From assembly GCA_051294905.1 (NCBI GenBank), contig CM119371.1, positions 12,030,001 to 12,094,000 on the forward strand: 64,000 nt of DNA, given 5' to 3'. This document shows, one piece after another, positions 1 through 64,000 of the stretch. The DNA comes from Botryllus schlosseri. Its lineage: Eukaryota. Made by a program: the position numbers and the translations under genes. Under the pieces are notes generated by a model. The model had not been told where the DNA came from, searched no databases, and worked only from the letters and a program-made list of their open reading frames with translations. The stretch's first letter is position 1; every line of letters starts with the position of its first letter.

Positions 1-1070
1 TGCCAACGCCTTCAGTTTGTGGACGATCGAAAAAATTTGCTCCCGATTTCGAATGTTTTCGACGCTTCGTAGAGCTAATATGATTCGGTTGTAAAGTTCA
101 GTTACCGTTTTGGGAGGAGGCTTGCTCGGATCCCTCCCCATCACGACTGCCGTTAGAATCAGGAAAACGGGTACTGAGACTAAATTAAGCAATCGCGGTG
201 ACATAGTTTCAATTTTTTGCCAGAGATTCTCTCCTTCATCTTTGAGTAAAAAGGCGAACAGTCTATGCGCGTCTTCCACAGTAAGACCATTCAGCGTAAT
301 GATGGTTTCGGGTCGCGCCATCGCTGGTAACTCCGAAACCTTGAATTCACGTGAAGCTACGTAGATCTTTACGTTACGGAGAATGTTACGGGATAGAATG
401 TTGTACATGACTGTCCAGGGGCTTGCTTTTTCAAACTTTTTTATTTTACTAGGAGTTTTCATATAATCCCAGCTAGCTTGATCAAGCCCGTCGAAAATTA
501 GAACTGCCTCGAATTGATGCCCATCTAGCCATTTGAATGCCTGATCCTCTTCAAATTCATTTTCGTAGACTCCACCGAATAAAAATTTTGACGGTTTAAT
601 TTTGCTTCCCACTTCAATGTCCTTCAATTCAATAAAATGTACCATTTTTTTACCGTAATAGGACGGATCATCATTCTGCTTAATTGTTGGTAATATACCG
701 AGAGTTTGTCTAGCTATTCTGCGTGTAAGTGTGGATTTTCCAGACCCAGCAGATGCCACAATCCCGGTTACACCAACTGCTTTTGATGAAAATAATTTTT
801 TCTTCTTCCAAATCGATGCCACTACGTCCTCAATTTCGATGTTTTTCGCTTGAATTCTGTCTTGCCGCAGAAATCCAACTTCCTTTGTCAGCTGAGTATG
901 GACATATCGACCTTTGTAATAATCGTTTACATCAACTTGTCGCATCTGCGGGTAAACTTCAAAGTCAGGTTGCTGAAGGTCTTCATGTCTGAAGTCATCC
1001 AAGATGTCAATGTTCGCGACATCCATAGTATTTTCGTTGCAAATTTGTATGAGGTTTCTGTCATTGATAT
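1..1070 (-). CDS. NACHT-domain (NLR-like) NTPase, large internal exon; continues beyond the window
   Basis: Open for 356 codons after a phase-1 acceptor (catttttcag, AG at 1071-1072). Translation includes Walker A GIVASAGSGKSTL (~730-765), Walker B AVLIFDGLDQ (~478-510), sensor-1-like IYVASR, and VPVFL and PKTVTELY motifs typical of NACHT/HD1. Absent from the ORF track because no stop lies in the window. Confidence 0.93.
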
Positions 1071-1356
1071 CTGAAAAATGAGATGTCGAGAGGATATATA
1101 TGTATTATATATAAAAATTTAATATCTACAAGTCATACAAGTTCATGATTATTCACGTCCCGTACGGTAATTTACCTGCGAAATAACGCGAGTAATAAAA
1201 TTAGTTGAGACTTTGGTATAGAATTTCTATAGGTGAAATTTATAACCCTACATAAATGGAAGTGATCATCCCCGCGTAAAGAAAACCAAGTTTTTTGACA
1301 GGTGTTCATAGTTTTTACCCACTGACAAGAAACCGGCGTCCCAATTTGTTTTAACC

Positions 1357-1795
1357 TAGGCTTACCATACGTCCTCTTTTAAGAGGATTTGTCCTCTTTT
1401 TTGACTTTTTTGAAAGTGTCCTCGGAGGACGCCGTTTTGTCCTCTTTTTTGAGATTTTGTCCTCTTTTTTGAAAATTTAGGTCAGAGTTAGAGCAAATTG
1501 CGAGTGATATGCCGAAAATTAGCACAGAAGTGACGGTCCGGCGGATCTTTCGGTGTGAAAAACGGTGAATTTAGCTCTGAGTGAGAAGATGACCTTTTTT
1601 TTTTTTAGTCATCCACCTGGCAATGTGGAGGAAAAAACGGTATTTTGAGGTCTGAGCGGAAGTGATGACCTTTTTTTTAACAGCTCACAATGTGGGAAAA
1701 ATTCACCGGTTTTTGAGAATTCTACTCCGGTTTTGCATCTTGCAAATTTCTGAAAAAGTGTCCTCTTTTTACATTTTCAAAATATGGTAAGCCTA
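1357..1795. mobile_element. hAT-type MITE (TAGGCTTACCATA family)
   Basis: TIR taggcttaccata...tatggtaagccta; 8-bp TSD ttttaacc; other copies at 15333-24858 and 43185-43532. Confidence 0.9.
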
Positions 1796-1983
1796 TTTTA
1801 ACCTAGGCAATAGGTTTTATCGGTCTTCAAGGTTTAACATAGTTGTCATCGCACATCTTTTGTGGCGTAATTTCCGACAAGTTATGCATTGGTGGATGTG
1901 CTGAGAGACAGCGCTCACGCCACCTATAATTCAATATCCATGTTGACGTATCTCATTGTGTGTGATTCCACGTCCCATATCAT

Positions 1984-3746
1984 CATAGGTGGTCAAAGTA
2001 GTCAAGAAAGCTACTCAAGTAGAAGTAGAAGTAGCTACGAAAAAATCTACTCAAGTACGAGTAGAAGTACTTCTTCCATAAGCAACCTAAAACTACTTGA
2101 AGTAGAAGTAGAGTTGACTGACTTTAAATCTACTCAAGTAAGTAAGTAGCTGTTAAAGCGATCGTAATTCGTTCACATGGATTGTCAAAAGTTGCAAATT
2201 AAAGCTATGCGAAAGGTGCCGAGCTTGATTCATATTGATGCATACCAGGAGGTATCCAAATTTCGACAGCATAAGTATTCGTCCGCATCATGGGATGAAA
2301 ATGATAGTATTGATATGGAAAGGCCATACTAATCCCATGTTTACTCGAACAACACGTTTTAGAAAACATCATGGTATGGCGCTCTACCCCATATTGTAAG
2401 GCCTGTAGTTTAGTCGAAGAGCAATATGGAGAAGTTGTTTTGAATACGGCGTAAACACTTTGTGTGATTAGTAAACGTTAATTAAAAATATGATGGACCG
2501 TACAAATGCCATATTGTGCAGCTTTATTTCCGGAAATTGAAGGCATTACTACACTTTGCTTTTATACTTCAACATGTATGTTATCAAGACATAAGAACTG
2601 ATATTAATTAGAACTCAAAGTATATGATACTGGGAATTGAAAGTGAAATATAAATACTACTTCTAAAAGCGGAACATGTATTTCATGTCTATAGACTGGA
2701 AAGTTTCGAAGGTTGGTATGCTAAATCAACTCTAATATACATTTTAATAATATATTCATATTAAAACCCGAAGCTTTTCGAGCTGACACTTTTCAAGGGC
2801 AATCGTCAGCAAATGGAGAATTCCAAAAACATGCATCTAGCTACATTGCATACAACCAATTATGACGTCATAGAAACAAACAACATGAAATACAGGCAAA
2901 CCGCGAGCGCAGCTAGTGGACAATTTTTAGATTCACTAAAAATTCCTTCTGCTGACACAAGCGCAGTCGGTGGATTTTAATATAAGTCGATTCCAGTGCA
3001 GACAGATGGAAATTAGTGCGGCCTCTACCTGATATCGAAAATCTTTCATCGCGATAGTTTTTAGCGCAAGTTGCATTCTCAGCCAAATGCTTGCCGATGG
3101 CAGAGTTCATAGCCATGGCCTGATTACGTTCTAGTATTCGGAGATCAGTTACGGCTGCGTCTTCGCGAGAGTCCAATATGCGTGATCTAATAACGATGGG
3201 GACATGTTGTTTGATGCGTTCCTGCAAGCGCTGAGTTGTTCTTCCCACGTACCGACAATCACAGTGGCACTTGAAATCATAGACTATATTGCTTTGGTAA
3301 AAAGCAGGAAGGACATCTTTGCGCGTTGCAGGAAGCAATTGTTTGGTGGTAAACACAACATTAGTTTTTACGTTATCGGAACAGCGATTTACAGCAGAAA
3401 TCAATTACCTAAATTATATTCACCGATACTTAGATGAAATCATACTGGCGTATCCACTGCGCGCGAAGCGCGACGAACATTTTTGGCTTTACTCAACTTT
3501 TATGAAAATTAAATGTTGATACTCCGTGAAAACAGCCCCGAAATTCCTCAGGCTATCTTCCTGATTGTAGGATTAAACTCCTTCTACTTGACAAACTGAA
3601 AATAGCGAAAAGTAAGTAAGTAGATAACAAAATATTACGAAGTAGAAGTAGTTAAAATCAGATCTACTCGAGTAAGCACCAGAAGTAGAGGAAAACTACT
3701 TGAGTACTTCGAAAAAGTAGAAGTACTTCGTTACTGACCACCTCTG
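1984..3746. mobile_element. hAT-type non-autonomous element (AGTAG-rich ends) containing a Penelope fragment
   Basis: Termini cataggtggtca...tgaccacctctg; 8-bp TSD catatcat at 1976-1983 and 3747-3754; related sequence at ~4107-4786 and 18466-18981. Confidence 0.8.
2760..3410 (-). mobile_element. Penelope-like retroelement 3' fragment (GIY-YIG endonuclease)
   Basis: ORF 2913-3404: NIVYDFKCHCDCRYVGRTTQRLQERIKQH...SAIGKHL...LESTYI, the GIY-YIG pattern of Penelope-like elements. Confidence 0.85.
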
Positions 3747-6700
3747 CATATCATTGACATTTCCATGAAAATGGCGTATAATCAAGTCCGTTACATGAGA
3801 TTTCCGAGTCAGCAAAATTGGATTCTGACTTCAGAAGACAAAGAGCTATTACGGATTCTGCCGCCAACTCTTATCAAGCCGTTACAGTCCACAAATGGAT
3901 CTAGTTTGTACAAAGGACCAGTGACGTGCGGTACAATGAGGCAGGTGAGGCTACTTGGTATGTTAGAGCTACTTGCATAGGTTGCATTGTCGTTTTTTGT
4001 GTCCTTTATGCTGTGTTAGACTGCAATACCTAGAACCCCTAATTAGGTATGTGATAGCTATATTCAACATAGCCTGCGTTGTCGTTGTTTGTGGTCAGTG
4101 GTGACCAGAGTTGGATCAATTACAATATTTAATTCAATTACAATTACAATTACTTCCTTGCATGTTTCAATTACATTACAATTACAATTACTCAATGCTA
4201 AAAATATGAAATTACAAATACAATTACAATTACTGATAAACATGTAATTAATTACAATTATAATTACAATTACAATTACTTTTAAACATGTAATTGATTC
4301 AGAAAAGAGGTGTTCTTTGACAACCGTAGCGACGTAATTAGCAACAATCTCAAGCTATTCATGTTTCATTCCTGATATGTAGAATACCCTTTAATTATAA
4401 GAAACTCGAACGTATTCGAACTATTCCTAATCATGAGTACTGAAAACTACAAGCACGGAAAAATATTTCAAGATTAGTATCGCGTTTCCTTATCAATACT
4501 ATCATTTTCATCCCATGATGCGGACGAATGCTTATGCTATCGAAAATTGGATACCTGCGCGTATGCATCAATATGAATCAAACCTGTCACCTATCACATA
4601 GCTCAATTTGCACCTTTTTATAATCCATCCAATCAGAATCGTTTTCACAGTCAGTCAATTCTACTTCTACTTCAAGTAGATTTAGGTTGCTTATGAGAGA
4701 AGTACTTCTACTTGTACTTGAGTAGATTTTTTGTCGCTACTTCTACGTCTACTTGAGTAGCTTTCTTTACTACTTTGTCCACCTCTGATAGTGGTAACGG
4801 CTGTTTATGGTGTTCTACGAACTACAAAGGTCATTTACACCTGTCGATATCTTTTATCAACACATCTGCCGTTCTGTAGCACAGTCCCTTGTAGATCGGT
4901 AACACACCGCTTACGCATATCAGATGTTCATGGATTTGAAGCAGGCTATTCAATCGACAGTATGCACTGTGTATCATAAAAGTTTTTACCGTAGTGACTT
5001 CATCATATTACTATGCAGTCGTAGGCGGGTGCGGCAATAAATTGGATTAACGAATGGTTCGTTGTTTAGCGATAAATTCAGATAAATTTACTTCAAAGCT
5101 AAATCGCGATGATATCACATAAAATGTTAAATTACTAGCTATGCCTGGTTCTATGATGTCAATAATGAATACATCGTAAAATTTACATGGACGGATATGT
5201 AAATTTACATTTTATCAGTGTGGCATCAATTTGAAGCTTACGGTACTGATTACAAAGGTATACATTTTTATTCTACTCATGACCCTGGAACCCCAAAAAA
5301 GTCAGCTACGCATTTTGTATTGTGACGGATGGAGTTTGAAATTGCGAGGTCTATAATACCGATGCCATCGCTTAGCAGCAAGTGTTTCCCTTTAACACGA
5401 GGAACCTGTCTCTGAAATCTAGCATCCAAGTCTTAACAGTTGGGCGCCCGACTGTCCAATGTCCATACGGTGTGGCAATGATGCCGTGTATTCTCATTAC
5501 AGTCTGAAAATGAGCAACATCGACGTCGATTTCCGTTGCTATAGACCAGGGGTCGGCAACCTTTTGCTAGTCACGGGCCAAATACCGAGTGCACAACTTT
5601 TTGGCGGGCCGTAATTTTTCTTGATACTATATTTAGCGCTCACGTCGGTTTAGTACCCTACATTGCTGCAATCTCAATCATACAAATCACAAAAAGGGCA
5701 AAACACATGTATTTACACTTCAACAACGCAGCATAAATGTGACACTTGGCGCAGCATGCTTTGTGAAAGATTTTCAACTTCTAATAACAAGTCAGATGAA
5801 GCAACAATCAAACCACATTCCAAATGGGCATTAGAATACGTGATCTTAGCTTGCTCTTCGTGAATTCCACTGTTGAAATATATTTTTCACATGCGTACGT
5901 GCTATCAAAAGTCGATACCATTTCTTTTGCATTGTTGGTCAAGCTGGGATAAAGACCCGTTTCAAGAACGTACTCTTTGTCAAAGACATACAGCGATATG
6001 CTCTTTGTATGAAATTTGTCCTTAAATTCAACTGCATCGCATTTCAAAAGGGCCCCTTTGAAATTTTCAGGCAACGGTATTGGCGCTCACATTAAACCGA
6101 GTACTGAGCAGTCAGAATATATTTTATACAGAACGAATGTCGGAAAAGCGGGTGGAAATTCAGTAATTAAATTTCGTATCACAGTTACAAAGGTATAGTG
6201 CTGGTACTAGGTTTACTCTCCGCCAGTATAGGAAAGTGAGCATAATTTTCTTTTTACTGTTGACATTCTCAGAGTCGCAGTTTTGTTTCGAATACGCCTC
6301 AACATCTCATGTGTTCACATATTTCTTTCTGAAGTCAATTTGTTAGATATGACGTTAAATGTACTACGAAAGCAAGATTAGATACCCATTGTCGATGACA
6401 AGATTATGAGTCGGCGATGTTTGTATTTTTAAGGAAAGTTGCTATTTCGTTTCTCAGTTCATACACTCGTGCAAGGATAGCTGCTCGACCTAATGTGCGA
6501 ACATGGCAGATATACAGGACATCGCCATATTGATTCTCTGCTTCTAGTAATATATGGGGTAGGCTAACTGTCGGTGATTAAGTTCGTGAGACAAAATCAG
6601 CTTTCCCCACTGTGTCCAAAACACTATTCACGTTTGTTGTCTTGGTGTACAATGTCTTCTGGTGAATTAAACTGCAGATGACTAACCTACGGTAGGGTTA

Positions 6701-6917
6701 CCATATGTCAGCAACCCAAATTCCGGTCACTCTTTAGCGCCCACTGGTGGATTTCAAAATGAGTAGTGACGTCACACTAGCAAAGCTTTGCTCATAGAGT
6801 CATTCACAAAGCAAGCTGCGTCAATTGTCACATATATTCTGTGTTGTTGAAGTGTAAAAATACATGTGTCTTCTGATTGGTATGATTGAGATTGCAGCAA
6901 TGTAGGATAATATATAT

Positions 6918-7927
6918 CAGGGGTCACCTACACGCGGCCCGCAAGGTCATATTTTGCGGCCCGCGACTTGATTTCAAATTTCGGAAAAAAGCTTAGAAAA
7001 CCATTTTGAAATGCTGAAATTGACTACAGTTTCAACATATTACTGTTGTTGTTGTTTCAAAATACGGCTATTCTTCTGTGCCCATCATCACTATTCCTCA
7101 CTAGCTTTGGCTTTGGCAATGTCAACATTCCATCGAGGGAGAATAACCAACTGATATGAATGTGCTGGGCCTATTGCCTTGACGTGCAATGGCCAAAACA
7201 CTGCCAAGACCGAAACGTTTGGAAAACGGTATAGGGCAGTGGTTCTGAAACTGCTGGGCGCGCCCCTCTTGTGGGGGTGTGAAAGCATCTGAAGGGGGTG
7301 CGGAGCTGCGGTCAACTGAAATTTTTTTTCGCGCTCTGCGCGATTTACATTAATGTCATATTTTCTGTATAGTCCGGAATTCATATAATAGAATTCTCTC
7401 ATCAATTAACAATCATAACCTTCCTCGCCATTAAACTATCCGTTACGATTGCTAGCATATGGTTGCATATTTTGTGATATGACGGTCAGGGGGAGCGAAA
7501 TTTCTCAGTATCATAAAGGGGGCGTGTATAAAAAAAGTTTGAGAACCACTGGCTTAGGGATTCCCCGCAAGGTCAAGCTTAACGTGGAGATGGTCTTACA
7601 GATATTAACGTATCTCGCTAGCCCCAATAGCGATTCCTTAGTCGCTGAAAAGCGTTTCCAGGTATCGTGCACAGCTCAGAGCTCAAAATAAAATGAGCTT
7701 GATGATAATGATTTTTGTTGTATTTGTATTCCTTTAATAAAATATTACTTCTTTTGTGGTCACTATGCCCCGCATTGTTTATGTTAGGTAGCACGGCGTT
7801 GTACTGACGTTGGGTTTTTAAACGTTGTTGCGTAGTTTATATCGATATTGAATAGAATACATGCGGCCCACGGCCGCTACGAAATTTGAAAAGTGGCCCG
7901 CCACCTATTTTGAGTTGGCGACCCCTG
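6918..7927. mobile_element. hAT-type MITE carrying an internal MITE (7237-7551)
   Basis: TIR caggggtc...gacccctg; TSD atatatat; inner element cagtggttct...agaaccactg; inverted relative at 51786-52627. Confidence 0.8.
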
Positions 7928-8060
7928 ATATATATCGAAGTGAGCGTAAAATATAGTACTAAGAAAAATTCCGGCCCGCCAAAATGTTGTACACCCGAAA
8001 TTTGGCCCGCGACTAGCAAAAGGTTGCCGACCCCTGTCATAGACCAGAGATGGTTACGAT

Positions 8061-8334
8061 CATTGATGGGCACAGTCCGGTTCAGGAGCCGGAGCAGGAT
8101 TTCATTGCTTTTGTACCTGGCCGGAATGGATCCGGATTTTGAATTTGCAGTGACGGTCGGATTTTAGCCGGATTCTGTTGCTGCAATATGATTAATTAGC
8201 ATTATTCTGGCTGGATTTTTCGGATTCCGAACTGGTCCTTCCACCAGCCGGATTTTTTCGGACTGTGAATTTTCATTTGCCAGCCGGATCCGGATAGATT
8301 CGGATCCCGAAATTTAGGAATCCACCCATCTCTG
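8061..8334. mobile_element. CCGGAT-rich MITE
   Basis: Termini cattgatggg...cccatctctg; near-identical 8-bp TSD gttacgat/gtcacgat. Confidence 0.6.
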
Positions 8335-9835
8335 GTCACGATCCGGTTCAGGAGTATGTGGCTGTGTGTTGTGTAACCATGACCGAAAGCACATGTTTTC
8401 AGCCCCCTCCCACCCAAATAAACAATAATTTTGAGCCCACACTATAGGGTAATCTATTCAACTTGCCGGTGCGCACCAGGGAGCTTTATAAAAAACCCAC
8501 ATCCAGTGATTTCCCACCTTTTATGGTCGCGACTCTACCTGAAAGTGCTCCGTGGTCCAGATCAATATTTGACGAGCTGATTACTAAAAGAAGTCAACAC
8601 CTTTGCCCAGACTTACTCACGGGCTATTTTGGAAGCTGATTACGTTCAACATATTTGCAAGCCCCAGAATAAAGGCAAACGACCCCCCGTTTGGAACCAC
8701 TATCTTTGAATAGAGCATTTGAACGGCCTTAACGATCTCTAGGAATATACCGCTCTCATATAATTGCGATTACAATTAGGCTTATTCCAGTAAATGAAGG
8801 TTGTTTTTATATATATTTTATTGCAGTTTTTGCGAGGGTGGTAGTCTTCATAATAAAATCAATAAATGTGACAGTAAATCGCGCGCAGCGCGAAGAAAAA
8901 TGGCATGCATCAGCATAAATATTCCCGAAAAAATATTATTTTTGTGCTGATTTACGAAAAAGTTATGAGCCTACGTCAAGTCTTCAAAATTCCGGACATT
9001 TGACATATTTTTGAAATTCCTCCCGGACGCTAGTTGGAACAGTGAAATTCCGGACATGGCCGGGAAATTCCGGACGTATGGCAACCCTAACCTACGGAGG
9101 CTAGTTATCTAAAATGAAACGGAAAGTTTGAGATTTTGTCATTGCGTCTGAGATGTTCCAAGCGTTTTTGAAGCAGAGGAACCGCACCTTTAATGTCGCA
9201 CCCTATCAGAGTGGCAACCCCTTAAAAAGATTGGTATGCCTATGGTTGCGCGATACATCCGCTCGATAAGCACTAGTCTAGTCTACTCTACATACATTCT
9301 CCATCTCCTACTTTTAGTACGAGATAGGCTACTAATCAACAGCCTTCACACTGCATATGCAGTGTCGTACGAAAAGCCCAGATGAAGCAAGTAAAGTCGA
9401 GCTTATGAAAATCGGCTGCAACTGACTATGACGAGGACGCGTGCGATAGGAAGTGAAAGACGCGGATGAGAGTGTGACTGAACGTAGTCCGAAAAATAAT
9501 CGTTCCTCAAGCAAAGACCAAGCAAAAGACAATATTCGTGATCGGGCGCAAATGACCTTATCGGCGATAAGCGCCAAAAATTGTTCAATAAATACAAATA
9601 CAAATACAACAGCCTTCGCATCAGTTTTATGGCGTAACAATAGACTAATACGGCGTAGGATACTTATCGTAGCAATGCCGCATTCTTACCAAGCAGTGCT
9701 GCGGGCCGTAGGTTGCCGACCCTTGCTATAGACCCCACTGAAAACTCAGAATCAATCAGTTAATCATCAGGAAATCCCGGTTTATATGCGAGATCAAGTG
9801 GACATCGTAATCTGACATGTTTTATGTATCAGTTT

Positions 9836-10441
9836 CAGGGTTATAATGACTCGAGTCATGAGTTGACTTGTGTCCGACTCGTGTGACTCGAGTCACGATT
9901 TTCTGTTGACTCGACTTGACTCGGGTCATTTTCTCAAAATACGGAAATGACTCGACTCGACTCGAGTCAATTTGTGTCTTGACTCAACTTGGACTCGAGT
10001 CATTGTGCATGACTCGAACCAAGTCATATCACTCGAGACTCAGACGGCAAAGGCCGACATTTCATTGTAGTTTCGAAAAATAGTCAAGTAACCGCACTAT
10101 TGGGATATCGCCTGTTGGTACTGGTACTTGAAAATGCGACCAGAAACTGCTCACAGTGAGGAAAATTAGTATATTATGAAGGCGAACCATTCCATATCAC
10201 CAAACAGAGTTATAAAAATTGGGTTTAACAAGAGTTTAACTGGAAACTGAGCAGTCAACACAATGACGTGGACTCGAACTCGAGTCATAATACCATGACT
10301 CGGATTCGACCCTCTGCTCACTGACATGGACTCGAACTTGACTCAGCGGTGAATTGAAAATGACTCGACTTGACTCGAGTCAAAACTATAAAAGTTAGAT
10401 TGATTTGTGACTTGGAGCCTTGTGACTTGGTTACAACCCTG
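9836..10441. mobile_element. GACTCGAGTC-rich MITE
   Basis: TIR cagggtt...aaccctg with arrays of the GACTCGAGTC palindrome; related fragments at ~26400-26656, ~36989-37180, ~41810-41941, ~60319-60640. Confidence 0.75.
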
Positions 10442-10923
10442 ATCTGGTTACCTAGAATGACTTGCGGAAAATGCGCGACAAATCTTTGTACACCAACGTC
10501 ACCAAGTCCTACCCATAGAAGTCGAGGAAAGATTGGTAATGTTTGGTCGTTCCGTAACCGAATCACTTATCTGTAGCATCTGCACTAAATCCACCATCAA
10601 TAACGCCACGTTTAGTCAGAATCGAAGATAGAAATGCGACGTGACACAGCCATCGACGGGGGAACAGTACCAACGTCATAGTGCTTGAACGGCATATCAC
10701 GGAATTATTAAAACATGTAAATTTCAGCGAACTTCGCATGATTGGACAACCGAGACTGTTAAAACTACTCTATCTGCAAAGCTGCCTTCGCCTGTGTTAT
10801 GTGTTGGGATTTCTGGTGATAGAAACTCGAACGATATATTTGTGAGATATCGATGATTGCTAGTAATACGGGTGGTAGACTATTCGGCGCTTCTCCGATA
10901 AACCCGCAAGATCAAAATTTATA

Positions 10924-11476
10924 CACGGAAAAATACATTCGCTTTCGTGTTGGGATTGGGATGAAATAGGAGCTGTGGGTGCTGGATATTAGTGTTGGAA
11001 GTGGGTTAGGGTTGGGGTAATGATGAAGGCATCCCAATATTCGGGTTTTGGGGTGGGAGATATTACGGTTGTGGGGGAGGGATATTAGAGTTGTGAGTGG
11101 GACATATTAGGGTGTAGTGGCGGGATATTAGGGTTGTGAGTGGGAGATATTAGGGTTGCGGGATAGGGATATTAGGGTTGTGAGTGGGAGATATTAGGGT
11201 TGGAGGATGACGGATGTCAGGTTTGGGGAATAAAATATATTAGGGTTGTGGGTTCCGGACGCTAGTTCGAGGATTTTAGCACGCCTAACCCTAATATACG
11301 TCATTCACACAACCCTAATATCTGTCATCTCGTAACCCTAATATATCACAATCCTAATATATATCACCAACAACCCTAATGTTGGGATACCCTAAACCCA
11401 ACCCCGACCATAAACCTAACCCACTTCAATCCTAATATTCCGTACCCAACACGAAAAAAGAATTGATTTTTCCGTT
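10924..11476. mobile_element. Foldback MITE built from TTAGGG-containing repeats
   Basis: Termini cacggaaaaa...tttttccgtt flanked by TA; left arm (gatattagggttgtg)n, right arm (aaccctaatat)n. Confidence 0.7.
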
Positions 11477-11612
11477 TACAAATGCTGATGTGTTTGATCT
11501 CGGGGGTATATCGAAGAGCGCCGGAGGCCTGCATCACATCTTTATAATTCTTATAATCGCCAAAGGGCATTGCGAATTTGATATTGATGTGGAATGTTTG
11601 GGCAGATATTAC

Positions 11613-11639
11613 CTTGGCTTTGTGACGGGGCATATGAAT
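11613..11639 (-). CDS. Predicted 27-nt micro-exon of the NACHT gene (NSYAPSQSQ)
   Basis: atattgcag acceptor and AAG|gtaata donor; phase 1-1; 88-nt upstream intron; joins in frame to the exon starting at 1070. Confidence 0.55.
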
Positions 11640-11727
11640 CTGCAATATTGGTCATGGAACGACCATGACCGGTGTATTTATATAATGAGCTTCACTATTA
11701 TACCGCATATTGCAGGATTACACTCAC

Positions 11728-11835
11728 TTTTTTTTGCAGGACTCTTCACATTAATCTGATGTCCTGCCACAACGTTGACCGTGCTGTTTATGATCTGCAG
11801 ATTGACGTGTCCACCTTCTGCCAGCGTTGTAGATC
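11728..11835 (-). CDS. Predicted exon 2 of the NACHT gene, RHIM-like motif (GSTTLAEGGHVNLQIINSTVNVVAGHQINVKSPAKK)
   Basis: ttttcttgtgtctcag acceptor and gtgagt donor; 108 nt, phase 1-1, open frame; a same-length paralogous exon lies at 59457-59564. Confidence 0.72.
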
Positions 11836-12016
11836 CTGAGACACAAGAAAATATAGTAACGGTCCGCGATATTGCGATGTATATTATTAAAGAGATAATG
11901 GATTGTTAAACCAGAATAGGTCAATGTAAACGTCTCAGCGTAACATTTTAAAACGGGTTTATATTGATAACATTGATAAAATGAATATGAATCAAAATAT
12001 AGGAGTATTTACTCAC

Positions 12017-12089
12017 CGCTTGTCCCGGGTGATAATGATGAAGGCACATCAGTGACACCAGAAGCTTGTGTTTGCCTCTTTTCCGACAT
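12017..12089 (-). CDS. Predicted first coding exon of the NACHT gene (MSEKRQTQASGVTDVPSSLSPGTS-G)
   Basis: ATG at 12089 with an in-frame TAA shortly upstream; 73 nt ending in phase 1 at a perfect G|gtgagt donor. Confidence 0.65.
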
Positions 12090-12358
12090 AACTACGATTA
12101 CGTGATATTAAATTGTACCTGTATGATACAATACTGAAAAAACGTAGCTCTTGGTTGCAAAAAAGGTTGGTGACCTCTGCTGTACGGTGTAAGTATAGGG
12201 CGATGGCGATTTGGCACTGGATATCCCTGCGCAAGATGGATATTCTTGTTAACTCGCTGCAAAATGCCTCGGACAAAGATGCATTTTTAGGAAAACAATA
12301 AATTTGATTAGAATTAAAATTAGAGCATTTCACATTTCACAAAATAGATTAGAATTAA

Positions 12359-13761
12359 CCCTTTGCATCCGGCGGACCAGTCCGCGATTGTTTAATACGG
12401 AGGAGTCGTTATTTATTCTAAGATAGCGCGACCTGCATTAATTTCTAAACGGTAACAATCGATTAATATGGATAGTTATTATGAATACGCATACATAAGA
12501 CCATGTACAACCTATTATATCAATGTATATCCTGCTTGAAATGCAGATTGAACACGCAAAAACGTTTCCCGCAAAATTGAATTTGTAATCATGTTCGCGT
12601 GAATGAACGCCTGGATTATAAACCATTGTATCTTCCGTTCTAGACGTCATATAACCAATTACAGTTATCTTCTATGACTTGTTGTTGTTCATACTATTCA
12701 ATGAAAGTCCTTATATCGAAGATTAGCACGTAGAGATGTTTCAAATCGACGTGAAAGAAAGCGATACCTTTTTACGTGAAAATCATGGCTGCGTAAGTTC
12801 ATCCGACTCGTTGCGGCTTCAAACAGATGTACAATTGCTTCAGGCAATTGCAAATTGTACATATGGTTGGCCATTATCCTGGCATATTCATCAATATCCC
12901 TATCTTGGGGTTTAGTATTGTATGAAGAAAGCCGACACCAGCCCTAATGCTACACAAATAGGCTATTTTGGTACCACAGCCTGTAATAACAACATCAGCT
13001 ATTATCGGTTATATATCGGTTTAGATGGCACACGAAGTTACTGAAATTGGCTTCTATGACTACTGTTGATCATACATGGAACATTAGCCGTGTAGAATAC
13101 AGTTCAAATTGATTTGAAATAAAGCAATAATGTATCACATGAAATGACTTCTCGAGCGTATATGGGCACTGGGCAGTGTCGAATAAGCCAATATATGTAT
13201 ACTTACGAATCCGTTATGCAGTTGCAAGTTACATATAACAAGCCACTGGGGTTGATACCACTTCAATAGCATGGAGATATATAAAATAGTTACTATGTAA
13301 TGTAGAATTGGAAGTGAATTGCCTTCCGAGAGATTGCGGGATTACGTAATCGATTATTACTCATCGGCAGCGGCCGCGTGATTCGGCTTATCATGTCTAC
13401 CTTTCCAAGATCGTAGCGCTGGGCTATAAAGTGCTATAGTAGCGTGTAATGTCTCGTTGGAACGTAGAGATTCATGCGAAACGCAATCAGGTGGTCATAT
13501 ACTAAGAGAGGGCCTAAGTATGACGTCAGGAGATATAGAAGAACAAAATTGTATTTTATTTTCAAGAAATCGAGAATATTTTCTCGCACACCGCTATTCC
13601 CTCTGGCGTCTGAGCCGTAAGAGTATCTCAGACCGCTAGGCGGCTACTTCAGGTTTACGGCAATATATTGGGCGTCGATTTAAACCATATGGATGACATT
13701 TTATCGTCTTTTTTGTGGATGCAGTAAAATTTTGGTCAGTAGGCCGGCCGATTAGAAAGGG
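12359..13761. mobile_element. piggyBac-like non-autonomous element
   Basis: TTAA|cccttt...aaaggg|TTAA; imperfect TIR extends inward (ccctttgcatccggcggacc vs ggccggccgattagaaaggg). Confidence 0.75.
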
Positions 13762-15692
13762 TTAAAGCATAGAAACATTTCACAAATTAGATTACTGGCA
13801 ATTCGCCCAAATTTAGTGAAATTAGACAACGAGAATTTGCTAGTTGTCCAAGTCTGATTGAAACCTCGACGAAACAATATTTTCATATGAATTGTGTTCC
13901 GGGTTATGATTGAGTATCAGTCATTTCTCGAAACGGGACGAATTATTCCCAATTACAGTACATCGTCAGAAACATAATTCAACATACTCCAAAATCTATA
14001 ATGCGATATTCCTACAACGAGGGCATTTAGTATTTAAAGTATTGTAAGTGACCATAAATTCAGCAAGAAACGTTAATTGTTCGATCAGATTGCTCGGGAT
14101 AAAACTTGAATTTATAAGTAGGTTGACTAAAATTCATGTGGCCCGTTACTGTGTAACATGGGGTTTGTCGTTCACCATTCCTAAACTATGATTCGGTTTA
14201 TGGTTTAATAATGCATGCAGTGAGACACGACGAAAATTGAATTTGCTTCCGCAAGAATCTGTTAGAACGCAGTCATTTTGCAATGGACGATTCCCGCAAC
14301 GTTACTTGACGCATGCGGCAAATGTGCATTTGACCGATCAGGTAATTTGATGAATATACTTCACTCATAAGCTGCTTTCGTGTGTCAATACTTTAGGACC
14401 AGATTTCATGAAGCAAAATTTTGTACTGCTCGTCTACAAACCATCGCCAATACAATGTTCATCTTATCGATACTAATATCATCATTAGTTTTTCTCAGCT
14501 GATATGATTAATCTTGGAGCCACAAGCTCCTTAGCGACAAAGCTGATAGGCCTACCGTAGTAAATGTGACTTGATTTACAGTAGTCATAAACTATTTCTT
14601 TTCCATCACATACACGTACTGAGTGAAAAAAAACCTTTACGACAAGCAGACATGGGGTAATCGCGATTAGTAATCGTAATCGATTACGACGATTACAGCA
14701 TTTTGAAGTAATCGTAATCGCATTCAATTACATTCGAAAAAAATCCGAAGTAATCGTAATCGTAATCGACTACTTCCCATATATAATAGATTTTTTTGTG
14801 AAATAACGATTACTTTTTGTTTGCACAAGGACTATGACATAAACTGAACATTCGTGAACAAGGAAGAGATGTTACACGACACCAGGTTATTGATAGCGCA
14901 ACCGTCTGTTTTCAAACGCCACTGACTCATTATTACGTCAGAAGTATTACTTCCGCTCGTCATTGCGTAAGAAGTATCCACACATATTAAACAGACATTC
15001 GGTGGACATTGTAGTGTGATTGTAAGAACACCTCCCGTGGTGTATATCAGGTTATCAATGCACTACAGAAGCCGCTACCTTGCAGCAGGATATTGATAAC
15101 CACTCCGTCTATAGTTTCAAATAGTAATTTATGTATTGATGTTTGGTTCTGCTTAGTTAAAAGCAGTTTACCATTGCTGCTTGGCCAGCAGGAGGCCTAC
15201 GTACACACGACGAAGATTCGGAATTTTGTACTCGTCGAATAAAACATTGCAGTTTCCACAACGAAGTATTACAAATAAACAGCTGCTGATATATATCATA
15301 ACCGAGCCGTGTTTAGCCGTTTCCCCTAACAGTAGGCTTACCATATTTTGGAAAAGTAAAAAGAGGACACTTTTCAGAAATTTGCAAGATGCAAAATCGG
15401 AGTAAAATTCTCGAAAACCGGTGAATTTTCCCCACTTTGTGATCAGTTGACTAAAAAAAAAGGTTATCTTTTCGCTCAGTGCTAAAATCATCGTTTTTCA
15501 CTCCGAAATACCCGCCGGAGCTTTACTTTTGCGCTAATTTGCGGCATATCACTTGCAATTTGCTCTAAATCTTTACTAAATTTTCAAAAAAGAGGACAGC
15601 TCAGAAAAGAGGACAAAAGGGCGTCCTCCGAGGACACTTTCAAAAAAGTCAAAAAAGAGGACAAATCCTCTTAAAAGAGGACGTATGGTGAG

Positions 15693-15948
15693 TGTTATGT
15701 TCGTGCATTTTACGTTGGTATCGTTTGTTTCTTATTTGTCTAGGATTAGTAATTACCGCCAATCATTATTTCCTCGTGTGTCTTGCTTCGTATTTATACC
15801 GTGTGTTCTGTTGTCTCGTCGTCTTTCATTAAACTGCACTCTGGATCGTGTCGCTGCCTTATAGTTATTCTGCTGATAATATATACAGATTTCGTATTGC
15901 AACCTCGTCGTATTGAGTTATTGTTCAAACAAGATCAAGAACATAACA
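15693..15948 (+). repeat. 5' LTR (256 bp)
   Basis: TGTTATG...CATAACA; differs from the 3' LTR by about 3 substitutions and one 2-bp indel. Confidence 0.95.
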
Positions 15949-15950
15949 AT

Positions 15951-15968
15951 TGGTGTCAGAAGTCGGAT
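15951..15968 (+). promoter_or_regulatory. Primer-binding site, probably tRNA-Leu
   Basis: tggtgtcagaagtcggat, 2 nt after the 5' LTR; complementary to the 3' end of tRNA-Leu (...CUUCUGACACCA). Confidence 0.8.
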
Positions 15969-15998
15969 TCATAGTTATTTCTGCGACGAATATATATC

Positions 15999-17726
15999 AT
16001 GGAAGCAAGTATATTGAAGCTTCTGGAGAAGCAGCAGGAAATGATGGCGGAACAACGCGCACAGCGTAAAGAAGAGCTGGAGCAGCAAAATGCTCGGCAC
16101 AGAGACGATTTGAAACAACAAGCGAAGCAGCAAGAGATTATGGCGCAACAACAAGCGAAGCAGCAAGAGATGATGGTGCAACAACAAGCAAAGCATGACG
16201 AAGCAATGGCAAAAGTCATGACAGAGATGGCGCAATTGACGCAGAGGTTGAGTCCCGGTGCGTCAACATCTGAAGCTACCGCTCCCAAGTTTGATTCATT
16301 TGTAAAATCAAAGGAGAAATGGGACCAATATCTTCAGCGATTCAACCATCACCTAGCAATTTACGGCATTTCCAATATGGAGAAGAAAAGAGCGTGTCTA
16401 CTCTCATGGGTCGGACCTGAAACCTACTCGCTTCTACGTAATTTGTTTGGTGCTGCTGATGTCAGTGCGCAAACCTTCGACGCGTTGACTGAGAAGTTGT
16501 CTTCACACTTCACAGACTCAATTCATGTGCAAGCAGCCAGGTACGAATTTTACAATTGCAAAATGCAGCCGGGACAATCGTACGCCGATTGGATCGCTAC
16601 TCTACGCGGAATCTCCAAGGATTGCAACTTCACATGCTCAAGAGATGGCTGTGATCAAAGCTACGTTGATGAGCTAATGCGCGATCTCATCATTAAAGAA
16701 ACGCCGCACGCGGATGTGAGACGGCATTGTCTAACACAAACCAATCCATCCCTTGACGATGTTCTCAAAGTAGCTGCAACATACGTGAGAACGCTGGAAA
16801 CCGATAGGGTTATCCAAGGCTAGAGTAGCGGTAAAGACACTTCCGTCGTCAACAAAATGACAGGAAGTTATCAGAAGGGGAGAAAACCTTCAAAATCCAT
16901 CCAAGGCAACTTCCCGGAAAGACTGAAATCCTGCAGCCGCTGTTTCATCGATCACCAGAGAAAAGACTGTCAATATCGACATGCAGTATGTCAGAAATGT
17001 GGTCTTAAAGGTCATATTAAGCCTGTGTGCATGTCTACCAAACCTAGTATCACGCAACAGGTCACATCCGTCAATTTCTGCTCAGTGCCACTCCTCTCCT
17101 TCGACATCGATCAACTATATCGACGCGTAGGAAACCAGGTCTGGATCAACTCCAGCATCAACGGCATTCCGTTGCCGACACAGTGGGACACTGGTGCACC
17201 CTCCGTCATGGTGGGATTGACTGGTTACAAAACTTTGGGCTCTCCGAAACTCTCAGCATACCATTGCTCCTTCGTAGCGTATGGCGACAAACCACTGAAA
17301 GTGAAAGGTATTTGCACTGTAACCGTGCAGGTGGGCTCGGAAGTTCGAGTTGGCTTAAAATTGGTAGTTCTCGACGAACACCGTGGGCAAAACATTTTTG
17401 GTCTCGATTGGAGCGATGCTTTCTCCATGACCGCTAAGGGAACGTCTGCTTTGGATGCAATTTTCTCGCAGATGGTCAAATCGCAATCATGTAATACTAT
17501 TGACATTTCTGATTCGAACGACAAATTGGTATCTTTTCAGTCCAAATTTCCCTCCGTTTTCTCTAATGTATTAGGACGATGCACCAAGACAAAGGTGACA
17601 ATTCACTTGAAACCTAATGCCAAGCCCGTGTTCAACAAGCCACGTCCTTTGCCTTTCGCTAGGCAAATCGCTGTTCAAACCGAATTGGATAGATTAGTCA
17701 ATCAAGGTATTCTCGAACGAATCAAT
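15999..17726 (+). pseudogene. gag: Gypsy gag + protease (in-frame TAG at 16821-16823)
   Basis: Coiled-coil N-terminus, capsid-like region, zinc knuckles CSRCFIDHQRKDC and CQKCGLKGHIKPVC, protease WDTGA; ORFs 15999-16823 and 16857-17759 share one frame. Confidence 0.9.
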
Positions 17727-20478
17727 AGGCCTTTTGCAGGACTTCGATCACGTGACTAGATACGCATAGCAACAACAAATTGGTTAGCAAGCTACTTTCT
17801 CGCGCACCTGCTTCAGTGCTAAATTTCGCATAGTGTACTGTTGATTTCTGGTTGTAAACGTTTCGGAAATTTGTTGTAGAAGTCATCAGAGATTCACCTA
17901 TGCTAGATGTCAATCATGTACAAAGCATTTCGAATGATATCGTCAGAATTACGCAGAAATCCATCGGTAACGTAGTCGTATTACGGTACTCAACTCTGAT
18001 CATATGTACTTAAATTTATGCATTTGAAGTAAAGCGATTGGCTTATATTCTGGTAAGAGTATTTGTTAGTTCAAGCAGTACTATTTGTCTGTTGTGGAGC
18101 CTGATTTTGGATGGAAGATATGACTGAAGCAGCCGGGACCCGCAAGGATCAGGATATACTGTCTGCTGGTTTGGGTGCTGGCGTGCTGCTATAAAACAAA
18201 TGTCGCTGAACACATCGGAAGTATCTTTTGGGAGAACCTGCCGTCAAGACTAAGCAAATCAGTGCACTTTATTGTTGCCTTATACAATCCCAATTTTATT
18301 ACAACTACTTCGCAACTGCGATTGAAGTGGATTTGGCAAATCACACTCGATTTTGATAAATAGTTGATGTCACATATGTGCGATATTTAGCGAACTAAGG
18401 GAAGTAACTATCATATAACTCTTAGAGCAGCTCAAACGCAGTGACAAGATCGGTCATCCTATACCCAGACGTGGTCAACGTGGTCATTGTTGGGAACCGA
18501 GTAGAAGTAATGCCTTAATTTATACTCCAGTACAAGTAGCACTAATTACTTCCAGGACATGTCCAAAGTACTTCAAGTGGAAGTAGAAATGAATTTCTGA
18601 AAAGCGGTCAAGAAATTCGTTACATGAAGTAGATTTGGTTGAGGGTCACTTAGTTTTAGAAATTGATGCCATGTGACAACTGTAAACATTGCATGTTGCA
18701 TCTTCTTGATCAACGCAAAAGGGTGATGACACCACAAATAAGTGCAATTTTCAAAAATTAATTTAGTTACCGTGGTACTGGGGCTATTTTGCCCAGTTGT
18801 TATGACAACCTCACGCTTGAAGGGGATGCAATCATGCGCCAAAGCTACTTTCTAGTTGACAAAATCCCAAACCTGACAAAAAAGTACTACCTAAAAAGTG
18901 TCAAGTAGAAGTGGAAGTAGCCTAAACTCATAATGACGCTAGTACTCAGGTAAAATAGTACTTCGTTGCTGACCCCCTCTGTGTATTGGCTCATCCAACT
19001 CAGAAACATCCTCTAAAGACGACTAACATTGTTTCTTTCGCATTGACTCCGTAATATTCTGAACTTATGATATTCTTTGATTCATTGAATTTACAAATAA
19101 ACTTGTAAAGAAGATCGATTTATTAATTTTTGTGCATTCGATACCCAGAGCATAAGAAATAGTTGAAGAAAAATGGATGTTAACCTTATCAAGTTCAATA
19201 ACTGCCGAGACTGTTATGCCTATGTATTTTCCTCTACCTCCATAGCCACTTGTCTAGACATATTCATAGCATCCACGGAAGAGCGCTTGTCTTGCTGTAC
19301 ACAAATGAAATATCATTTTCAAAGCAGACATCAACATCGGGAAAGAAGTTCAGGACAGTTAGTCAGTGGTCAGATCATCTGCTGACATTTTCTGTTGGCA
19401 TGAAACCACGCTGCCTTCCACCGCATGACCAAATTTTATGTGGTGATAATAATTGGCTCCAGGTTGAATTCTTGACGAGGGCATCATCAATTTCTTAGTT
19501 GCCTATGTTCGGCTCTCTTGGGATAATCCATCAGATCATTATTCCGTATGCATGTGGTATAGCCATATGTCTTGAAACTCAAGATATTTGCACTGTGCCA
19601 TAGAGTGAAGTAATCCAATCCAGGCAATCAATCAAGTAATCCAGGCCCCGGGACAGTTTGTTTCACCCTCAATTGGAGCTGATGATCATTTTCCTTCGGG
19701 TAGTGGCACTTGGCAGCATGACAGAATGATCAATAACTTGTAATATAGGTGTAGAGGTCTAAACATTTTGAATTGTTTAACTGAGAAGTCATACAATAGC
19801 TTAGGATATTTAATATATATATGGTATGTAGCACATTGCATGAATTCATAACACATCAACGTACTGGCACTGGCAGTCATTGTCTCTTAGGCTTAAAAAT
19901 AGCAGTATCCTATATTGCAATCGATATCAATCATCAAAATGCTGCAATGATTACCAACTACCGCTACAATACAACTATAGTATACTATCCACACCTAACT
20001 TAATGCTGCAATAAATATCACGCAGTCAATGTCCTGCAATGTCGAATTTTGTGTCATAAAATCATAGTTGACTACCAAATAACGGCTACAATGTCGATCA
20101 TTTTGACGCAAGGAGTTTACATAGTTCATGAATCAAAGACATCCAACATATTTGAATCCTTGCGCATCTCCATGACACTTGCGAACGTTTACAGCCCGAA
20201 AACAATAATATACTGTATCCGAAATACGGCTACGTTAACGACGGATTTCTGCGTAATTCTCACGATATCATTCTATGTGCTTTGTACAGGATTGACATCT
20301 AGCATAGGTAAATCTCTGATGACTTCTACAACAAATTTCCGAAACGTTTACAACCAGAAATCAACAGTACACTATGCGATATTTAGCACTGAAGCAGGTG
20401 CTCGAGAAAGTAGCTTGCTAACCAATTTGTTGTTGCTATGCGTATCTAGTCACGTGATCGAAGTCCTGCAAAAGGCCT
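17727..20478. mobile_element. DNA transposon with ~260-bp TIRs, probably ISL2EU/PHIS group, inserted in pol
   Basis: aggccttttgcagg...cctgcaaaaggcct; removing it with one AT restores GILERINYSDWAAP; faint minus-strand remnant MEVEENT...IRLTS at ~19175-19261. Confidence 0.8.
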
Positions 20479-20480
20479 AT

Positions 20481-22083
20481 TACAGTGATTGGGCAGCACC
20501 AAATGTTGCCGTCACTAAATCAAATGGATCAGTACGCATTTGTGGTGACTTCAAAGCATTGAATCAACAGATTCAGATAGATCAACATCCCCTGCCCTCC
20601 TTGGATGAAATCCTTCACAAGTTACAGGGTGGTTGTATTTTCACGAAAATTGATCTTGCCGATGCTTATTTTCAGCTAGAATTGAATGATGATGCGAAGA
20701 ATTTGTGTGTCATCAACACGCAATTCGGTCTATTCCGTTATCGACGCATGTGTTTCGGAGTCGCATCTAGTCCCGCCAATTTCCAACGCTGCATTGATGC
20801 CATGATCGCCGGCTTACCCGGTGTTGCTAGTTTTATCGATGACATAATCGTTACTGGCATTGATGAACGCGACCATTTTCGCAACTTATCGCTACTCTTT
20901 GAGCGCCTCACCGAGTACGGTTTCACCGTCAACTTCGCAAAATGTGAATTTTTCAAAAGTAGTATCGAGTACCTTGGTCACATAATCGACAAGGACGACA
21001 AACGCCCGTCTCACAAATCCGTTGAAGCAATCAAACAGTTGCCTAAACCTCAGGATGTTCACCAGCTACAGGCATTCCTGGGCAAAGTCAATTATTATCG
21101 CATGTTTATTCCTAATTTCACGAACAAAGCCGCTGCCTTGTACCGTCTTCTTCAAAAAGACGCGAAATTCATTTGGAATACGAACTGTGACGCAGCTTTT
21201 CGCATTCTCAAAAACGACGTAATCGACGCTACGCAGTTAGCTCATTATGATGTAAACAAGCAGCTCATTTTGTCAACGGATGCTTCTCAATTCGGAATCG
21301 GCGCTGTCCTCTCAATCGAGCACAATGGCGAAGAGAGACCGATCGCGCACGCATCAAAAACGCTTTCGGATTCGCAAAAATCCTACTCTCAAATAGAGAA
21401 GGAAGCTCTGTCAATCATTTACGGAGTCACTAAATTTCGTCAATTCTTGTATGGTAGAAAATTTACGCTCGTGACGGACCACAAACCGCTTTCAGCTATT
21501 TTCTCGCCGGACAAGAAAATTCCCGTGATTACAGCGCAACGCTTACAGCGATGGGCACTAACGCTCATGGCTTACCAATACGATATTCGCTATAAACCGA
21601 CTAATCAGCACGGAAACGCCGACGGTTTATCTCGTCTACCAAAGGGTCCAGACCCTGAGTTTGACGAACTGGAAATTCGTGAAAACGCGGAGATCGTTCA
21701 CGCTAATAATATTGCATTCGATGGCTTACCGTTAACTCGCAATGAAATTCGCGACGCGACGCTGACGGACAAAACCATGAAAATAGTAAAATTATCTGTC
21801 ACTCATGGTAATTGGAATCCAAAGACGCACATTGATGATTTTTCTTGGTTTTCGACTCGCAAACATTCGCTCTCTCTGCACGAAGACATAGTCATGCTCA
21901 ATATTGATGGTTTTCAGCGCGTAGTAATTCCGCAGTCACTTCGCTCGCGAGTCTTATCATTGTTGCACGAAGGACATTGGGGTATCGCGAAAATGAAGCA
22001 GATGGCTCGACGTTACATCGCATGGCCTTCCATTAATCGCGACATTGAAAATCTCGTTAAGAGTTGCGACGCTTGCCGTAAGG
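20481..22083 (+). pseudogene. pol: Gypsy pol: RT, RNase H and integrase zinc finger
   Basis: WAAP..VRICGDFK, KIDLADAYFQ, ASFIDDII, TDASQFGIGAVL, YSQIEKEAL, LHEGHWG...CDAC. Confidence 0.95.
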
Positions 22084-23640
22084 CAAGGGTCGGCAACCTA
22101 CGGCCCGCGGGCCGGATCCGGCCCGCCAAGCGAAATCGTCCGGCTCGCGACATAATAATTAGTTATCACAAGAATACGGCCCGCCGTTTCATAATCAGTT
22201 TCAATCTGCAGTGCAGCAATGCATGAAAAAAATGCGGCATTGCTACGATATAATAGTAGCCTACATCGTATTAGTCCATTGTTACGCCATAAAACGAAGG
22301 TGGTTGAAGTAGGAGATGGAGATAGGCTAGACTGGATCAGTGCTTATCAATCGGGTGTGTCTCGCAACCGAAAGGTGTTCCATACTTTTTTAAAGGGTTT
22401 ACCACTCTAATGGGGTGTGACAATAAAGTTGTTCTTCCTTTGCTTCAAAAACGCATGGAACACTGCAGACGCAAAGACGGAATCTCAAACTGCTCAATTA
22501 TAGATAACTAGCCTAGCCTCCGTATGTTACTTAGCCTATCTATAGTTTAATTTTCCAGAAGGCATTGTGAGCCAAGACAAAAAACCTGAATAGTGTTTTG
22601 GCCACAATGGTGAAAACTATTAATATGATATTACTTGAAGCAGAGAATCAATATGGCGATGTCATGTAGGCCTATATCTGTCATGTTCGCGCATTAAGTC
22701 AAGCAGCTATGCTTACACGAGTGTATGAACTGAGAAATGAAATAGCAACTTTCCTCGAAAACACAAATATCGTCGACCCATAATCTTGTAATCGAAAATG
22801 GGTATCTCATCTTGCTTTGCTGGTACATTTAACGTCACACCTGAACAAATTGAATTTGCAACTTCAGGGGGAAAACAACTAAATACATGAGATGTTGAGG
22901 CGCATTTAAAACAAATCTGTGACTCTGGAAATGTCAACAGTACAAAGAAAATTATGCTCACTTTCCTATACTGGAGGAGAGAAAACCTAGTACCGACACT
23001 ACATTTCTAACTGTGATACGAAATTTAACTGCTGAATATTCACCCGCTTTTCCGACATTCCTTCTCTATAAAATGAATTCTGACTATTCAGTACTCTGTT
23101 TAATGTGGACGCCAATACCATTGCCTGAAAATTTCAAATAGGCCTTTCTGAAAGGCGATGCAGTTGAATTGAATGCCAAATTTCATACAAAGAGCATATC
23201 GCTGCATGACTTTGACAAAGAGTAGGTTCTTAAAATTGGTCTTTATCCCAGCTTGACCAACAATGCAAAAGAAATTGCATCGATTTTTGGAAGCACGTAC
23301 GCATGTGAACAATAGTTTTGAACAATGAAATTCACGAAGAGCAAGCTAAGATCACGTATTTCGGACGTCCATTTTGAATAGGGTCTGATTTTTGTTTCAT
23401 CTGACTTGTTACCAGAAGTTGAAAACCTTTCACAAAGCAAGCTGCGTCAATTGTCACATTTATTCTGTGTTGTTGAAGTGTAAATACATATGTCTTCTGA
23501 TAGGTATGATTGAGATTGCAGCAATGTAGGATAATATACCGAAGTGAGCGTAAAATATAGTACTAAGAAAAATTCCGGCCCGCCAGAAAGTTGTACACCA
23601 AAAATTTGGCTCGCGACTAGCAAAAGGTTGCCGACCCCTG
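22084..23640 (+). mobile_element. hAT (Charlie/Buster-like) element inserted in the integrase
   Basis: TIR caagggtcggcaac...gttgccgacccctg; perfect TSD ccgtaagg; remnant FGSTYACEQ*F*TMKFTKSKLRSRI; removal restores CDACRKVMKAP. Confidence 0.92.
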
Positions 23641-23648
23641 CCGTAAGG

Positions 23649-24562
23649 TAATGAAAGCGCCTGATCGTCAGTATCGCGAATGGCCTAAAACTTCTGAAAG
23701 CTTTGAACGAATTCACTTGGATTTCGCAGGTCCAACAAACAATAAAATATTTCTTGTCATCGTCGATGCGCATTCGAAATATCCTTTCGCTAAAGTAATG
23801 AATGTCGGTTCTACCACAACCTTGTGTGTGGTCAACGCTTTGCGGGAAGTCTTCTCTATTGAAGGCTTGCCCGTAACAATTGTCACGGATGGCGGGCCGC
23901 AATTCACACCGAATGAATTCGATACGTTTTGCTCTAATTTGGCAATCAGCCATATCGTATCACCGTCTTTTCACCCTGCCTCGAACGGGGAAGCGGAGCG
24001 TTTCGTCCAGACTTTAAAAGCTGGATTATTAAAAAATTGCGACGGGGAAAAAGATCTCAACTTCGCGCTCCAAACACTTCTCGCTACGTACCGATGTGCA
24101 CCGCACCCGGGCATAGACTGGTAAACGCCTGCCGAGATTTTACATGGTCGACAGCCGCGCAATTTGTTAAGTTTGTGCTCGCCATTCGATAAATCGAAAC
24201 CCGTTACGCCTAGACAATCAGTCACTCATTTCGAGATTGGTTCCTCGGTTTACGCTCGCAGTTACCGAAGCGGACCGAAGTGGGTTGTTGGCGTGGTGAC
24301 GGAAATACTGGGGCGTGTTGTGTACATTGTAAAAACAGATCATGGGTATTGGAGAAGGCATAAGAACCAACTCCAACCACGCTTGATTTCAGCTGGCAAT
24401 AATACAGCCACACAGGAAGTTGTTCAACCTCGGCAACCACAAGTTGAGCAACCATTGGTCAGGAATAGGGCACAACGTCCTGTAGCTAGTCCTGCTCGAA
24501 CGTCGGGCAGACGTTATCCGATTAGACTTAGAAAACAAACTGAGTTCTATCGGCCAACGTAA
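23649..24562 (+). pseudogene. pol: Gypsy integrase core and C-terminal module (in-frame TAA at 24122-24124)
   Basis: IHLDFAG, VTDGGPQF and SNGEAERFV (D,D-35-E); continues in the same frame as GIDW*TPAEILHGR...KWVVGVV...WRRHKNQL. Confidence 0.92.
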
Positions 24563-24585
24563 ACTACCTTGTATTCTCAACTTAC

Positions 24586-24594
24586 AGGGGAGGA
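24586..24594 (+). promoter_or_regulatory. Polypurine tract
   Basis: aggggagga directly before the 3' LTR. Confidence 0.8.
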
Positions 24595-24595
24595 C

Positions 24596-24849
24596 TGTTA
24601 TGTTCGTGCATTTTACGTTGGTATCGTTTGTTTCTTATTTGTCTAGGATTAGTAATTACCGCCAATCATTATTTCCTCGTGTGTCTTGCTTCGTATTTAT
24701 ACCCTGTGTTCCGTTGTCTCGTCGTCTTTCATTAAACTGCACTCTGGATCGTGTCGCTGCCTTATAGTTATTCTGCTGATAATATACTGATTTCGTATTG
24801 CAACCTCGTCGTATTGAGTTATTGTTCAAACAAGATCAAGAACATAACA
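24596..24849 (+). repeat. 3' LTR (254 bp)
   Basis: Near-identical direct repeat of 15693-15948. Confidence 0.95.
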
Positions 24850-27336
24850 GTAAGCCTACGTAACTGCAGCTCGCAGTATATGCATTATGCATATCAAACC
24901 CAGCTATCTACTGGAGCAGGGGTCACCAACCGTTTTGAAACAAAAAGCTACTTCTTGTGTAGTGTGTACTGATTATTGCGACGACCGACGGGTTACCATG
25001 TACTCCCGTCGTTTATCCGTGTTCAGTTGGATTTATTCACTTAAAATAAGACAATCAGAGCACTTGTCCGGGTTTCCGCCCTTACCAAGAACAAAAAACG
25101 CTCACTCGCAGTGCGCGCAGCAGCGCCAATCTCCGCGTCGAGACTCGGGAATGTTAACTATAGATTCCCGTTGAGCCGCCGCGTGGGCGAAGACAAGTAA
25201 TGCACCGAGCGACTGCGTTCGTATGTTCCTTGGGGTCGGCCGACCCATGTTCAACATACCGGGGGCCCCCTATAAGTAGTAGCTATCCTTAACTTAAGTA
25301 ATCACCCCATGTCTGACGACAAGCACGGTCAGCTGGTAGCATGCGATTTATTTGGCATCTAAGCTAGGAGAGGTTACTTTACTATAATAAAGTTTGGTGG
25401 GTCTTCTAATTTGAGAACGATATTAAATAATGACCATGGGAGAGTTGTCAATAGAAGATTCTCATCGGCAAAGAACTGCTACAAAATGCTATGTTATCAT
25501 ATTATCCTGCACCTATGAGCTTGCATTACATGATATACTTTTATGTAACTTTAGTTAGTTAACGAATCTTCCTATGTCTTCGTCGCTATCTTCATAAGAG
25601 GATCACAATTTATCCAACCTAGCAGAAACTCTCACCACAGTCAGTGTTAGACTATATAGATTGATAGACTATATCATATCTGTTGTGTACTTCAATAGCA
25701 CGAAACTCAAAGATTGCGTTTCGTCGTTAAGCTCGACTTCCTGTGCGGCTATCGATTTAACATGCCCATATTTCAGTATATAGAATGACTGAGCTTGCAA
25801 TTACTTCAGTTCAGTAGTGACTACGGTTAGTACCGATATCAATAATTTTCACTATCCCGATAACGGATATATCCATTTATTTGAGTGGTCATTTATTTTG
25901 AATCGAGGAACGAAGATAGCCTACAGTTGCATTCACAATTACACATGCAGAAATGCGTTGTATCGATCACACATATGTACAAATGCTAAACAACGTAAGT
26001 AACTGTATTGCCTCAGTTTATAATTAGCAGCCAAAATACAGAATAGAATCCGCAGCCACATTCTATTTTCTTTTTTTTTCTTACCTTTACCAAATCTCTT
26101 GTTATACTGAAATGGAATTCGAATATAGTTTACATATAGCCCTCACCAATGGGCGGATGCTCGAATTGTGTCATATCTATTTGTTTATGGGTAACGTATT
26201 GCATCCTATCAATTCGTTTCTCTATTCTCTATTTTGGATGGTAACTATAAACTGAGGCTATGCAATTACTTACGTAGTAAAGCAGTTCTACATAGCCTAT
26301 ATGTGAGCTATACAGCGCCCTCTTGCGTGTATATTTAACTCTATATTCGTTCATCGGTTCGAAATCAATGATCACTCGACCTGTATTTTAGACAGCTAGC
26401 AAAATGCAATGACGTCATCATGCTTCATACTTGGAACAGGCAACTTAACTTGAGATGTGACTTGACTCGTGACTTGTCTTGACTTGACTCGAGTCACCTC
26501 CGAAAATTGAGTGACTTGACTTGACTCGAGTCACCTTCGAAAATTGAGTGACTTGACTTGACTCGAGTCACCTTCGAAAATCGATTGACTTGACTTGACT
26601 CGAGTCAAAATGTGCAATGACTCGTGACTCGAAGGTAGTGACTTGATCCCACCACTGATATCTGCCATGTCAAAAGATATTGAAATCGCCAACACGTACT
26701 AAACCAGGGGCGGGCAACTTCTCTAGTCGGCGGGGCTGATTTGGGAAAGTAAAGTACTTGGCTGGCCGGATTACAGAATTGATACATTGATCGCTCATTT
26801 ATCCGCCCACTTTGATAAGTCAATCAAACATTTGTCATTTTTGTAGTCGATCAAAGTTGTCAAAAAGTTCTTTGAATTCTGGATGTCGGATCCAAAAGAA
26901 ACCCTTAGTAAAGAATGTACGTTAACAACAGTTTTATTGGAACGCAGACTTGTCATGATAATCTTCATTGTCGAAAGTGTTTGCTCGCAGTAGTTTCATG
27001 ACCAATGACCATCTATCTGAATTTGAAAAATTAGGATTCGTTATGTGGCGCTCAAAATTTGTCAATGCTTTCAGTGTATTTTGATTTACGTAAACAAACT
27101 AAAAGGTTGTATGATAGTACTTATAAAACAATTGCATCCTCATATTCTATTGATGATGCCTGGAACATGATGTTCATGTGCAATGACTCGTGACTCGAAG
27201 GTAGTGACTTGATCCCAACACTGATATCTGCCATGTCAAAAGATATGGAAATCGCCAACACGTACAACATCATGTTCCAGGCATCATCAATAGAATATGA
27301 GCATGTAATTGTTTTATAAGTACTATCATATTATAG

Positions 27337-28078
27337 CGGGCCCATGCGGTTTGAGAACAGCGACTCGGAGCGAGCACTGACTGAGTTGCTGAAGAATTGG
27401 AGTCCGTTCGAAAAGTCAGTAACTACGACAAAAACTAAAACATCACGTCCAAAATGTCGTGACCCGTACCTTGGAGCAATGAGAAAAAGAATCCAGCAGT
27501 AACATATTTTCGTGTTCGGCGCGTAAACATTGACTCTGCTATAATTACATACATCCATATGTAACTATATACATTCAGTGAAATTTTACATGCATTCACT
27601 TCACTGATTTACCATACTTAGCATACAGGACTGTTCATTTGTCCTTTTTTATGCTAACATATGTGGTTCACATCTGCTCATACTGCCCCTTCCCGGCGTA
27701 CTTGTTCAATGTATCAGTCGATGCGGCCTTGCCATGGCACGTGATTCGAATTTACACAACCAGTATATATGCTATGCTACGTGACGCTAATTCCGATGCA
27801 TTCTTTCCTTTTTAGCGAAAAGGGGCTAAGTACAGCAAAGATATTTACTCACCTGACCGACCGGACGAAGCAGTGATCAAGTAGTCCGGCCAACGAAATA
27901 CCAAATCTCGTTTCGACGAAAAACTAGGCGCGATACCAATTGACGTCAACGACGATGACGAGTGTTCTTGAAATATGGAGATGATATATGATCCTTCAAA
28001 ACCCACTGGCATTACATCACATTTTTCGTGCTGAACACTGTTTCCAATTTCATATTTCTAAGTATTTTATTGAATAAA
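27337..28078 (+). pseudogene. Duplicated last two exons of an unidentified gene (copy 1)
   Basis: Exons 27337-27499 and from 27816, with AATAAA at 28073; similar to 32357-33108; the donor GT is lost. Confidence 0.5.
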
Positions 28079-28349
28079 GCGATGAAGATAACTTGACTGC
28101 TATGTAATTTATAATATGTAAATTGCAATAGGCATTGTGTCATGAATTGCAAGACTGTCTTGGGATCTATATCAGGGCTTCTCAAACTATTTTCCTTTGC
28201 GACCCCATTTTAGAAGATAAATTATTCCGTAGCTGCCAATTTGCAGAACGGCCCAGGTCTAGGGTTTTATATGACACCACCTGCATGGGTGATTTGGCGA
28301 GGAGAAGCATAGATACACCCCCAACACTTAGATAGGAATTCTGGATACG

Positions 28350-28420
28350 ATTTCGGTCGGACTCGAGCCCGCAATCCATTAGCGTTGCAGCTGTGGATTG
28401 AACCACTACGCTATCCCGCC
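28350..28420 (-). repeat. tRNA-derived SINE head
   Basis: A box TAGCGTAGTGG and B box GGCTCGAGTCC at tRNA-like spacing without a clean cloverleaf; similar heads at ~31378-31436 and ~61133-61198. Confidence 0.5.
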
Positions 28421-28789
28421 ACTCAAATCATAATCGAATTTTATTCTAATGTTTCGAAACGAGAAGCGAGGGAAATACAATTAAAAAGGAATTCTGCAGA
28501 AGCGTTGGATTCTAGATTGATTTCAGTGTCAAACTCTGATAATATTGTTGGTTGAGTTTTAAACGGCCAGGTACGCCATTTTTGCGGTGCAGGAGAAATA
28601 AGGAAACAGTAGAACATATGAAACTGTACTTGGATATCAAACATGGCCTCGTCGACAACAAATAGCCTACATTTCTGCACAAACAAATCAGAAAGCAACA
28701 GATAGGATAATCCAATAAACTTCGAATACCCAAGAATGGAATCCCTGAACAAAATATTAAAGCCAAACATTTTACCTGCTATATGATCC

Positions 28790-31113
28790 ACCCCTTCAAA
28801 ATGCTGATTAGCCCAATTATGTGATCACGGAGAGAGTTGTCTAGGAGTCGTTTCTAGGGTTTTCAAGGTTGCTGATTACGAATATCACATTAGTTTTGCC
28901 AGATTTGCTCTAGAAAAGAATATAATAATACCCCTAAAAAGCTTAAAATCACTGTATTTACCATTGATTATTTCAAATGTTAGGAAGTAATTCTTAGACT
29001 TTTCTGCTTTTATACTGCGCATAAATATGGGTAATTGACTATGATGAACACTAATGTCGTTCTCAGTTATTCCATTAATATTAACATGACCTGATGTGAA
29101 ACGTTATTTGTTAAGCCTAAAAATTGTACTTTTTCACAATGAAAATATATTTTCACCTGTACCAATTGGTCATTTTACCAAGATGAAAGAGGAGTACAAA
29201 ACTATCAAGTTTGTCCTTATTGGAAAGCAAAACTAAAATACTCATATGCGTCTCATCTCTATTCACTTGTAAATGGATAATTTTCCGTAAAGCCAACCAA
29301 GTGGTTATAACCTTGTATCCATAACCAACGAGGAACTTAAATCTGGAATCTTTGATGAATCTCAGATTCGAATACGGACTAATGATTATAATTTATTATT
29401 ATGATAGGTGCATACTACATGGAATCCCTTCTAGGATGCAGTGTTGGGATCAAGTCACTACCTACGAGTCACGAGTCATCTCGAGTCAATGCACATTTTG
29501 ACTCGAGTCAAGTCAAGTCAACCGATTTTTGAAGGTGACTCGAGTCAAGTCAAGTCGCCCGTTTTTGGAGGTGACTCGAGTCAAGTCAAGTAAAGTCACG
29601 AGTCAAGTCATAATTAAAGTCAAATTGAATTTCGAAGTATGCGTGATGATTCAAAGTCAATACATTTTGCTGGATGTGTGAAAGACGGTTGATTGGCCAT
29701 TTATCTTGAGTCAAATAACGACTTTAAAGTTAAATAAACATGCAAAAAGAGGTTGCGTCACTCACGCACACGTAGACCTGCTATTAGAATACGTGAGTAG
29801 CTGTACAGTTTCATGCTACAGTCAGTTGTTATCAGCCAAAATGTATAACCGAATACGAAGTCTCAAGAAGTTGAAACAAATTGATTCGGTACAATAGCCT
29901 ATACTACCCATCTACACATCCGTAAGAATATATACGCACATACTATATTTGTTCGATTTAAATCATACCAGAGGGTTGGCAAAACTGAGCACTGCGCAAC
30001 GTAAGCATTGAGCCGCCTAAGAAACACAGACACAGTAATACTGGTGCCGCAACGTAAACTGTGATCGTTTCGTTTGCGCTCAATTTATTTGTGATGTAAC
30101 AATGGAGGATCGGTGTAACGTATAATCAGTGAATGACTGACTGCTCTCACAAGTGACACCCGCGTATCTTGAACAATCCGAACGTACGTAAGATACAGTG
30201 ATTTTTATCGACACTGTTTACTTAATGACTTGAAATTGACTCGTAAATGTTTCTCCGAGTCACGAGTCAATGCAGATTTCTGAAGCTCCGAGTCAAGTCA
30301 AGTCAAGTCATGTTTGCAACGTGACTCAAGTCAAATCAAGTCATACAAAAAAGTTGACTCGAATCACCTCAACACTGCTAAGATGTAGTAAATAAAACTT
30401 TTTGGAAAACCACAAAGCACCCAATTACAAACAGTCCACGAAAGAATTGGTATCTGGATATGGAAACCTTGGGGCAAACATGAGCATTAAATTAAACTTC
30501 CTATTCAGTCATGATAATATGCTTGATTAGAGGGAAAAGAAACCGGAAAGGTCCCACCATTGCATCAAAGCAACGAAAGAAATATATCAGTGCAGATGCA
30601 ACGAACATATTGTGGCAGACTATTGCTTACCACCGAGAATAGTACAAGAAACAATTTTACTTTAAGATAAGTTATTATATTCCAACTGATTATTTTGAAT
30701 TTAAGTTAGGTGGTTGACATAAAACTGATTCAATTATTGCAACGTTATTTGAGTATTTAGATAAATACTTATATACAGGATTGAAGTTTATTTATGTACT
30801 ATGAAAGTCCCCAATTATGATAAATCTAATACACCGAATTATAATTCTGTTGATGCATTTTGATTTAAAACAGTCTTGAGCGCACCAAAATATCAAATAG
30901 CTTGAATTTCTGAATTTTATAGTACGACTGAGCTGATTATTTTTATTTATTCCATACAGCGAAAATATGAGATTTTAGTCAAAATAGCCTCATGGATTAT
31001 CTCCAAAATCAGAGCCAATTTGAAAACACTAAGGTCATATTCGGAATCAGTGCCCCGCAGAACCACCAAAACCATTCTTACTTTATCTGCCTAAAAATAT
31101 GTGTTGATCAGTG
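28790..31113 (+). mobile_element. Decayed Chapaev3-like (CMC) DNA transposon; left boundary approximate
   Basis: Remnants LKSGIFDESQIR (~29335), FLENHKAPNY...LGANMSIKLNFLFSH (~30400-30510) and HIVADYC (~30605); right end ...gatcagtg. Confidence 0.6.
29439..30377. mobile_element. GACTCGAGTC-rich MITE nested in the Chapaev3-like element
   Basis: TIR cagtgttg...caacactg; TSD ctaggatg/ctaagatg. Confidence 0.8.
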
Positions 31114-32150
31114 TTATCAAAGGAAAGAACGTCACGCATTTTAGTCATTGGTGTTTTCACGGCATATACATCGACTCATGATATACATACACACGATATG
31201 TGCATATGTATACCATAGTGCATGATGTGCAAATGCTGCTGAATTAGGAAAGTAGCCTATATCATGACATTGTACGGCTTTCCAGGTCTTGCACCACCCC
31301 TTCATACTATCGCAGTAATGCTAAGCGCCAAGCGCGATACCAGCGTTTCTGATCAGATCTCTGGTTCGTAATGGCCGGGTATTGAACCCACGAACCCACG
31401 ATCAAGAATCAGGACGCTTCACCATTGCGTTATCTTGTCGGCTAACTGCATTTGATAAAGCGGATACATATTTGGAACCGCTTCGGAAACGACATATCTA
31501 TATTTCTGTAAAGTTAATTGATCCTGCATGATAAAGACTGTTACGGGCATTGGCGCTTCTCTCTTTATCTCTGCCGCGCAACACTTCCCGGCCCTAATAC
31601 AAAGTGCGTTTGATAAATCAGATGAACGAAACCATAATGCGTGAGCATCTTCAAATATAATCGATTCAGCCAACATAAATTTGTTGCCGTGTCAATACAA
31701 ATATTACGCGATTGGTGCTTCTCTCTTTATCTTTGCCGCTTCCGTACCGTCTGGCGCTTCCCGAACGGGCCATGACGTCTGATATTTAATTGCATACAAC
31801 GGAGCAGTCTTATCAATTCATCCAGCTCGTTACACAAACAGATTTGAATTCACAGGATGTCTATTCATCAGAAAGTGCTTTGCATTTATGTTATCTACGG
31901 GTAATAAGGCAACTACTAAACCACCACTGGGATTACTCCCATTAGTTCTCGTAATTCCTGGTTATATACTTCGTGGAGAGAAATAGGATTAAGAACTACT
32001 GGACTTGGATGTAGAATGTTATACAGAGTGAGTAAATACATGTTATTCAGGCGTACCAATCCTACATTCAGATATCAATTTATTGAGAACCTCATCTAAT
32101 CAGTTATTGCAAGATCACGGATCCAATAAGCATAATTTTTTTCATTTCAG

Positions 32151-33108
32151 TTATACGAAATATATAATTTAAGTCTCTCGGAAATGAAGAAAAGATTATG
32201 GACGAGCAGAAAGAAACCCAAGTTAGCCCGGCGATATTTTGGCAAAAGTAAAAATGTATTTTAATTTTGGTAAATGAACTCAACGTACTTCTCTTCGTAT
32301 CAATGAAACATGAGGGTTTTGAATAGTTCAATTTTATAAGTACTATTTTATTACAGCGGGCCAATGCGGTTTGAGAACAGCGACTCGGAACGAGCTCTGG
32401 CTGAGTTGCTGAACAATTTGAGTCCGTTCGAAAAGTCAGTAACTACGACGACTACCAAAACATCACGTCCAAAATGTCGTGACCCGTACCTTGGGGCAAT
32501 CAGAAAAAAGAATCCAACAGGTACATATTTTCGTGTTCGATGCGTGAAGATTGACTCTGCTATAATTTTATACATCCGTATTTAACTATACTCATTCCGT
32601 GAAATTTCTCAGTTTTTCATTTCACTGATTTACTATACATAGCCTACAGGACTGTTCCTTTGTCCTATTTTCTGCCAATACTGCCCCTTCCCGACGTACT
32701 TGTCTAATGCATGAGCAGACGCGGCTTTTACATGGCACACGATTCATATTTACACAACCAGTATGTTTCGTATATGTGACCTATATTGTATGAAATATGA
32801 TGACGCTAATTCCAATGCACTCTTTCCTTTTTAGAGAAAAAAGGGCAAAGTACAGCAAAAATATTTACTCACCCGACCGACCGGACGAAGCAGGGATCAA
32901 GTAGTTCGGCCAACGAAATACCAAATCTCGTTTCGACAAAAAACTGGGGGCGATACCGATCGACTTCAACGATGATGATGAGTGTTCTTGAAATATGGAG
33001 AGGATATTTGGTTTCTTTGAATCCGTCAAAAGCAACTGGCATTACATAGCATTTTTCGCGCTGCACACTGTTTCCAATTACGTATTACTCTGTATTCTAT
33101 TGAATAAA
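32151..33108 (+). pseudogene. Unidentified spliced gene or pseudogene (copy 2), three exons
   Basis: Exons 32151-32247 (phase-2 donor), 32357-32520 and from 32835, with AATAAA at 33103; reads MDEQKETQVSPAIFWQNGPMRFENSDSERALAELL...; differences from copy 1 are biased to third codon positions. Confidence 0.5.
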
Positions 33109-33185
33109 GCGATGAAGATAACGCTACTGCTATGTAATTTATAATATGCAAATTGCGATAGGCATTGTTTTATGAAATGCTAGAC

Positions 33186-34656
33186 CAGGGGTTCTCAACC
33201 CGCGGCCCGCAGACGTTCATTTTGCGGCCCGCGACATCTTTCATCGTGAGCGCAATTATTAGTGGCACGGTATTGTTACATATCAATTTAGCTACTTGGC
33301 TCTCTTATCGCACCGTCTGTTTCATTTGATTACTCATTCTTTGATGTGTTCTGGATTCTTGATATACGCTCGAGTTTAGATTGTTATTGTTTTGAATCGC
33401 TATTCGGCTGGACTCTGGTTCAAGGGGACCCCGCTTCGTAGTACACTTTTAAAGAGCGTTTCACTCACCGCGAATGATTTGAACACAAACATGAACAAGG
33501 AACGAGACATTAAACGTCGAAAACTGGGTTTGTAACTCTGCGCGCAACAATGAATTTGCTTTCTCGGATATAAATGGAAAACCAATGTGTCATATTTGTC
33601 GAAGAACACTTGTAGTAAAGAAGGGTTGAAGCTTACAATTGCACCACGACAGTTTCTTCTGAGTTATACATATCACCTGATCTTCGAAAAAACGCTGCTG
33701 CCTAGGTGTCAAACCAAGCAATTCAAATTTCGAGACATTGTTAAAATTGCCGACGACGTTACAGTCGCGTCGTTGAAAACTGCCTGGAATATCGCTAAAC
33801 CCGAGAAATCTGCTAGAGAAGGTGTATTTCAATTAAACTTCAACATACTGTGGGAATATTCGCTGTTTCCGGCGCTTAGCACCAAGGACAACATCACCTG
33901 ACAAATTTCTACGCTACAGGTGTCTGATTCAACCGTGACCAGATGAGTAACAGCAATGTCAGTCGATCTTTTACCGCATCTTCTGAAACACGTTGCCGCG
34001 AAGACTACTGTAGCCTCGCATTGGACTAATCCACTGGCTTCACATACATCGCAGAGCTAATTATCTGGGTACATTTATCAGAGTGGGCATATTTGCAGGC
34101 GAAATGCTGGCGGGGCAAAAGTGGGGAGGGACCAGCGAAAAACATCAACTTGATAAAGCTGACTTTTGTAACTATGGAATGAAAGGAGAAGGGTTGATTG
34201 GTTTGCTCAGAAATGACCCCGAACGCCAGACTTCTTCTCATATATTTGCGAGCTTAAAGTAATAATTGCCTCAGTACTGAAAAAGTGACAGTAATTTAAT
34301 GCTTGCTCGCTCACGCGTTGAAACAGAGAGTTCGGTTCTCTGGTGGAAGAGTTCGAAGGTGCATATAACGACTTGGTAACGAATGCAATGCACGCTCCAT
34401 GAAGGGAATTACTTGCGCCGCTGGAAGATACTTATTCTCAAAAAAATACAGCAACTGCAAACTTACGAACGCCGTCCATCAATGCTTTAGAATTCATAAA
34501 AATGTCCTAAATGCCCGTATACGATTGGTATAGATAGGCTACAGAAGCCCAAATTTAATAGTAGCCCAAAAATACATGGTAATAATGTTCTGCGGCCCGC
34601 AGCGTCATTTACTGTTGAAATGCGGCCCGTTATACAACGGAAGTTGAGAACCCCTG
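33186..34656 (+). mobile_element. hAT (Charlie/Buster-like) element with decayed transposase
   Basis: TIR caggggttctcaac...gttgagaacccctg; TSD tgctagac; remnant FAFSDINGKPMCHIC (BED-like finger); absent from the duplicate at ~28150. Confidence 0.88.
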
Positions 34657-34671
34657 TGCTAGACTGTCTTA

Positions 34672-37600
34672 GGCCCTTTTCATACCGGGGTTCCGGGAAT
34701 GACATTTCTCGAAAATGTTTACCGGAACCCCTCTATGTGAACATAACACTGGTGATTCGGGGCGGTGTGAACGCGCTTATTTTCGGAGATTTTTACGGGA
34801 CCGACTGAGTATGAACACGAATGGCGCAGCTGGATTCCCGAAACGCTGTCAATCAAACTTTTAGTTACCGTAACGCGCTGTTCATTCAGGCTGCTTGTAT
34901 TTCGAGGTCAGATACCTGCGGCATTTTGATCTTCTTGGTAATGCATTATTCTTGGATTTATATTCTGTATGCTCACAATACGCAGTCACTGACTACTAGT
35001 CAGCTTCTTTTTTCTGTGGTTTTGTAAACAGAGCACGGCTAAAAAGATAGAACACCATCTCCAAATGATGCAGCATTGGGTGAGTTGCCTGAAAACGTTA
35101 GCACTTCAACACTAATTTGGCAAGTGATCTTAACCCTTACCAAATTTGCTACATCAAAGGCAAGTTTCTAACCACGGATATGCTGTGTGTAGGTTAGTCA
35201 CCGTCATATACGCCTACTGAAAAGGGGATTTAGTGACATCTGCTTTGATAGTGGCAGCACAGCATGTCCTTAGCTCTGACTCACTAACCAAAAACTCAAA
35301 TTGTACCAACGGGCTGGTAAGCCATCGTACATCATCCAAGCCATAATTTGGTTTTCACCTATGCCTTCATTTTCTTGTTACAACCAAGCCATTCCTTTGT
35401 AATACAAGGTTAGGCAAGTGTAACTTAATTTGATCTTTTCGCAGGTCTAGATGGAGGATACTGATGAAAAAGGTGAAAAGGCGGAACTGTGCAAGTGTGC
35501 ATCAAATTATAGTTTCTCTCATGAATAAAATGAAACAGCACAAACACATCTGGTTAAGCAAGAGCATTGTTTATTGAGAAAGTCACACAGGGCATTTCCG
35601 ACGTCTGGGCCAGCGATACTTGGATCACCACCAGGTCTTGTCTTCATTGCGTATAACATCCTCTGTATCATTCTGGCCTTAGCGGATTGCAGTTTATGAG
35701 AAAAGGTGATTCCGCGCCTTCAGTCGACCAAAATCTTTCAACCTTCATGTGTGCTTTGCCAAGTTTCTGAAAAAGCAATTGTGAATTTTAAGGGCAGCAG
35801 AAAGGAAATTTATATTACATATTTTAAATTAGCTTTAGCTTATGCTCTGTTTGTGTTTCAGGGAAAAGGCTCCATGAGCCGGGGCTGAAAGGGATAGGCT
35901 GCGTCATCAGTTATGTAGGCTAGTACGGAACCCTCTGGCTCCCAATCATGAAGTCATCCTGAAAAAACTTGAATGCAGCAAATGCATGTTTGGTACAAAT
36001 GTTGCTGTGGTAATTTTTTATCCGCCCACAACACTCAGACTTGTACAAAGTACTGGAATTTCAAAATGCGCAACTTCAACTAGAACTACTCAATTTTTTA
36101 AACTAGCAACTAGAACAGCGGTGGCCAACCTTTTCAGCCAAATCACCACATTCGATTGACGAACTATTCTGCCGGCAACTAGCCGCGCGAAGCACGAAAA
36201 TTTTTTGAAGTTGATAAATTAATAATATTGTTACTTGACTATATTGCAAGCCTGCTGTATATCGCTGGGCTCAGTTTGCAAGGACTGAACTATTCGGCAC
36301 CTGGACATATCGATATCGAAAGCTTCGTCCAACATGAGGCAATCATTTTGTGCCTAGGTTTCATAGTCGACGGTCTTTCGGCGAGCGCAAACGGGAGGTC
36401 GCGAATATGTATATAGTTAGACTCAATCTGGTAGATTAGGCGTTCTTTCATTTTCACAAAGGGGTAACAATATTAAAAGCAAGAAATCGAGTGACAAGAT
36501 GTTGCGCCAAGTGTGTAGAAAATTGATTAATCTTTTGATTAATCTATCGCAAAGTATTCTGCTTTATTGTAGTGTATGAAGATCTACCAAAATGTGACTG
36601 GCTCATAGACCTACCAATGCGTCGGAACTGATATTTCAGTCATCACATCTCAAGTGCTGCGGCCAGACTAATCAAATTTTTGATTGGCCTTGCAAGTTCA
36701 CAATCCGTGCAATCCATTTTTGATAATACTACTAATTTCGGATATTAACTCGCGGGCCACGGGTTGGCCGGCCCTGAACTTTTCAAAATCTGCTATTAGA
36801 ACCTCAACTACTCACTTTCAAATATCCGCAACTAGAACCAGAAACTATTCACTTTTTCAAATCCACAACTAGAACTACATAGTTTTAGTAACTAAAAGTA
36901 ACTAAATAAGTAGGTTGATGTACATGTCTGACTACACTACAAAAAATATACAAATTTGGTCTCATTTTCAGCAATTTCAGTCAAGTGAGCAGGGTTGTAA
37001 CCAAGTCACAAGTCGATCCCACTTCAATAGTTTTGACTAGATTCAAGTCGAGTCATTTTCAATTTATCACCGAGTCAAATCCGAGTTCAACTCATCGAGC
37101 AGAGCGTCGAGTTCGAGTCATGGTTTTATGACTCGAGTCCAAGACATTGTGTTGATTGCTCAGTTTCCAGTTTAAGTCTATTTTCCATCAATTTGGGTCT
37201 TACTTTTGAGACAGAAAGTAGCCTACTTGGCAAGAACAACTGGTCTTTCAGACTTCTTTTTCTGACATAATGATTCAAGACCAAATTTGTCTGACCTTTT
37301 TGCAGTGGTATGCTACGCAAAAACTGGCTGACATTCCGCCATGACAAATATAGAAATATTACTATGCACTAGGGCTGGGCAAAATTGAGTACCTGAGTGA
37401 TTCGATTCTGAATCAATTATTACACTTCGAGTCGATTATCATCATGATGACATCACAACACAATGTACCATGCCAAAATTCAAATGTGTAGGCTACCTTT
37501 TATGCCACCATAAAGAACATAACGTCTATTGTCCGTCACATTAAAGATACTTTAATGTTTTTTCGACCATACCGTTTTCATTGCACTGCTTGACAGTGTT

Positions 37601-38786
37601 ATATGGGATGGTCATGACTTCGGAAATGTGTTATTTCCAGCAACGTTTGTAGCTTTGTACTATATCTCGTATGTTGCGACACGGCCAATCAAGGTTTCAA
37701 GGCTTACTCAGTGGAAAAGTTTATCAAAACTGCGGTATATTTCTCGTTAGTAAATCAACTTTCAGTATAATTTCAGTAGCCTACTCGAAAAGTAGTATTT
37801 TACTACTCGCCTCGAATCAATAAAGTTAATACTCGATTCAGATTCGAGTACTCGAATCATTGTGGCTAGCCCTACTATAGGCACCAGCAATTTTTATTAT
37901 AATCAACTTGTGACAGTTGCCTTCTTAAAATACATCTGATGTTTACCTGGATCTATAAACGATTGGCTTCATTGGCTAGCGTCCAAAGAGCGAAAGCTAC
38001 TCAGCAAGCAAGAGAAATTGAGTTCGTGTAATTTGCTTGCTGCTTTTCGCTATGGTCTCGAAGCTCGTCGCAGAGTAAACCAAATGTTTCTCTCACGAAT
38101 TTCTCGATTTCCCTGGTTTCTCTGTACAGTGTACATAAGATTAGATTTACCCAAACCATTATACAGCAATTACAAAGATAAACTTGGTTTCTCTGTACAG
38201 TGTACATAAGATTAGATTTACCCAAACCATTATACAGCAATCACAAAGATAAACTGACTTTGTCGTACCTCGTACGCAGATGTGATCGCCTCGGTGGTTC
38301 TTTTCATTCCAGGACTCAATCCTCTTTGCTGGCTTTCAGTTTCTGCACTCAGCTTCGGTTGATAATATACAAGCCAGGAACATGCTCGGGCTCTATTGCT
38401 GATACAGATATTGAGTATAGAGCCCCATACACTTCGAGAAGGCATATCCGCAACATCCCATAGCTGAAAGTTTGAGCCAACTTCTCCGCATCTCACGTAT
38501 ATGCCTCTCCCACATTGTTTTCCACAAGCATATTACAACTGGAACACCCCACAGACATGGTTTCGTAACTATCAACACTTACGGAGAATCGCGTTCATAC
38601 TGGCCATAATTTCCCGCGAATTTACCGAAAAAACGTCCTGTATGAACATAAGTTCGCGGTAACTCTAAATAGGTATGAACGCGCCCTTTTCCCGGAACTG
38701 TTTCGGTAATTTTTTCTCTATGTGAACATCGCCTGTTTCGGAACTTGTTCCCGAAAGAGTTTCGTAAATCCGGTATGAAAAGGGCC
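34672..38786 (-). mobile_element. PIF/Harbinger transposon with decayed transposase and nested MITEs
   Basis: TIR ggcccttttcataccgg...ccggtatgaaaagggcc; TSD TTA; remnants ETFGLLCDELRD and AFALWTLA (~37970-38100), DAAYPFQPRLMEPFP (~35860-35908), FGRLKAR (~35712-35732). Confidence 0.88.
38114..38255. repeat. Tandem duplication, two units of ~71 bp
   Basis: ggtttctctgtacagtgtacataagattagatttacccaaaccattatacagcaat...aaagataaact occurs twice. Confidence 0.85.
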
Positions 38787-41700
38787 TTAGATAACTATAA
38801 TAGGGCTGCTCAAACTATTTTCCTTTGCGATAGTATTTTAGAAGATAGATTTCGACTAGACATCACCATGGGCATTGGCAGTATATATATACGGTAATGT
38901 GAAGGATATTCATCCGAAAAAAGTCCTAGAGCGAATTTTACACACATTGTCAGTCGATCTGACGTCCCATTAGCAAAGTTTCTTCTATCGACGGTGTCTG
39001 AATGGAGTGAAATATTGGTTTTGAATGGGGCCATATCTAATGCGGGCTCTAGATATTGATTGGGTCTGAAACAGATTTCTTCACGGGCCGGATGAAATCG
39101 TCTGCATGGTGGACGTTCCTGACATCCCTGTTATACTGTTATAGGTCGGTGCTGTTATCTGGATGTGTGTTGGAACCCAGTCCGAAACATTATTTTGTTA
39201 GTCACCGTCCTCCGAAAAACTCACTTTGGGTGAGTAGAGTAATCGATGCAACTTCTTGCGGGCTTACTAGAAGCATCTGCTTGTTAAAATTTGTGATTGA
39301 TTTCTGTCAATGTTATTCGTTCTTCCATACTCCAGTCCGTTGCACATCCGGTGATTTGCAAACTTTTATGGCTACGAGCTCATTTCCAATTTGAAAATGT
39401 TCCGTGGTCCAGCTCAAAAAATGATAGGCAGATTAATAAAAAAGTCATCTTGCCCAGACTTACTTACGGCCTATCTTGGAAGCTTATTGCGTCCAAAGGC
39501 GAACAGTCCCCAGGGTTAGAACAACTGTCATTGACTAAACCAAAGCATCCAAACAGCTTTAACCAATTCTAACAACATAGCATCATTTTATAATTGCGAT
39601 TAGACTATATTTCAGTAAATGATGGTTATTTTTATTTATTTTTGATAGCATTTATTGCAAGAGCGGCGCAGTCCCCATATTAACATCAATATGCGCATTG
39701 AATAAATATAAGCGTGACTTCCAACATCAATATGCTATTAACATCAATATGCGATGTATTAAATCGCACGCAGTGCGATGAAAAATGTCAAATAGCATAA
39801 ATCTGATTCAAAATAATAATATTTACGTTGATTACGAATTATCTTTAAGGCTATTTCAAGATTTCCAAATTCCGGAAATTTAGACAAATATTAGAATTTC
39901 CTCCCGGACGCAGTTTTTAAAGTGAAATTCCTGACATGTACGTGAAATTACGGACGTCTGGCAACCCTAACCTAGCTATTAGCAACACTGGATATGATAT
40001 ACGTTATATAATATAATTGAAGAAGTCTGATGCGATGTATATGCCTGATTCCTACGTAAAGAAGTCATAAATTCATGCTATACAGGACAATACGTTGTAT
40101 CATTGAATACAGTAACGTCAATAACGACTATCCTCAACATTTTTTAAAGAGGACTATTTGCGGGAGACATGTGTTGCTGAGTGGTTAAGCTATTCAAAAG
40201 ACTCAGAAGAATTAAGAATGTTCCTTGAATTTATCATAATCACAAAAGGTAAATTGTCAAAGTTTTTTTGTAACATCTTCAAATCGAATTCACAGTTTAA
40301 ACCTCACCATCGATACATATGCAATATAGTGAAATATATATCGTCTGGTTAACAATTTCGCCAATAGCCATAACCAGTACAGCAAGCTTCAATAACCTTC
40401 AATAACGACGTTGAAATTGGAATTAATATATCAAGATTTTTTTAAGCATTCATGTCATGACTGTCACAGCGAATAACATTTAATCCCACGATCCAACAGA
40501 AGTAGTGATGTCGGAAGTGCTGACTACGTACGTACATATTTAACTGATTGATCGCCGATTATATCAATCGTTTAATATAGGTGTGATGTTAGGACCTACT
40601 CCGGTTTTAAATAAAGTGTGTGAATTCCATCGACAATGACCTACAAGCAATCGGAGCGTTTCAGTCGAAAAAATGCAACTTGACACACCGTACCACCGAC
40701 ATAAATTACGCACGCTGAAGGTGGTCAAAAATGTTGCCATCAAGTTGAGCTGCTGAAGGCATCGAAACAGAAAATAAACTGTCCATTTCAAGACGCAGTA
40801 TATGATTTCTGTAGTGGATCTATTTGGAATTATTGTGGTAAACTATATGATTCTTTGCATTTTTGGGCGACTAGAAAGAATAGGTATATCCAATGCTCTT
40901 CAATGTGTTTCAAAGATGCTTGTCAATTCCTATATCTAGTTCACCAGTGGAACGTGAATTCAGTAGATGTGGATTTATTCCAAATCCATGGCGCTATAAC
41001 AAATACGAGAATCTCCTTTCCACTTTGTATTTTTGAAGTGTAACTCAATGATTTGATCTGCGGTCTGTGAAAACAGACAATACCCTCCATCCATTCGACG
41101 TTTTGTTAGGTATGTGCATTGTGCACGTGAGTAATAATGAATGGCTAATGTTGTGTGATGTTTGTACAATAGGGCTGTTCAAAAATAACTTCTTTTTTAT
41201 TTTACTTGATAAAATTGTTATGTTGCATAAAAAGAACACTGAATCTGGCTTAATTTTAAAAATTTGGACCAATAATATGAGAGAAATTTTTTTTATTTTT
41301 CAAAATAAATGGAGTGTTTTTAGTGAGAAATTCTTTCATATAATATAATTACATACTAGTAGTAACCCGGCTGTTTTTTTATATCAAAAATATTTTACTC
41401 TAATAAAGTCGCTTTTTCTAGTTGGAATTGAACCAATTTTGCTATGAATCATATTTTTACACAATATAACAATATCCTGAGGTAGCCGGTAAAATTCGAA
41501 AATCTCTATTTGAAATAATCCAAAATTTTACTAGTAACGCTCTGGCGGCTATTTCAGCAGCTGAGCAGGAAAGCTGACCTTTTTTTAGTCAACCACCTGA
41601 TAATGTGAAAGAAAAACTGTACCTCTACATAAACATGCATCTGTTGATTCTCTTTCGGCTGGTATCTAGACGTGACTTCGTTGGTTCTATATCAGATAGT

Positions 41701-41941
41701 ATTTAGACGTGAATTCGTTGGTTCTATATCAGATAGTATATAGACGTGAATTCGTTGATTCTCTATAAGCTATAAGCTAATTCAGGATTGAAAACATGAG
41801 TTGAAGATGACTTCAATGCAGTGACTTGGACTCGGACTCGAGTCGGTGATGAATTGAGAATGACTCGACTTGACTCGAGTCAATACCACAAAAGTAAGAT
41901 TGACTCGTGACTCGGAAACATGTGACTTGGTTACAACCCTG

Positions 41942-42612
41942 GTAGTAATAACAAACTAGTCGAAGGAATGGCCGTAGTTGTTTCACATTTTCGGAACGAG
42001 GATAGTTAGAGAATACCTCAACCTTGGATGGTATTCCCTTTTCATTGCCAAGGTGACTCAAGAATTAGATTTCTTCCTTACCGAAACTGCACTTATCGAC
42101 ATTTATGACCAGTCCGAACTTACGAAACCTTGAAAACAATTCCGGTAATGTGGCCAAAACAATTCCGGTAATGTTACCAAGTGCTCTTCTTCAGTCCGAG
42201 TCGCAATTCAAACGTCGCCTAAAAACGCAAAAATATTTTCCAGTCCTTCAGTTACCTCGGATATAAAACGGCTAAAAGTACTATAAGCGTTGGTCAAGCT
42301 GAATTTCATCGTCGTTGGTTGAAATGGTACTTCTGGACAAATGAAAGCAGCCTTCTTTTGATCTACCAGATTAAGAGGAATTCGATGATGCGCCTTCGCT
42401 AAGTCAACTTTACTAAAGACATTACACTTCGACAGTTCATTGGTAAAATCACGATGAAATGGGACAGGCCAGCGATCTTTGACCGGTTGATTGTTCAATT
42501 TCCTACAGTCGACTCAGATTCTAATATCATCTAACGCTAACCCCTTCGGTACGACAGGGATTGGAGATGCAAAGGACGATTTTGAGCGAATGACTACACC
42601 GGACTTCAGCAT
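41942..42612 (-). pseudogene. Decayed Gypsy reverse-transcriptase fragment (different family)
   Basis: SSFASPIPVVPK...DRWPVP...FSKVDLAKAHHRIP...MKFSLTNA...FAFLGDV*, with stops and frameshifts; no LTRs seen. Confidence 0.85.
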
Positions 42613-43184
42613 CTCCTAAAATCGACTCGCTTCACCCTCTGTTTCAATTTCCGAATATATACAGCATCGCTCAGTACTATTGGCATACCAACATGCACAT
42701 TGAATATACGGAGCTAGCCGAAAATATACAATAGAAAGACGACATCAAGACATCTGGTTGAACAAATATTGAATATACGTTTATTAGCTTTACAATAAAT
42801 TGTCCTGAAAATATCACGAACTCTGCAACATTATCCAGTATCTTTGGATCTGTTTTAATGTTTTAAGTTCAACGAGATAATAGATTATGATCTCTTATAT
42901 ATGCCTCCTTTGACCGAACGTTCCCTTGCTAACTGAGTTTCGGAGCGAGTGAGGTTTTGCGTATAGCAGTCATCAAGAGTTACTTCGTGTGGGGGGAAGG
43001 TTGCAAGCGGCATTCGTCAAAATTCCACATTGAGCACATTGAGTGTTATTTGTTTTGAAGATAGATGTGGATGGGTTTTGGAGCTTTTCTTCTCATGGGA
43101 ATTACATTTATCAATTTGTTTCATACTTTGCGCCAATGTTTCACAGAAATTGAAATAAATGCGATAATTGACATGCCTTATACT

Positions 43185-43532
43185 TGGGCTTACTATATTT
43201 TGGAAATCCAAAAAGAGGACACTTTTTCTGAAATTAGCAAGTTGCAAAACCAGAGTAGAATTCTCAAAAAACGGTGAATTTTTCTCACTTTGTGATCGGT
43301 TGACTGAAAAAAAAGGTCATCTTTTCGCTCACAGCTAAGTTCACCGTTTTTCACTCCGAAATACCCGACGGAGCGTCACTTCTGTGCTTATATGCGGCAT
43401 ATCACTCGCAATTTGCTCTAAATGTGACCTAAATTTTCAAAAAAGAGGACAAAATCTCAAAAAAGAGGACAATAGGGCGTCCTCCGAGGACACTTCAAAA
43501 AAAGTCAAAAAATAGGACGTATTGTAAGCCTA
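43185..43532. mobile_element. TAGGCTTACCATA-family MITE
   Basis: Homologous to 1357-1795; TSD cttatact. Confidence 0.88.
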
Positions 43533-44127
43533 CTTATACTCCACCACAAGTTCTTATCCGTCACTATTCAGAGCATTCTTTGAAATGCTGAAGCATCAAG
43601 AAGTTTGATCTAGTGAGCATGAGACGCAAAGTAAAAAGTTTTTAATCACTGTGCTAGAAGAATAGTATTTGATTTTCTTATTAATTTGTCTTGTCAATTT
43701 TCTGATTGTATTTGATTTGATATGATTGCTAATTAGTAATTACCGTTCTCTTTTTGTGTTAGCTTTCCCCACGCTCACGATTGAATATCACGATTAATGT
43801 CTGGTTGTCATGCGGGGTTGACAATGAATCCATTTTAAAAAATATACACGTTAAAGAATATAAGTTCTGCGAATCACCTTTGTTAGCATTGATATGTCGT
43901 TAGATCGGAGGGATCAACGTGTCAAATAATCGTACACAATGGGGAATATTGCTTCCTTGCCAACAACTAGTCGATCACGACCACTCATGTGTATTTTTTA
44001 GCACATTTCCAATAAACGTTAAGAAGTAAGTAGTAAGAAATAATGTCACGACACTGATCCCTTAATATAGCAAATTCCGGACATAGGTTACATCGACACG
44101 AAATGCAATCTAGTGTACACTGTAGAC

Positions 44128-46124
44128 TAGGGTTGTCCAAAATTTGGAAAATCTCAAAAATGTTGGGTATCAATGTCTTATTCTATAGATTAGTGATAAA
44201 AAACAGCAATGAGCCTGGAATACGCTCACAGAAAAGTCGTTAAGATTTGTCGCAAAGCGTTTGAAAGTAGCGACCGACGAGCGGGCGTGCCAGCGGCCAT
44301 AGAACGGCAACAAGACTAGTAATCACGAAATCGGGACTCTCGATTGGCTAATCGGCCATGCTTCAATGATCACGACGGTGGTGGCTTGCTGATTAGTTGT
44401 TAAAAGAGTTTGCTAACGACGGTGATTCTGTAAGCGCATTGTAGGTTGGTTGGCAGATAATGATTTACGATTAGTTCAGAACATGTTGAGTTACTAAATA
44501 CATGATGATGAACAAACAACAGCTGCTTCACATAAACTTGAAGCATGACTGGCTTATCGTGAAGGAAACCGCAGTAGCCCACATGTCTGTTTTGACCGAG
44601 GGAAAGCACAGAACACGCGGAGAAATATTGCAAAGGCGCTTATGCAAGTGGCGAACGAATTTCTTGTTTCAGAAGGAATGCATCATCATTGAATACAAAT
44701 ATAAAGCTTAACAATGACACTACTTTGTCTGATCTTATTAGGCTCCAGCCGTGCTATATAACTAAAGTCTTCAATGCTCTAAGGATTGGTTGAATCATCC
44801 GTTTATGCTGGATACTTATTAGACTCTTACAGCAAAATGAATTCACTCTTAAAGTGCTGTCAAAGTCGTCAATAATGCCGCACAAAGAGTTGAAAGGGTA
44901 AGCACAGACTATGCTGGCATGACAATTAAAAATACAGTTTGCTTGTATAGTTTAGCCTTAGAGAATTGCAAGCATGACAGTGGCGAAACAGCGAATGATT
45001 GTGCACTTTTAGAACTAAATATAAATCCGACAAATACCTAGTTATGGTTGCAATTACGTCAGTGCTTCTACTTTTCTGGGCGTAAGTAAAGAATATTAGT
45101 CATCGCAAACTGGTGCAGCACACCATATGTGAGATGATTGTCCACAAAATCTTATCTGCTCAGAAGATGTTATATGGACCGACCAGATAGCTTATATATT
45201 GAAACCTTGAAGAAATATAACAATCGCACCGCTATAATTGCATTTTAAGGTCATTTTATATCCATGTCTGGTTTGATTCCAGCAATTGTAGCGGTCATAC
45301 CAGCATAGTCTGTGCTTACCATTACACCTCCTTCTATGGCATCATTGACGACTACAATTACACCTCCTTCTACGGCATCATTGACGACTTTGACAGCACT
45401 TACGAGTGAATTCATTTTGCTGTAAGAGTCTAATAAGTATCCAGCATAAACGGATGATTCAGCCAATCCTTAGAGCATTGAAGACTTTAGTTATATAGCA
45501 CGGCTGGAGCCTAATAAGATCAGACAAAGTAGTGTCATTGTTAAGCTTTATATTTGTATTCAATGATGATGCATTCCTTCTGAAACAAGAAATTCGTTCG
45601 CCACTTGCATAAGCGCCTTTGCAATATTTCTCCGCGTGTTCTGTGCTTTCCCTCGGTCAAAACAGACATGTGGGCTACTGCGGTTTCCTTCACAATAAGC
45701 CAGTCATACTTCAAGTTTATGTGAAGCAGCTGTTGTTTGTTCATCATCATGTATTTAGTAACTCAACATGTCCTGAACTAATCTTAAATCATTATCTGGG
45801 AGCCAACCTACAATGCGCTTACAGAATCACCGCCGTTACCAAACTCTTTTAACAACTAATCAGAAAGCCACCACCGTCATGATCATTGAAGCATAGCCGA
45901 TTAGCCAATCGAGAGTCGCGATTTCGTGATTACTAGTCTTGTGGTCGTTCTATGGTCGCTGGCACGCCCACTCGTCGGCTGCTACTTTCAAACGCTTTGC
46001 GACAAATCTTAACGACCTTCCTGTGTGCGTATTTCAGGCTCATTACTGTTTTTTATCAATAATCTATAGAATAAGACATTGATACCCAACATTCTTGAGA
46101 TTTTCCAAATTTTGGACAACCCTA
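44128..46124. mobile_element. Foldback element with ~800-bp inverted arms
   Basis: tagggttgtccaaa...tttggacaacccta; TSD ctgtagac/ctgtacac; mirror-image ORFs 44502-44711(+) and 45541-45750(-); transposase-like VKVVNDAVEGGV. Confidence 0.88.
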
Positions 46125-46988
46125 CTGTACACCCATTTCACAGTTTTTCCTCAAAATCGACCAATAAATAACCATTCGCAAAGGCGATTACGACAATTAC
46201 GACAACGTTGTATGTTAGGTACGTCGAAAATATATTTAGACAAAGAATGTAATTCAATTATATGCGGCTGTTTTGCTTTATAACTTCTAACTCAAATGGT
46301 TCCCAGCCTTGAAAGGAACCGGAATGGTGATTTGAACAATCCAACGAACTTGCTGTATGGTACTGCGCGGTGGTGTGCTATCGTGTGGATGGGCCTGAAG
46401 AGCTATATGGAGAATAATATGGCCTAAAGCTCCGTGACCCTACATGTATCAAAACGTCTAATTATCGTGACTCATTCGCCAATAGAGATGACCGTTCCAC
46501 TTGAAGTGACGAGTCTGCAATCTATATCTACGACTGTAGATTCCCTACTCATAAGAACATTATCCGGGTTAATAATCGCTAAATTACATATTTTTATCCG
46601 CCCAAGACACACAATATACAATACCATACAATAAAATATTATCAATATTATAATTGATAGTGAGTTTTAAAAGCTGTGCCTGTCGCCGTTTTCGACCTTG
46701 TGCGACAGTGCAGCGAAACGGACAATAATATATTAGTCTGGAATCTGCGTTCTCTGCTATGGGCAATACACAGCACGCTGTGAAGAGAAGGCAGGGTGAG
46801 TCCGAAACGACCTGAAATATTCCAAGACTGTTGAGGCGTTCCTTCTGGTGACAGACAATCCGCTTCGCAGCTTTATGATTGCAGACTCCAGGACTGTTTA
46901 TTTGCCCCTTCCTTGTGTAGGGAGCTATCCAATTGGTATTAAATCGTCAATGGGGCATTGTTTTTCACAAGTAGAACCGCATATAATC

Positions 46989-48633
46989 TAGGGTTGCCAT
47001 ACGTCCGGAATTTCCCGGACATGTCCGGAATTTCACTGTTCAAACTAGCGTCCGGGAGGAATTTCTAAAATATGCCAAATGTCCGGAATTTTTACGTAGG
47101 CTCATAATTTTTTTCGTAAATCAGCATAAAAACAATATTTTTTGGGAATATTTATGCTGATGTATGATATTTTTCTTCGCGCTGTGCGCGATTTACCATC
47201 ACATTTATTGATTTTGATATGGAGACTACCACCCTCGCAAAAACTGCCATAAAATATAAATAAAAACGACCTTCATCTACTGGAATAAGCGTGATTGTAA
47301 TCACAATTATAGGAGAACGGTATATTTCTAGAGATCGTTAAGGCCGTTCAAATGCTTTATTCAAAGATAGTGGTTCCAAACGGAGGGGGTCTTTTGCCTT
47401 TATATTGGGGTTTGCGAATATGTTGAACGTAATCAGCTTCCAAAATAGCCCGTGAGTAAGTCTGGGCAACGGTGCTGACTTCTTTTAGTAATCAGCTCGT
47501 AAAATTTTGATCTGGGCCACGGAACATTTTCAAATTGGAGATGGAGTCGCGACCATAAAAGGTTGGAAACCACTGAGAGAGAGAAGAGAGAGAGAATCTT
47601 TATTCGTATACATTACATATCAACATAACACTACAAAAATGTAACAGTGAAATGAGACATGCAAGGTAGACGGGAGGCTCGATATGACATAGTCTTCAGA
47701 GCCAAGCCACCCGGGACAAGAGCAATTTTCACAGTCGATAACTAATGAAAAGAAAAAGAAAATAAACTAACGAACGAAAGGAAAAATAAGACACGGCAGT
47801 ATCATGGACCAATTTGAAATACAATGCAAATACAATTTACCGGTAGTTAGAGATAAGAGAATGAAAACATTGTTTTTTAAAAGCACAAGAGTCTAAATTG
47901 CGGAGATTAGGTGGCAGCTTATTCCAAACATTGACACCAATAAAACTGCTTGAATTTTGTACTAGACTGGTAGAGTGGTGTTGCACAGACAGAGACAAGT
48001 TGGAAGAAAATCTGGTATGATGTTGGTGGGTATCTGAAGGTATCTTGAACAGATTATCAAAATATAGTGGCAGTTCACCCTGATGATAGCTATGCATGGA
48101 TGTGGGGTGTTTATAAAGCTCCGTGGTGCGCACCGGCATAAGGCTGATAAACAATCTTATAGGTAGAACATGAACATGACTTAACAATGTGCAATTATGC
48201 TCCCTGTATTTTAGAACTCATCATCCTCCACCAGCACTACCGCTAACTCTGATCGTGAGGGCGGAGAGTAGTAGGCTTATCTATATAGTAATATATGGAA
48301 CGACCAATATTAATGACAGAATTTATTCAAATAATTTAACGACCAGATGCATATAGAAACCAGATTCATATAGCAAGCACCCCCCAAGAAGTTGCCTCGG
48401 TTACCCCATAGTGTGGGCTCAAAATCATTGTTTATTTGGGCGGGAGGGGGCTGAAAACATATGCTTTCGGTCCCGGTTACACAACACACAGCCACATACT
48501 TCCGAACCGGACCGTGACCACCTCCGGTCTATGAGCAAAGCTTTGCTAGTGTGACGTCATAACTCATTTTGAAATCCACTAGTGGGCGCTAAAGAGTGTC
48601 CGGAATTTGGGTTGCTCAAATATGGTAACCCTA
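46989..48633. mobile_element. TAGGGTT-CCA family hAT-type element
   Basis: TIR tagggttgcca...tggtaacccta; TSD atataatc; inverted copy of 6693-9089. Confidence 0.9.
47576..48097 (-). mobile_element. 5'-truncated LINE (CR1/L2 group) 3' end
   Basis: ORF2 C-terminus LPLYFDNLF...HQHHTR...GVNVWNKLP...AFKK, followed by AATAAA and a (CT)n tail; absent from the sister element at ~8500. Confidence 0.8.
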
Positions 48634-51600
48634 ATATAATCTTCATGACGAAATCTCTGATGCCTGCAGCGCAAAAGAAGGTGCTACCCGCGATAATTCA
48701 AAGCAGCATAATCTATGAATACACCTGCCGATGCGATAGTCGGTATGTAGGCTAAGTCGCACGTCTCAGCGCTTGTGGGTTACAATTCGCCAGAATGTCC
48801 CGCGGCAAATTATAATAACTAATGTTTCTCCAACTCCATCATCGCAGTCTGTTGACGCACTGCGTGATTGCTTGTGATTCGGCAATTGCTGGACAGCATC
48901 TCTCTCTCTCTCTCTCATTTATGTTAATTTTATTATTACGTCATACAGACAAAATAGCTCCTGCATTTGTAATTTGATTCACTCTATTACTGAAGTTTGC
49001 TACTGATGAGAGTCGGTCAAAAAGCTTTTAGCGAATAAATTGTCAATATGATGTTATGGTGTGGCGATATCCTTCATTAAGCATTTTCCTTTTCTTGGTA
49101 TTTCTGTCACCGTAAAAACGGGCTACACGTGGGAGGAGTAGCAAAGATAAAACTCCCACTCTCTGAAACGTTTTGCTTCAGTCAAATCGGTTGATTCGAA
49201 CGACATAACATCACATGACCATATGACCATCTCCTGACCGATGGTTTGTTTTAACTGCAAGTCATCGGAAGTGCAATTTAGGAAATTTATTCACTTTTCT
49301 CGTCATACCTCAGAAACGAGGAGCCTCCATTTCTTAGATTGTACCAGATTATTTCATTCCCTTCGGATGGCGTCTTGGCTGCTTTTTTTGTGAGTTGATA
49401 TGCTGGTGTAATAATTTACTGGTATCCTTTATGACCGAGAATACAGTTCCGAATCACTTTGATATCGGATTAGTATACTTCCCATCCTTATAAGATAAAT
49501 ATTGGCAGTGTTTGGCGGGTCGGGCTAGCATTACAAATCAAAACAAAGCTGCTCACGCGGTTTAATCCATATCCAGACAATTTCGGCGCACAACTCGACC
49601 GAGAAAACAAATAAGATACTGTTAAGTGGTCACGTTTTAATTGGAATAGACATCTTTGTACTGAAGACAATAATTTAAGCCACTCCCATTAGGCATCTGG
49701 AATAGAACAGGTAGGTTGAACTTATTGACCGATCTTTTGTTTCATTCGTCACAATGCCTGTTAGCACAGGTTGAGTTCGCATTGTTCACAGTAATCATAT
49801 TTAATTAGTCTTTTTTCGGAGTGTCGATTATAAAATAATCCCACCGGATTACAAGGGTATATAAATCTACGCTTATGCAATATTCTTTCCATAGGAACCA
49901 CGGAGAGTAAAGATTCCGAGATTTGTGTCCGACCTCGTTACTTCCTCGACATATTAAAGTATTAGGGATATAGGTGTCATGCAATTATTTATAATATCAT
50001 AAATATATACATAGCAATGACCTTTATCGCGCAATAAAGCCGCGCACGCCAAGGCAGTATCTTCGGTAATGTTTATAGGCTTTGTCAGGTAGAGTACAAA
50101 TAGATCAGCAGCGGAAGTGGATTGGCCTGGGATTTCAAGATCGCCGTCTTAGCTGTCGACCTGCAACACTGTTTACTTGCGTTCAGAACTTTGAATGTGC
50201 TGTGATCATCACATAGTCTTCGACGGCGAGACTTGCAATCAAAAATCCGAAAAACAGAGTTTTGCTCAAATAGGCCCAACAATGATGGCGACGGCGCGGG
50301 ATGAGTCACAGATGTTAACCTAGTCCGAGTTTGAGATGTTTGACCAAAACATCTTTATGCGGTAACAAAGGAGGAGTTATCAATGTTTTTCTAACGACTA
50401 TTTGCCGAGGATTTGATCGTAAACACTTAACGATGACCAGGCGCGTAACTAGTTACATCTCGACATATCCTCTGGCTTCATAGGAAAATTTTGATAGCCC
50501 TATTCCTTACAGAATTTGACTTTGACACCTACATTACACAGATAGCCTAGCTAGAGGTAATGTTGATTAAGATTATGAGAATATTAGAATCAGTTTGGTG
50601 CGAGCTATAAGCGTGACGCACTGTTAGCTATAAATGAGCGTTTTATACAATTTTTCTGAACTTATTTTGAGACCATATCATTCCCACCATCGTCATCAGT
50701 ATACAGCACTAGTGATTCCCACTTCGTGGGGGTCCACGGAACCGTTGGATAATACCAGAATTATCAGAGAAAAACTGATATTACTCCACTTCTACGGCTT
50801 GGAATTGAGTCAAATTTGTTTTGCATAGTTTTTGAAGACAGCCCAACAATTTCACGGGGTTGGCAAAAAAATTTGAAAAAAAAAATTGTTTTGCGTTTCT
50901 GGGCAAATTCAAAATTTTCAAACTCTACGTAAACCGCGAATATTGGTTGGAATGAATTCAAATTTGGTGTGCGTCGTTTTTTAAAGTAACCTAACGATTT
51001 AATCACGTAGCCCGCAAGATTAAGGAAAAAGGTTATTTTTGAACAGCCCTTATGTCCATATTTACAAAGCAATAGTATGATCCAGCTACGGTTATTTAAT
51101 CTGTTCGTTATTTCTGATTAAATAGAATCCTAGACAAGGATATCGCGGGCCTAACCCGTCAAATGATTCCAAAATATTACTTCGAAATCCATGCCCTTCT
51201 TTGTTATTTGAATACTTAATGATCAAGCATCTATAACAAAGTAGTATAATGCATTATAGTCGATCTGCACCTTTATTAGTCAGCAATCGAACTGGCAATA
51301 GTACGATGATCGGGAGGCAGGATACACCCCACTATAAAACAGTGGCTATAACGATGATGCAAGTTGCCTATATCTCCTTTGTTTTAGTCGTATAATGGCA
51401 TCAATCCGGGGTATGAGTTGCGAGGAATGGAAAATATTTAACTGCAATCACCGACTTCCGAATTTACTTCATAATACTATTTTATTACAATTACGGCTTC
51501 TCTCGAGACCGGAGACCTTTTGAGTCAAAAGTGATGCAGCAGTGCGATCACAGATATTTGAATCATAGTGCTGTGTAACTATTGTATTCGCCATGTAACC

Positions 51601-51785
51601 CGTATGTAATAGTTTCGCCTTGGCGTTCTCGCTTCTGTGAATAATCTTGAATAAGTATTCTTTACTGGACGTATTTCGTACTAAATAAAATCAACATTTT
51701 TTAGAAATGTGATGGATACTACACGCATTTCCAATCTTCTAATAATTGCTTCGCGGGCCGTATGTTTATCACTCACGTCCTAGAC

Positions 51786-52627
51786 CAGTGGTCGCAAACT
51801 CAAAATCGGTCGCGGGCCACTTTTTAAACTTCTCAGCGGCCGAGGTTCGTATGAATTCAATATCGATATGAATTAGGCAAACACGATTAAAAACTTTATG
51901 ACCGTACAACACCGTGCTGCCTAGCATAGGCGATGGGCATAGTGACCACAAAAGGAGTAATATTTTATTAAATGAATTCAAGTACAACAAAAATTCATAA
52001 TCATAATCATCAAATTCATTTTACTTTGAACTCCGAGCTGGAAACGCTTTTCAGCTACCAAGCAATAAATATTGGAGCTAGCGAGATACGTTACTATCTG
52101 AAAGACAATCTCCTCGTAAAGCTTGATCTTGTGGCGAAGCTATAAGCCACTGGCCGTCAATTTTTTTAGACATGCACCGTTTATGATACTTAAAACGTTA
52201 GCTCCACCTTATCCCCTATCGTCATATCACAAAATGCAACCTATATGTAAATCGCGCCCTGCTCAGAAATTTTTTTAATTGAGCACAGTTCCGCACTCCT
52301 TCAGATACTTTTACTACCCCACAAGAGGGGTACGCCAACAGTTTGAAAACCACTGCTTTATGCCGTTTACTACGAGTCATCGGTCTTGGCAGTGTTTGGG
52401 CCATTGTACGTCAAGGCAATATGCCCAGTTCATTCATATCAGCTGATTATTCTTTCTCGACGGAATGCTGTTGCCATCGCATGTTGGGCACAGGAGAATA
52501 GCTTATTTTGAAACAGAAACAATATGTTGAATCTTTAGTCAGTTTCCGCATTCAAACCTTTCAAAATCTCAAATCAAGTCGCGGGCTGCAAAATATAATA
52601 TAGCGGGCCGCGTCTTGGTAACCCCTG
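51786..52627. mobile_element. hAT-type MITE, relative of 6918-7927
   Basis: Termini cagtggtc...aacccctg; TSD tcctagac; same inner MITE (~52146-52356). Confidence 0.8.
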
Positions 52628-52996
52628 TCCTAGACGTTCGCTTCACAGCAGGGGGTACAGAAATTCACGTAAATAATGAAATGTGGATATTCGAATCCTC
52701 AATAATCACCGCGAACTGAAGTCTTACAACTACGTCTTACGGATGCGCTTAAATACCAAATATTGTTGCCTACGACGATACGTAATGGAGACTCACATAT
52801 TAGAAATATGTTATCCCCCACTGAATAATTACAATCAATGTGTTACTTGACGTGTGGGACCTTGGTATAATTTTGATATAGGTGATATCTGATTAGTTGG
52901 TCTCCTCGAAATGATATCAAATTATATCCACACGGCCGATTTCAATTTGATGTTATGTAGCCTACAGATGTTTGGATATAATTTACCCACAACGTT

Positions 52997-53222
52997 ATGA
53001 AGCTATTAATAATATCCAACGCCTCGAATAAAGTCGTGGAAGTGACAGAAAAATCGGAGATCAAAAATGCCGTCGAGAAAGCTTTCAAAGATGAAATTCG
53101 GAACCGGCCATATAAGATACGGTATTTCGTCAAAGAGTTTGACCACTTCGTTGATTTGGAATTCGCAAACATTGAAGATTATGGAAGGATGAAACTTATT
53201 TTACAAGACAGTTCCACTAAAG
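52997..53222 (+). CDS. Coding exon, 75-aa small domain (possibly ubiquitin-like/PB1-like)
   Basis: MKLLIISNASNKVVEV...YKIRYFVKEFDHFVDLEFANIEDYGRMKLILQDSSTK, ending at a perfect AAG|gtaagt phase-1 donor; fold assignment is by pattern only. Confidence 0.65.
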
Positions 53223-54649
53223 GTAAGTCTTCGCAATTTTCAATGGTAATTAGTTTGGTCATTACTGTACGGTTTACTTGGCACACAAAAAGTTCATGAA
53301 ATACCCAATTGATAGTAATTTATTGGTGGTAGTGAAGAAAGGCAAGTCACGATGTTTCCTCATAGTACACGAAATCCTTAAAACATCGTATCATTGTCGC
53401 TCATCCAAGTATAATAATTTCAATCCACCCATGTATAATAATTTCAATCAAAAGACTTTAATCAGTATAAAGAGTTTGAATAAAGGCAAGGCTCGATCTC
53501 TACCCATGGTACGTTCTATCCTAAAATATGAAGTCAATTTTGGCAGTCGCACGCCTACACTTATCGACACTTAACAAACTCATCCATTAAATAGTGAATC
53601 TTATGCGGATGCGAACGAAATCATGATCCACAATTTCACTTTCGGGATGACAAAAAAAAACAGTAGAGTAAATGTGACAATGAGAAATAGCTTTCTCTGA
53701 CAATTTTACGCATATACTAGTTATAGACCCCTTCATAGTGGAAATACGATCAATGACGAGTCTGCCTGGGATACTTTGGTCACGATAAACCACCCTGCTG
53801 ATTGTCAAGTACATCCTCTATACCAGTGGTTCGCAACCTTTTGTCTTCGCAGACCCCTTTTGGGCCATCAGGGACCCCCGAGGATCCACCGAGTTTTAAT
53901 GCAAATTAATCGCAATTATCCTGCAGCAGTCATCTGTCTTGTGCAAATATTAACTGTATAGATAGAAAGATAGGAGTTTGCGGATATTATATAATTACTA
54001 GGAATGGTATGAACCTCTGAAAGCTCAAGGTTAGTGCGAACTCGAACCTTTTTATAACGTTCGGTGTGAACGTCAACGTAAACCTCATGACGTAATGTGA
54101 CGTGATATTGCTCATTTTAACCCTATAATTCTGTGATGTGATATATTTACGATACCCAGCGGCGACTTGGGCCTCATTATGCCACGATAATGAAGTACAT
54201 AATGATTTTTTAAACGTCGTCAAATGTATCAACTTCGAAAGTCAAACGAAATTATATTCCCTTAAAATCAATATCTTCCGTCGCTTTGTCAGCAATTTTG
54301 ACATGGACTTGCGAGAGACAAATGATCGGCGTTTGAGTATTGCTACGTTGATATTGAGCAGAGTATTAAACGAATTTTTATACTTGCTTCCGATATCACC
54401 ACAATAACAAGTTATACAGCAATGAGGGATTTTTAGAACCTCTGAAAGGTTCAGCTTCGTGCCAACAATTTCGACGAGAACTTGCAAGCGAATATAAGCT
54501 GACGCCTTAACGGTCTAGGCCAGACCGGACAATTCGTTCGCCGTCTGAATATTGCTACGTTGATGTTGAACATAGTGTAAAACGGTTTTACCCCATTAAC
54601 AAGTTGACAGCAGTAGCCAACACCCCAATCGCGCGGATTTGGTTTATAT

Positions 54650-55947
54650 CAGTGGTTCTTAACCTTGCCCCCAGCGCCCCCCAGGGGGCGCTGGCGGTTT
54701 TTAAGGGGGCGGAAACGCTCAGGGGGCGATATGGGGGGCGCTGGGCTCAGGGGGGCGGTATGGGGGGCGCTGGAGAAAAATGGCTTCGCAGTAGATGATG
54801 TGGTGATGGGACATATCCCTAATGAGTATTCAGAGCAAATTAACACCGAAAACTTCGTTACATATAGCCTTCAAAATACATATAATAGGTTTAATTGTCC
54901 ATGGGCGCCTAAATGACTGACACCGAATGTTCCTGTCTTGGCAATCTGAACCCCAGAAGACGAATTCCATCTGGCAGGGAAAAATTATATGTCAGTGAAG
55001 AAATGCCAATCTGAAATCGTGTGCGTCTTTTAGTTTAGTACGATTGGGCTACAGGGATATTCCTGTTGGGCGATATCCCCGTTGAGCGATTCTATATTTT
55101 TTGATATTGCAGACAGGCGGTCACGAAATAACATCATGCAACGAAGTCATACCAACGGGTTCGCCCGCCCGAATATGTTTAATTATTAGTAACGGGCCCT
55201 ACAGTTTCCAAGAAACCTCACAATGTTCGTTTTAAGTTTTGATGAGTCTGCGCACACTCAACAACTCACTGCGCTGACCCCTGGACAACAGTGCGTATCG
55301 ACTAAAAAAAGGTAATTCATTCGCTTTGCGCGAATAGGCGAGAATAGCTGCCTCAGTAAATGGACACCCAATGTAGATACCTAACAGGCTTTCAGGAAAT
55401 AGAGGACAGCCTAATGGGGGTCTGGGAGTGAAGTCCCCCGGAAGCTTTGGTTTATCACCCGAGTGGGGCCCAGGACCAACGTTTTTTGTTTGGGGGGGGG
55501 GGGCTGACGAAGTGCTGTTACGGCCCTGGTAACGAATAATTGTACCTGCGGGCACGCCCGAATATGTTTAATTATTAATTACGTGCCCTTTATCTTCCTA
55601 TACAACAGCTCACTCAGTTTATCGCGACTTATATATGTAATTACTACCTATTCATTCATGCATTATAGAAAATTTTGGTACCTAGGGCGACCAGGCCACA
55701 CAAACTTTGCTGACCAACGAAATCACGATAGGGGGTTCGTGGGGGCGAAGCCCTCAGAAGTTCGGTTTATCACGCTATGAGTGCGCAAGGCAGTCGTTTT
55801 TAGGTGGTTGACGAAGTGCTGTTACGGCCCTCCCTCTTACTCATTGTCTTTATGACATTCCTTACGAAGTTGGGAAGTTTGGGGGGGCGCTGGAACACGA
55901 TAATTTTTGAAAGGGGGCGCTGGAGGAAAAAAGGTTAAGAACCACTG
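54650..55947. mobile_element. hAT-type MITE with GGGGCG subterminal repeats
   Basis: TIR cagtggttcttaacctt...aaggttaagaaccactg; TSD gtttatat. Confidence 0.88.
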
Positions 55948-58900
55948 GTTTATATGATACAATGAACATATGAAATCGAGATCAATTTCATTGATAGGTT
56001 GGATAGGCATCATTCGGTGACTATCTACATGTAGTGTATTTCGCTCTTGATGTTGTGTGATTGCGAGTCAAGCTCACATCAGAGAGTCACTAAATATTGA
56101 TATTATGGATATTACGAGCAAACTTTTGTAACAAAGCAGGTATTATTTTTAGATTGCCAAGGTTTGTTTGTTTGTTTGGGGGTATTCATGGTGTTTGTCG
56201 ACTACTATGGTCATTTACACTAGGCCGATATTCTTCTTATTTTCCGTAGCTGCCGACTTATAGCACGGCCCACCTCTAGGCTTTTTGTAAGACACCGCTG
56301 ACGCGGATGAGGTGCTGAGGCTAAGGTGCATGCTCGATCAGTGTTGAATTTTTATGCTGCCTGCGCCATTCATAGAGTGGCCCACAGTTGAAAACAATAA
56401 ATTTCAACCAATGATGCTATAATAACGTGAAAATTTTAATAAATGCAGAACAGGTTCGTCTCTGAACGTGACCCTCGAAATTTCCAAGGTTCGCACACAA
56501 AATGCGAACGTGAACCTCACGTTTACACCATCCCTAACAGCAATACCCAAAACGGCAATTGCAGGTATTTGGCTTTCATGATACGATAACCACATCAAAT
56601 CTAGATCTTTCACACTAGACAACGCTAGCAATTTTACCGATTGGTTCTATATGAACAAGCCTCATTCCCTGAATACTTACGTGTAGCCTATTTCGCTCAT
56701 GATGTTATGATTGCAGGTCAAGCTCACCGCAGAGAGTCACTAAATATTCATAAACGGAATGCTTGATATTTTGAGAAAGCCGTTGTAACAAAGGCAGTAA
56801 AACTTTTGAGATTGTCAAGATCCACGCTCGTTTAGTGATAGTTGATATGCAATTAATATCAACCAAAGACGTTATAATGGCGTGAAAAATGGTAATGTAT
56901 GGAATTGATTCACATTGCAGAACCTACCAAGGTTTCAGCAGGTACAAATCGAAATCACCTGGTGATCTCACCATACAAATAAGGTTATACTAGGGATGAT
57001 ATGAACCCCTGAAAGGTTCCGTGTGAACGCGAACGTGAACCTATGACGTCACGTGACTTCATATTGCGAATTCCAACCCCACATTTTTGTGAAGTAATAT
57101 ATTAATTTACATGAAAACTAAAGACCACCCAGGCCATATTATTAGCGTGCTGACTCATCTAACGTCCCCTAATGTTTCAACTGGAACCAACAAATGATAT
57201 ATTATTTTCACAAAATCATCATCTTCAGTCACCAACAATTTCGACGAGGACTTCGCTAGATTGCATATATATATGCTTAAAACTGAAACACCGGTTTATA
57301 AAGATCGGATGGATTTGGTTTTCATATTACCATTAAATTATCAAACCTAGAAATATCCCGTACGGCAGAAAGATTTTCTACAATTGACACATATGCGTTT
57401 TAAATCCATTTTGTTGATGCAAATAATCGATTGGTTGACCAGGCACAATTCGCTGACTTCCTACATCATGGGTGGAAAAACCTGCAGCGGTAGAATGAAA
57501 GTTGTCCGTCTGTCAACGCGAAATTCAATGAGCAGGCTTTTGCGGCCGTCGACATGCAAATAGAATTCACAAACAGACTCCCGAATATCTTGAGTGATTT
57601 TTATCAATCTTGAAATTTTCTTCGCCCTCTGCTCCATTTCTTGCGACTTCAATTTTCGAATTTTATATAGTAGCACCCGTTGCAATTTGAGCTGCACACT
57701 AACAGATGCGAAATGCGCACAGCAGACGTAAATGATGCGTTGCATAATGGATATAACAACTGGGAATCGTATGTTCTACACGAAAGTCATTTGTTTCATA
57801 TACGTTTGGGCGATTCCGATACATTTCCACTGCACCGCAAATCTTGATGGGAGATCAAAAATAACAGCATGTTGCGAAGTAACCAAGAAAATTTGGCCCA
57901 CCCTAAGTTAAATGATCATTTTACTTTGCCCTAAATTTTCGAAGACACCCCCTCCATCAACTCTACCGGTGAATCTGATAACATGGGCTGAGACAGGATA
58001 AGTGTTTGGAAGTAATATGTGCAACTACGAATATTAATGATGATATTCATTGGCGGATCTGAAAATATGTTTGCGCTTCGCGGGAGCATACGTTCATTTC
58101 CGGTAAACTTATGACTAATCTGTGTACCATATCTGCTAACCATATGCACCGACATCGCTAGTGGTCACGCATATCTCGTATATAGAATAGGTTCATCAGG
58201 GTTGTTTAAATGGTAAATTTCATCCATAATTATCCTAATACAAACGCCTAAAAATTTATACAAAACAAAAACATAATATGATCTCAAAGGTTGGAAACAG
58301 ACTTGCACAACTAGATAATTCTAGTCGTCTAAATTCTCTAAATTAGAGTGAAATATCAGTAATCTAATCCTAATTCAAATTGTAAAAAGCTGAAAAATTT
58401 CTACTTGTCCAAGTATATGCTAGCCTAACTAACTAATACTTTGACTACGATACTCGCTATACCAACAGTTAGGACAACAGCAGCATAAATGGAGAACGGT
58501 TCTTAGTACGCAAAATAGGCAGACTGTCTGCAGTTCACGCCGGTACATTACGAAGAATGATCATTAACACAGCAAGGTAATCACTACAAAGCTGAAGTCG
58601 GTACCAATTTGACACCAAACACACAACAATCACAAAATGCAACCAGAATGCTAGCAATCCCAAGGGGTAGTTTGATGGCATAGAAGGTTATGTCTGTTGG
58701 TAAGAGAATTCTCAAATGGGAACTTAGAACTATACACGGAGCAATAACTATAAATTGGAGGTAAGTGCGAAAGAAAATTCAGTTGACCGCAGATTCGCGT
58801 CCCAATTCGGATGCTTTCAATCCCTCGCCGTTTGACAGCCACAGCACTGTCACAATACATATTGTGTAGTCTCCTCGTCGCCACGTGATCCGAGAAAGCG

Positions 58901-59456
58901 TTGTCTTATAAAAGCCTAGAAGTGGCCGTGCTACAAGTCGGCTAATACGGAATCAAACTAAAGAATATCGGTACGTTGTAATATGACCAATGCAGTCGAA
59001 ACACCATGAATACCAAACAAATAAACATGTTGGGAAACATGTAAGGGAACCCAAACTTTTCGAAATTGGCAAGGCTCATCCTCGTTTAGTGCTGAATGTC
59101 CTTTCATATTGCCTTCGACATGCAAAGTTGCCGAAGTTGGAATGCAAAGTATTTCAACCGAAAATCACATGCAAATGGTAATAGACTACCTGCGTATGAA
59201 ACAGGCTCACGGTGTAGAACCTACGACGTTTCGTTTGAGACCGCGATACTATAAATTGCTGAGATTCACACACTAAACGTGAACGGGAATCTTACGGTCA
59301 CACCATCCCTAATCGGCATATGAGTTAGAAATAGCAAGCATGTCACTCAATAGATTTTATTTTACTAATTTCTTGCTAACTCAATGAAAGGAACCTATAG
59401 GAATGCGTAGCCGGCTACTGGAAAAAACAGATTATTGAAGAAAACTTCTCTCACAG

Positions 59457-59564
59457 GAGCGGCAGCATTGGCAGAACGCGAAAAAGAAGGATCGAGCACC
59501 AATATTCATGCAAACAATATAAAGTATCTTTACATACAATCTGAAGGAGGTTCTACAAACAAAG
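59457..59564 (+). CDS. Predicted 108-nt exon paralogous to NACHT-gene exon 2 (GAAALAEREKEGSSTNIHANNIKYLYIQSEGGSTNK)
   Basis: cttctctcacag acceptor and AAG|gttcgc donor; phase 1-1, open; same length and G-x3-LAE start as 11728-11835. Confidence 0.55.
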
Positions 59565-62500
59565 GTTCGCATATTTGGGCGCTTTTTTGCCAAGCAGAAT
59601 AATTGATCTGGTTTTACTCTTGGTATCGGTAAAGGATGAGTAGGCTTATGTTAACTCTTTTGAAGGGCGGGGTGGATATTTGCATCAAGTCATATTTGGG
59701 CTACGATGTCGATTTCTCCGTCAGTACATGGAGTAGACAAGCGGTTTTGGAGTTTATGAAAAGCCTGTATTTTCGATTCGTTTGACAGCTTATACATATT
59801 TTTTCGTGAGGAAATTTTCTTATGCTGAACTTCGCAGAAATGGATTTTCACCAGGCGTGAGAGGATTTGGAATTTCTATGTGACAATCCAATGGACATCT
59901 TAATCCAGAACTGTTTTATATTCAAACCCGTGTTCAATCCTAATCCGATTGGAACTTCAAAGTTGAAAAATAAATGCTAAATTATGCAAGAAAGGAACAG
60001 GAAATTTTTCCTTGACAATCAACATTTCTCTTGATTTAAGATAACTTAGCATAGGGCTGCATCACTCATGTTCATTGGCACCGAGGCTACCATAGTTTAG
60101 TGTACCCTGAGTACATTGATAACTGATTTGAATGAAGTTTATCGCCATTCACAGCACGCACTGATTGGGATTCTGATCTGATTATCACGCCCTGCCCACC
60201 AACCTATGTAAATCTTTCAAACATATTTTCAATATTCATATTTCGACATGTATTGAACAGTATGTACTACGATCTGGGTTGACGGCAGGTTCGGAACCTG
60301 GCAACCACGGCTATGATTCAGTGTTGGGATCGAGTCACTACCTTCGAGTCACAAGTCATTTCGAGTCAATGCACATTTTGACTCGAGTCAAGTCAAGTCA
60401 ATCGATTTTCTAAGGTGACTCGAGTCAAGTCAAGTCAAGTTACTCGATTGTCGGAGGTGACTAGAGTCAAGTCGAGTTAGGTCAAGTCAAGTCACGAGTT
60501 AGGTCACAATTCAAGTCAAGTTGCCTTTTGAAATTATGAGGCATGCTTACGTCATTGCATTTTGCTAGCTGTCTGAAATACAGATTGAGCGATCATTGAT
60601 TCTGCACCGATGAACGAATATAGAGTTGGATATACGCGAGAAGGTGCTAGGGCGATGGACTCTGGTCTACACTGAAGGCGAAAGCTCTGTTTGTTTATTA
60701 TACTTTCGAGCGCCTCAATATACCTCATTACGTTTCATTACGCTTCGACTCGCTACGCTCGAAAACGCCCTCCGAGCGTTTTATTCGAGACCTAGAGAAG
60801 CGTATAGCGGCGATAACTGAAAATCGAATGAGGTAGTCGGTGGTCCCGATGCCGGTGGCGTTAAGTAGACGTCGCAAAAGATATGTATAGCTATTAGTTA
60901 CCGCTTTTGGCGTTGAGATTACTCCACGTGATCGATTGCGAGGAAAAGAAAAGGTGAGTTCACCCAATATTAAACAGACGAGAAGCTTCAAGTATATAGA
61001 CACGGTTCCTGTGCGCCAATGTGGAATCGGTGTCTTGTGCACACTGCACAGTACACCAGAGATTTTGTTTATTATACCTATGCCTGAAAGTAGAAACCGC
61101 CTCGTCACACCAAATATAATATGCTGGATGTATCAGGATTCAAACCTGGCCTGTTCGATCATATCTTGTCATGTCAAATACCGTTGCTGTGCCATACCAT
61201 GCTTGGCTTTCACCTAAATTTTCGTCGCTATTTTGAATTCCTAATACCAAATTGCTTATGCCCTGCATGTTAAAGTCAACTAGGCCGTCAGCCAATCTTT
61301 GTCTTGCTCTTTGTTCCCTCTAAGCTGCGCACGTGCGTAAATGCGCACGTGCTGAAACGGTCTCTGCGCACAGAAAATCTACGCTGCGCACAAAAAAATC
61401 AGAAATGATGTTTTTTTATAGTTATTGCGCACTGTTGTCCAATGGAACACGCAGGCGCGCAGATTCGTGAAAATTAAGATGGAACATTGCCAGGGCCAAA
61501 TAGTGCTATCACTGAAGTCTGAAATCGGGGTACAAGTGCGCCCCGCAAAGGTAACTATTGCGCTCCGTGAAGAAATTAGAGTTCACAATCACCAGCGTCT
61601 CACGGAATATATTATTTTAGTATGGCCTCGTACACGTGAGCGATACTGATATCATTTCAATAGCGCATTATTTTCTGGGAATGGCGAAATAACATGGTTT
61701 AACAAAGTTTCAAATAACAATGGGCTAGCTCGAAAGTTAATCTTCGAGAAACTAACGAATGATAGTCTTCTTCGCGTGGCATGAACATTGCGTAAGATTT
61801 ACTCAGGACCGTAACTTTCGCACCCCAAACCCTCCAATTGGAGGGGCCGAGCTCGAAGGGGGTCCAAAATTATTTCTAGAATTAACATAAATCATGGTGT
61901 ATTTTTTGAAATTTTTCAGGAATTTTTTTTCGCGCTACGCGCGTTTTATTATTGTAAGATATCTGATTAATGGGTACCCTTTCCCAATAAAATTTAGGCA
62001 TGATCTATAGAAATGGGCAGTTGGGCGTCGGCCATTACCGCACCATGACGCGCCAAGACATATTAAGGTAAAGGCTATGCGAATCCAAGAAGTGCGTCAG
62101 AACGATCAGCAGCGAGAAAACCTTCGGCAAAAAAGACTGCCACGGTGCTGACCGAAAACTTCGATATATACAAATATATGTGTAATTGTCCATGTCCATG
62201 GGCGCCTATATGGCTGGCGCCGAATGTTCCTGTCCTGGCGATCCAAGTCCCACCAACAAGACAAATGCCATATCGAAGGAACATTATTTTCCAGTTAAGA
62301 AATACCAATTTGAAATCGTGTACTTTAGTACGTTTTGGCGATTTCAATACTTTTTGACATAGCAGATAGGGGGTCACGAAATAGCGTCAGGTTACGAAGT
62401 CATTATATCAACGGGTGCGCCCGAAGATGTTTTATTATTATTTAGAGGGCATATCTATTCCAACACACCTCACTGGATCAGCTCTACCGCTAAATCTGAT

Positions 62501-62929
62501 TATGTGACCAGGTAGAGGATAAAAATTGACAGCAATATATATGCAATTCCCGGTCATATTGGCCGATGCAATCATAAATTATAGAAAAATTTCCGCGCTT
62601 CGCGCGTTTAGGGACGCTACTAATAAATAGGCACCCAATGTACATGATAAGTACCGGAAGAAGCCTAGAGCCGCAGGTGGGTCTGGGGGGCGAAGCCCCC
62701 CAGTAGTTAGTTTTATTACCCGATTGGAGGGTGGTTGCGCACTGTTGTCCAAGGGCCTGCGCAGTGAGTTGGTGTGTTTGCGCAGACTCTTGAAAAATTA
62801 GAGGGAACATTGTTGGCACATCTATTTTGTGCATGCTATTGCTGTAGATCTATTTTGTGCACGCTATAGCTGTATCACAAGTAGTAACAGAAAATCCTTG
62901 TTCGAAACACTGTTCTATATCCTTGTTTT

Positions 62930-63300
62930 GCAGATATTGATGACTGGCGACTTTTATTAAGCAACTGGATTTTCCAACTTAATCAGCAAATCTGCTGCAG
63001 CAGAAATTACTCAATCTGGGATATACTCCAACCTTGTTTTATGACAAAATGAATAGGGAAATGTCGCTGATGAATTCAACAGGACATGTCATTCCAGAAT
63101 TGCCTTGGATGGAAAGCATGTTATGTTGCAACTCGCAAGCACCCACCAGATCGACCATGTCTGGCTCAGTATTCTGCAATTATAAATAGTAAATTGGTAG
63201 TGTGCTATTCGTAGCACGGTAGATGATGTGACGCTTCACGTATGGTCGAGGTGAATGATAGTTCAGTATTTACCAATTCGAACTGCAACAACCATATTCT
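62930..63300 (+). pseudogene. Decayed PIF/Harbinger transposase fragment
   Basis: LMTGDF...ISKSAAAEI, VADEFN...IALDGKHV and SGSVFCNYK, with stops and frameshifts. Confidence 0.75.
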
Positions 63301-64000
63301 GTTCATATTGAAGCAGGAAATTGTTGTTTCACCAATTGATTATATAACAAAATGAATTGTTGAAGACAGCTGATGAATTCAACATGATATAACATTTCCC
63401 AGTTGCCTTGGATCTATAATGAAAACGCATTGATATTGCAGGAGTATATGGTAATTGACAATCTTCAAACCTACATGAACCTACTAACCGCAAGCAGATC
63501 TCATTGGATCTGGCTTTCATTCGATCAGAGGCAACCGCTGCGTAGCTGTTGCAGAGTTTTGCAATTTATACCGCCGATACAGCTGTGATACAGATGTGAT
63601 ACACCTGATTGCGGGACTATATGATAATATCCAACATTTTGTATTTCACGCCATATCAGGATACGATTAAGACTTCCGATTTCAATGATTACGAGTCTAT
63701 ATAAGCGCATGTTTAGTGGACTGGAGATGAGATTCATGTAGACCTACTCCATTAAAGTGTTACAATATGTTGGGAAGCAACAGCCGATTTTGGCTCAATT
63801 TTAAATTATAAAAAGTATATTAGTCTGCTATTAGCAGTAGCTGATTCTTCATCATACTCCAATTCTACTGAATTGTTTTATAGATTCTATGCCGTAGAAG
63901 AAAAAATTGTTCGCTATCACTACTTGAGACCAATTTCAATATGAAGTGTCAGAATGAAAATGAGTGCATTATACACATGTCTGTTTTGTTAATGTGAAAA

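What the first reader, a model, noticed from the sequence alone, without database searches (positions are those of the whole stretch)
11613..12089. NLR whose predicted N-terminus is a short RHIM-like amyloid motif instead of a death-fold domain
Seen: three small minus-strand exons with canonical splice sites, all phase 1, join in frame to the NACHT exon at 1070. The product begins MSEKRQTQASGVTDVPSSLSPGTSGSTTLAEGGHVNLQIINSTVNVVAGHQINVKSPAKKNSYAPSQSQDINDRN. That is about 70 aa of S/T/G/P-rich sequence around one segment rich in beta-branched residues and N/Q, with no recognisable CARD, PYD or DD. Known: RHIMs (RIPK1/RIPK3) and the cryptic RHIMs of Drosophila PGRP-LC and Imd follow a hydrophobic-x-I-x-N-S/C...V-x-x-G pattern, and fungal (NWD2/HET-S) and bacterial NLRs signal through short N-terminal amyloid motifs. 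Inference: this may be an animal NLR that signals by amyloid templating. The core is VNVVAG rather than canonical (I/V)Q(I/V)G, so at best it is a divergent motif.
Basis: partly seen in the sequence, partly recalled or inferred. Interest (0 to 1): 0.85.

Follow-up and report, generated by a model that had tools for sequence, protein, structure and literature searches.

The report
NLR genes with amyloid-like N-terminal motif
This gene belongs to a family of at least a hundred animal NLR-type genes that start with a short, conserved, strand-prone motif where a death-fold domain usually sits; the motif may signal by amyloid-like stacking as in fungi and bacteria, but that is untested and this copy shows no expression.

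Summary
Splice sites, phase 1 and the quoted translation all check. Exon 2 encodes a real, selected motif. The same phase-1/phase-1 exon occurs at least 100 times in this 495-Mb animal genome. The family consensus is SATLAEGENVN(Q/L)xFx(N/K)SxVNVVAGDQIN, and median dN/dS is 0.22. A NACHT exon lies within 20 kb downstream on the same strand for 55 of 100 copies, against 2 of 100 upstream and 0 on the opposite strand. A conserved ATG exon puts the motif at about residue 26. No death-fold exon was found.

It is not a RHIM by any test run. The Pfam RHIM model hit 0 of 29 peptides. The IQIG-type tetrad is in 0 of 76 peptides. No RIPK or HET-s chain matched in PDB.

No non-NLR carrier of the motif was found. 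Four RNA-seq runs put no reads on this copy. Exon 3 is not conserved. The exon that follows the NACHT exon in paralogs is absent from the 20 kb downstream.

Amyloid-type signalling is the best analogy, at about 0.4, and is unproven. Kajava et al. 2014 already described a RHIM-NACHT architecture in amphioxus.

The parts
12017..12089 (-). Exon 1: start codon at 12089 and a 24-codon acidic, Ser/Pro-rich leader (MSEKRQTQASGVTDVPSSLSPGTS), ending in phase 1 at |GTGAGT.
   Evidence: sequence, donor; a homologous exon with a conserved ATG (M-A-E-G-G-x-D...SLSPG.SG|GTRAGT) lies within 1.5 kb upstream of the motif exon in 19 of 30 paralog loci. In most of these the frame opens only about 6 codons before the ATG.
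11728..11835 (-). Exon 2: the motif exon, a phase 1-1 cassette of 108 nt. It encodes G-STTLAEGGHVNLQIINSTVNVVAGHQINVKSPAKK. Compared with most paralogs it is 10-13 residues shorter at its 3' end.
11613..11639 (-). Candidate exon 3: a 27-nt, phase 1-1 mini-exon (NSYAPSQSQ). It is unsupported.
   Evidence: Splice-like sites are present. No paralog DNA match covers it and no RNA reads cover it. Exon 2 joined directly to the NACHT exon is also in frame (...AKK-N-INDRN).
1071..11612 (-). Long intron of 10.5 kb, or 10.66 kb if exon 3 is skipped, filled with repeat and transposon debris, including a GIY-YIG ORF at 2916-3404.
   Evidence: Motif-to-NACHT distances in paralogs range from 133 nt to tens of kb.
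1..1070 (-). NACHT exon. The acceptor TTTCAG| is at 1070. The exon runs off the window start and continues 342 nt in L009 (G000:C1:12029659-12030000). It contains Walker A GSGKST and Walker B LIFDGLD. The open frame is 482 aa. It ends at a conserved AG|GT phase-1 donor.
   Evidence: At least 114 paralogous exons were scored (211 candidates), and 110 of the 114 have no stop.

Best explanation
Shown. The locus is one member of a very large paralogous family of NACHT (NLR-type) genes in an animal genome, with at least 100 motif exons and at least 114 NACHT exons. Their 5' end is built from two small phase-1 exons: an ATG leader exon and a cassette exon. The cassette encodes a 30-48-residue motif, SATLAEGENVN(Q/L)xFx(N/K)S(S/T)VNVVAG(D/N)QIN..., which starts at about residue 26. 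That is the place where animal NLRs normally carry a CARD, PYD or death domain. The motif is protein-coding and under purifying selection. It is rich in Asn, Gln, Gly, Ser and alternating Val/Ile/Phe. It has no predicted fold as a monomer.

Inferred. The motif most likely works like the NLR-associated amyloid signalling motifs of fungi (NWD2/HET-S) and filamentous bacteria (BASS). Ligand-driven NACHT oligomerisation would bring several N-terminal motifs together. They would stack into a cross-beta (beta-arch) nucleus. That nucleus would then recruit or template other molecules carrying the same motif, either an undiscovered effector or adaptor, or further NLR paralogs.

The motif is not a member of the RHIM family by sequence, so the claim is 'works like', not 'is a'. 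The window's own copy may be silent or truncated.
For: Gene model and N-terminal position: splice sites, phases, translation; ATG exon conserved in 19 of 30 loci. Closest paralog: in L012/L041 the motif exon lies 404 nt upstream of its NACHT exon.

Family and link to NACHT: 100 of 100 scored genome hits to the 35-aa peptide are true copies by inspection. A NACHT exon lies within 20 kb downstream on the same strand for 55 of 100, upstream on the same strand for 2 of 100, and on the opposite strand for 0 of 100. Within 60 kb the figure is 68 of 100. Divergent motif subgroups on C3 and at C1 11.4 Mb also precede NACHT ORFs.

Coding constraint: mean pN is 0.158 against pS 0.472. Median dN/dS is 0.22. 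pN is below pS in 399 of 406 pairs. Third-position variability is 0.28, against 0.12 and 0.09 at positions 1 and 2.

Motif make-up: L4, A5, N20 and G24 are at least 90% conserved in 64 sequences. Positions 10/12/14 and 19/21 alternate hydrophobic residues, and N, Q and G flank them. No autonomous fold: AlphaFold pLDDT is 62 and 58 with no secondary structure. No death-fold or TIR exon lies nearby.

Precedent: Kajava et al. 2014 (PMC4262963, passages and section 4) report RHIM motifs at death-fold positions in amphioxus immune proteins, including a motif-NACHT-repeat protein, BF82280. In fungal and bacterial NLRs with N-terminal amyloid motifs the same motif sits on the effector (passages of 10.1101/2020.01.06.895854; abstract of PMC4344463 in the listing).
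Against: No carrier of the motif other than NLR 5' exons was found. All 100 hits have the cassette-exon layout. Three 'unpaired' copies showed nothing recognisable in the 10 kb downstream. The defining receptor/effector pairing of amyloid signalling is therefore missing so far.

No sequence link to any known amyloid motif was found. Pfam (RHIM, HET-s, sigma/PP models included in Pfam-A) gave 0 of 29 relevant hits at E<=10. A PDB profile search gave only chance MthK matches at E about 0.3. The RHIM tetrad is in 0 of 76 peptides.

This copy deviates from the family. It lacks the second 'IVYNITG' segment and has G-H for E-N and H for D at conserved places. It drew zero RNA-seq reads in four runs of 1.1-1.9 Gb sampled. 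It has no homologue of the post-NACHT exon within 20 kb downstream, although paralogs have that exon 2.5 and 6.1 kb away.

Nothing here measures fibril formation.
Confidence: 0.4

Rival explanations
1. The motif is a conserved short linear or beta-strand segment that acts without amyloid formation. It could bind a folded adaptor by beta-augmentation. Alternatively it could pack against the NACHT or sensor part of the same molecule as an autoinhibitory or oligomer-interface element.
For: Strong purifying selection and an N-terminal position fit any binding motif. No effector-side copy of the motif was found. No similarity to any known amyloid motif family was found.
Against: A 28-residue conserved core with Asn, Gln and Gly at fixed places and alternating hydrophobics is longer and more patterned than typical linear motifs. 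The position and architecture match NLR-associated amyloid motifs (passages).
Confidence: 0.3
2. The window's copy is a silent, decaying or truncated paralog. The family may be functional, but this locus makes no working receptor, so its odd N-terminus has no consequence.
For: All four exons have zero depth in four RNA-seq runs. Every read laid elsewhere on the 13.5 kb fits only partly, as repeats do. No homologue of the post-NACHT exon lies in the 20 kb downstream, whereas paralogs have it at 2.5 and 6.1 kb. The motif exon is shortened and altered at conserved positions. The intron is full of transposon debris.
Against: All open frames are intact. The NACHT frame is 482 aa without a stop, and Walker A and B are present. 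All splice sites are canonical. Only 6-13 in 100 of each run's reads were sampled, and immune genes are often silent until induced. Family introns can exceed 20 kb.
Confidence: 0.3
3. The motif is a true but very divergent RHIM (a cRHIM-type 'VxxG' core). It cross-seeds with RHIM proteins such as RIPK1-like kinases of the same animal.
For: This copy reads I-I-N-S-T-V-N-V-V-A-G, against I-Y-N-S-T-G-I-Q-I-G of human RIPK1 as printed in the supplement of PMC4262963. V..G is present in 59 of 76 motif peptides, and a 2026 review describes the cryptic RHIM as VxxG (passages of PMC13506858). Kajava et al. found many RHIM proteins in amphioxus.
Against: Pfam RHIM hit 0 of 29 at E<=10 and gave no hit on this copy. 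[IV]Q[IVL]G and G-phi-Q-phi-G, the shared signature of RHIM, PP and BASS3 (passages), are in 0 of 76 peptides. No RIPK or HET-s chain appears in the PDB profile search. V..G is too loose a pattern to discriminate. The I-x-N-S-T match is absent from the family consensus (F-x-K/N-S-S/T).
Confidence: 0.1
4. The three small exons and the NACHT exon at 1070 are not parts of one transcript at this locus. The 5' module would be an orphan left by rearrangement or transposon insertion.
For: The exons are 10.66 kb apart with transposon fragments between them. No RNA evidence exists. 32 of 100 motif exons had no listed NACHT exon within 60 kb.
Against: The strand, order and phase agree with the family layout. 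55 of 100 motif exons have a NACHT exon within 20 kb downstream, and several gaps are 9-12 kb. The NACHT list was cut off at 114 of 211 candidates scored. No other minus-strand coding exon was recognised between the two.
Confidence: 0.1

Closest known systems
[quoted passage not shown]
   Same: An animal STAND/NACHT protein carries a short, unstructured, amyloid-type motif at the N-terminal place usually held by a death-fold domain. It was proposed by sequence analysis only (passages and section 4 read).
   Different: Their motifs were found with a RHIM profile. The motif here fails the Pfam RHIM model and lacks the tetrad. Their alignment (Figure 1A) is not held, so identity with this family could not be checked. 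The taxon of this genome was not determined. The copy number (at least 100) and the phase-1 cassette exon are not described in the parts I read.
NWD2 / HET-S of Podospora anserina and other fungal NLR-associated amyloid motifs (HRAM, sigma, PP)
   Same: A short motif at the extreme N-terminus of a NACHT protein, with unstructured flanks. The proposed mode of action is the same: oligomerisation nucleates a cross-beta fold (abstract of PMC4344463 in the listing; passages).
   Different: In fungi the same motif sits on the C-terminus of an adjacent effector gene. No effector-side copy was found here. The sequences do not match. The fungal systems are experimentally proven and this one is not.
BASS1-10 motifs of Bell-domain/NLR gene pairs in filamentous bacteria (Dyrka et al. 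2020, preprint 10.1101/2020.01.06.895854)
   Same: Many unrelated motif families share one architecture, a motif at the N-terminus of an NLR. This shows that such motifs need not resemble RHIM (passages).
   Different: They are prokaryotic and defined by receptor/effector pairs in adjacent genes. That pairing is not seen here.
RHIM of RIPK1, RIPK3, ZBP1 and TRIF, and the cryptic RHIM of Drosophila PGRP-LC, PGRP-LE and Imd
   Same: A short N/Q/G/V-rich homotypic motif in animal innate immunity. This copy shares I-x-N-S-T with human RIPK1 and fits V..G.
   Different: There is no (I/V)Q(I/V)G tetrad and no Pfam match. The known carriers are kinases, adaptors and receptors, not NLRs.
Vertebrate NLRs (NLRP1, NLRP6, NLRP7, NOD2)
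   Same: NACHT plus winged-helix module. A paralog's NACHT exon matches these chains at E about 1e-4. Pfam gives NACHT and NOD2_WH.
   Different: The N-terminal effector is a PYD or CARD in vertebrates and a 30-48-aa motif here. C-terminal LRRs are not confirmed for this family.

Membership tests
RHIM (Pfam PF12721) | Match to the family profile at or above its cut-off (20 bits) | tested here: not met
   The window peptide has no hit at E<=10. 0 of 29 paralog peptides hit RHIM at E<=10. The genome-wide scan gave a best score of 17.7 bits, and none of the 3 matches lies at a motif exon.
RHIM (Pfam PF12721) | Core tetrad (I/V)-Q-(I/V/L)-G, within the G-phi-Q-phi-G signature shared by RHIM, PP and BASS3 (passages of 10.1101/2020.01.06.895854) | tested here: not met
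   0 of 76 distinct motif peptides carry either pattern. The core is V-N-V-V-A-G-(D/N)-Q.
RHIM (Pfam PF12721) | Sequence relatedness to solved RHIM or HET-s amyloid cores | tested here: not met
   The profile of 29 peptides against all PDB chains gave only MthK and BamA chance matches at E 0.3-1.2.
NLR-associated amyloid signalling motifs (functional class: HRAM, sigma, PP, BASS) | Short motif (about 20-30 aa) within the first tens of residues of a NACHT/NB-ARC protein | tested here: met
   The motif starts at about residue 26, after a conserved ATG exon. A NACHT exon lies downstream.
NLR-associated amyloid signalling motifs (functional class: HRAM, sigma, PP, BASS) | The same motif on a separate effector or adaptor protein, typically at its C-terminus | tested here: not met
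   All 100 genome hits have the 5' cassette layout with an upstream acceptor (96 of 100) and mostly a phase-1 donor. None ends a coding region.
NLR-associated amyloid signalling motifs (functional class: HRAM, sigma, PP, BASS) | G/N/Q-rich pattern with alternating hydrophobic residues, unstructured as a monomer | tested here: met
   Column counts. AlphaFold pLDDT is 58-62 with no secondary structure.
NLR-associated amyloid signalling motifs (functional class: HRAM, sigma, PP, BASS) | Forms cross-beta fibrils and templates its partner | not testable with these tools
   This needs ThT, EM or fibre diffraction, or a prion or DAmFRET assay.
NLR (NACHT-LRR receptors) | NACHT NTPase with Walker A and B, followed by a winged helix | tested here: met
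   PF05729 at E 6.5e-12 on the window exon. GSGKST and LIFDGLD are present in the sequence. NOD2_WH is found in paralogs.
NLR (NACHT-LRR receptors) | C-terminal leucine-rich (or other) repeat sensor | tested here: inconclusive
   The NACHT exon ends at a conserved phase-1 donor. Paralogs have a next exon ending in an LRR-looking stretch, but Pfam gives no family for it at E<=10. No repeat exon was found among 141 ORFs downstream. This copy has no such exon within 20 kb.

The most novel reading that the evidence does not exclude
The motif is a new, lineage-specific family of amyloid signalling motif, unrelated in sequence to RHIM. It has been spread by exon shuffling, as a symmetric phase-1 cassette, onto a hundred or more animal NLRs. 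It would convert NACHT oligomerisation into prion-like templating of a still unknown partner. That would be the first large NLR-amyloid signalling system in animals, parallel to those of fungi and filamentous bacteria.
Probability: 0.3. Interest if true: 0.8.

Novelty: new variant of a known kind. Interest (0 to 1): 0.55.

Why it matters
Short amyloid motifs on NLRs are established signalling devices in fungi and filamentous bacteria. A 2025 paper lists about a thousand NLR-associated cases from fungi, bacteria and archaea and names none from animals (passages of PMC12261475).

In animals amyloid signalling is known from RHIM kinases and adaptors and from the insect Imd pathway, not from NLRs. 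The one computational pointer is the amphioxus observation of 2014. My five literature searches found no experimental follow-up.

A family of at least 100 animal NLR genes with a selected, exon-encoded, non-RHIM motif at the effector position would matter in three ways. It would give a directly testable case. It would widen the set of NLR effector modules in animals. It would bear on whether NLR-amyloid coupling is ancient or arose repeatedly.

If the motif proves to be an ordinary binding peptide, the result is still a useful annotation of a large uncharacterised NLR subfamily.

Tried and rejected
1. Complex prediction, four copies of the 35-aa motif (collected): 'no answer', score 0.02. This is neither support nor evidence against.

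2. The look-up of sequencing runs: no RNA holder listed. I laid raw RNA runs of the same species label instead.

3. The search for homologous proteins with the NACHT exon, 'longer': one weak hit. With the 64-sequence motif alignment, 'longer': none. The collection seems to lack spliced models of this animal.

4. The search of protein representatives with the motif profile: 12 hits at E<=0.001. Eleven are short unspliced ORF fragments of the same exon type on 0.9-2.7 kb contigs without names (8 of them looked up). One is a bacterial repeat protein, a false hit.

5. ESM Atlas: nothing usable.

6. Earlier-findings look-ups: nothing on this genome or on animal NLRs.

7. Search for the C-terminal sensor: 141 ORFs of 33 aa or more downstream of this gene and of paralog L041 gave no repeat family.

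8. Partner search: 10 kb downstream of three unpaired motif exons gave no domain.

10. Taxon: the contig sizes suggested amphioxus. A GFP-family scan found nothing and is insensitive for split genes. The taxon is left open.

11. An HMM-HMM comparison with RHIM, HET-s, PP and BASS alignments was not run.

12. Internal pseudo-repeat in the 48-aa version: considered by eye only, with no clear repeat.

Full report
**What is in the sequence**

- Exon 1 is 12089-12017. It begins with ATG and ends at |GTGAGT.
- Exon 2 is 11835-11728, with CAG| before it and |GTGAGT after.
- Exon 3 is 11639-11613, with CAG| before it and |GTAATA after.
- A large exon starts at 1070, after TTTCAG|.

All junctions are phase 1, and the joined translation is the quoted MSEKRQ...DINDRN. 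The large exon carries a NACHT domain (Pfam PF05729, E 6.5e-12) with GSGKST and LIFDGLD. It runs off the window and continues for 342 nt in the adjoining genome stretch, giving an open frame of 482 aa.

The window lies in a 495.5-Mb animal genome of 219 contigs. I did not determine the taxon. The contig sizes made me think of amphioxus, but a GFP-family scan found nothing and is insensitive for split genes.

**The motif exon is real and belongs to a huge family**

A six-frame search of the genome with the 35-residue exon-2 peptide returned 100 matches, which is the cap. I read all 100.
- The 30 best loci all have an AG acceptor at the same codon. 29 of the 30 have a GT(A/G)(A/G)GT donor in phase 1.
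- Of the other 70, 66 have the acceptor and 54 pass a strict donor, length and no-stop test.
- The consensus of 64 copies is SATLAEGENVN(Q/L)xFx(N/K)S(S/T)VNVVAG(D/N)QIN, usually followed by (N)K(I/V)VYNIT.AEGEA..P..Q. L4, A5, N20 and G24 are at least 90% conserved.

Over the 29 ungapped core codons of 29 copies, mean pN is 0.158 and mean pS is 0.472. Median dN/dS is 0.22. pN is below pS in 399 of 406 pairs. Third codon positions vary 2.3-3 times more than first and second positions. This is a protein-coding exon under purifying selection, not a repeat that happens to be open.

**It sits at the N-terminus of NACHT genes**

The NACHT exon also has many paralogs. There were 211 candidates, 114 were scored, and 110 of those 114 have no stop. 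Within 20 kb of a motif hit there is a listed NACHT exon:
- downstream on the same strand in 55 of 100 cases;
- upstream on the same strand in 2 of 100;
- on the opposite strand in 0 of 100.

Within 60 kb the downstream figure is 68 of 100. Both lists are truncated, so the true association is probably higher.

In the closest paralog the motif exon lies 404 nt before its NACHT exon. Divergent motif subgroups also precede NACHT ORFs. Examples are ATLAEADQVSQNFENTTVNVIAGDQTNITIN on contig C3 and ALAQGHHVNQEFVNANVNVVAGNQ at C1 11.4 Mb.

An exon homologous to exon 1 (M-A-E-G-G-x-D...SLSPG.SG|GT) lies within 1.5 kb upstream in 19 of 30 loci. Its ATG is conserved, and in most loci the frame opens only about six codons before it. 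The motif therefore starts at about residue 26 of the protein.

Pfam found no CARD, PYD, death, DED or TIR domain on the exon peptides. It also found none on 82 minus-strand ORFs of 40 aa or more between the exons and 4 kb upstream.

**What is weak at this particular locus**

- Exon 3 has no counterpart. None of the 42 DNA matches extends past query position 356. The frame holds without it.
- Four RNA-seq runs of the same species label (1.1-1.9 Gb sampled each, at least 97% identity) gave zero depth on all four exons. Nearly every read laid elsewhere on the 13.5 kb fits only partly, as repeats do.
- The NACHT exon ends at an AG|GT in phase 1 that is conserved in paralogs. Paralogs have a next exon 2.5 kb (L041) and 6.1 kb (L121) further on. 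No homologue of that exon lies in the 20 kb downstream of this gene.
- This copy's motif lacks the second segment and departs from the consensus at three conserved places.

All open frames are intact, so the copy is not obviously dead. It may still be silent or truncated.

**Is it a RHIM? No, by every test I could run**

- The Pfam RHIM model gives nothing for this peptide or for any of 29 paralog peptides at E<=10.
- The same model scanned over the genome peaks at 17.7 bits, under its 20-bit cut-off, and not at motif exons.
- A profile of the motif finds only chance matches in PDB and no RIPK1, RIPK3 or HET-s chain.
- The tetrad (I/V)Q(I/V/L)G and the signature G-phi-Q-phi-G are present in 0 of 76 distinct peptides. 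The BASS preprint names that signature as shared by RHIM, PP and BASS3 (passages).

Two loose resemblances remain. This copy's I-I-N-S-T-V-N-V-V-A-G resembles I-Y-N-S-T-G-I-Q-I-G of human RIPK1, as printed in the supplement of Kajava et al.. That match belongs to a subgroup and not to the family consensus. The 'VxxG' description of cryptic RHIMs (passages of PMC13506858) is met by 59 of 76 peptides, but it is too permissive to mean much.

**How it most likely works**

The anatomy is that of the NLR-associated amyloid signalling motifs of fungi and filamentous bacteria (abstract of PMC4344463; passages):
- a short motif at the extreme N-terminus of a NACHT protein;
- flanked by low-complexity sequence;
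- rich in Asn, Gln, Gly and Ser with alternating hydrophobic residues;
- no fold of its own (AlphaFold pLDDT 62 and 58, no secondary structure).

By that analogy, NACHT oligomerisation would crowd the motifs. They would nucleate a cross-beta stack, and the stack would recruit further motif-bearing molecules. I give this about 0.4.

The main gap is the partner. In the known systems the same motif sits on an effector. Here every one of the 100 hits looks like an NLR 5' cassette. Three copies without a listed NACHT exon showed nothing recognisable in 10 kb.

The main rival is a non-amyloid binding or regulatory peptide, at about 0.3. The rival that this copy is silent or truncated (about 0.3) is compatible with either mechanism for the family.

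**What is known already**

[quoted passage not shown] The RHIM sits at positions usually held by CARD-like domains. They note that BF82280 has the motif-NACHT-repeat architecture of fungal NWD2. The idea of an animal NLR with an amyloid-type N-terminus is therefore in print as a computational observation.

My searches found no experimental test of it. A 2025 paper lists the roughly thousand NLR-associated signalling amyloids as coming from fungi, bacteria and archaea (passages of PMC12261475).

What seems additional here:
- the motif fails RHIM criteria;
- the copy number is at least 100;
- the motif is encoded as a symmetric phase-1 cassette exon;
- there is measured purifying selection.

Whether this family is the one Kajava et al. 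saw cannot be decided from what I could read.

**Verdict**

The N-terminus is a conserved short motif in place of a death fold. 'RHIM-like' is not supported. Amyloid templating is plausible but untested. I classify it as a new variant of a known kind, with interest 0.55.

Noticed in passing
window 15975-24559 (+): A Ty3/gypsy-type LTR retrotransposon. It has gag, aspartyl protease, RT, RNase H and integrase ORFs (Pfam RVT_1 5.8e-26, RT_RNaseH 1.7e-33, rve 2.5e-09). The ORFs are split over several frames.
   Followed up: partly
window 2916-3404 (-): A 163-aa ORF inside the long intron has a weak GIY-YIG match (E 8e-4, below the Pfam cut-off). It may be the remnant of a Penelope-like element; that name is recalled and was not tested.
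   Followed up: no
window 11037-11345: Tandem arrays of 22-, 44- and 87-nt units containing TTAGGG-like cores, followed by the complementary TAACCCTAA-type array. They lie just 3' of candidate exon 3, inside the intron.
   Followed up: no
window 1357-1411, 9349-9384 and 9544-9578: Short segments collect hundreds of RNA-seq reads that continue into unrelated sequence on both sides (loose ends). These are fragments of repeats expressed elsewhere, not transcription of this locus.
   Followed up: no
L019 (G000:C1:11762288-11765374), minus strand: The 5' module is duplicated in tandem. A second motif exon (FATLADGENIYQNFINSEVKVVAGDEIHGNK...) lies 959 nt after the first. It is preceded by an exon-1-like frame that lacks the ATG. 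This could mean two motifs in one protein or alternative 5' ends.
   Followed up: partly
L051, L062, L088, L118 (G000:C1 40.1-40.8 Mb, 39.4 Mb and 30.7 Mb): In this motif subgroup no donor matched my pattern. In L051, L062 and L088 the frame also stays open past the motif (…EGEASDVHEGLCNDRLFNSK…) to the end of the fetched stretch. The exon may be longer in these copies or fused to the next one.
   Followed up: no
L127 (G000:C9:9163843-9163890, +): A 58-aa open frame ends ...LILLHSTRIQIGRNNFIESL. It has a canonical-looking IQIG core. It is the third-best Pfam RHIM match in the genome, at 15.9 bits, below the cut-off. It may be a true RHIM or chance.
   Followed up: partly
L044 (G000:C1:1148860-1156859): A P-element/THAP-type transposase fragment (Pfam Tnp_P_element, 3.9e-05) lies just downstream of a paralog's motif exon. 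No NACHT exon follows within 7.5 kb.
   Followed up: no

What the first reader, a model, noticed from the sequence alone, without database searches (positions are those of the whole stretch)
58288..59564. Inverted, diverged paralog of the NLR 5' region with a different amyloid-like motif
Seen: 58298-58368 (cagacttgcacaactagataattctagtcgtctaaattctctaaattagagtgaaatatcagtaatctaat) aligns with the reverse complement of ~13786-13856, upstream of the NLR start. About 1.1 kb further on is an exon of exactly 108 nt, phase 1-1, starting G-x3-LAE like NLR exon 2 but carrying TNIHANNIKYLYIQ in place of VNLQIINSTVNVVAG. The apparent exon-1 equivalent (~58470-58576) has stops in the phase-1 frame. Inference: a head-to-head gene pair in which exon size and motif character are kept while the motif sequence diverges, as expected for signalling-specificity variants. 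It could equally be a decaying copy.
Basis: partly seen in the sequence, partly recalled or inferred. Interest (0 to 1): 0.7.

Follow-up and report, generated by a model that had tools for sequence, protein, structure and literature searches.

The report
NLR with transposon-derived front domain
The DNA block shared by the two sites is only a jumping-gene fragment, but the 108-base exon is a worn copy of a sea-squirt-type immune receptor's front motif and lies in a neighbouring receptor gene whose first exon, a predicted ubiquitin-like fold, was likely taken from a transposon; no RNA yet confirms the gene.

Summary
The 70-nt shared block exists but is a dispersed miniature transposon: each window copy is closer to copies on other chromosomes than to the other. 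It is no evidence of paralogy. The 108-nt exon is real. It is a diverged homologue of the family's motif exon, and four other loci hold the same diverged form. Its length is not a family constant. The proposed exon 1 at 58470 is wrong. The gene starts at 52997 with a 75-codon exon of predicted beta-grasp fold, and its NACHT lies beyond the window (+72431). That first exon heads ten NLR loci here and is otherwise the first exon of the helper gene of CACTA/EnSpm-type transposons, with the same start and intron phase, so capture from a transposon is likely. Eight of the ten loci carry two NACHT units in tandem; here the first is cut by a repeat insertion, yet an unbroken 991-residue frame remains if it is skipped. 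No reads covered the exons tested. The gene is not a recent inverted copy of the window's other NLR. The scan had already noted the motif family, one PB1-like NLR and a double NACHT elsewhere in this genome; I saw no note of the transposon link.

The parts
52997..53222 (+). First coding exon of the plus-strand NLR: ATG, 75 codons, phase-1 donor. Predicted beta-grasp (ubiquitin/PB1/CIDE-N-like) domain, homologous to the first exon of the second gene of CACTG-ended transposons.
   Evidence: AlphaFold2 pLDDT 90; VIA Z 7.5; elements
58298..58417 (+).
13786..13856 (-). Truncated, independent copy of the same miniature transposon, upstream of the minus-strand NLR.
58470..58576 (+).
59457..59564 (+). 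108-nt phase 1-1 motif exon (type B), a worn homologue of the family's type-A motif exon; same unusual GTT(C/T)G donor as three sister loci.
59565..64000 (+). Repeat-rich intron 2, running out of the window. The gene goes on beyond it (window numbering continued; G000:C1 = 12030000 + coordinate): NACHT 1 remnant 67289-67435, dispersed repeat at the break 67436-68378, NACHT 2 exon 72431-73861 (Walker A GKI, Walker B DDFE), eight open tail exons 74673-77479.
12017..12089 (-). Exon 1 of the other (minus-strand) NLR, 73 nt, the family's ordinary short first exon.
11728..11835 (-). Exon 2 of the minus-strand NLR: type-A motif exon, the shortest of 31 aligned.
1..1070 (-). NACHT exon of the minus-strand NLR (continues about 340 nt past the window's start).

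Best explanation
The 108-nt exon is a worn homologue of the family's front motif and lies between a predicted ubiquitin-like first exon, likely captured from a CACTA/EnSpm transposon, and a NACHT exon, to which it is predicted to splice; the shared block is an unrelated miniature transposon. History (inferred): an ancestor of about ten NLR loci swapped its short first exon for the first exon of a transposon helper gene, a phase-1 module that fits in frame. Most of these loci also carry two NACHT units. With a folded interaction domain at the front, the motif exon behind it came under weaker constraint and lost the conserved core in at least five loci, keeping frame, ends and a loose hydrophobic pattern. 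In this copy a repeat later broke NACHT 1. Mechanism I commit to (about 45%, untested): the remnant is skipped, giving a 991-residue protein that uses the beta-grasp domain, not the motif, to self-associate or recruit a partner in the manner of PB1 or CIDE-N domains. Because its one NACHT has lost the Walker A threonine, it would act as a poorly switching partner or damper of sister NLRs rather than as an autonomous sensor.
For: Shown: transposon nature of the block. Homology of the exon: a DNA profile of type-A exons ranks the four type-B exons first to fourth in 52 kb of their introns (E 0.009-0.29), and the peptide scores z 5.2 against type-A peptides, 0 of 500 shuffles. Same exon order at sister loci. 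The 10 best genome hits of the first exon (E <= 2e-18) all lie upstream of a listed NACHT. Of 7 weaker hits examined, 6 sit in CACTG..CAGTG elements with 2-bp target duplications, 4 of them behind an 818-835-codon frame, and all 7 have a candidate phase-1 donor like 8 of the 10 NLR copies. Direction: NLR copies are 44-86% alike, 29-44% to element copies, and element families are as low as 24% alike; in Styela the domain heads a 481-aa protein that matches the element's downstream exons (E 1e-10); none of 19 outside relatives scanned, of 91 found, holds a NACHT. Motif loss: 3 of the 9 distinct clade exons scored keep a type-A score (17-59 bits) and 6 score 8 bits or less (the C10b exon is identical to C10a), against 17 of 18 ordinary NLR loci with a type-A exon upstream (read by position). 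Eleven exons join in phase, GT-AG throughout, to 991 codons without a stop; dN/dS 0.29-0.45 for the domain, NACHT 2 and first tail exon.
Against: No read covered the motif exon (4 runs) or the NACHT 2 and tail exons (4 runs); I laid no control gene, so this cannot separate silence from low depth. Profile-profile comparison of type B with type A is not significant (probability 0.7%), and single nhmmer hits are weak and include splice signals. The domain tree puts the ten NLR copies together with support of only 40/7. The element's large frame matches Plavaka transposase below cut-off (E 0.004). Fold matches tie among ubiquitin, PB1, CIDE-N and others at Z 7-7.5, a level that may mean only a common fold; Pfam PB1 is not hit by any of 18 copies. 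dN/dS over the whole lineage cannot date loss of function. The NACHT tree is the quick tree on 46 rows, weighted to close paralogues of the minus-strand gene.
Confidence: 0.68

Rival explanations
1. This copy is a recent pseudogene. The repeat insertion and loss of NACHT 1 killed it, and the open frames have not had time to decay. The clade's architecture is then real only at the sister loci.
For: NACHT 1 ends at a repeat and the rest of unit 1 is gone. Walker A and B are the most altered of the clade rows printed. A repeat-like stretch overlaps the NACHT 2 acceptor. No reads. Other members of the family carry stops.
Against: The repeat differs by 5.3% from the majority of its 7 closest copies; neutral drift of that size would leave about 6 stops in the frame (P of none 0.001), and 3% about 3.4 (P 0.036). 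The test loses force if the damage is younger: P is 0.29 at 1%.
Confidence: 0.35
2. One reading: type B is a working, re-specified amyloid-type signalling motif that pairs with its own effector and does not cross-seed type A.
For: Five loci in two NACHT subclades keep N-h-x4-I-x2-h-x-h: 4 all-hydrophobic columns and 3 invariant of 21, with neutral-simulation P 0.007-0.09 by branch length for the hydrophobic columns. Non-cross-seeding motif families are known for fungal NLRs (PMC7889193, passages).
Against: Identity to the window exon is 20-34%; dN/dS 0.4-1.2 against 0.16-0.20 for NACHT 1 of the same loci. Genome searches with two type-B peptides, two exon stretches and a pattern found only clade loci and one chance hit; these searches are insensitive for 35 residues. 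Type A stays recognisable before NACHTs only 21-23% identical to the window's, so constraint on type B is far weaker. No amyloid test exists for either type.
Confidence: 0.2
3. The plus-strand locus is an inverted duplicate of the window's minus-strand NLR 5' region, forming a head-to-head pair.
For: The genes do point away from each other; both exons are 108 nt; both begin with a similar LAE stretch.
Against: The block is a transposon; first exons are unrelated; NACHTs lie in different clades; starts are 41 kb apart with a retrotransposon between; sisters are not head-to-head in the lists.
Confidence: 0.03
4. The beta-grasp exon came from a host gene, or passed from NLRs to the transposons, rather than from transposon to NLR.
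For: The tree is unresolved. The domain also occurs in a sea-urchin protein with three matched stretches and before a septin-like GTPase in an ostracod, so it is mobile among hosts.
Against: Element copies are deeper in diversity than NLR copies; outside relatives match the element's other exons; the 7 Styela NLRs retrieved start with other sequence (by eye).
Confidence: 0.12

Closest known systems
Plant BED-NLRs (wheat Yr7/Yr5, rice Xa1/Xo1; PMC7761493, passages)
   Same: An NLR with an added N-terminal domain whose closest relatives include transposon proteins (BED in hAT transposases).
   Different: Plant NB-ARC against animal NACHT; a zinc finger from a transposase against a beta-grasp exon from a CACTA helper gene; BED-NLRs have shown resistance function, this has none shown.
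Branchiostoma RHIM-NACHT-repeat proteins and fungal NWD2/PNT1 amyloid-motif NLRs (PMC4262963 and PMC7889193, passages)
   Same: A short Asn/Val/Ile-rich motif before a NACHT in place of a death-fold domain.
   Different: Neither motif type matches Pfam RHIM, and type A matches no solved RHIM. PMC4262963 states that tunicates appear to lack RHIMs. No adjacent effector with the motif; type B is internal, behind a folded domain, and poorly conserved.
Styela clava NACHT proteins (P0001-P0007, names)
   Same: Closest named relatives, about 30% identical over the NACHT; most start with low-complexity Asn/Ile/Val-rich stretches.
   Different: None of the seven starts with the beta-grasp domain and each has one NACHT (by eye).
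PB1 and CIDE-N domains (PKC-iota/Par6, NBR1, p62, p40/p67phox, CIDE-A)
   Same: Predicted beta-grasp fold at Z 7.1-7.5; basic residue at position 2 in 17 of 18 copies and acidic residues on the far loop, as in PB1 front-to-back pairing (recalled).
   Different: No Pfam PB1 or CIDE-N match; ubiquitin-like and Ras-binding folds tie in score; binding not shown by any experiment.
Animal CACTA/EnSpm (CMC) transposons, second gene
   Same: CACTG termini, 2-bp target duplication, long transposase-like frame, second gene starting with this exon.
   Different: At the NLR loci only the first exon is evident; I did not search for termini there. The label 'SAMD3-like' for this gene comes from scan notes and recall, not from a call of mine.

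Membership tests
NLR | NACHT domain | tested here: met
   Pfam NACHT E 6e-13 and NOD2 winged helix E 3e-6 for the plus-strand exon
NLR | Intact Walker A GK[TS] and Walker B | tested here: not met
   GKI and DDFE in this copy; GKT kept in the sister unit-1 rows and in C8 unit 2
NLR | C-terminal leucine-rich repeats | tested here: inconclusive
   One LRR_6 match at E 0.2, below cut-off, in 7 tail exons scanned singly; two Styela relatives carry LRR_6
NLR | Spliced transcript joining front exons to NACHT | tested here: inconclusive
   No reads, no control gene
RHIM | Match to Pfam RHIM or a solved RHIM sequence | tested here: not met
   0 of 31 type-A and 0 of 4 type-B peptides at E <= 10; no RHIM chain for the type-A profile
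NLR amyloid signalling motif (HET-s/PP/BASS type) | Same motif on a cognate effector gene | tested here: inconclusive
   None found for type B; searches weak at this length
NLR amyloid signalling motif (HET-s/PP/BASS type) | Forms a self-templating cross-beta fibre | not testable with these tools
   Needs experiment
PB1 domain | Beta-grasp fold | tested here: met
   Predicted model pLDDT 90; Z 7.5, rmsd 2.4, 67 aligned to 1wmh_B
PB1 domain | Sequence signature (Pfam PB1) | tested here: not met
   0 of 18; one outside relative at E 0.006, below cut-off
PB1 domain | Front-to-back binding | not testable with these tools
   Needs experiment
hAT-type MITE (shared block) | Terminal inverted repeats, 8-bp target duplication, many dispersed copies | tested here: met
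   25 of 29 with both ends, 22 of 25 with the duplication; 41 matches; the hAT label rests on the recalled 8-bp rule
CACTA/EnSpm element (donor of the first exon) | CACTG/CACTA termini and 2-3-bp target duplication | tested here: met
   6 of 7 copies examined
CACTA/EnSpm element (donor of the first exon) | CMC-type transposase | tested here: inconclusive
   835-codon frame: Plavaka E 0.004 and DUF4218 E 0.14, both below cut-off
Head-to-head NLR pair | Divergent layout kept across paralogues, short shared promoter | tested here: not met
   41 kb apart; 0 of 9 sisters with a listed opposite-strand NACHT within 100 kb upstream (lists are lower bounds)

The most novel reading that the evidence does not exclude
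An ascidian NLR clade replaced its short, possibly amyloid-type signalling motif with a polymerising ubiquitin-like domain taken from a CACTA transposon's helper protein, and built double-NACHT receptors on it. The domain would either signal by PB1-like chaining or act as an integrated bait that binds the transposons' own protein: an animal integrated-domain NLR of transposon origin.
Probability: 0.3. Interest if true: 0.85.

Novelty: new variant of a known kind. Interest (0 to 1): 0.55.

Why it matters
Animal NLRs usually signal through death-fold domains (established knowledge). The genes examined here show none in front, and one clade appears to have gained a new front domain from a transposon while its old motif wore away. 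If splicing is confirmed, it gives a set of about ten paralogues, with motif intact, half-worn and lost, in which one can test directly what the tunicate NLR motif does and whether a transposon domain can take over its job. It would be an animal parallel to plant BED-NLRs.

Tried and rejected
Shared block as promoter or paralogy marker: rejected. 108 nt as a family constant: rejected. 58470-58576 as exon 1: rejected. Two small exon candidates beyond the window (+70040, +72053): no homologue in sister loci and each abuts or overlaps a repeat, so left out of the model. A type-B-like hit at C15:17.85 Mb: no evident splice sites, no NACHT in the 60 kb fetched, taken as chance. RNA: no RNA holder listed by the index; raw reads laid twice gave coverage only on repeats. 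Complex prediction of two copies of the beta-grasp domain: no answer, score 0.00, alignment not used, fold uncertain. ESM Atlas: leads under 0.9 to TDP-43 N-terminal, Par3 and CIDE-N clusters for the domain; no usable hit for the element's downstream exon. Scan claim that type A also heads kinase genes: no kinase motif in 10 kb downstream of 14 type-A hits picked from 150, so not confirmed and not refuted. Foldseek gave nothing at E <= 0.001. A homologue search with the domain profile among longer proteins gave one protein that looks like an unspliced read-through. The NACHT tree left out L054, L078, C14 unit 2, C1:11.22 Mb unit 2 and the C1:12.167 Mb NACHT, which my frame or motif filter did not pick. 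Paper searches: NACHT+RHIM+ascidian 1 paper, not on this; NLR+amyloid signaling+metazoa+RHIM 36, 25 listed; Botryllus+NOD-like receptor+NACHT 4; EnSpm+SAMD3 0; tunicate+NLR+NACHT+expansion+PB1 0; NLR+integrated domain+transposon+ascidian 0; Styela clava+NLR+NACHT 3, listings only; tandem/double NACHT 1, unrelated; CACTA/EnSpm/ORF2/ubiquitin-like/animal/exaptation, 5 of 6 terms, 0. The library lacks most subscription papers, and I read no supplements.
Full report
Setting. The window is G000:C1:12030001-12094000 of a 495-Mb genome. The closest named relatives of its NACHT are Styela clava proteins at about 30% identity, so the animal is probably an ascidian (inference). The NACHT family is large: 111 of 211 candidates were scored. 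Coordinates above 64000 continue the window's numbering.

The shared block. The alignment is real but the block is a miniature transposon. It gave 41 matches on 15 contigs, and the 13786 copy was not among them. Flanks of 29 copies show no shared consensus; 25 have both inverted ends and 22 of those an 8-bp target duplication. The two window copies share 58 of 71 nt, and each shares 59-66 with the 29 others. Of 58288-59455, 766 of 1168 nt match three or more other loci.

The 108-nt exon. Both exons are as described. The window's exon 2 (type A) belongs to a conserved family: 150 hits from one peptide, also before NACHTs only 21-23% identical to the window's. Only 1 of 31 aligned type-A exons is 108 nt. 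The 59457 exon (type B) found only itself in DNA and protein searches of the genome. Three homologues appeared once I fetched the relatives of the plus-strand NACHT, each 0.2-1.2 kb before a NACHT, phase 1-1, with the same unusual donor; a fifth member turned up at C10:12.377 Mb. Type B is related to type A, distantly. A type-A DNA profile ranked the four type-B exons first to fourth in 52 kb, and the window peptide scored z 5.2 against type-A peptides. Profile-profile comparison was not significant. A core pattern fits 30 of 31 type-A peptides; 0 of 4 type-B peptides fit a stricter form of it, and by eye none fits the looser form. Neither type matches Pfam RHIM. The second half of the refutation test is therefore not met as to similarity; splicing is untested in effect.

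The gene it belongs to. A plus-strand NACHT frame lies at +72319..74052. Its three closest relatives each follow another NACHT unit by 20-46 kb; small phase-compatible exons lie between the units, so the two may be one gene, which I could not show. At this locus unit 1 (from +67289) stops after about 49 codons, exactly where a dispersed repeat begins (+67436, 945 bp kept), and the rest of unit 1 is missing from 264 kb examined. Comparing upstream regions revealed a conserved ATG-led exon, present in the window at 52997-53222. The 58470 candidate has no homologue. Eleven exons, skipping the remnant, join in phase to 991 codons without a stop, ending at +77479. dN/dS against sisters is 0.29-0.39 for the first exon, 0.33-0.45 for NACHT 2 and 0.30-0.34 for the first tail exon, like values among the sisters; the motif exon gives 0.4-1.2 on uncertain alignments. 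The repeat is 5.3% from the majority of its 7 closest copies; neutral drift of that size would give about 6 stops (P of none 0.001), of 1% about 1.2 (P 0.29). The surviving Walker A reads GKI.

Relation to the window's other NLR. In a quick tree of 46 NACHTs the minus-strand gene nests in a 27-row clade of closer paralogues (99), and the plus-strand NACHT 2 groups with the C2 and C8 second units (100) (five rows left out, listed under Tried and rejected). The first exons are unrelated and the starts 41 kb apart. No sister locus shows a listed opposite-strand NACHT within 100 kb upstream. The head-to-head layout is best read as chance in a family of over a hundred.

The first exon. AlphaFold2 gives a beta-grasp fold at pLDDT 90; matches tie among CIDE-N, PB1 and ubiquitin-like domains at Z 7-7.5, and Foldseek's best E is 0.005. 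Pfam gives no PB1, ubiquitin or CIDE-N match for any of 18 copies. The 10 best of 124 genome hits lie upstream of NACHTs, 8 of them with a second NACHT unit downstream. Many weaker hits are near-identical copies. Of 7 examined, 6 lie in 6-11-kb elements with CACTG ends and 2-bp target duplications, 4 behind an 818-835-codon frame; the one scanned has a sub-threshold Plavaka match. Element and NLR copies share the start position and a candidate phase-1 donor (7 of 7 and 8 of 10). A profile search of 1.84 billion proteins gave 91 relatives; of 10 looked up, the named ones come from Styela, a tick, an ostracod and a sea urchin; none of 19 scanned has a NACHT; the Styela protein matches the element's later exons. 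NLR copies are as close or closer to each other than to any element copy, but their clade has support of only 40/7. Capture from transposon to NLR is the likely direction, not a proven one.

How it likely works. Shown: exon anatomy, homologies, open frames, the break in NACHT 1. Predicted: the fold. Inferred: splicing, direction of capture, and function. Among nine distinct motif exons of the clade, three keep a type-A score and six score 8 bits or less; 17 of 18 ordinary loci have a type-A exon upstream. These losses are not independent events. Type B keeps four hydrophobic columns in five loci (P 0.007-0.09), so some constraint remains. I read this as a motif relaxing behind a new interaction domain. 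The domain has a basic residue at position 2 and acidic residues on the far loop, as PB1 domains that chain front to back do (recalled). This copy, with a damaged Walker A, would be a partner or damper rather than a sensor (about 45%), or a young pseudogene (about 35%).

Literature. I read passages of PMC4262963 (tunicates appear to lack RHIMs; Branchiostoma RHIM-NACHT), PMC12881547, PMC8662601, PMC7889193 (non-cross-seeding motif families) and PMC7761493 (BED domains of NLRs resemble those of transposase-like proteins); other papers only as listings; no supplements. Searches that found nothing on this architecture are named under Tried and rejected. Scan notes, which are leads only, had recorded the type-A motif many times, a PB1-like NLR and a double NACHT at C1:28.2-28.3 Mb, and CACTA helper genes. 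None of the listings I saw linked the NLR exon to the transposon; each look-up showed at most 8 notes.

Verdict. The exon is real and leads to an NLR clade with a likely transposon-derived front domain, a worn motif and tandem NACHT units. New variant of a known kind; interest 0.55, held down by the lack of RNA and the damaged state of this copy.

Noticed in passing
window 15975-24562 (+): Fragmented LTR-retrotransposon-like frames (gag, protease, RT/RNase H, integrase by eye) between the two NLR genes; a close copy lies in L245.
   Followed up: no
window 44121-46131: 775-bp inverted repeat at 95% identity; a diverged copy lies in intron 1 of the C8 sister locus, possibly a foldback element.
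   Followed up: no
L136, L147, L151, L250: Several NLR loci carry two type-A motif exons upstream of the NACHT; L250 has the motif doubled inside one frame.
   Followed up: partly
G000:C10:12367269, 12468672, 12626532 (-): Type-A-like exons lie downstream of NACHT 1 in three C10 loci of the clade, so their second units may have their own motif or be separate genes.
   Followed up: partly
L247, L252, L253: The type-A motif lies upstream of a very distant NACHT clade (21-23% identity to the window's), showing deep conservation of the motif.
   Followed up: partly
L242:3939-4330: Frame that looks like NHL repeats by eye, 3.5 kb behind a type-A exon; may be a non-NLR carrier of the motif.
   Followed up: no
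P0079, P0016: The beta-grasp domain also occurs before a septin-like GTPase in an ostracod and as three matched stretches in a sea-urchin protein, hinting at further captures.
   Followed up: no
L038 (window numbering +136868..138364, - strand): Another intact NACHT exon 73 kb beyond the window, with no clear type-A exon in the stretch fetched upstream.
   Followed up: partly
L033-L034 (window numbering +89145..99678, + strand): Frames of an unrelated protein, thrombospondin-repeat and membrane-spanning by eye, begin about 12 kb after the NLR's stop codon.
   Followed up: no
P0001-P0007: Most Styela NLRs retrieved start with long Asn/Ile/Val/Thr-rich repeats that look beta-solenoid-like by eye; relation to type A not tested.
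   Followed up: no
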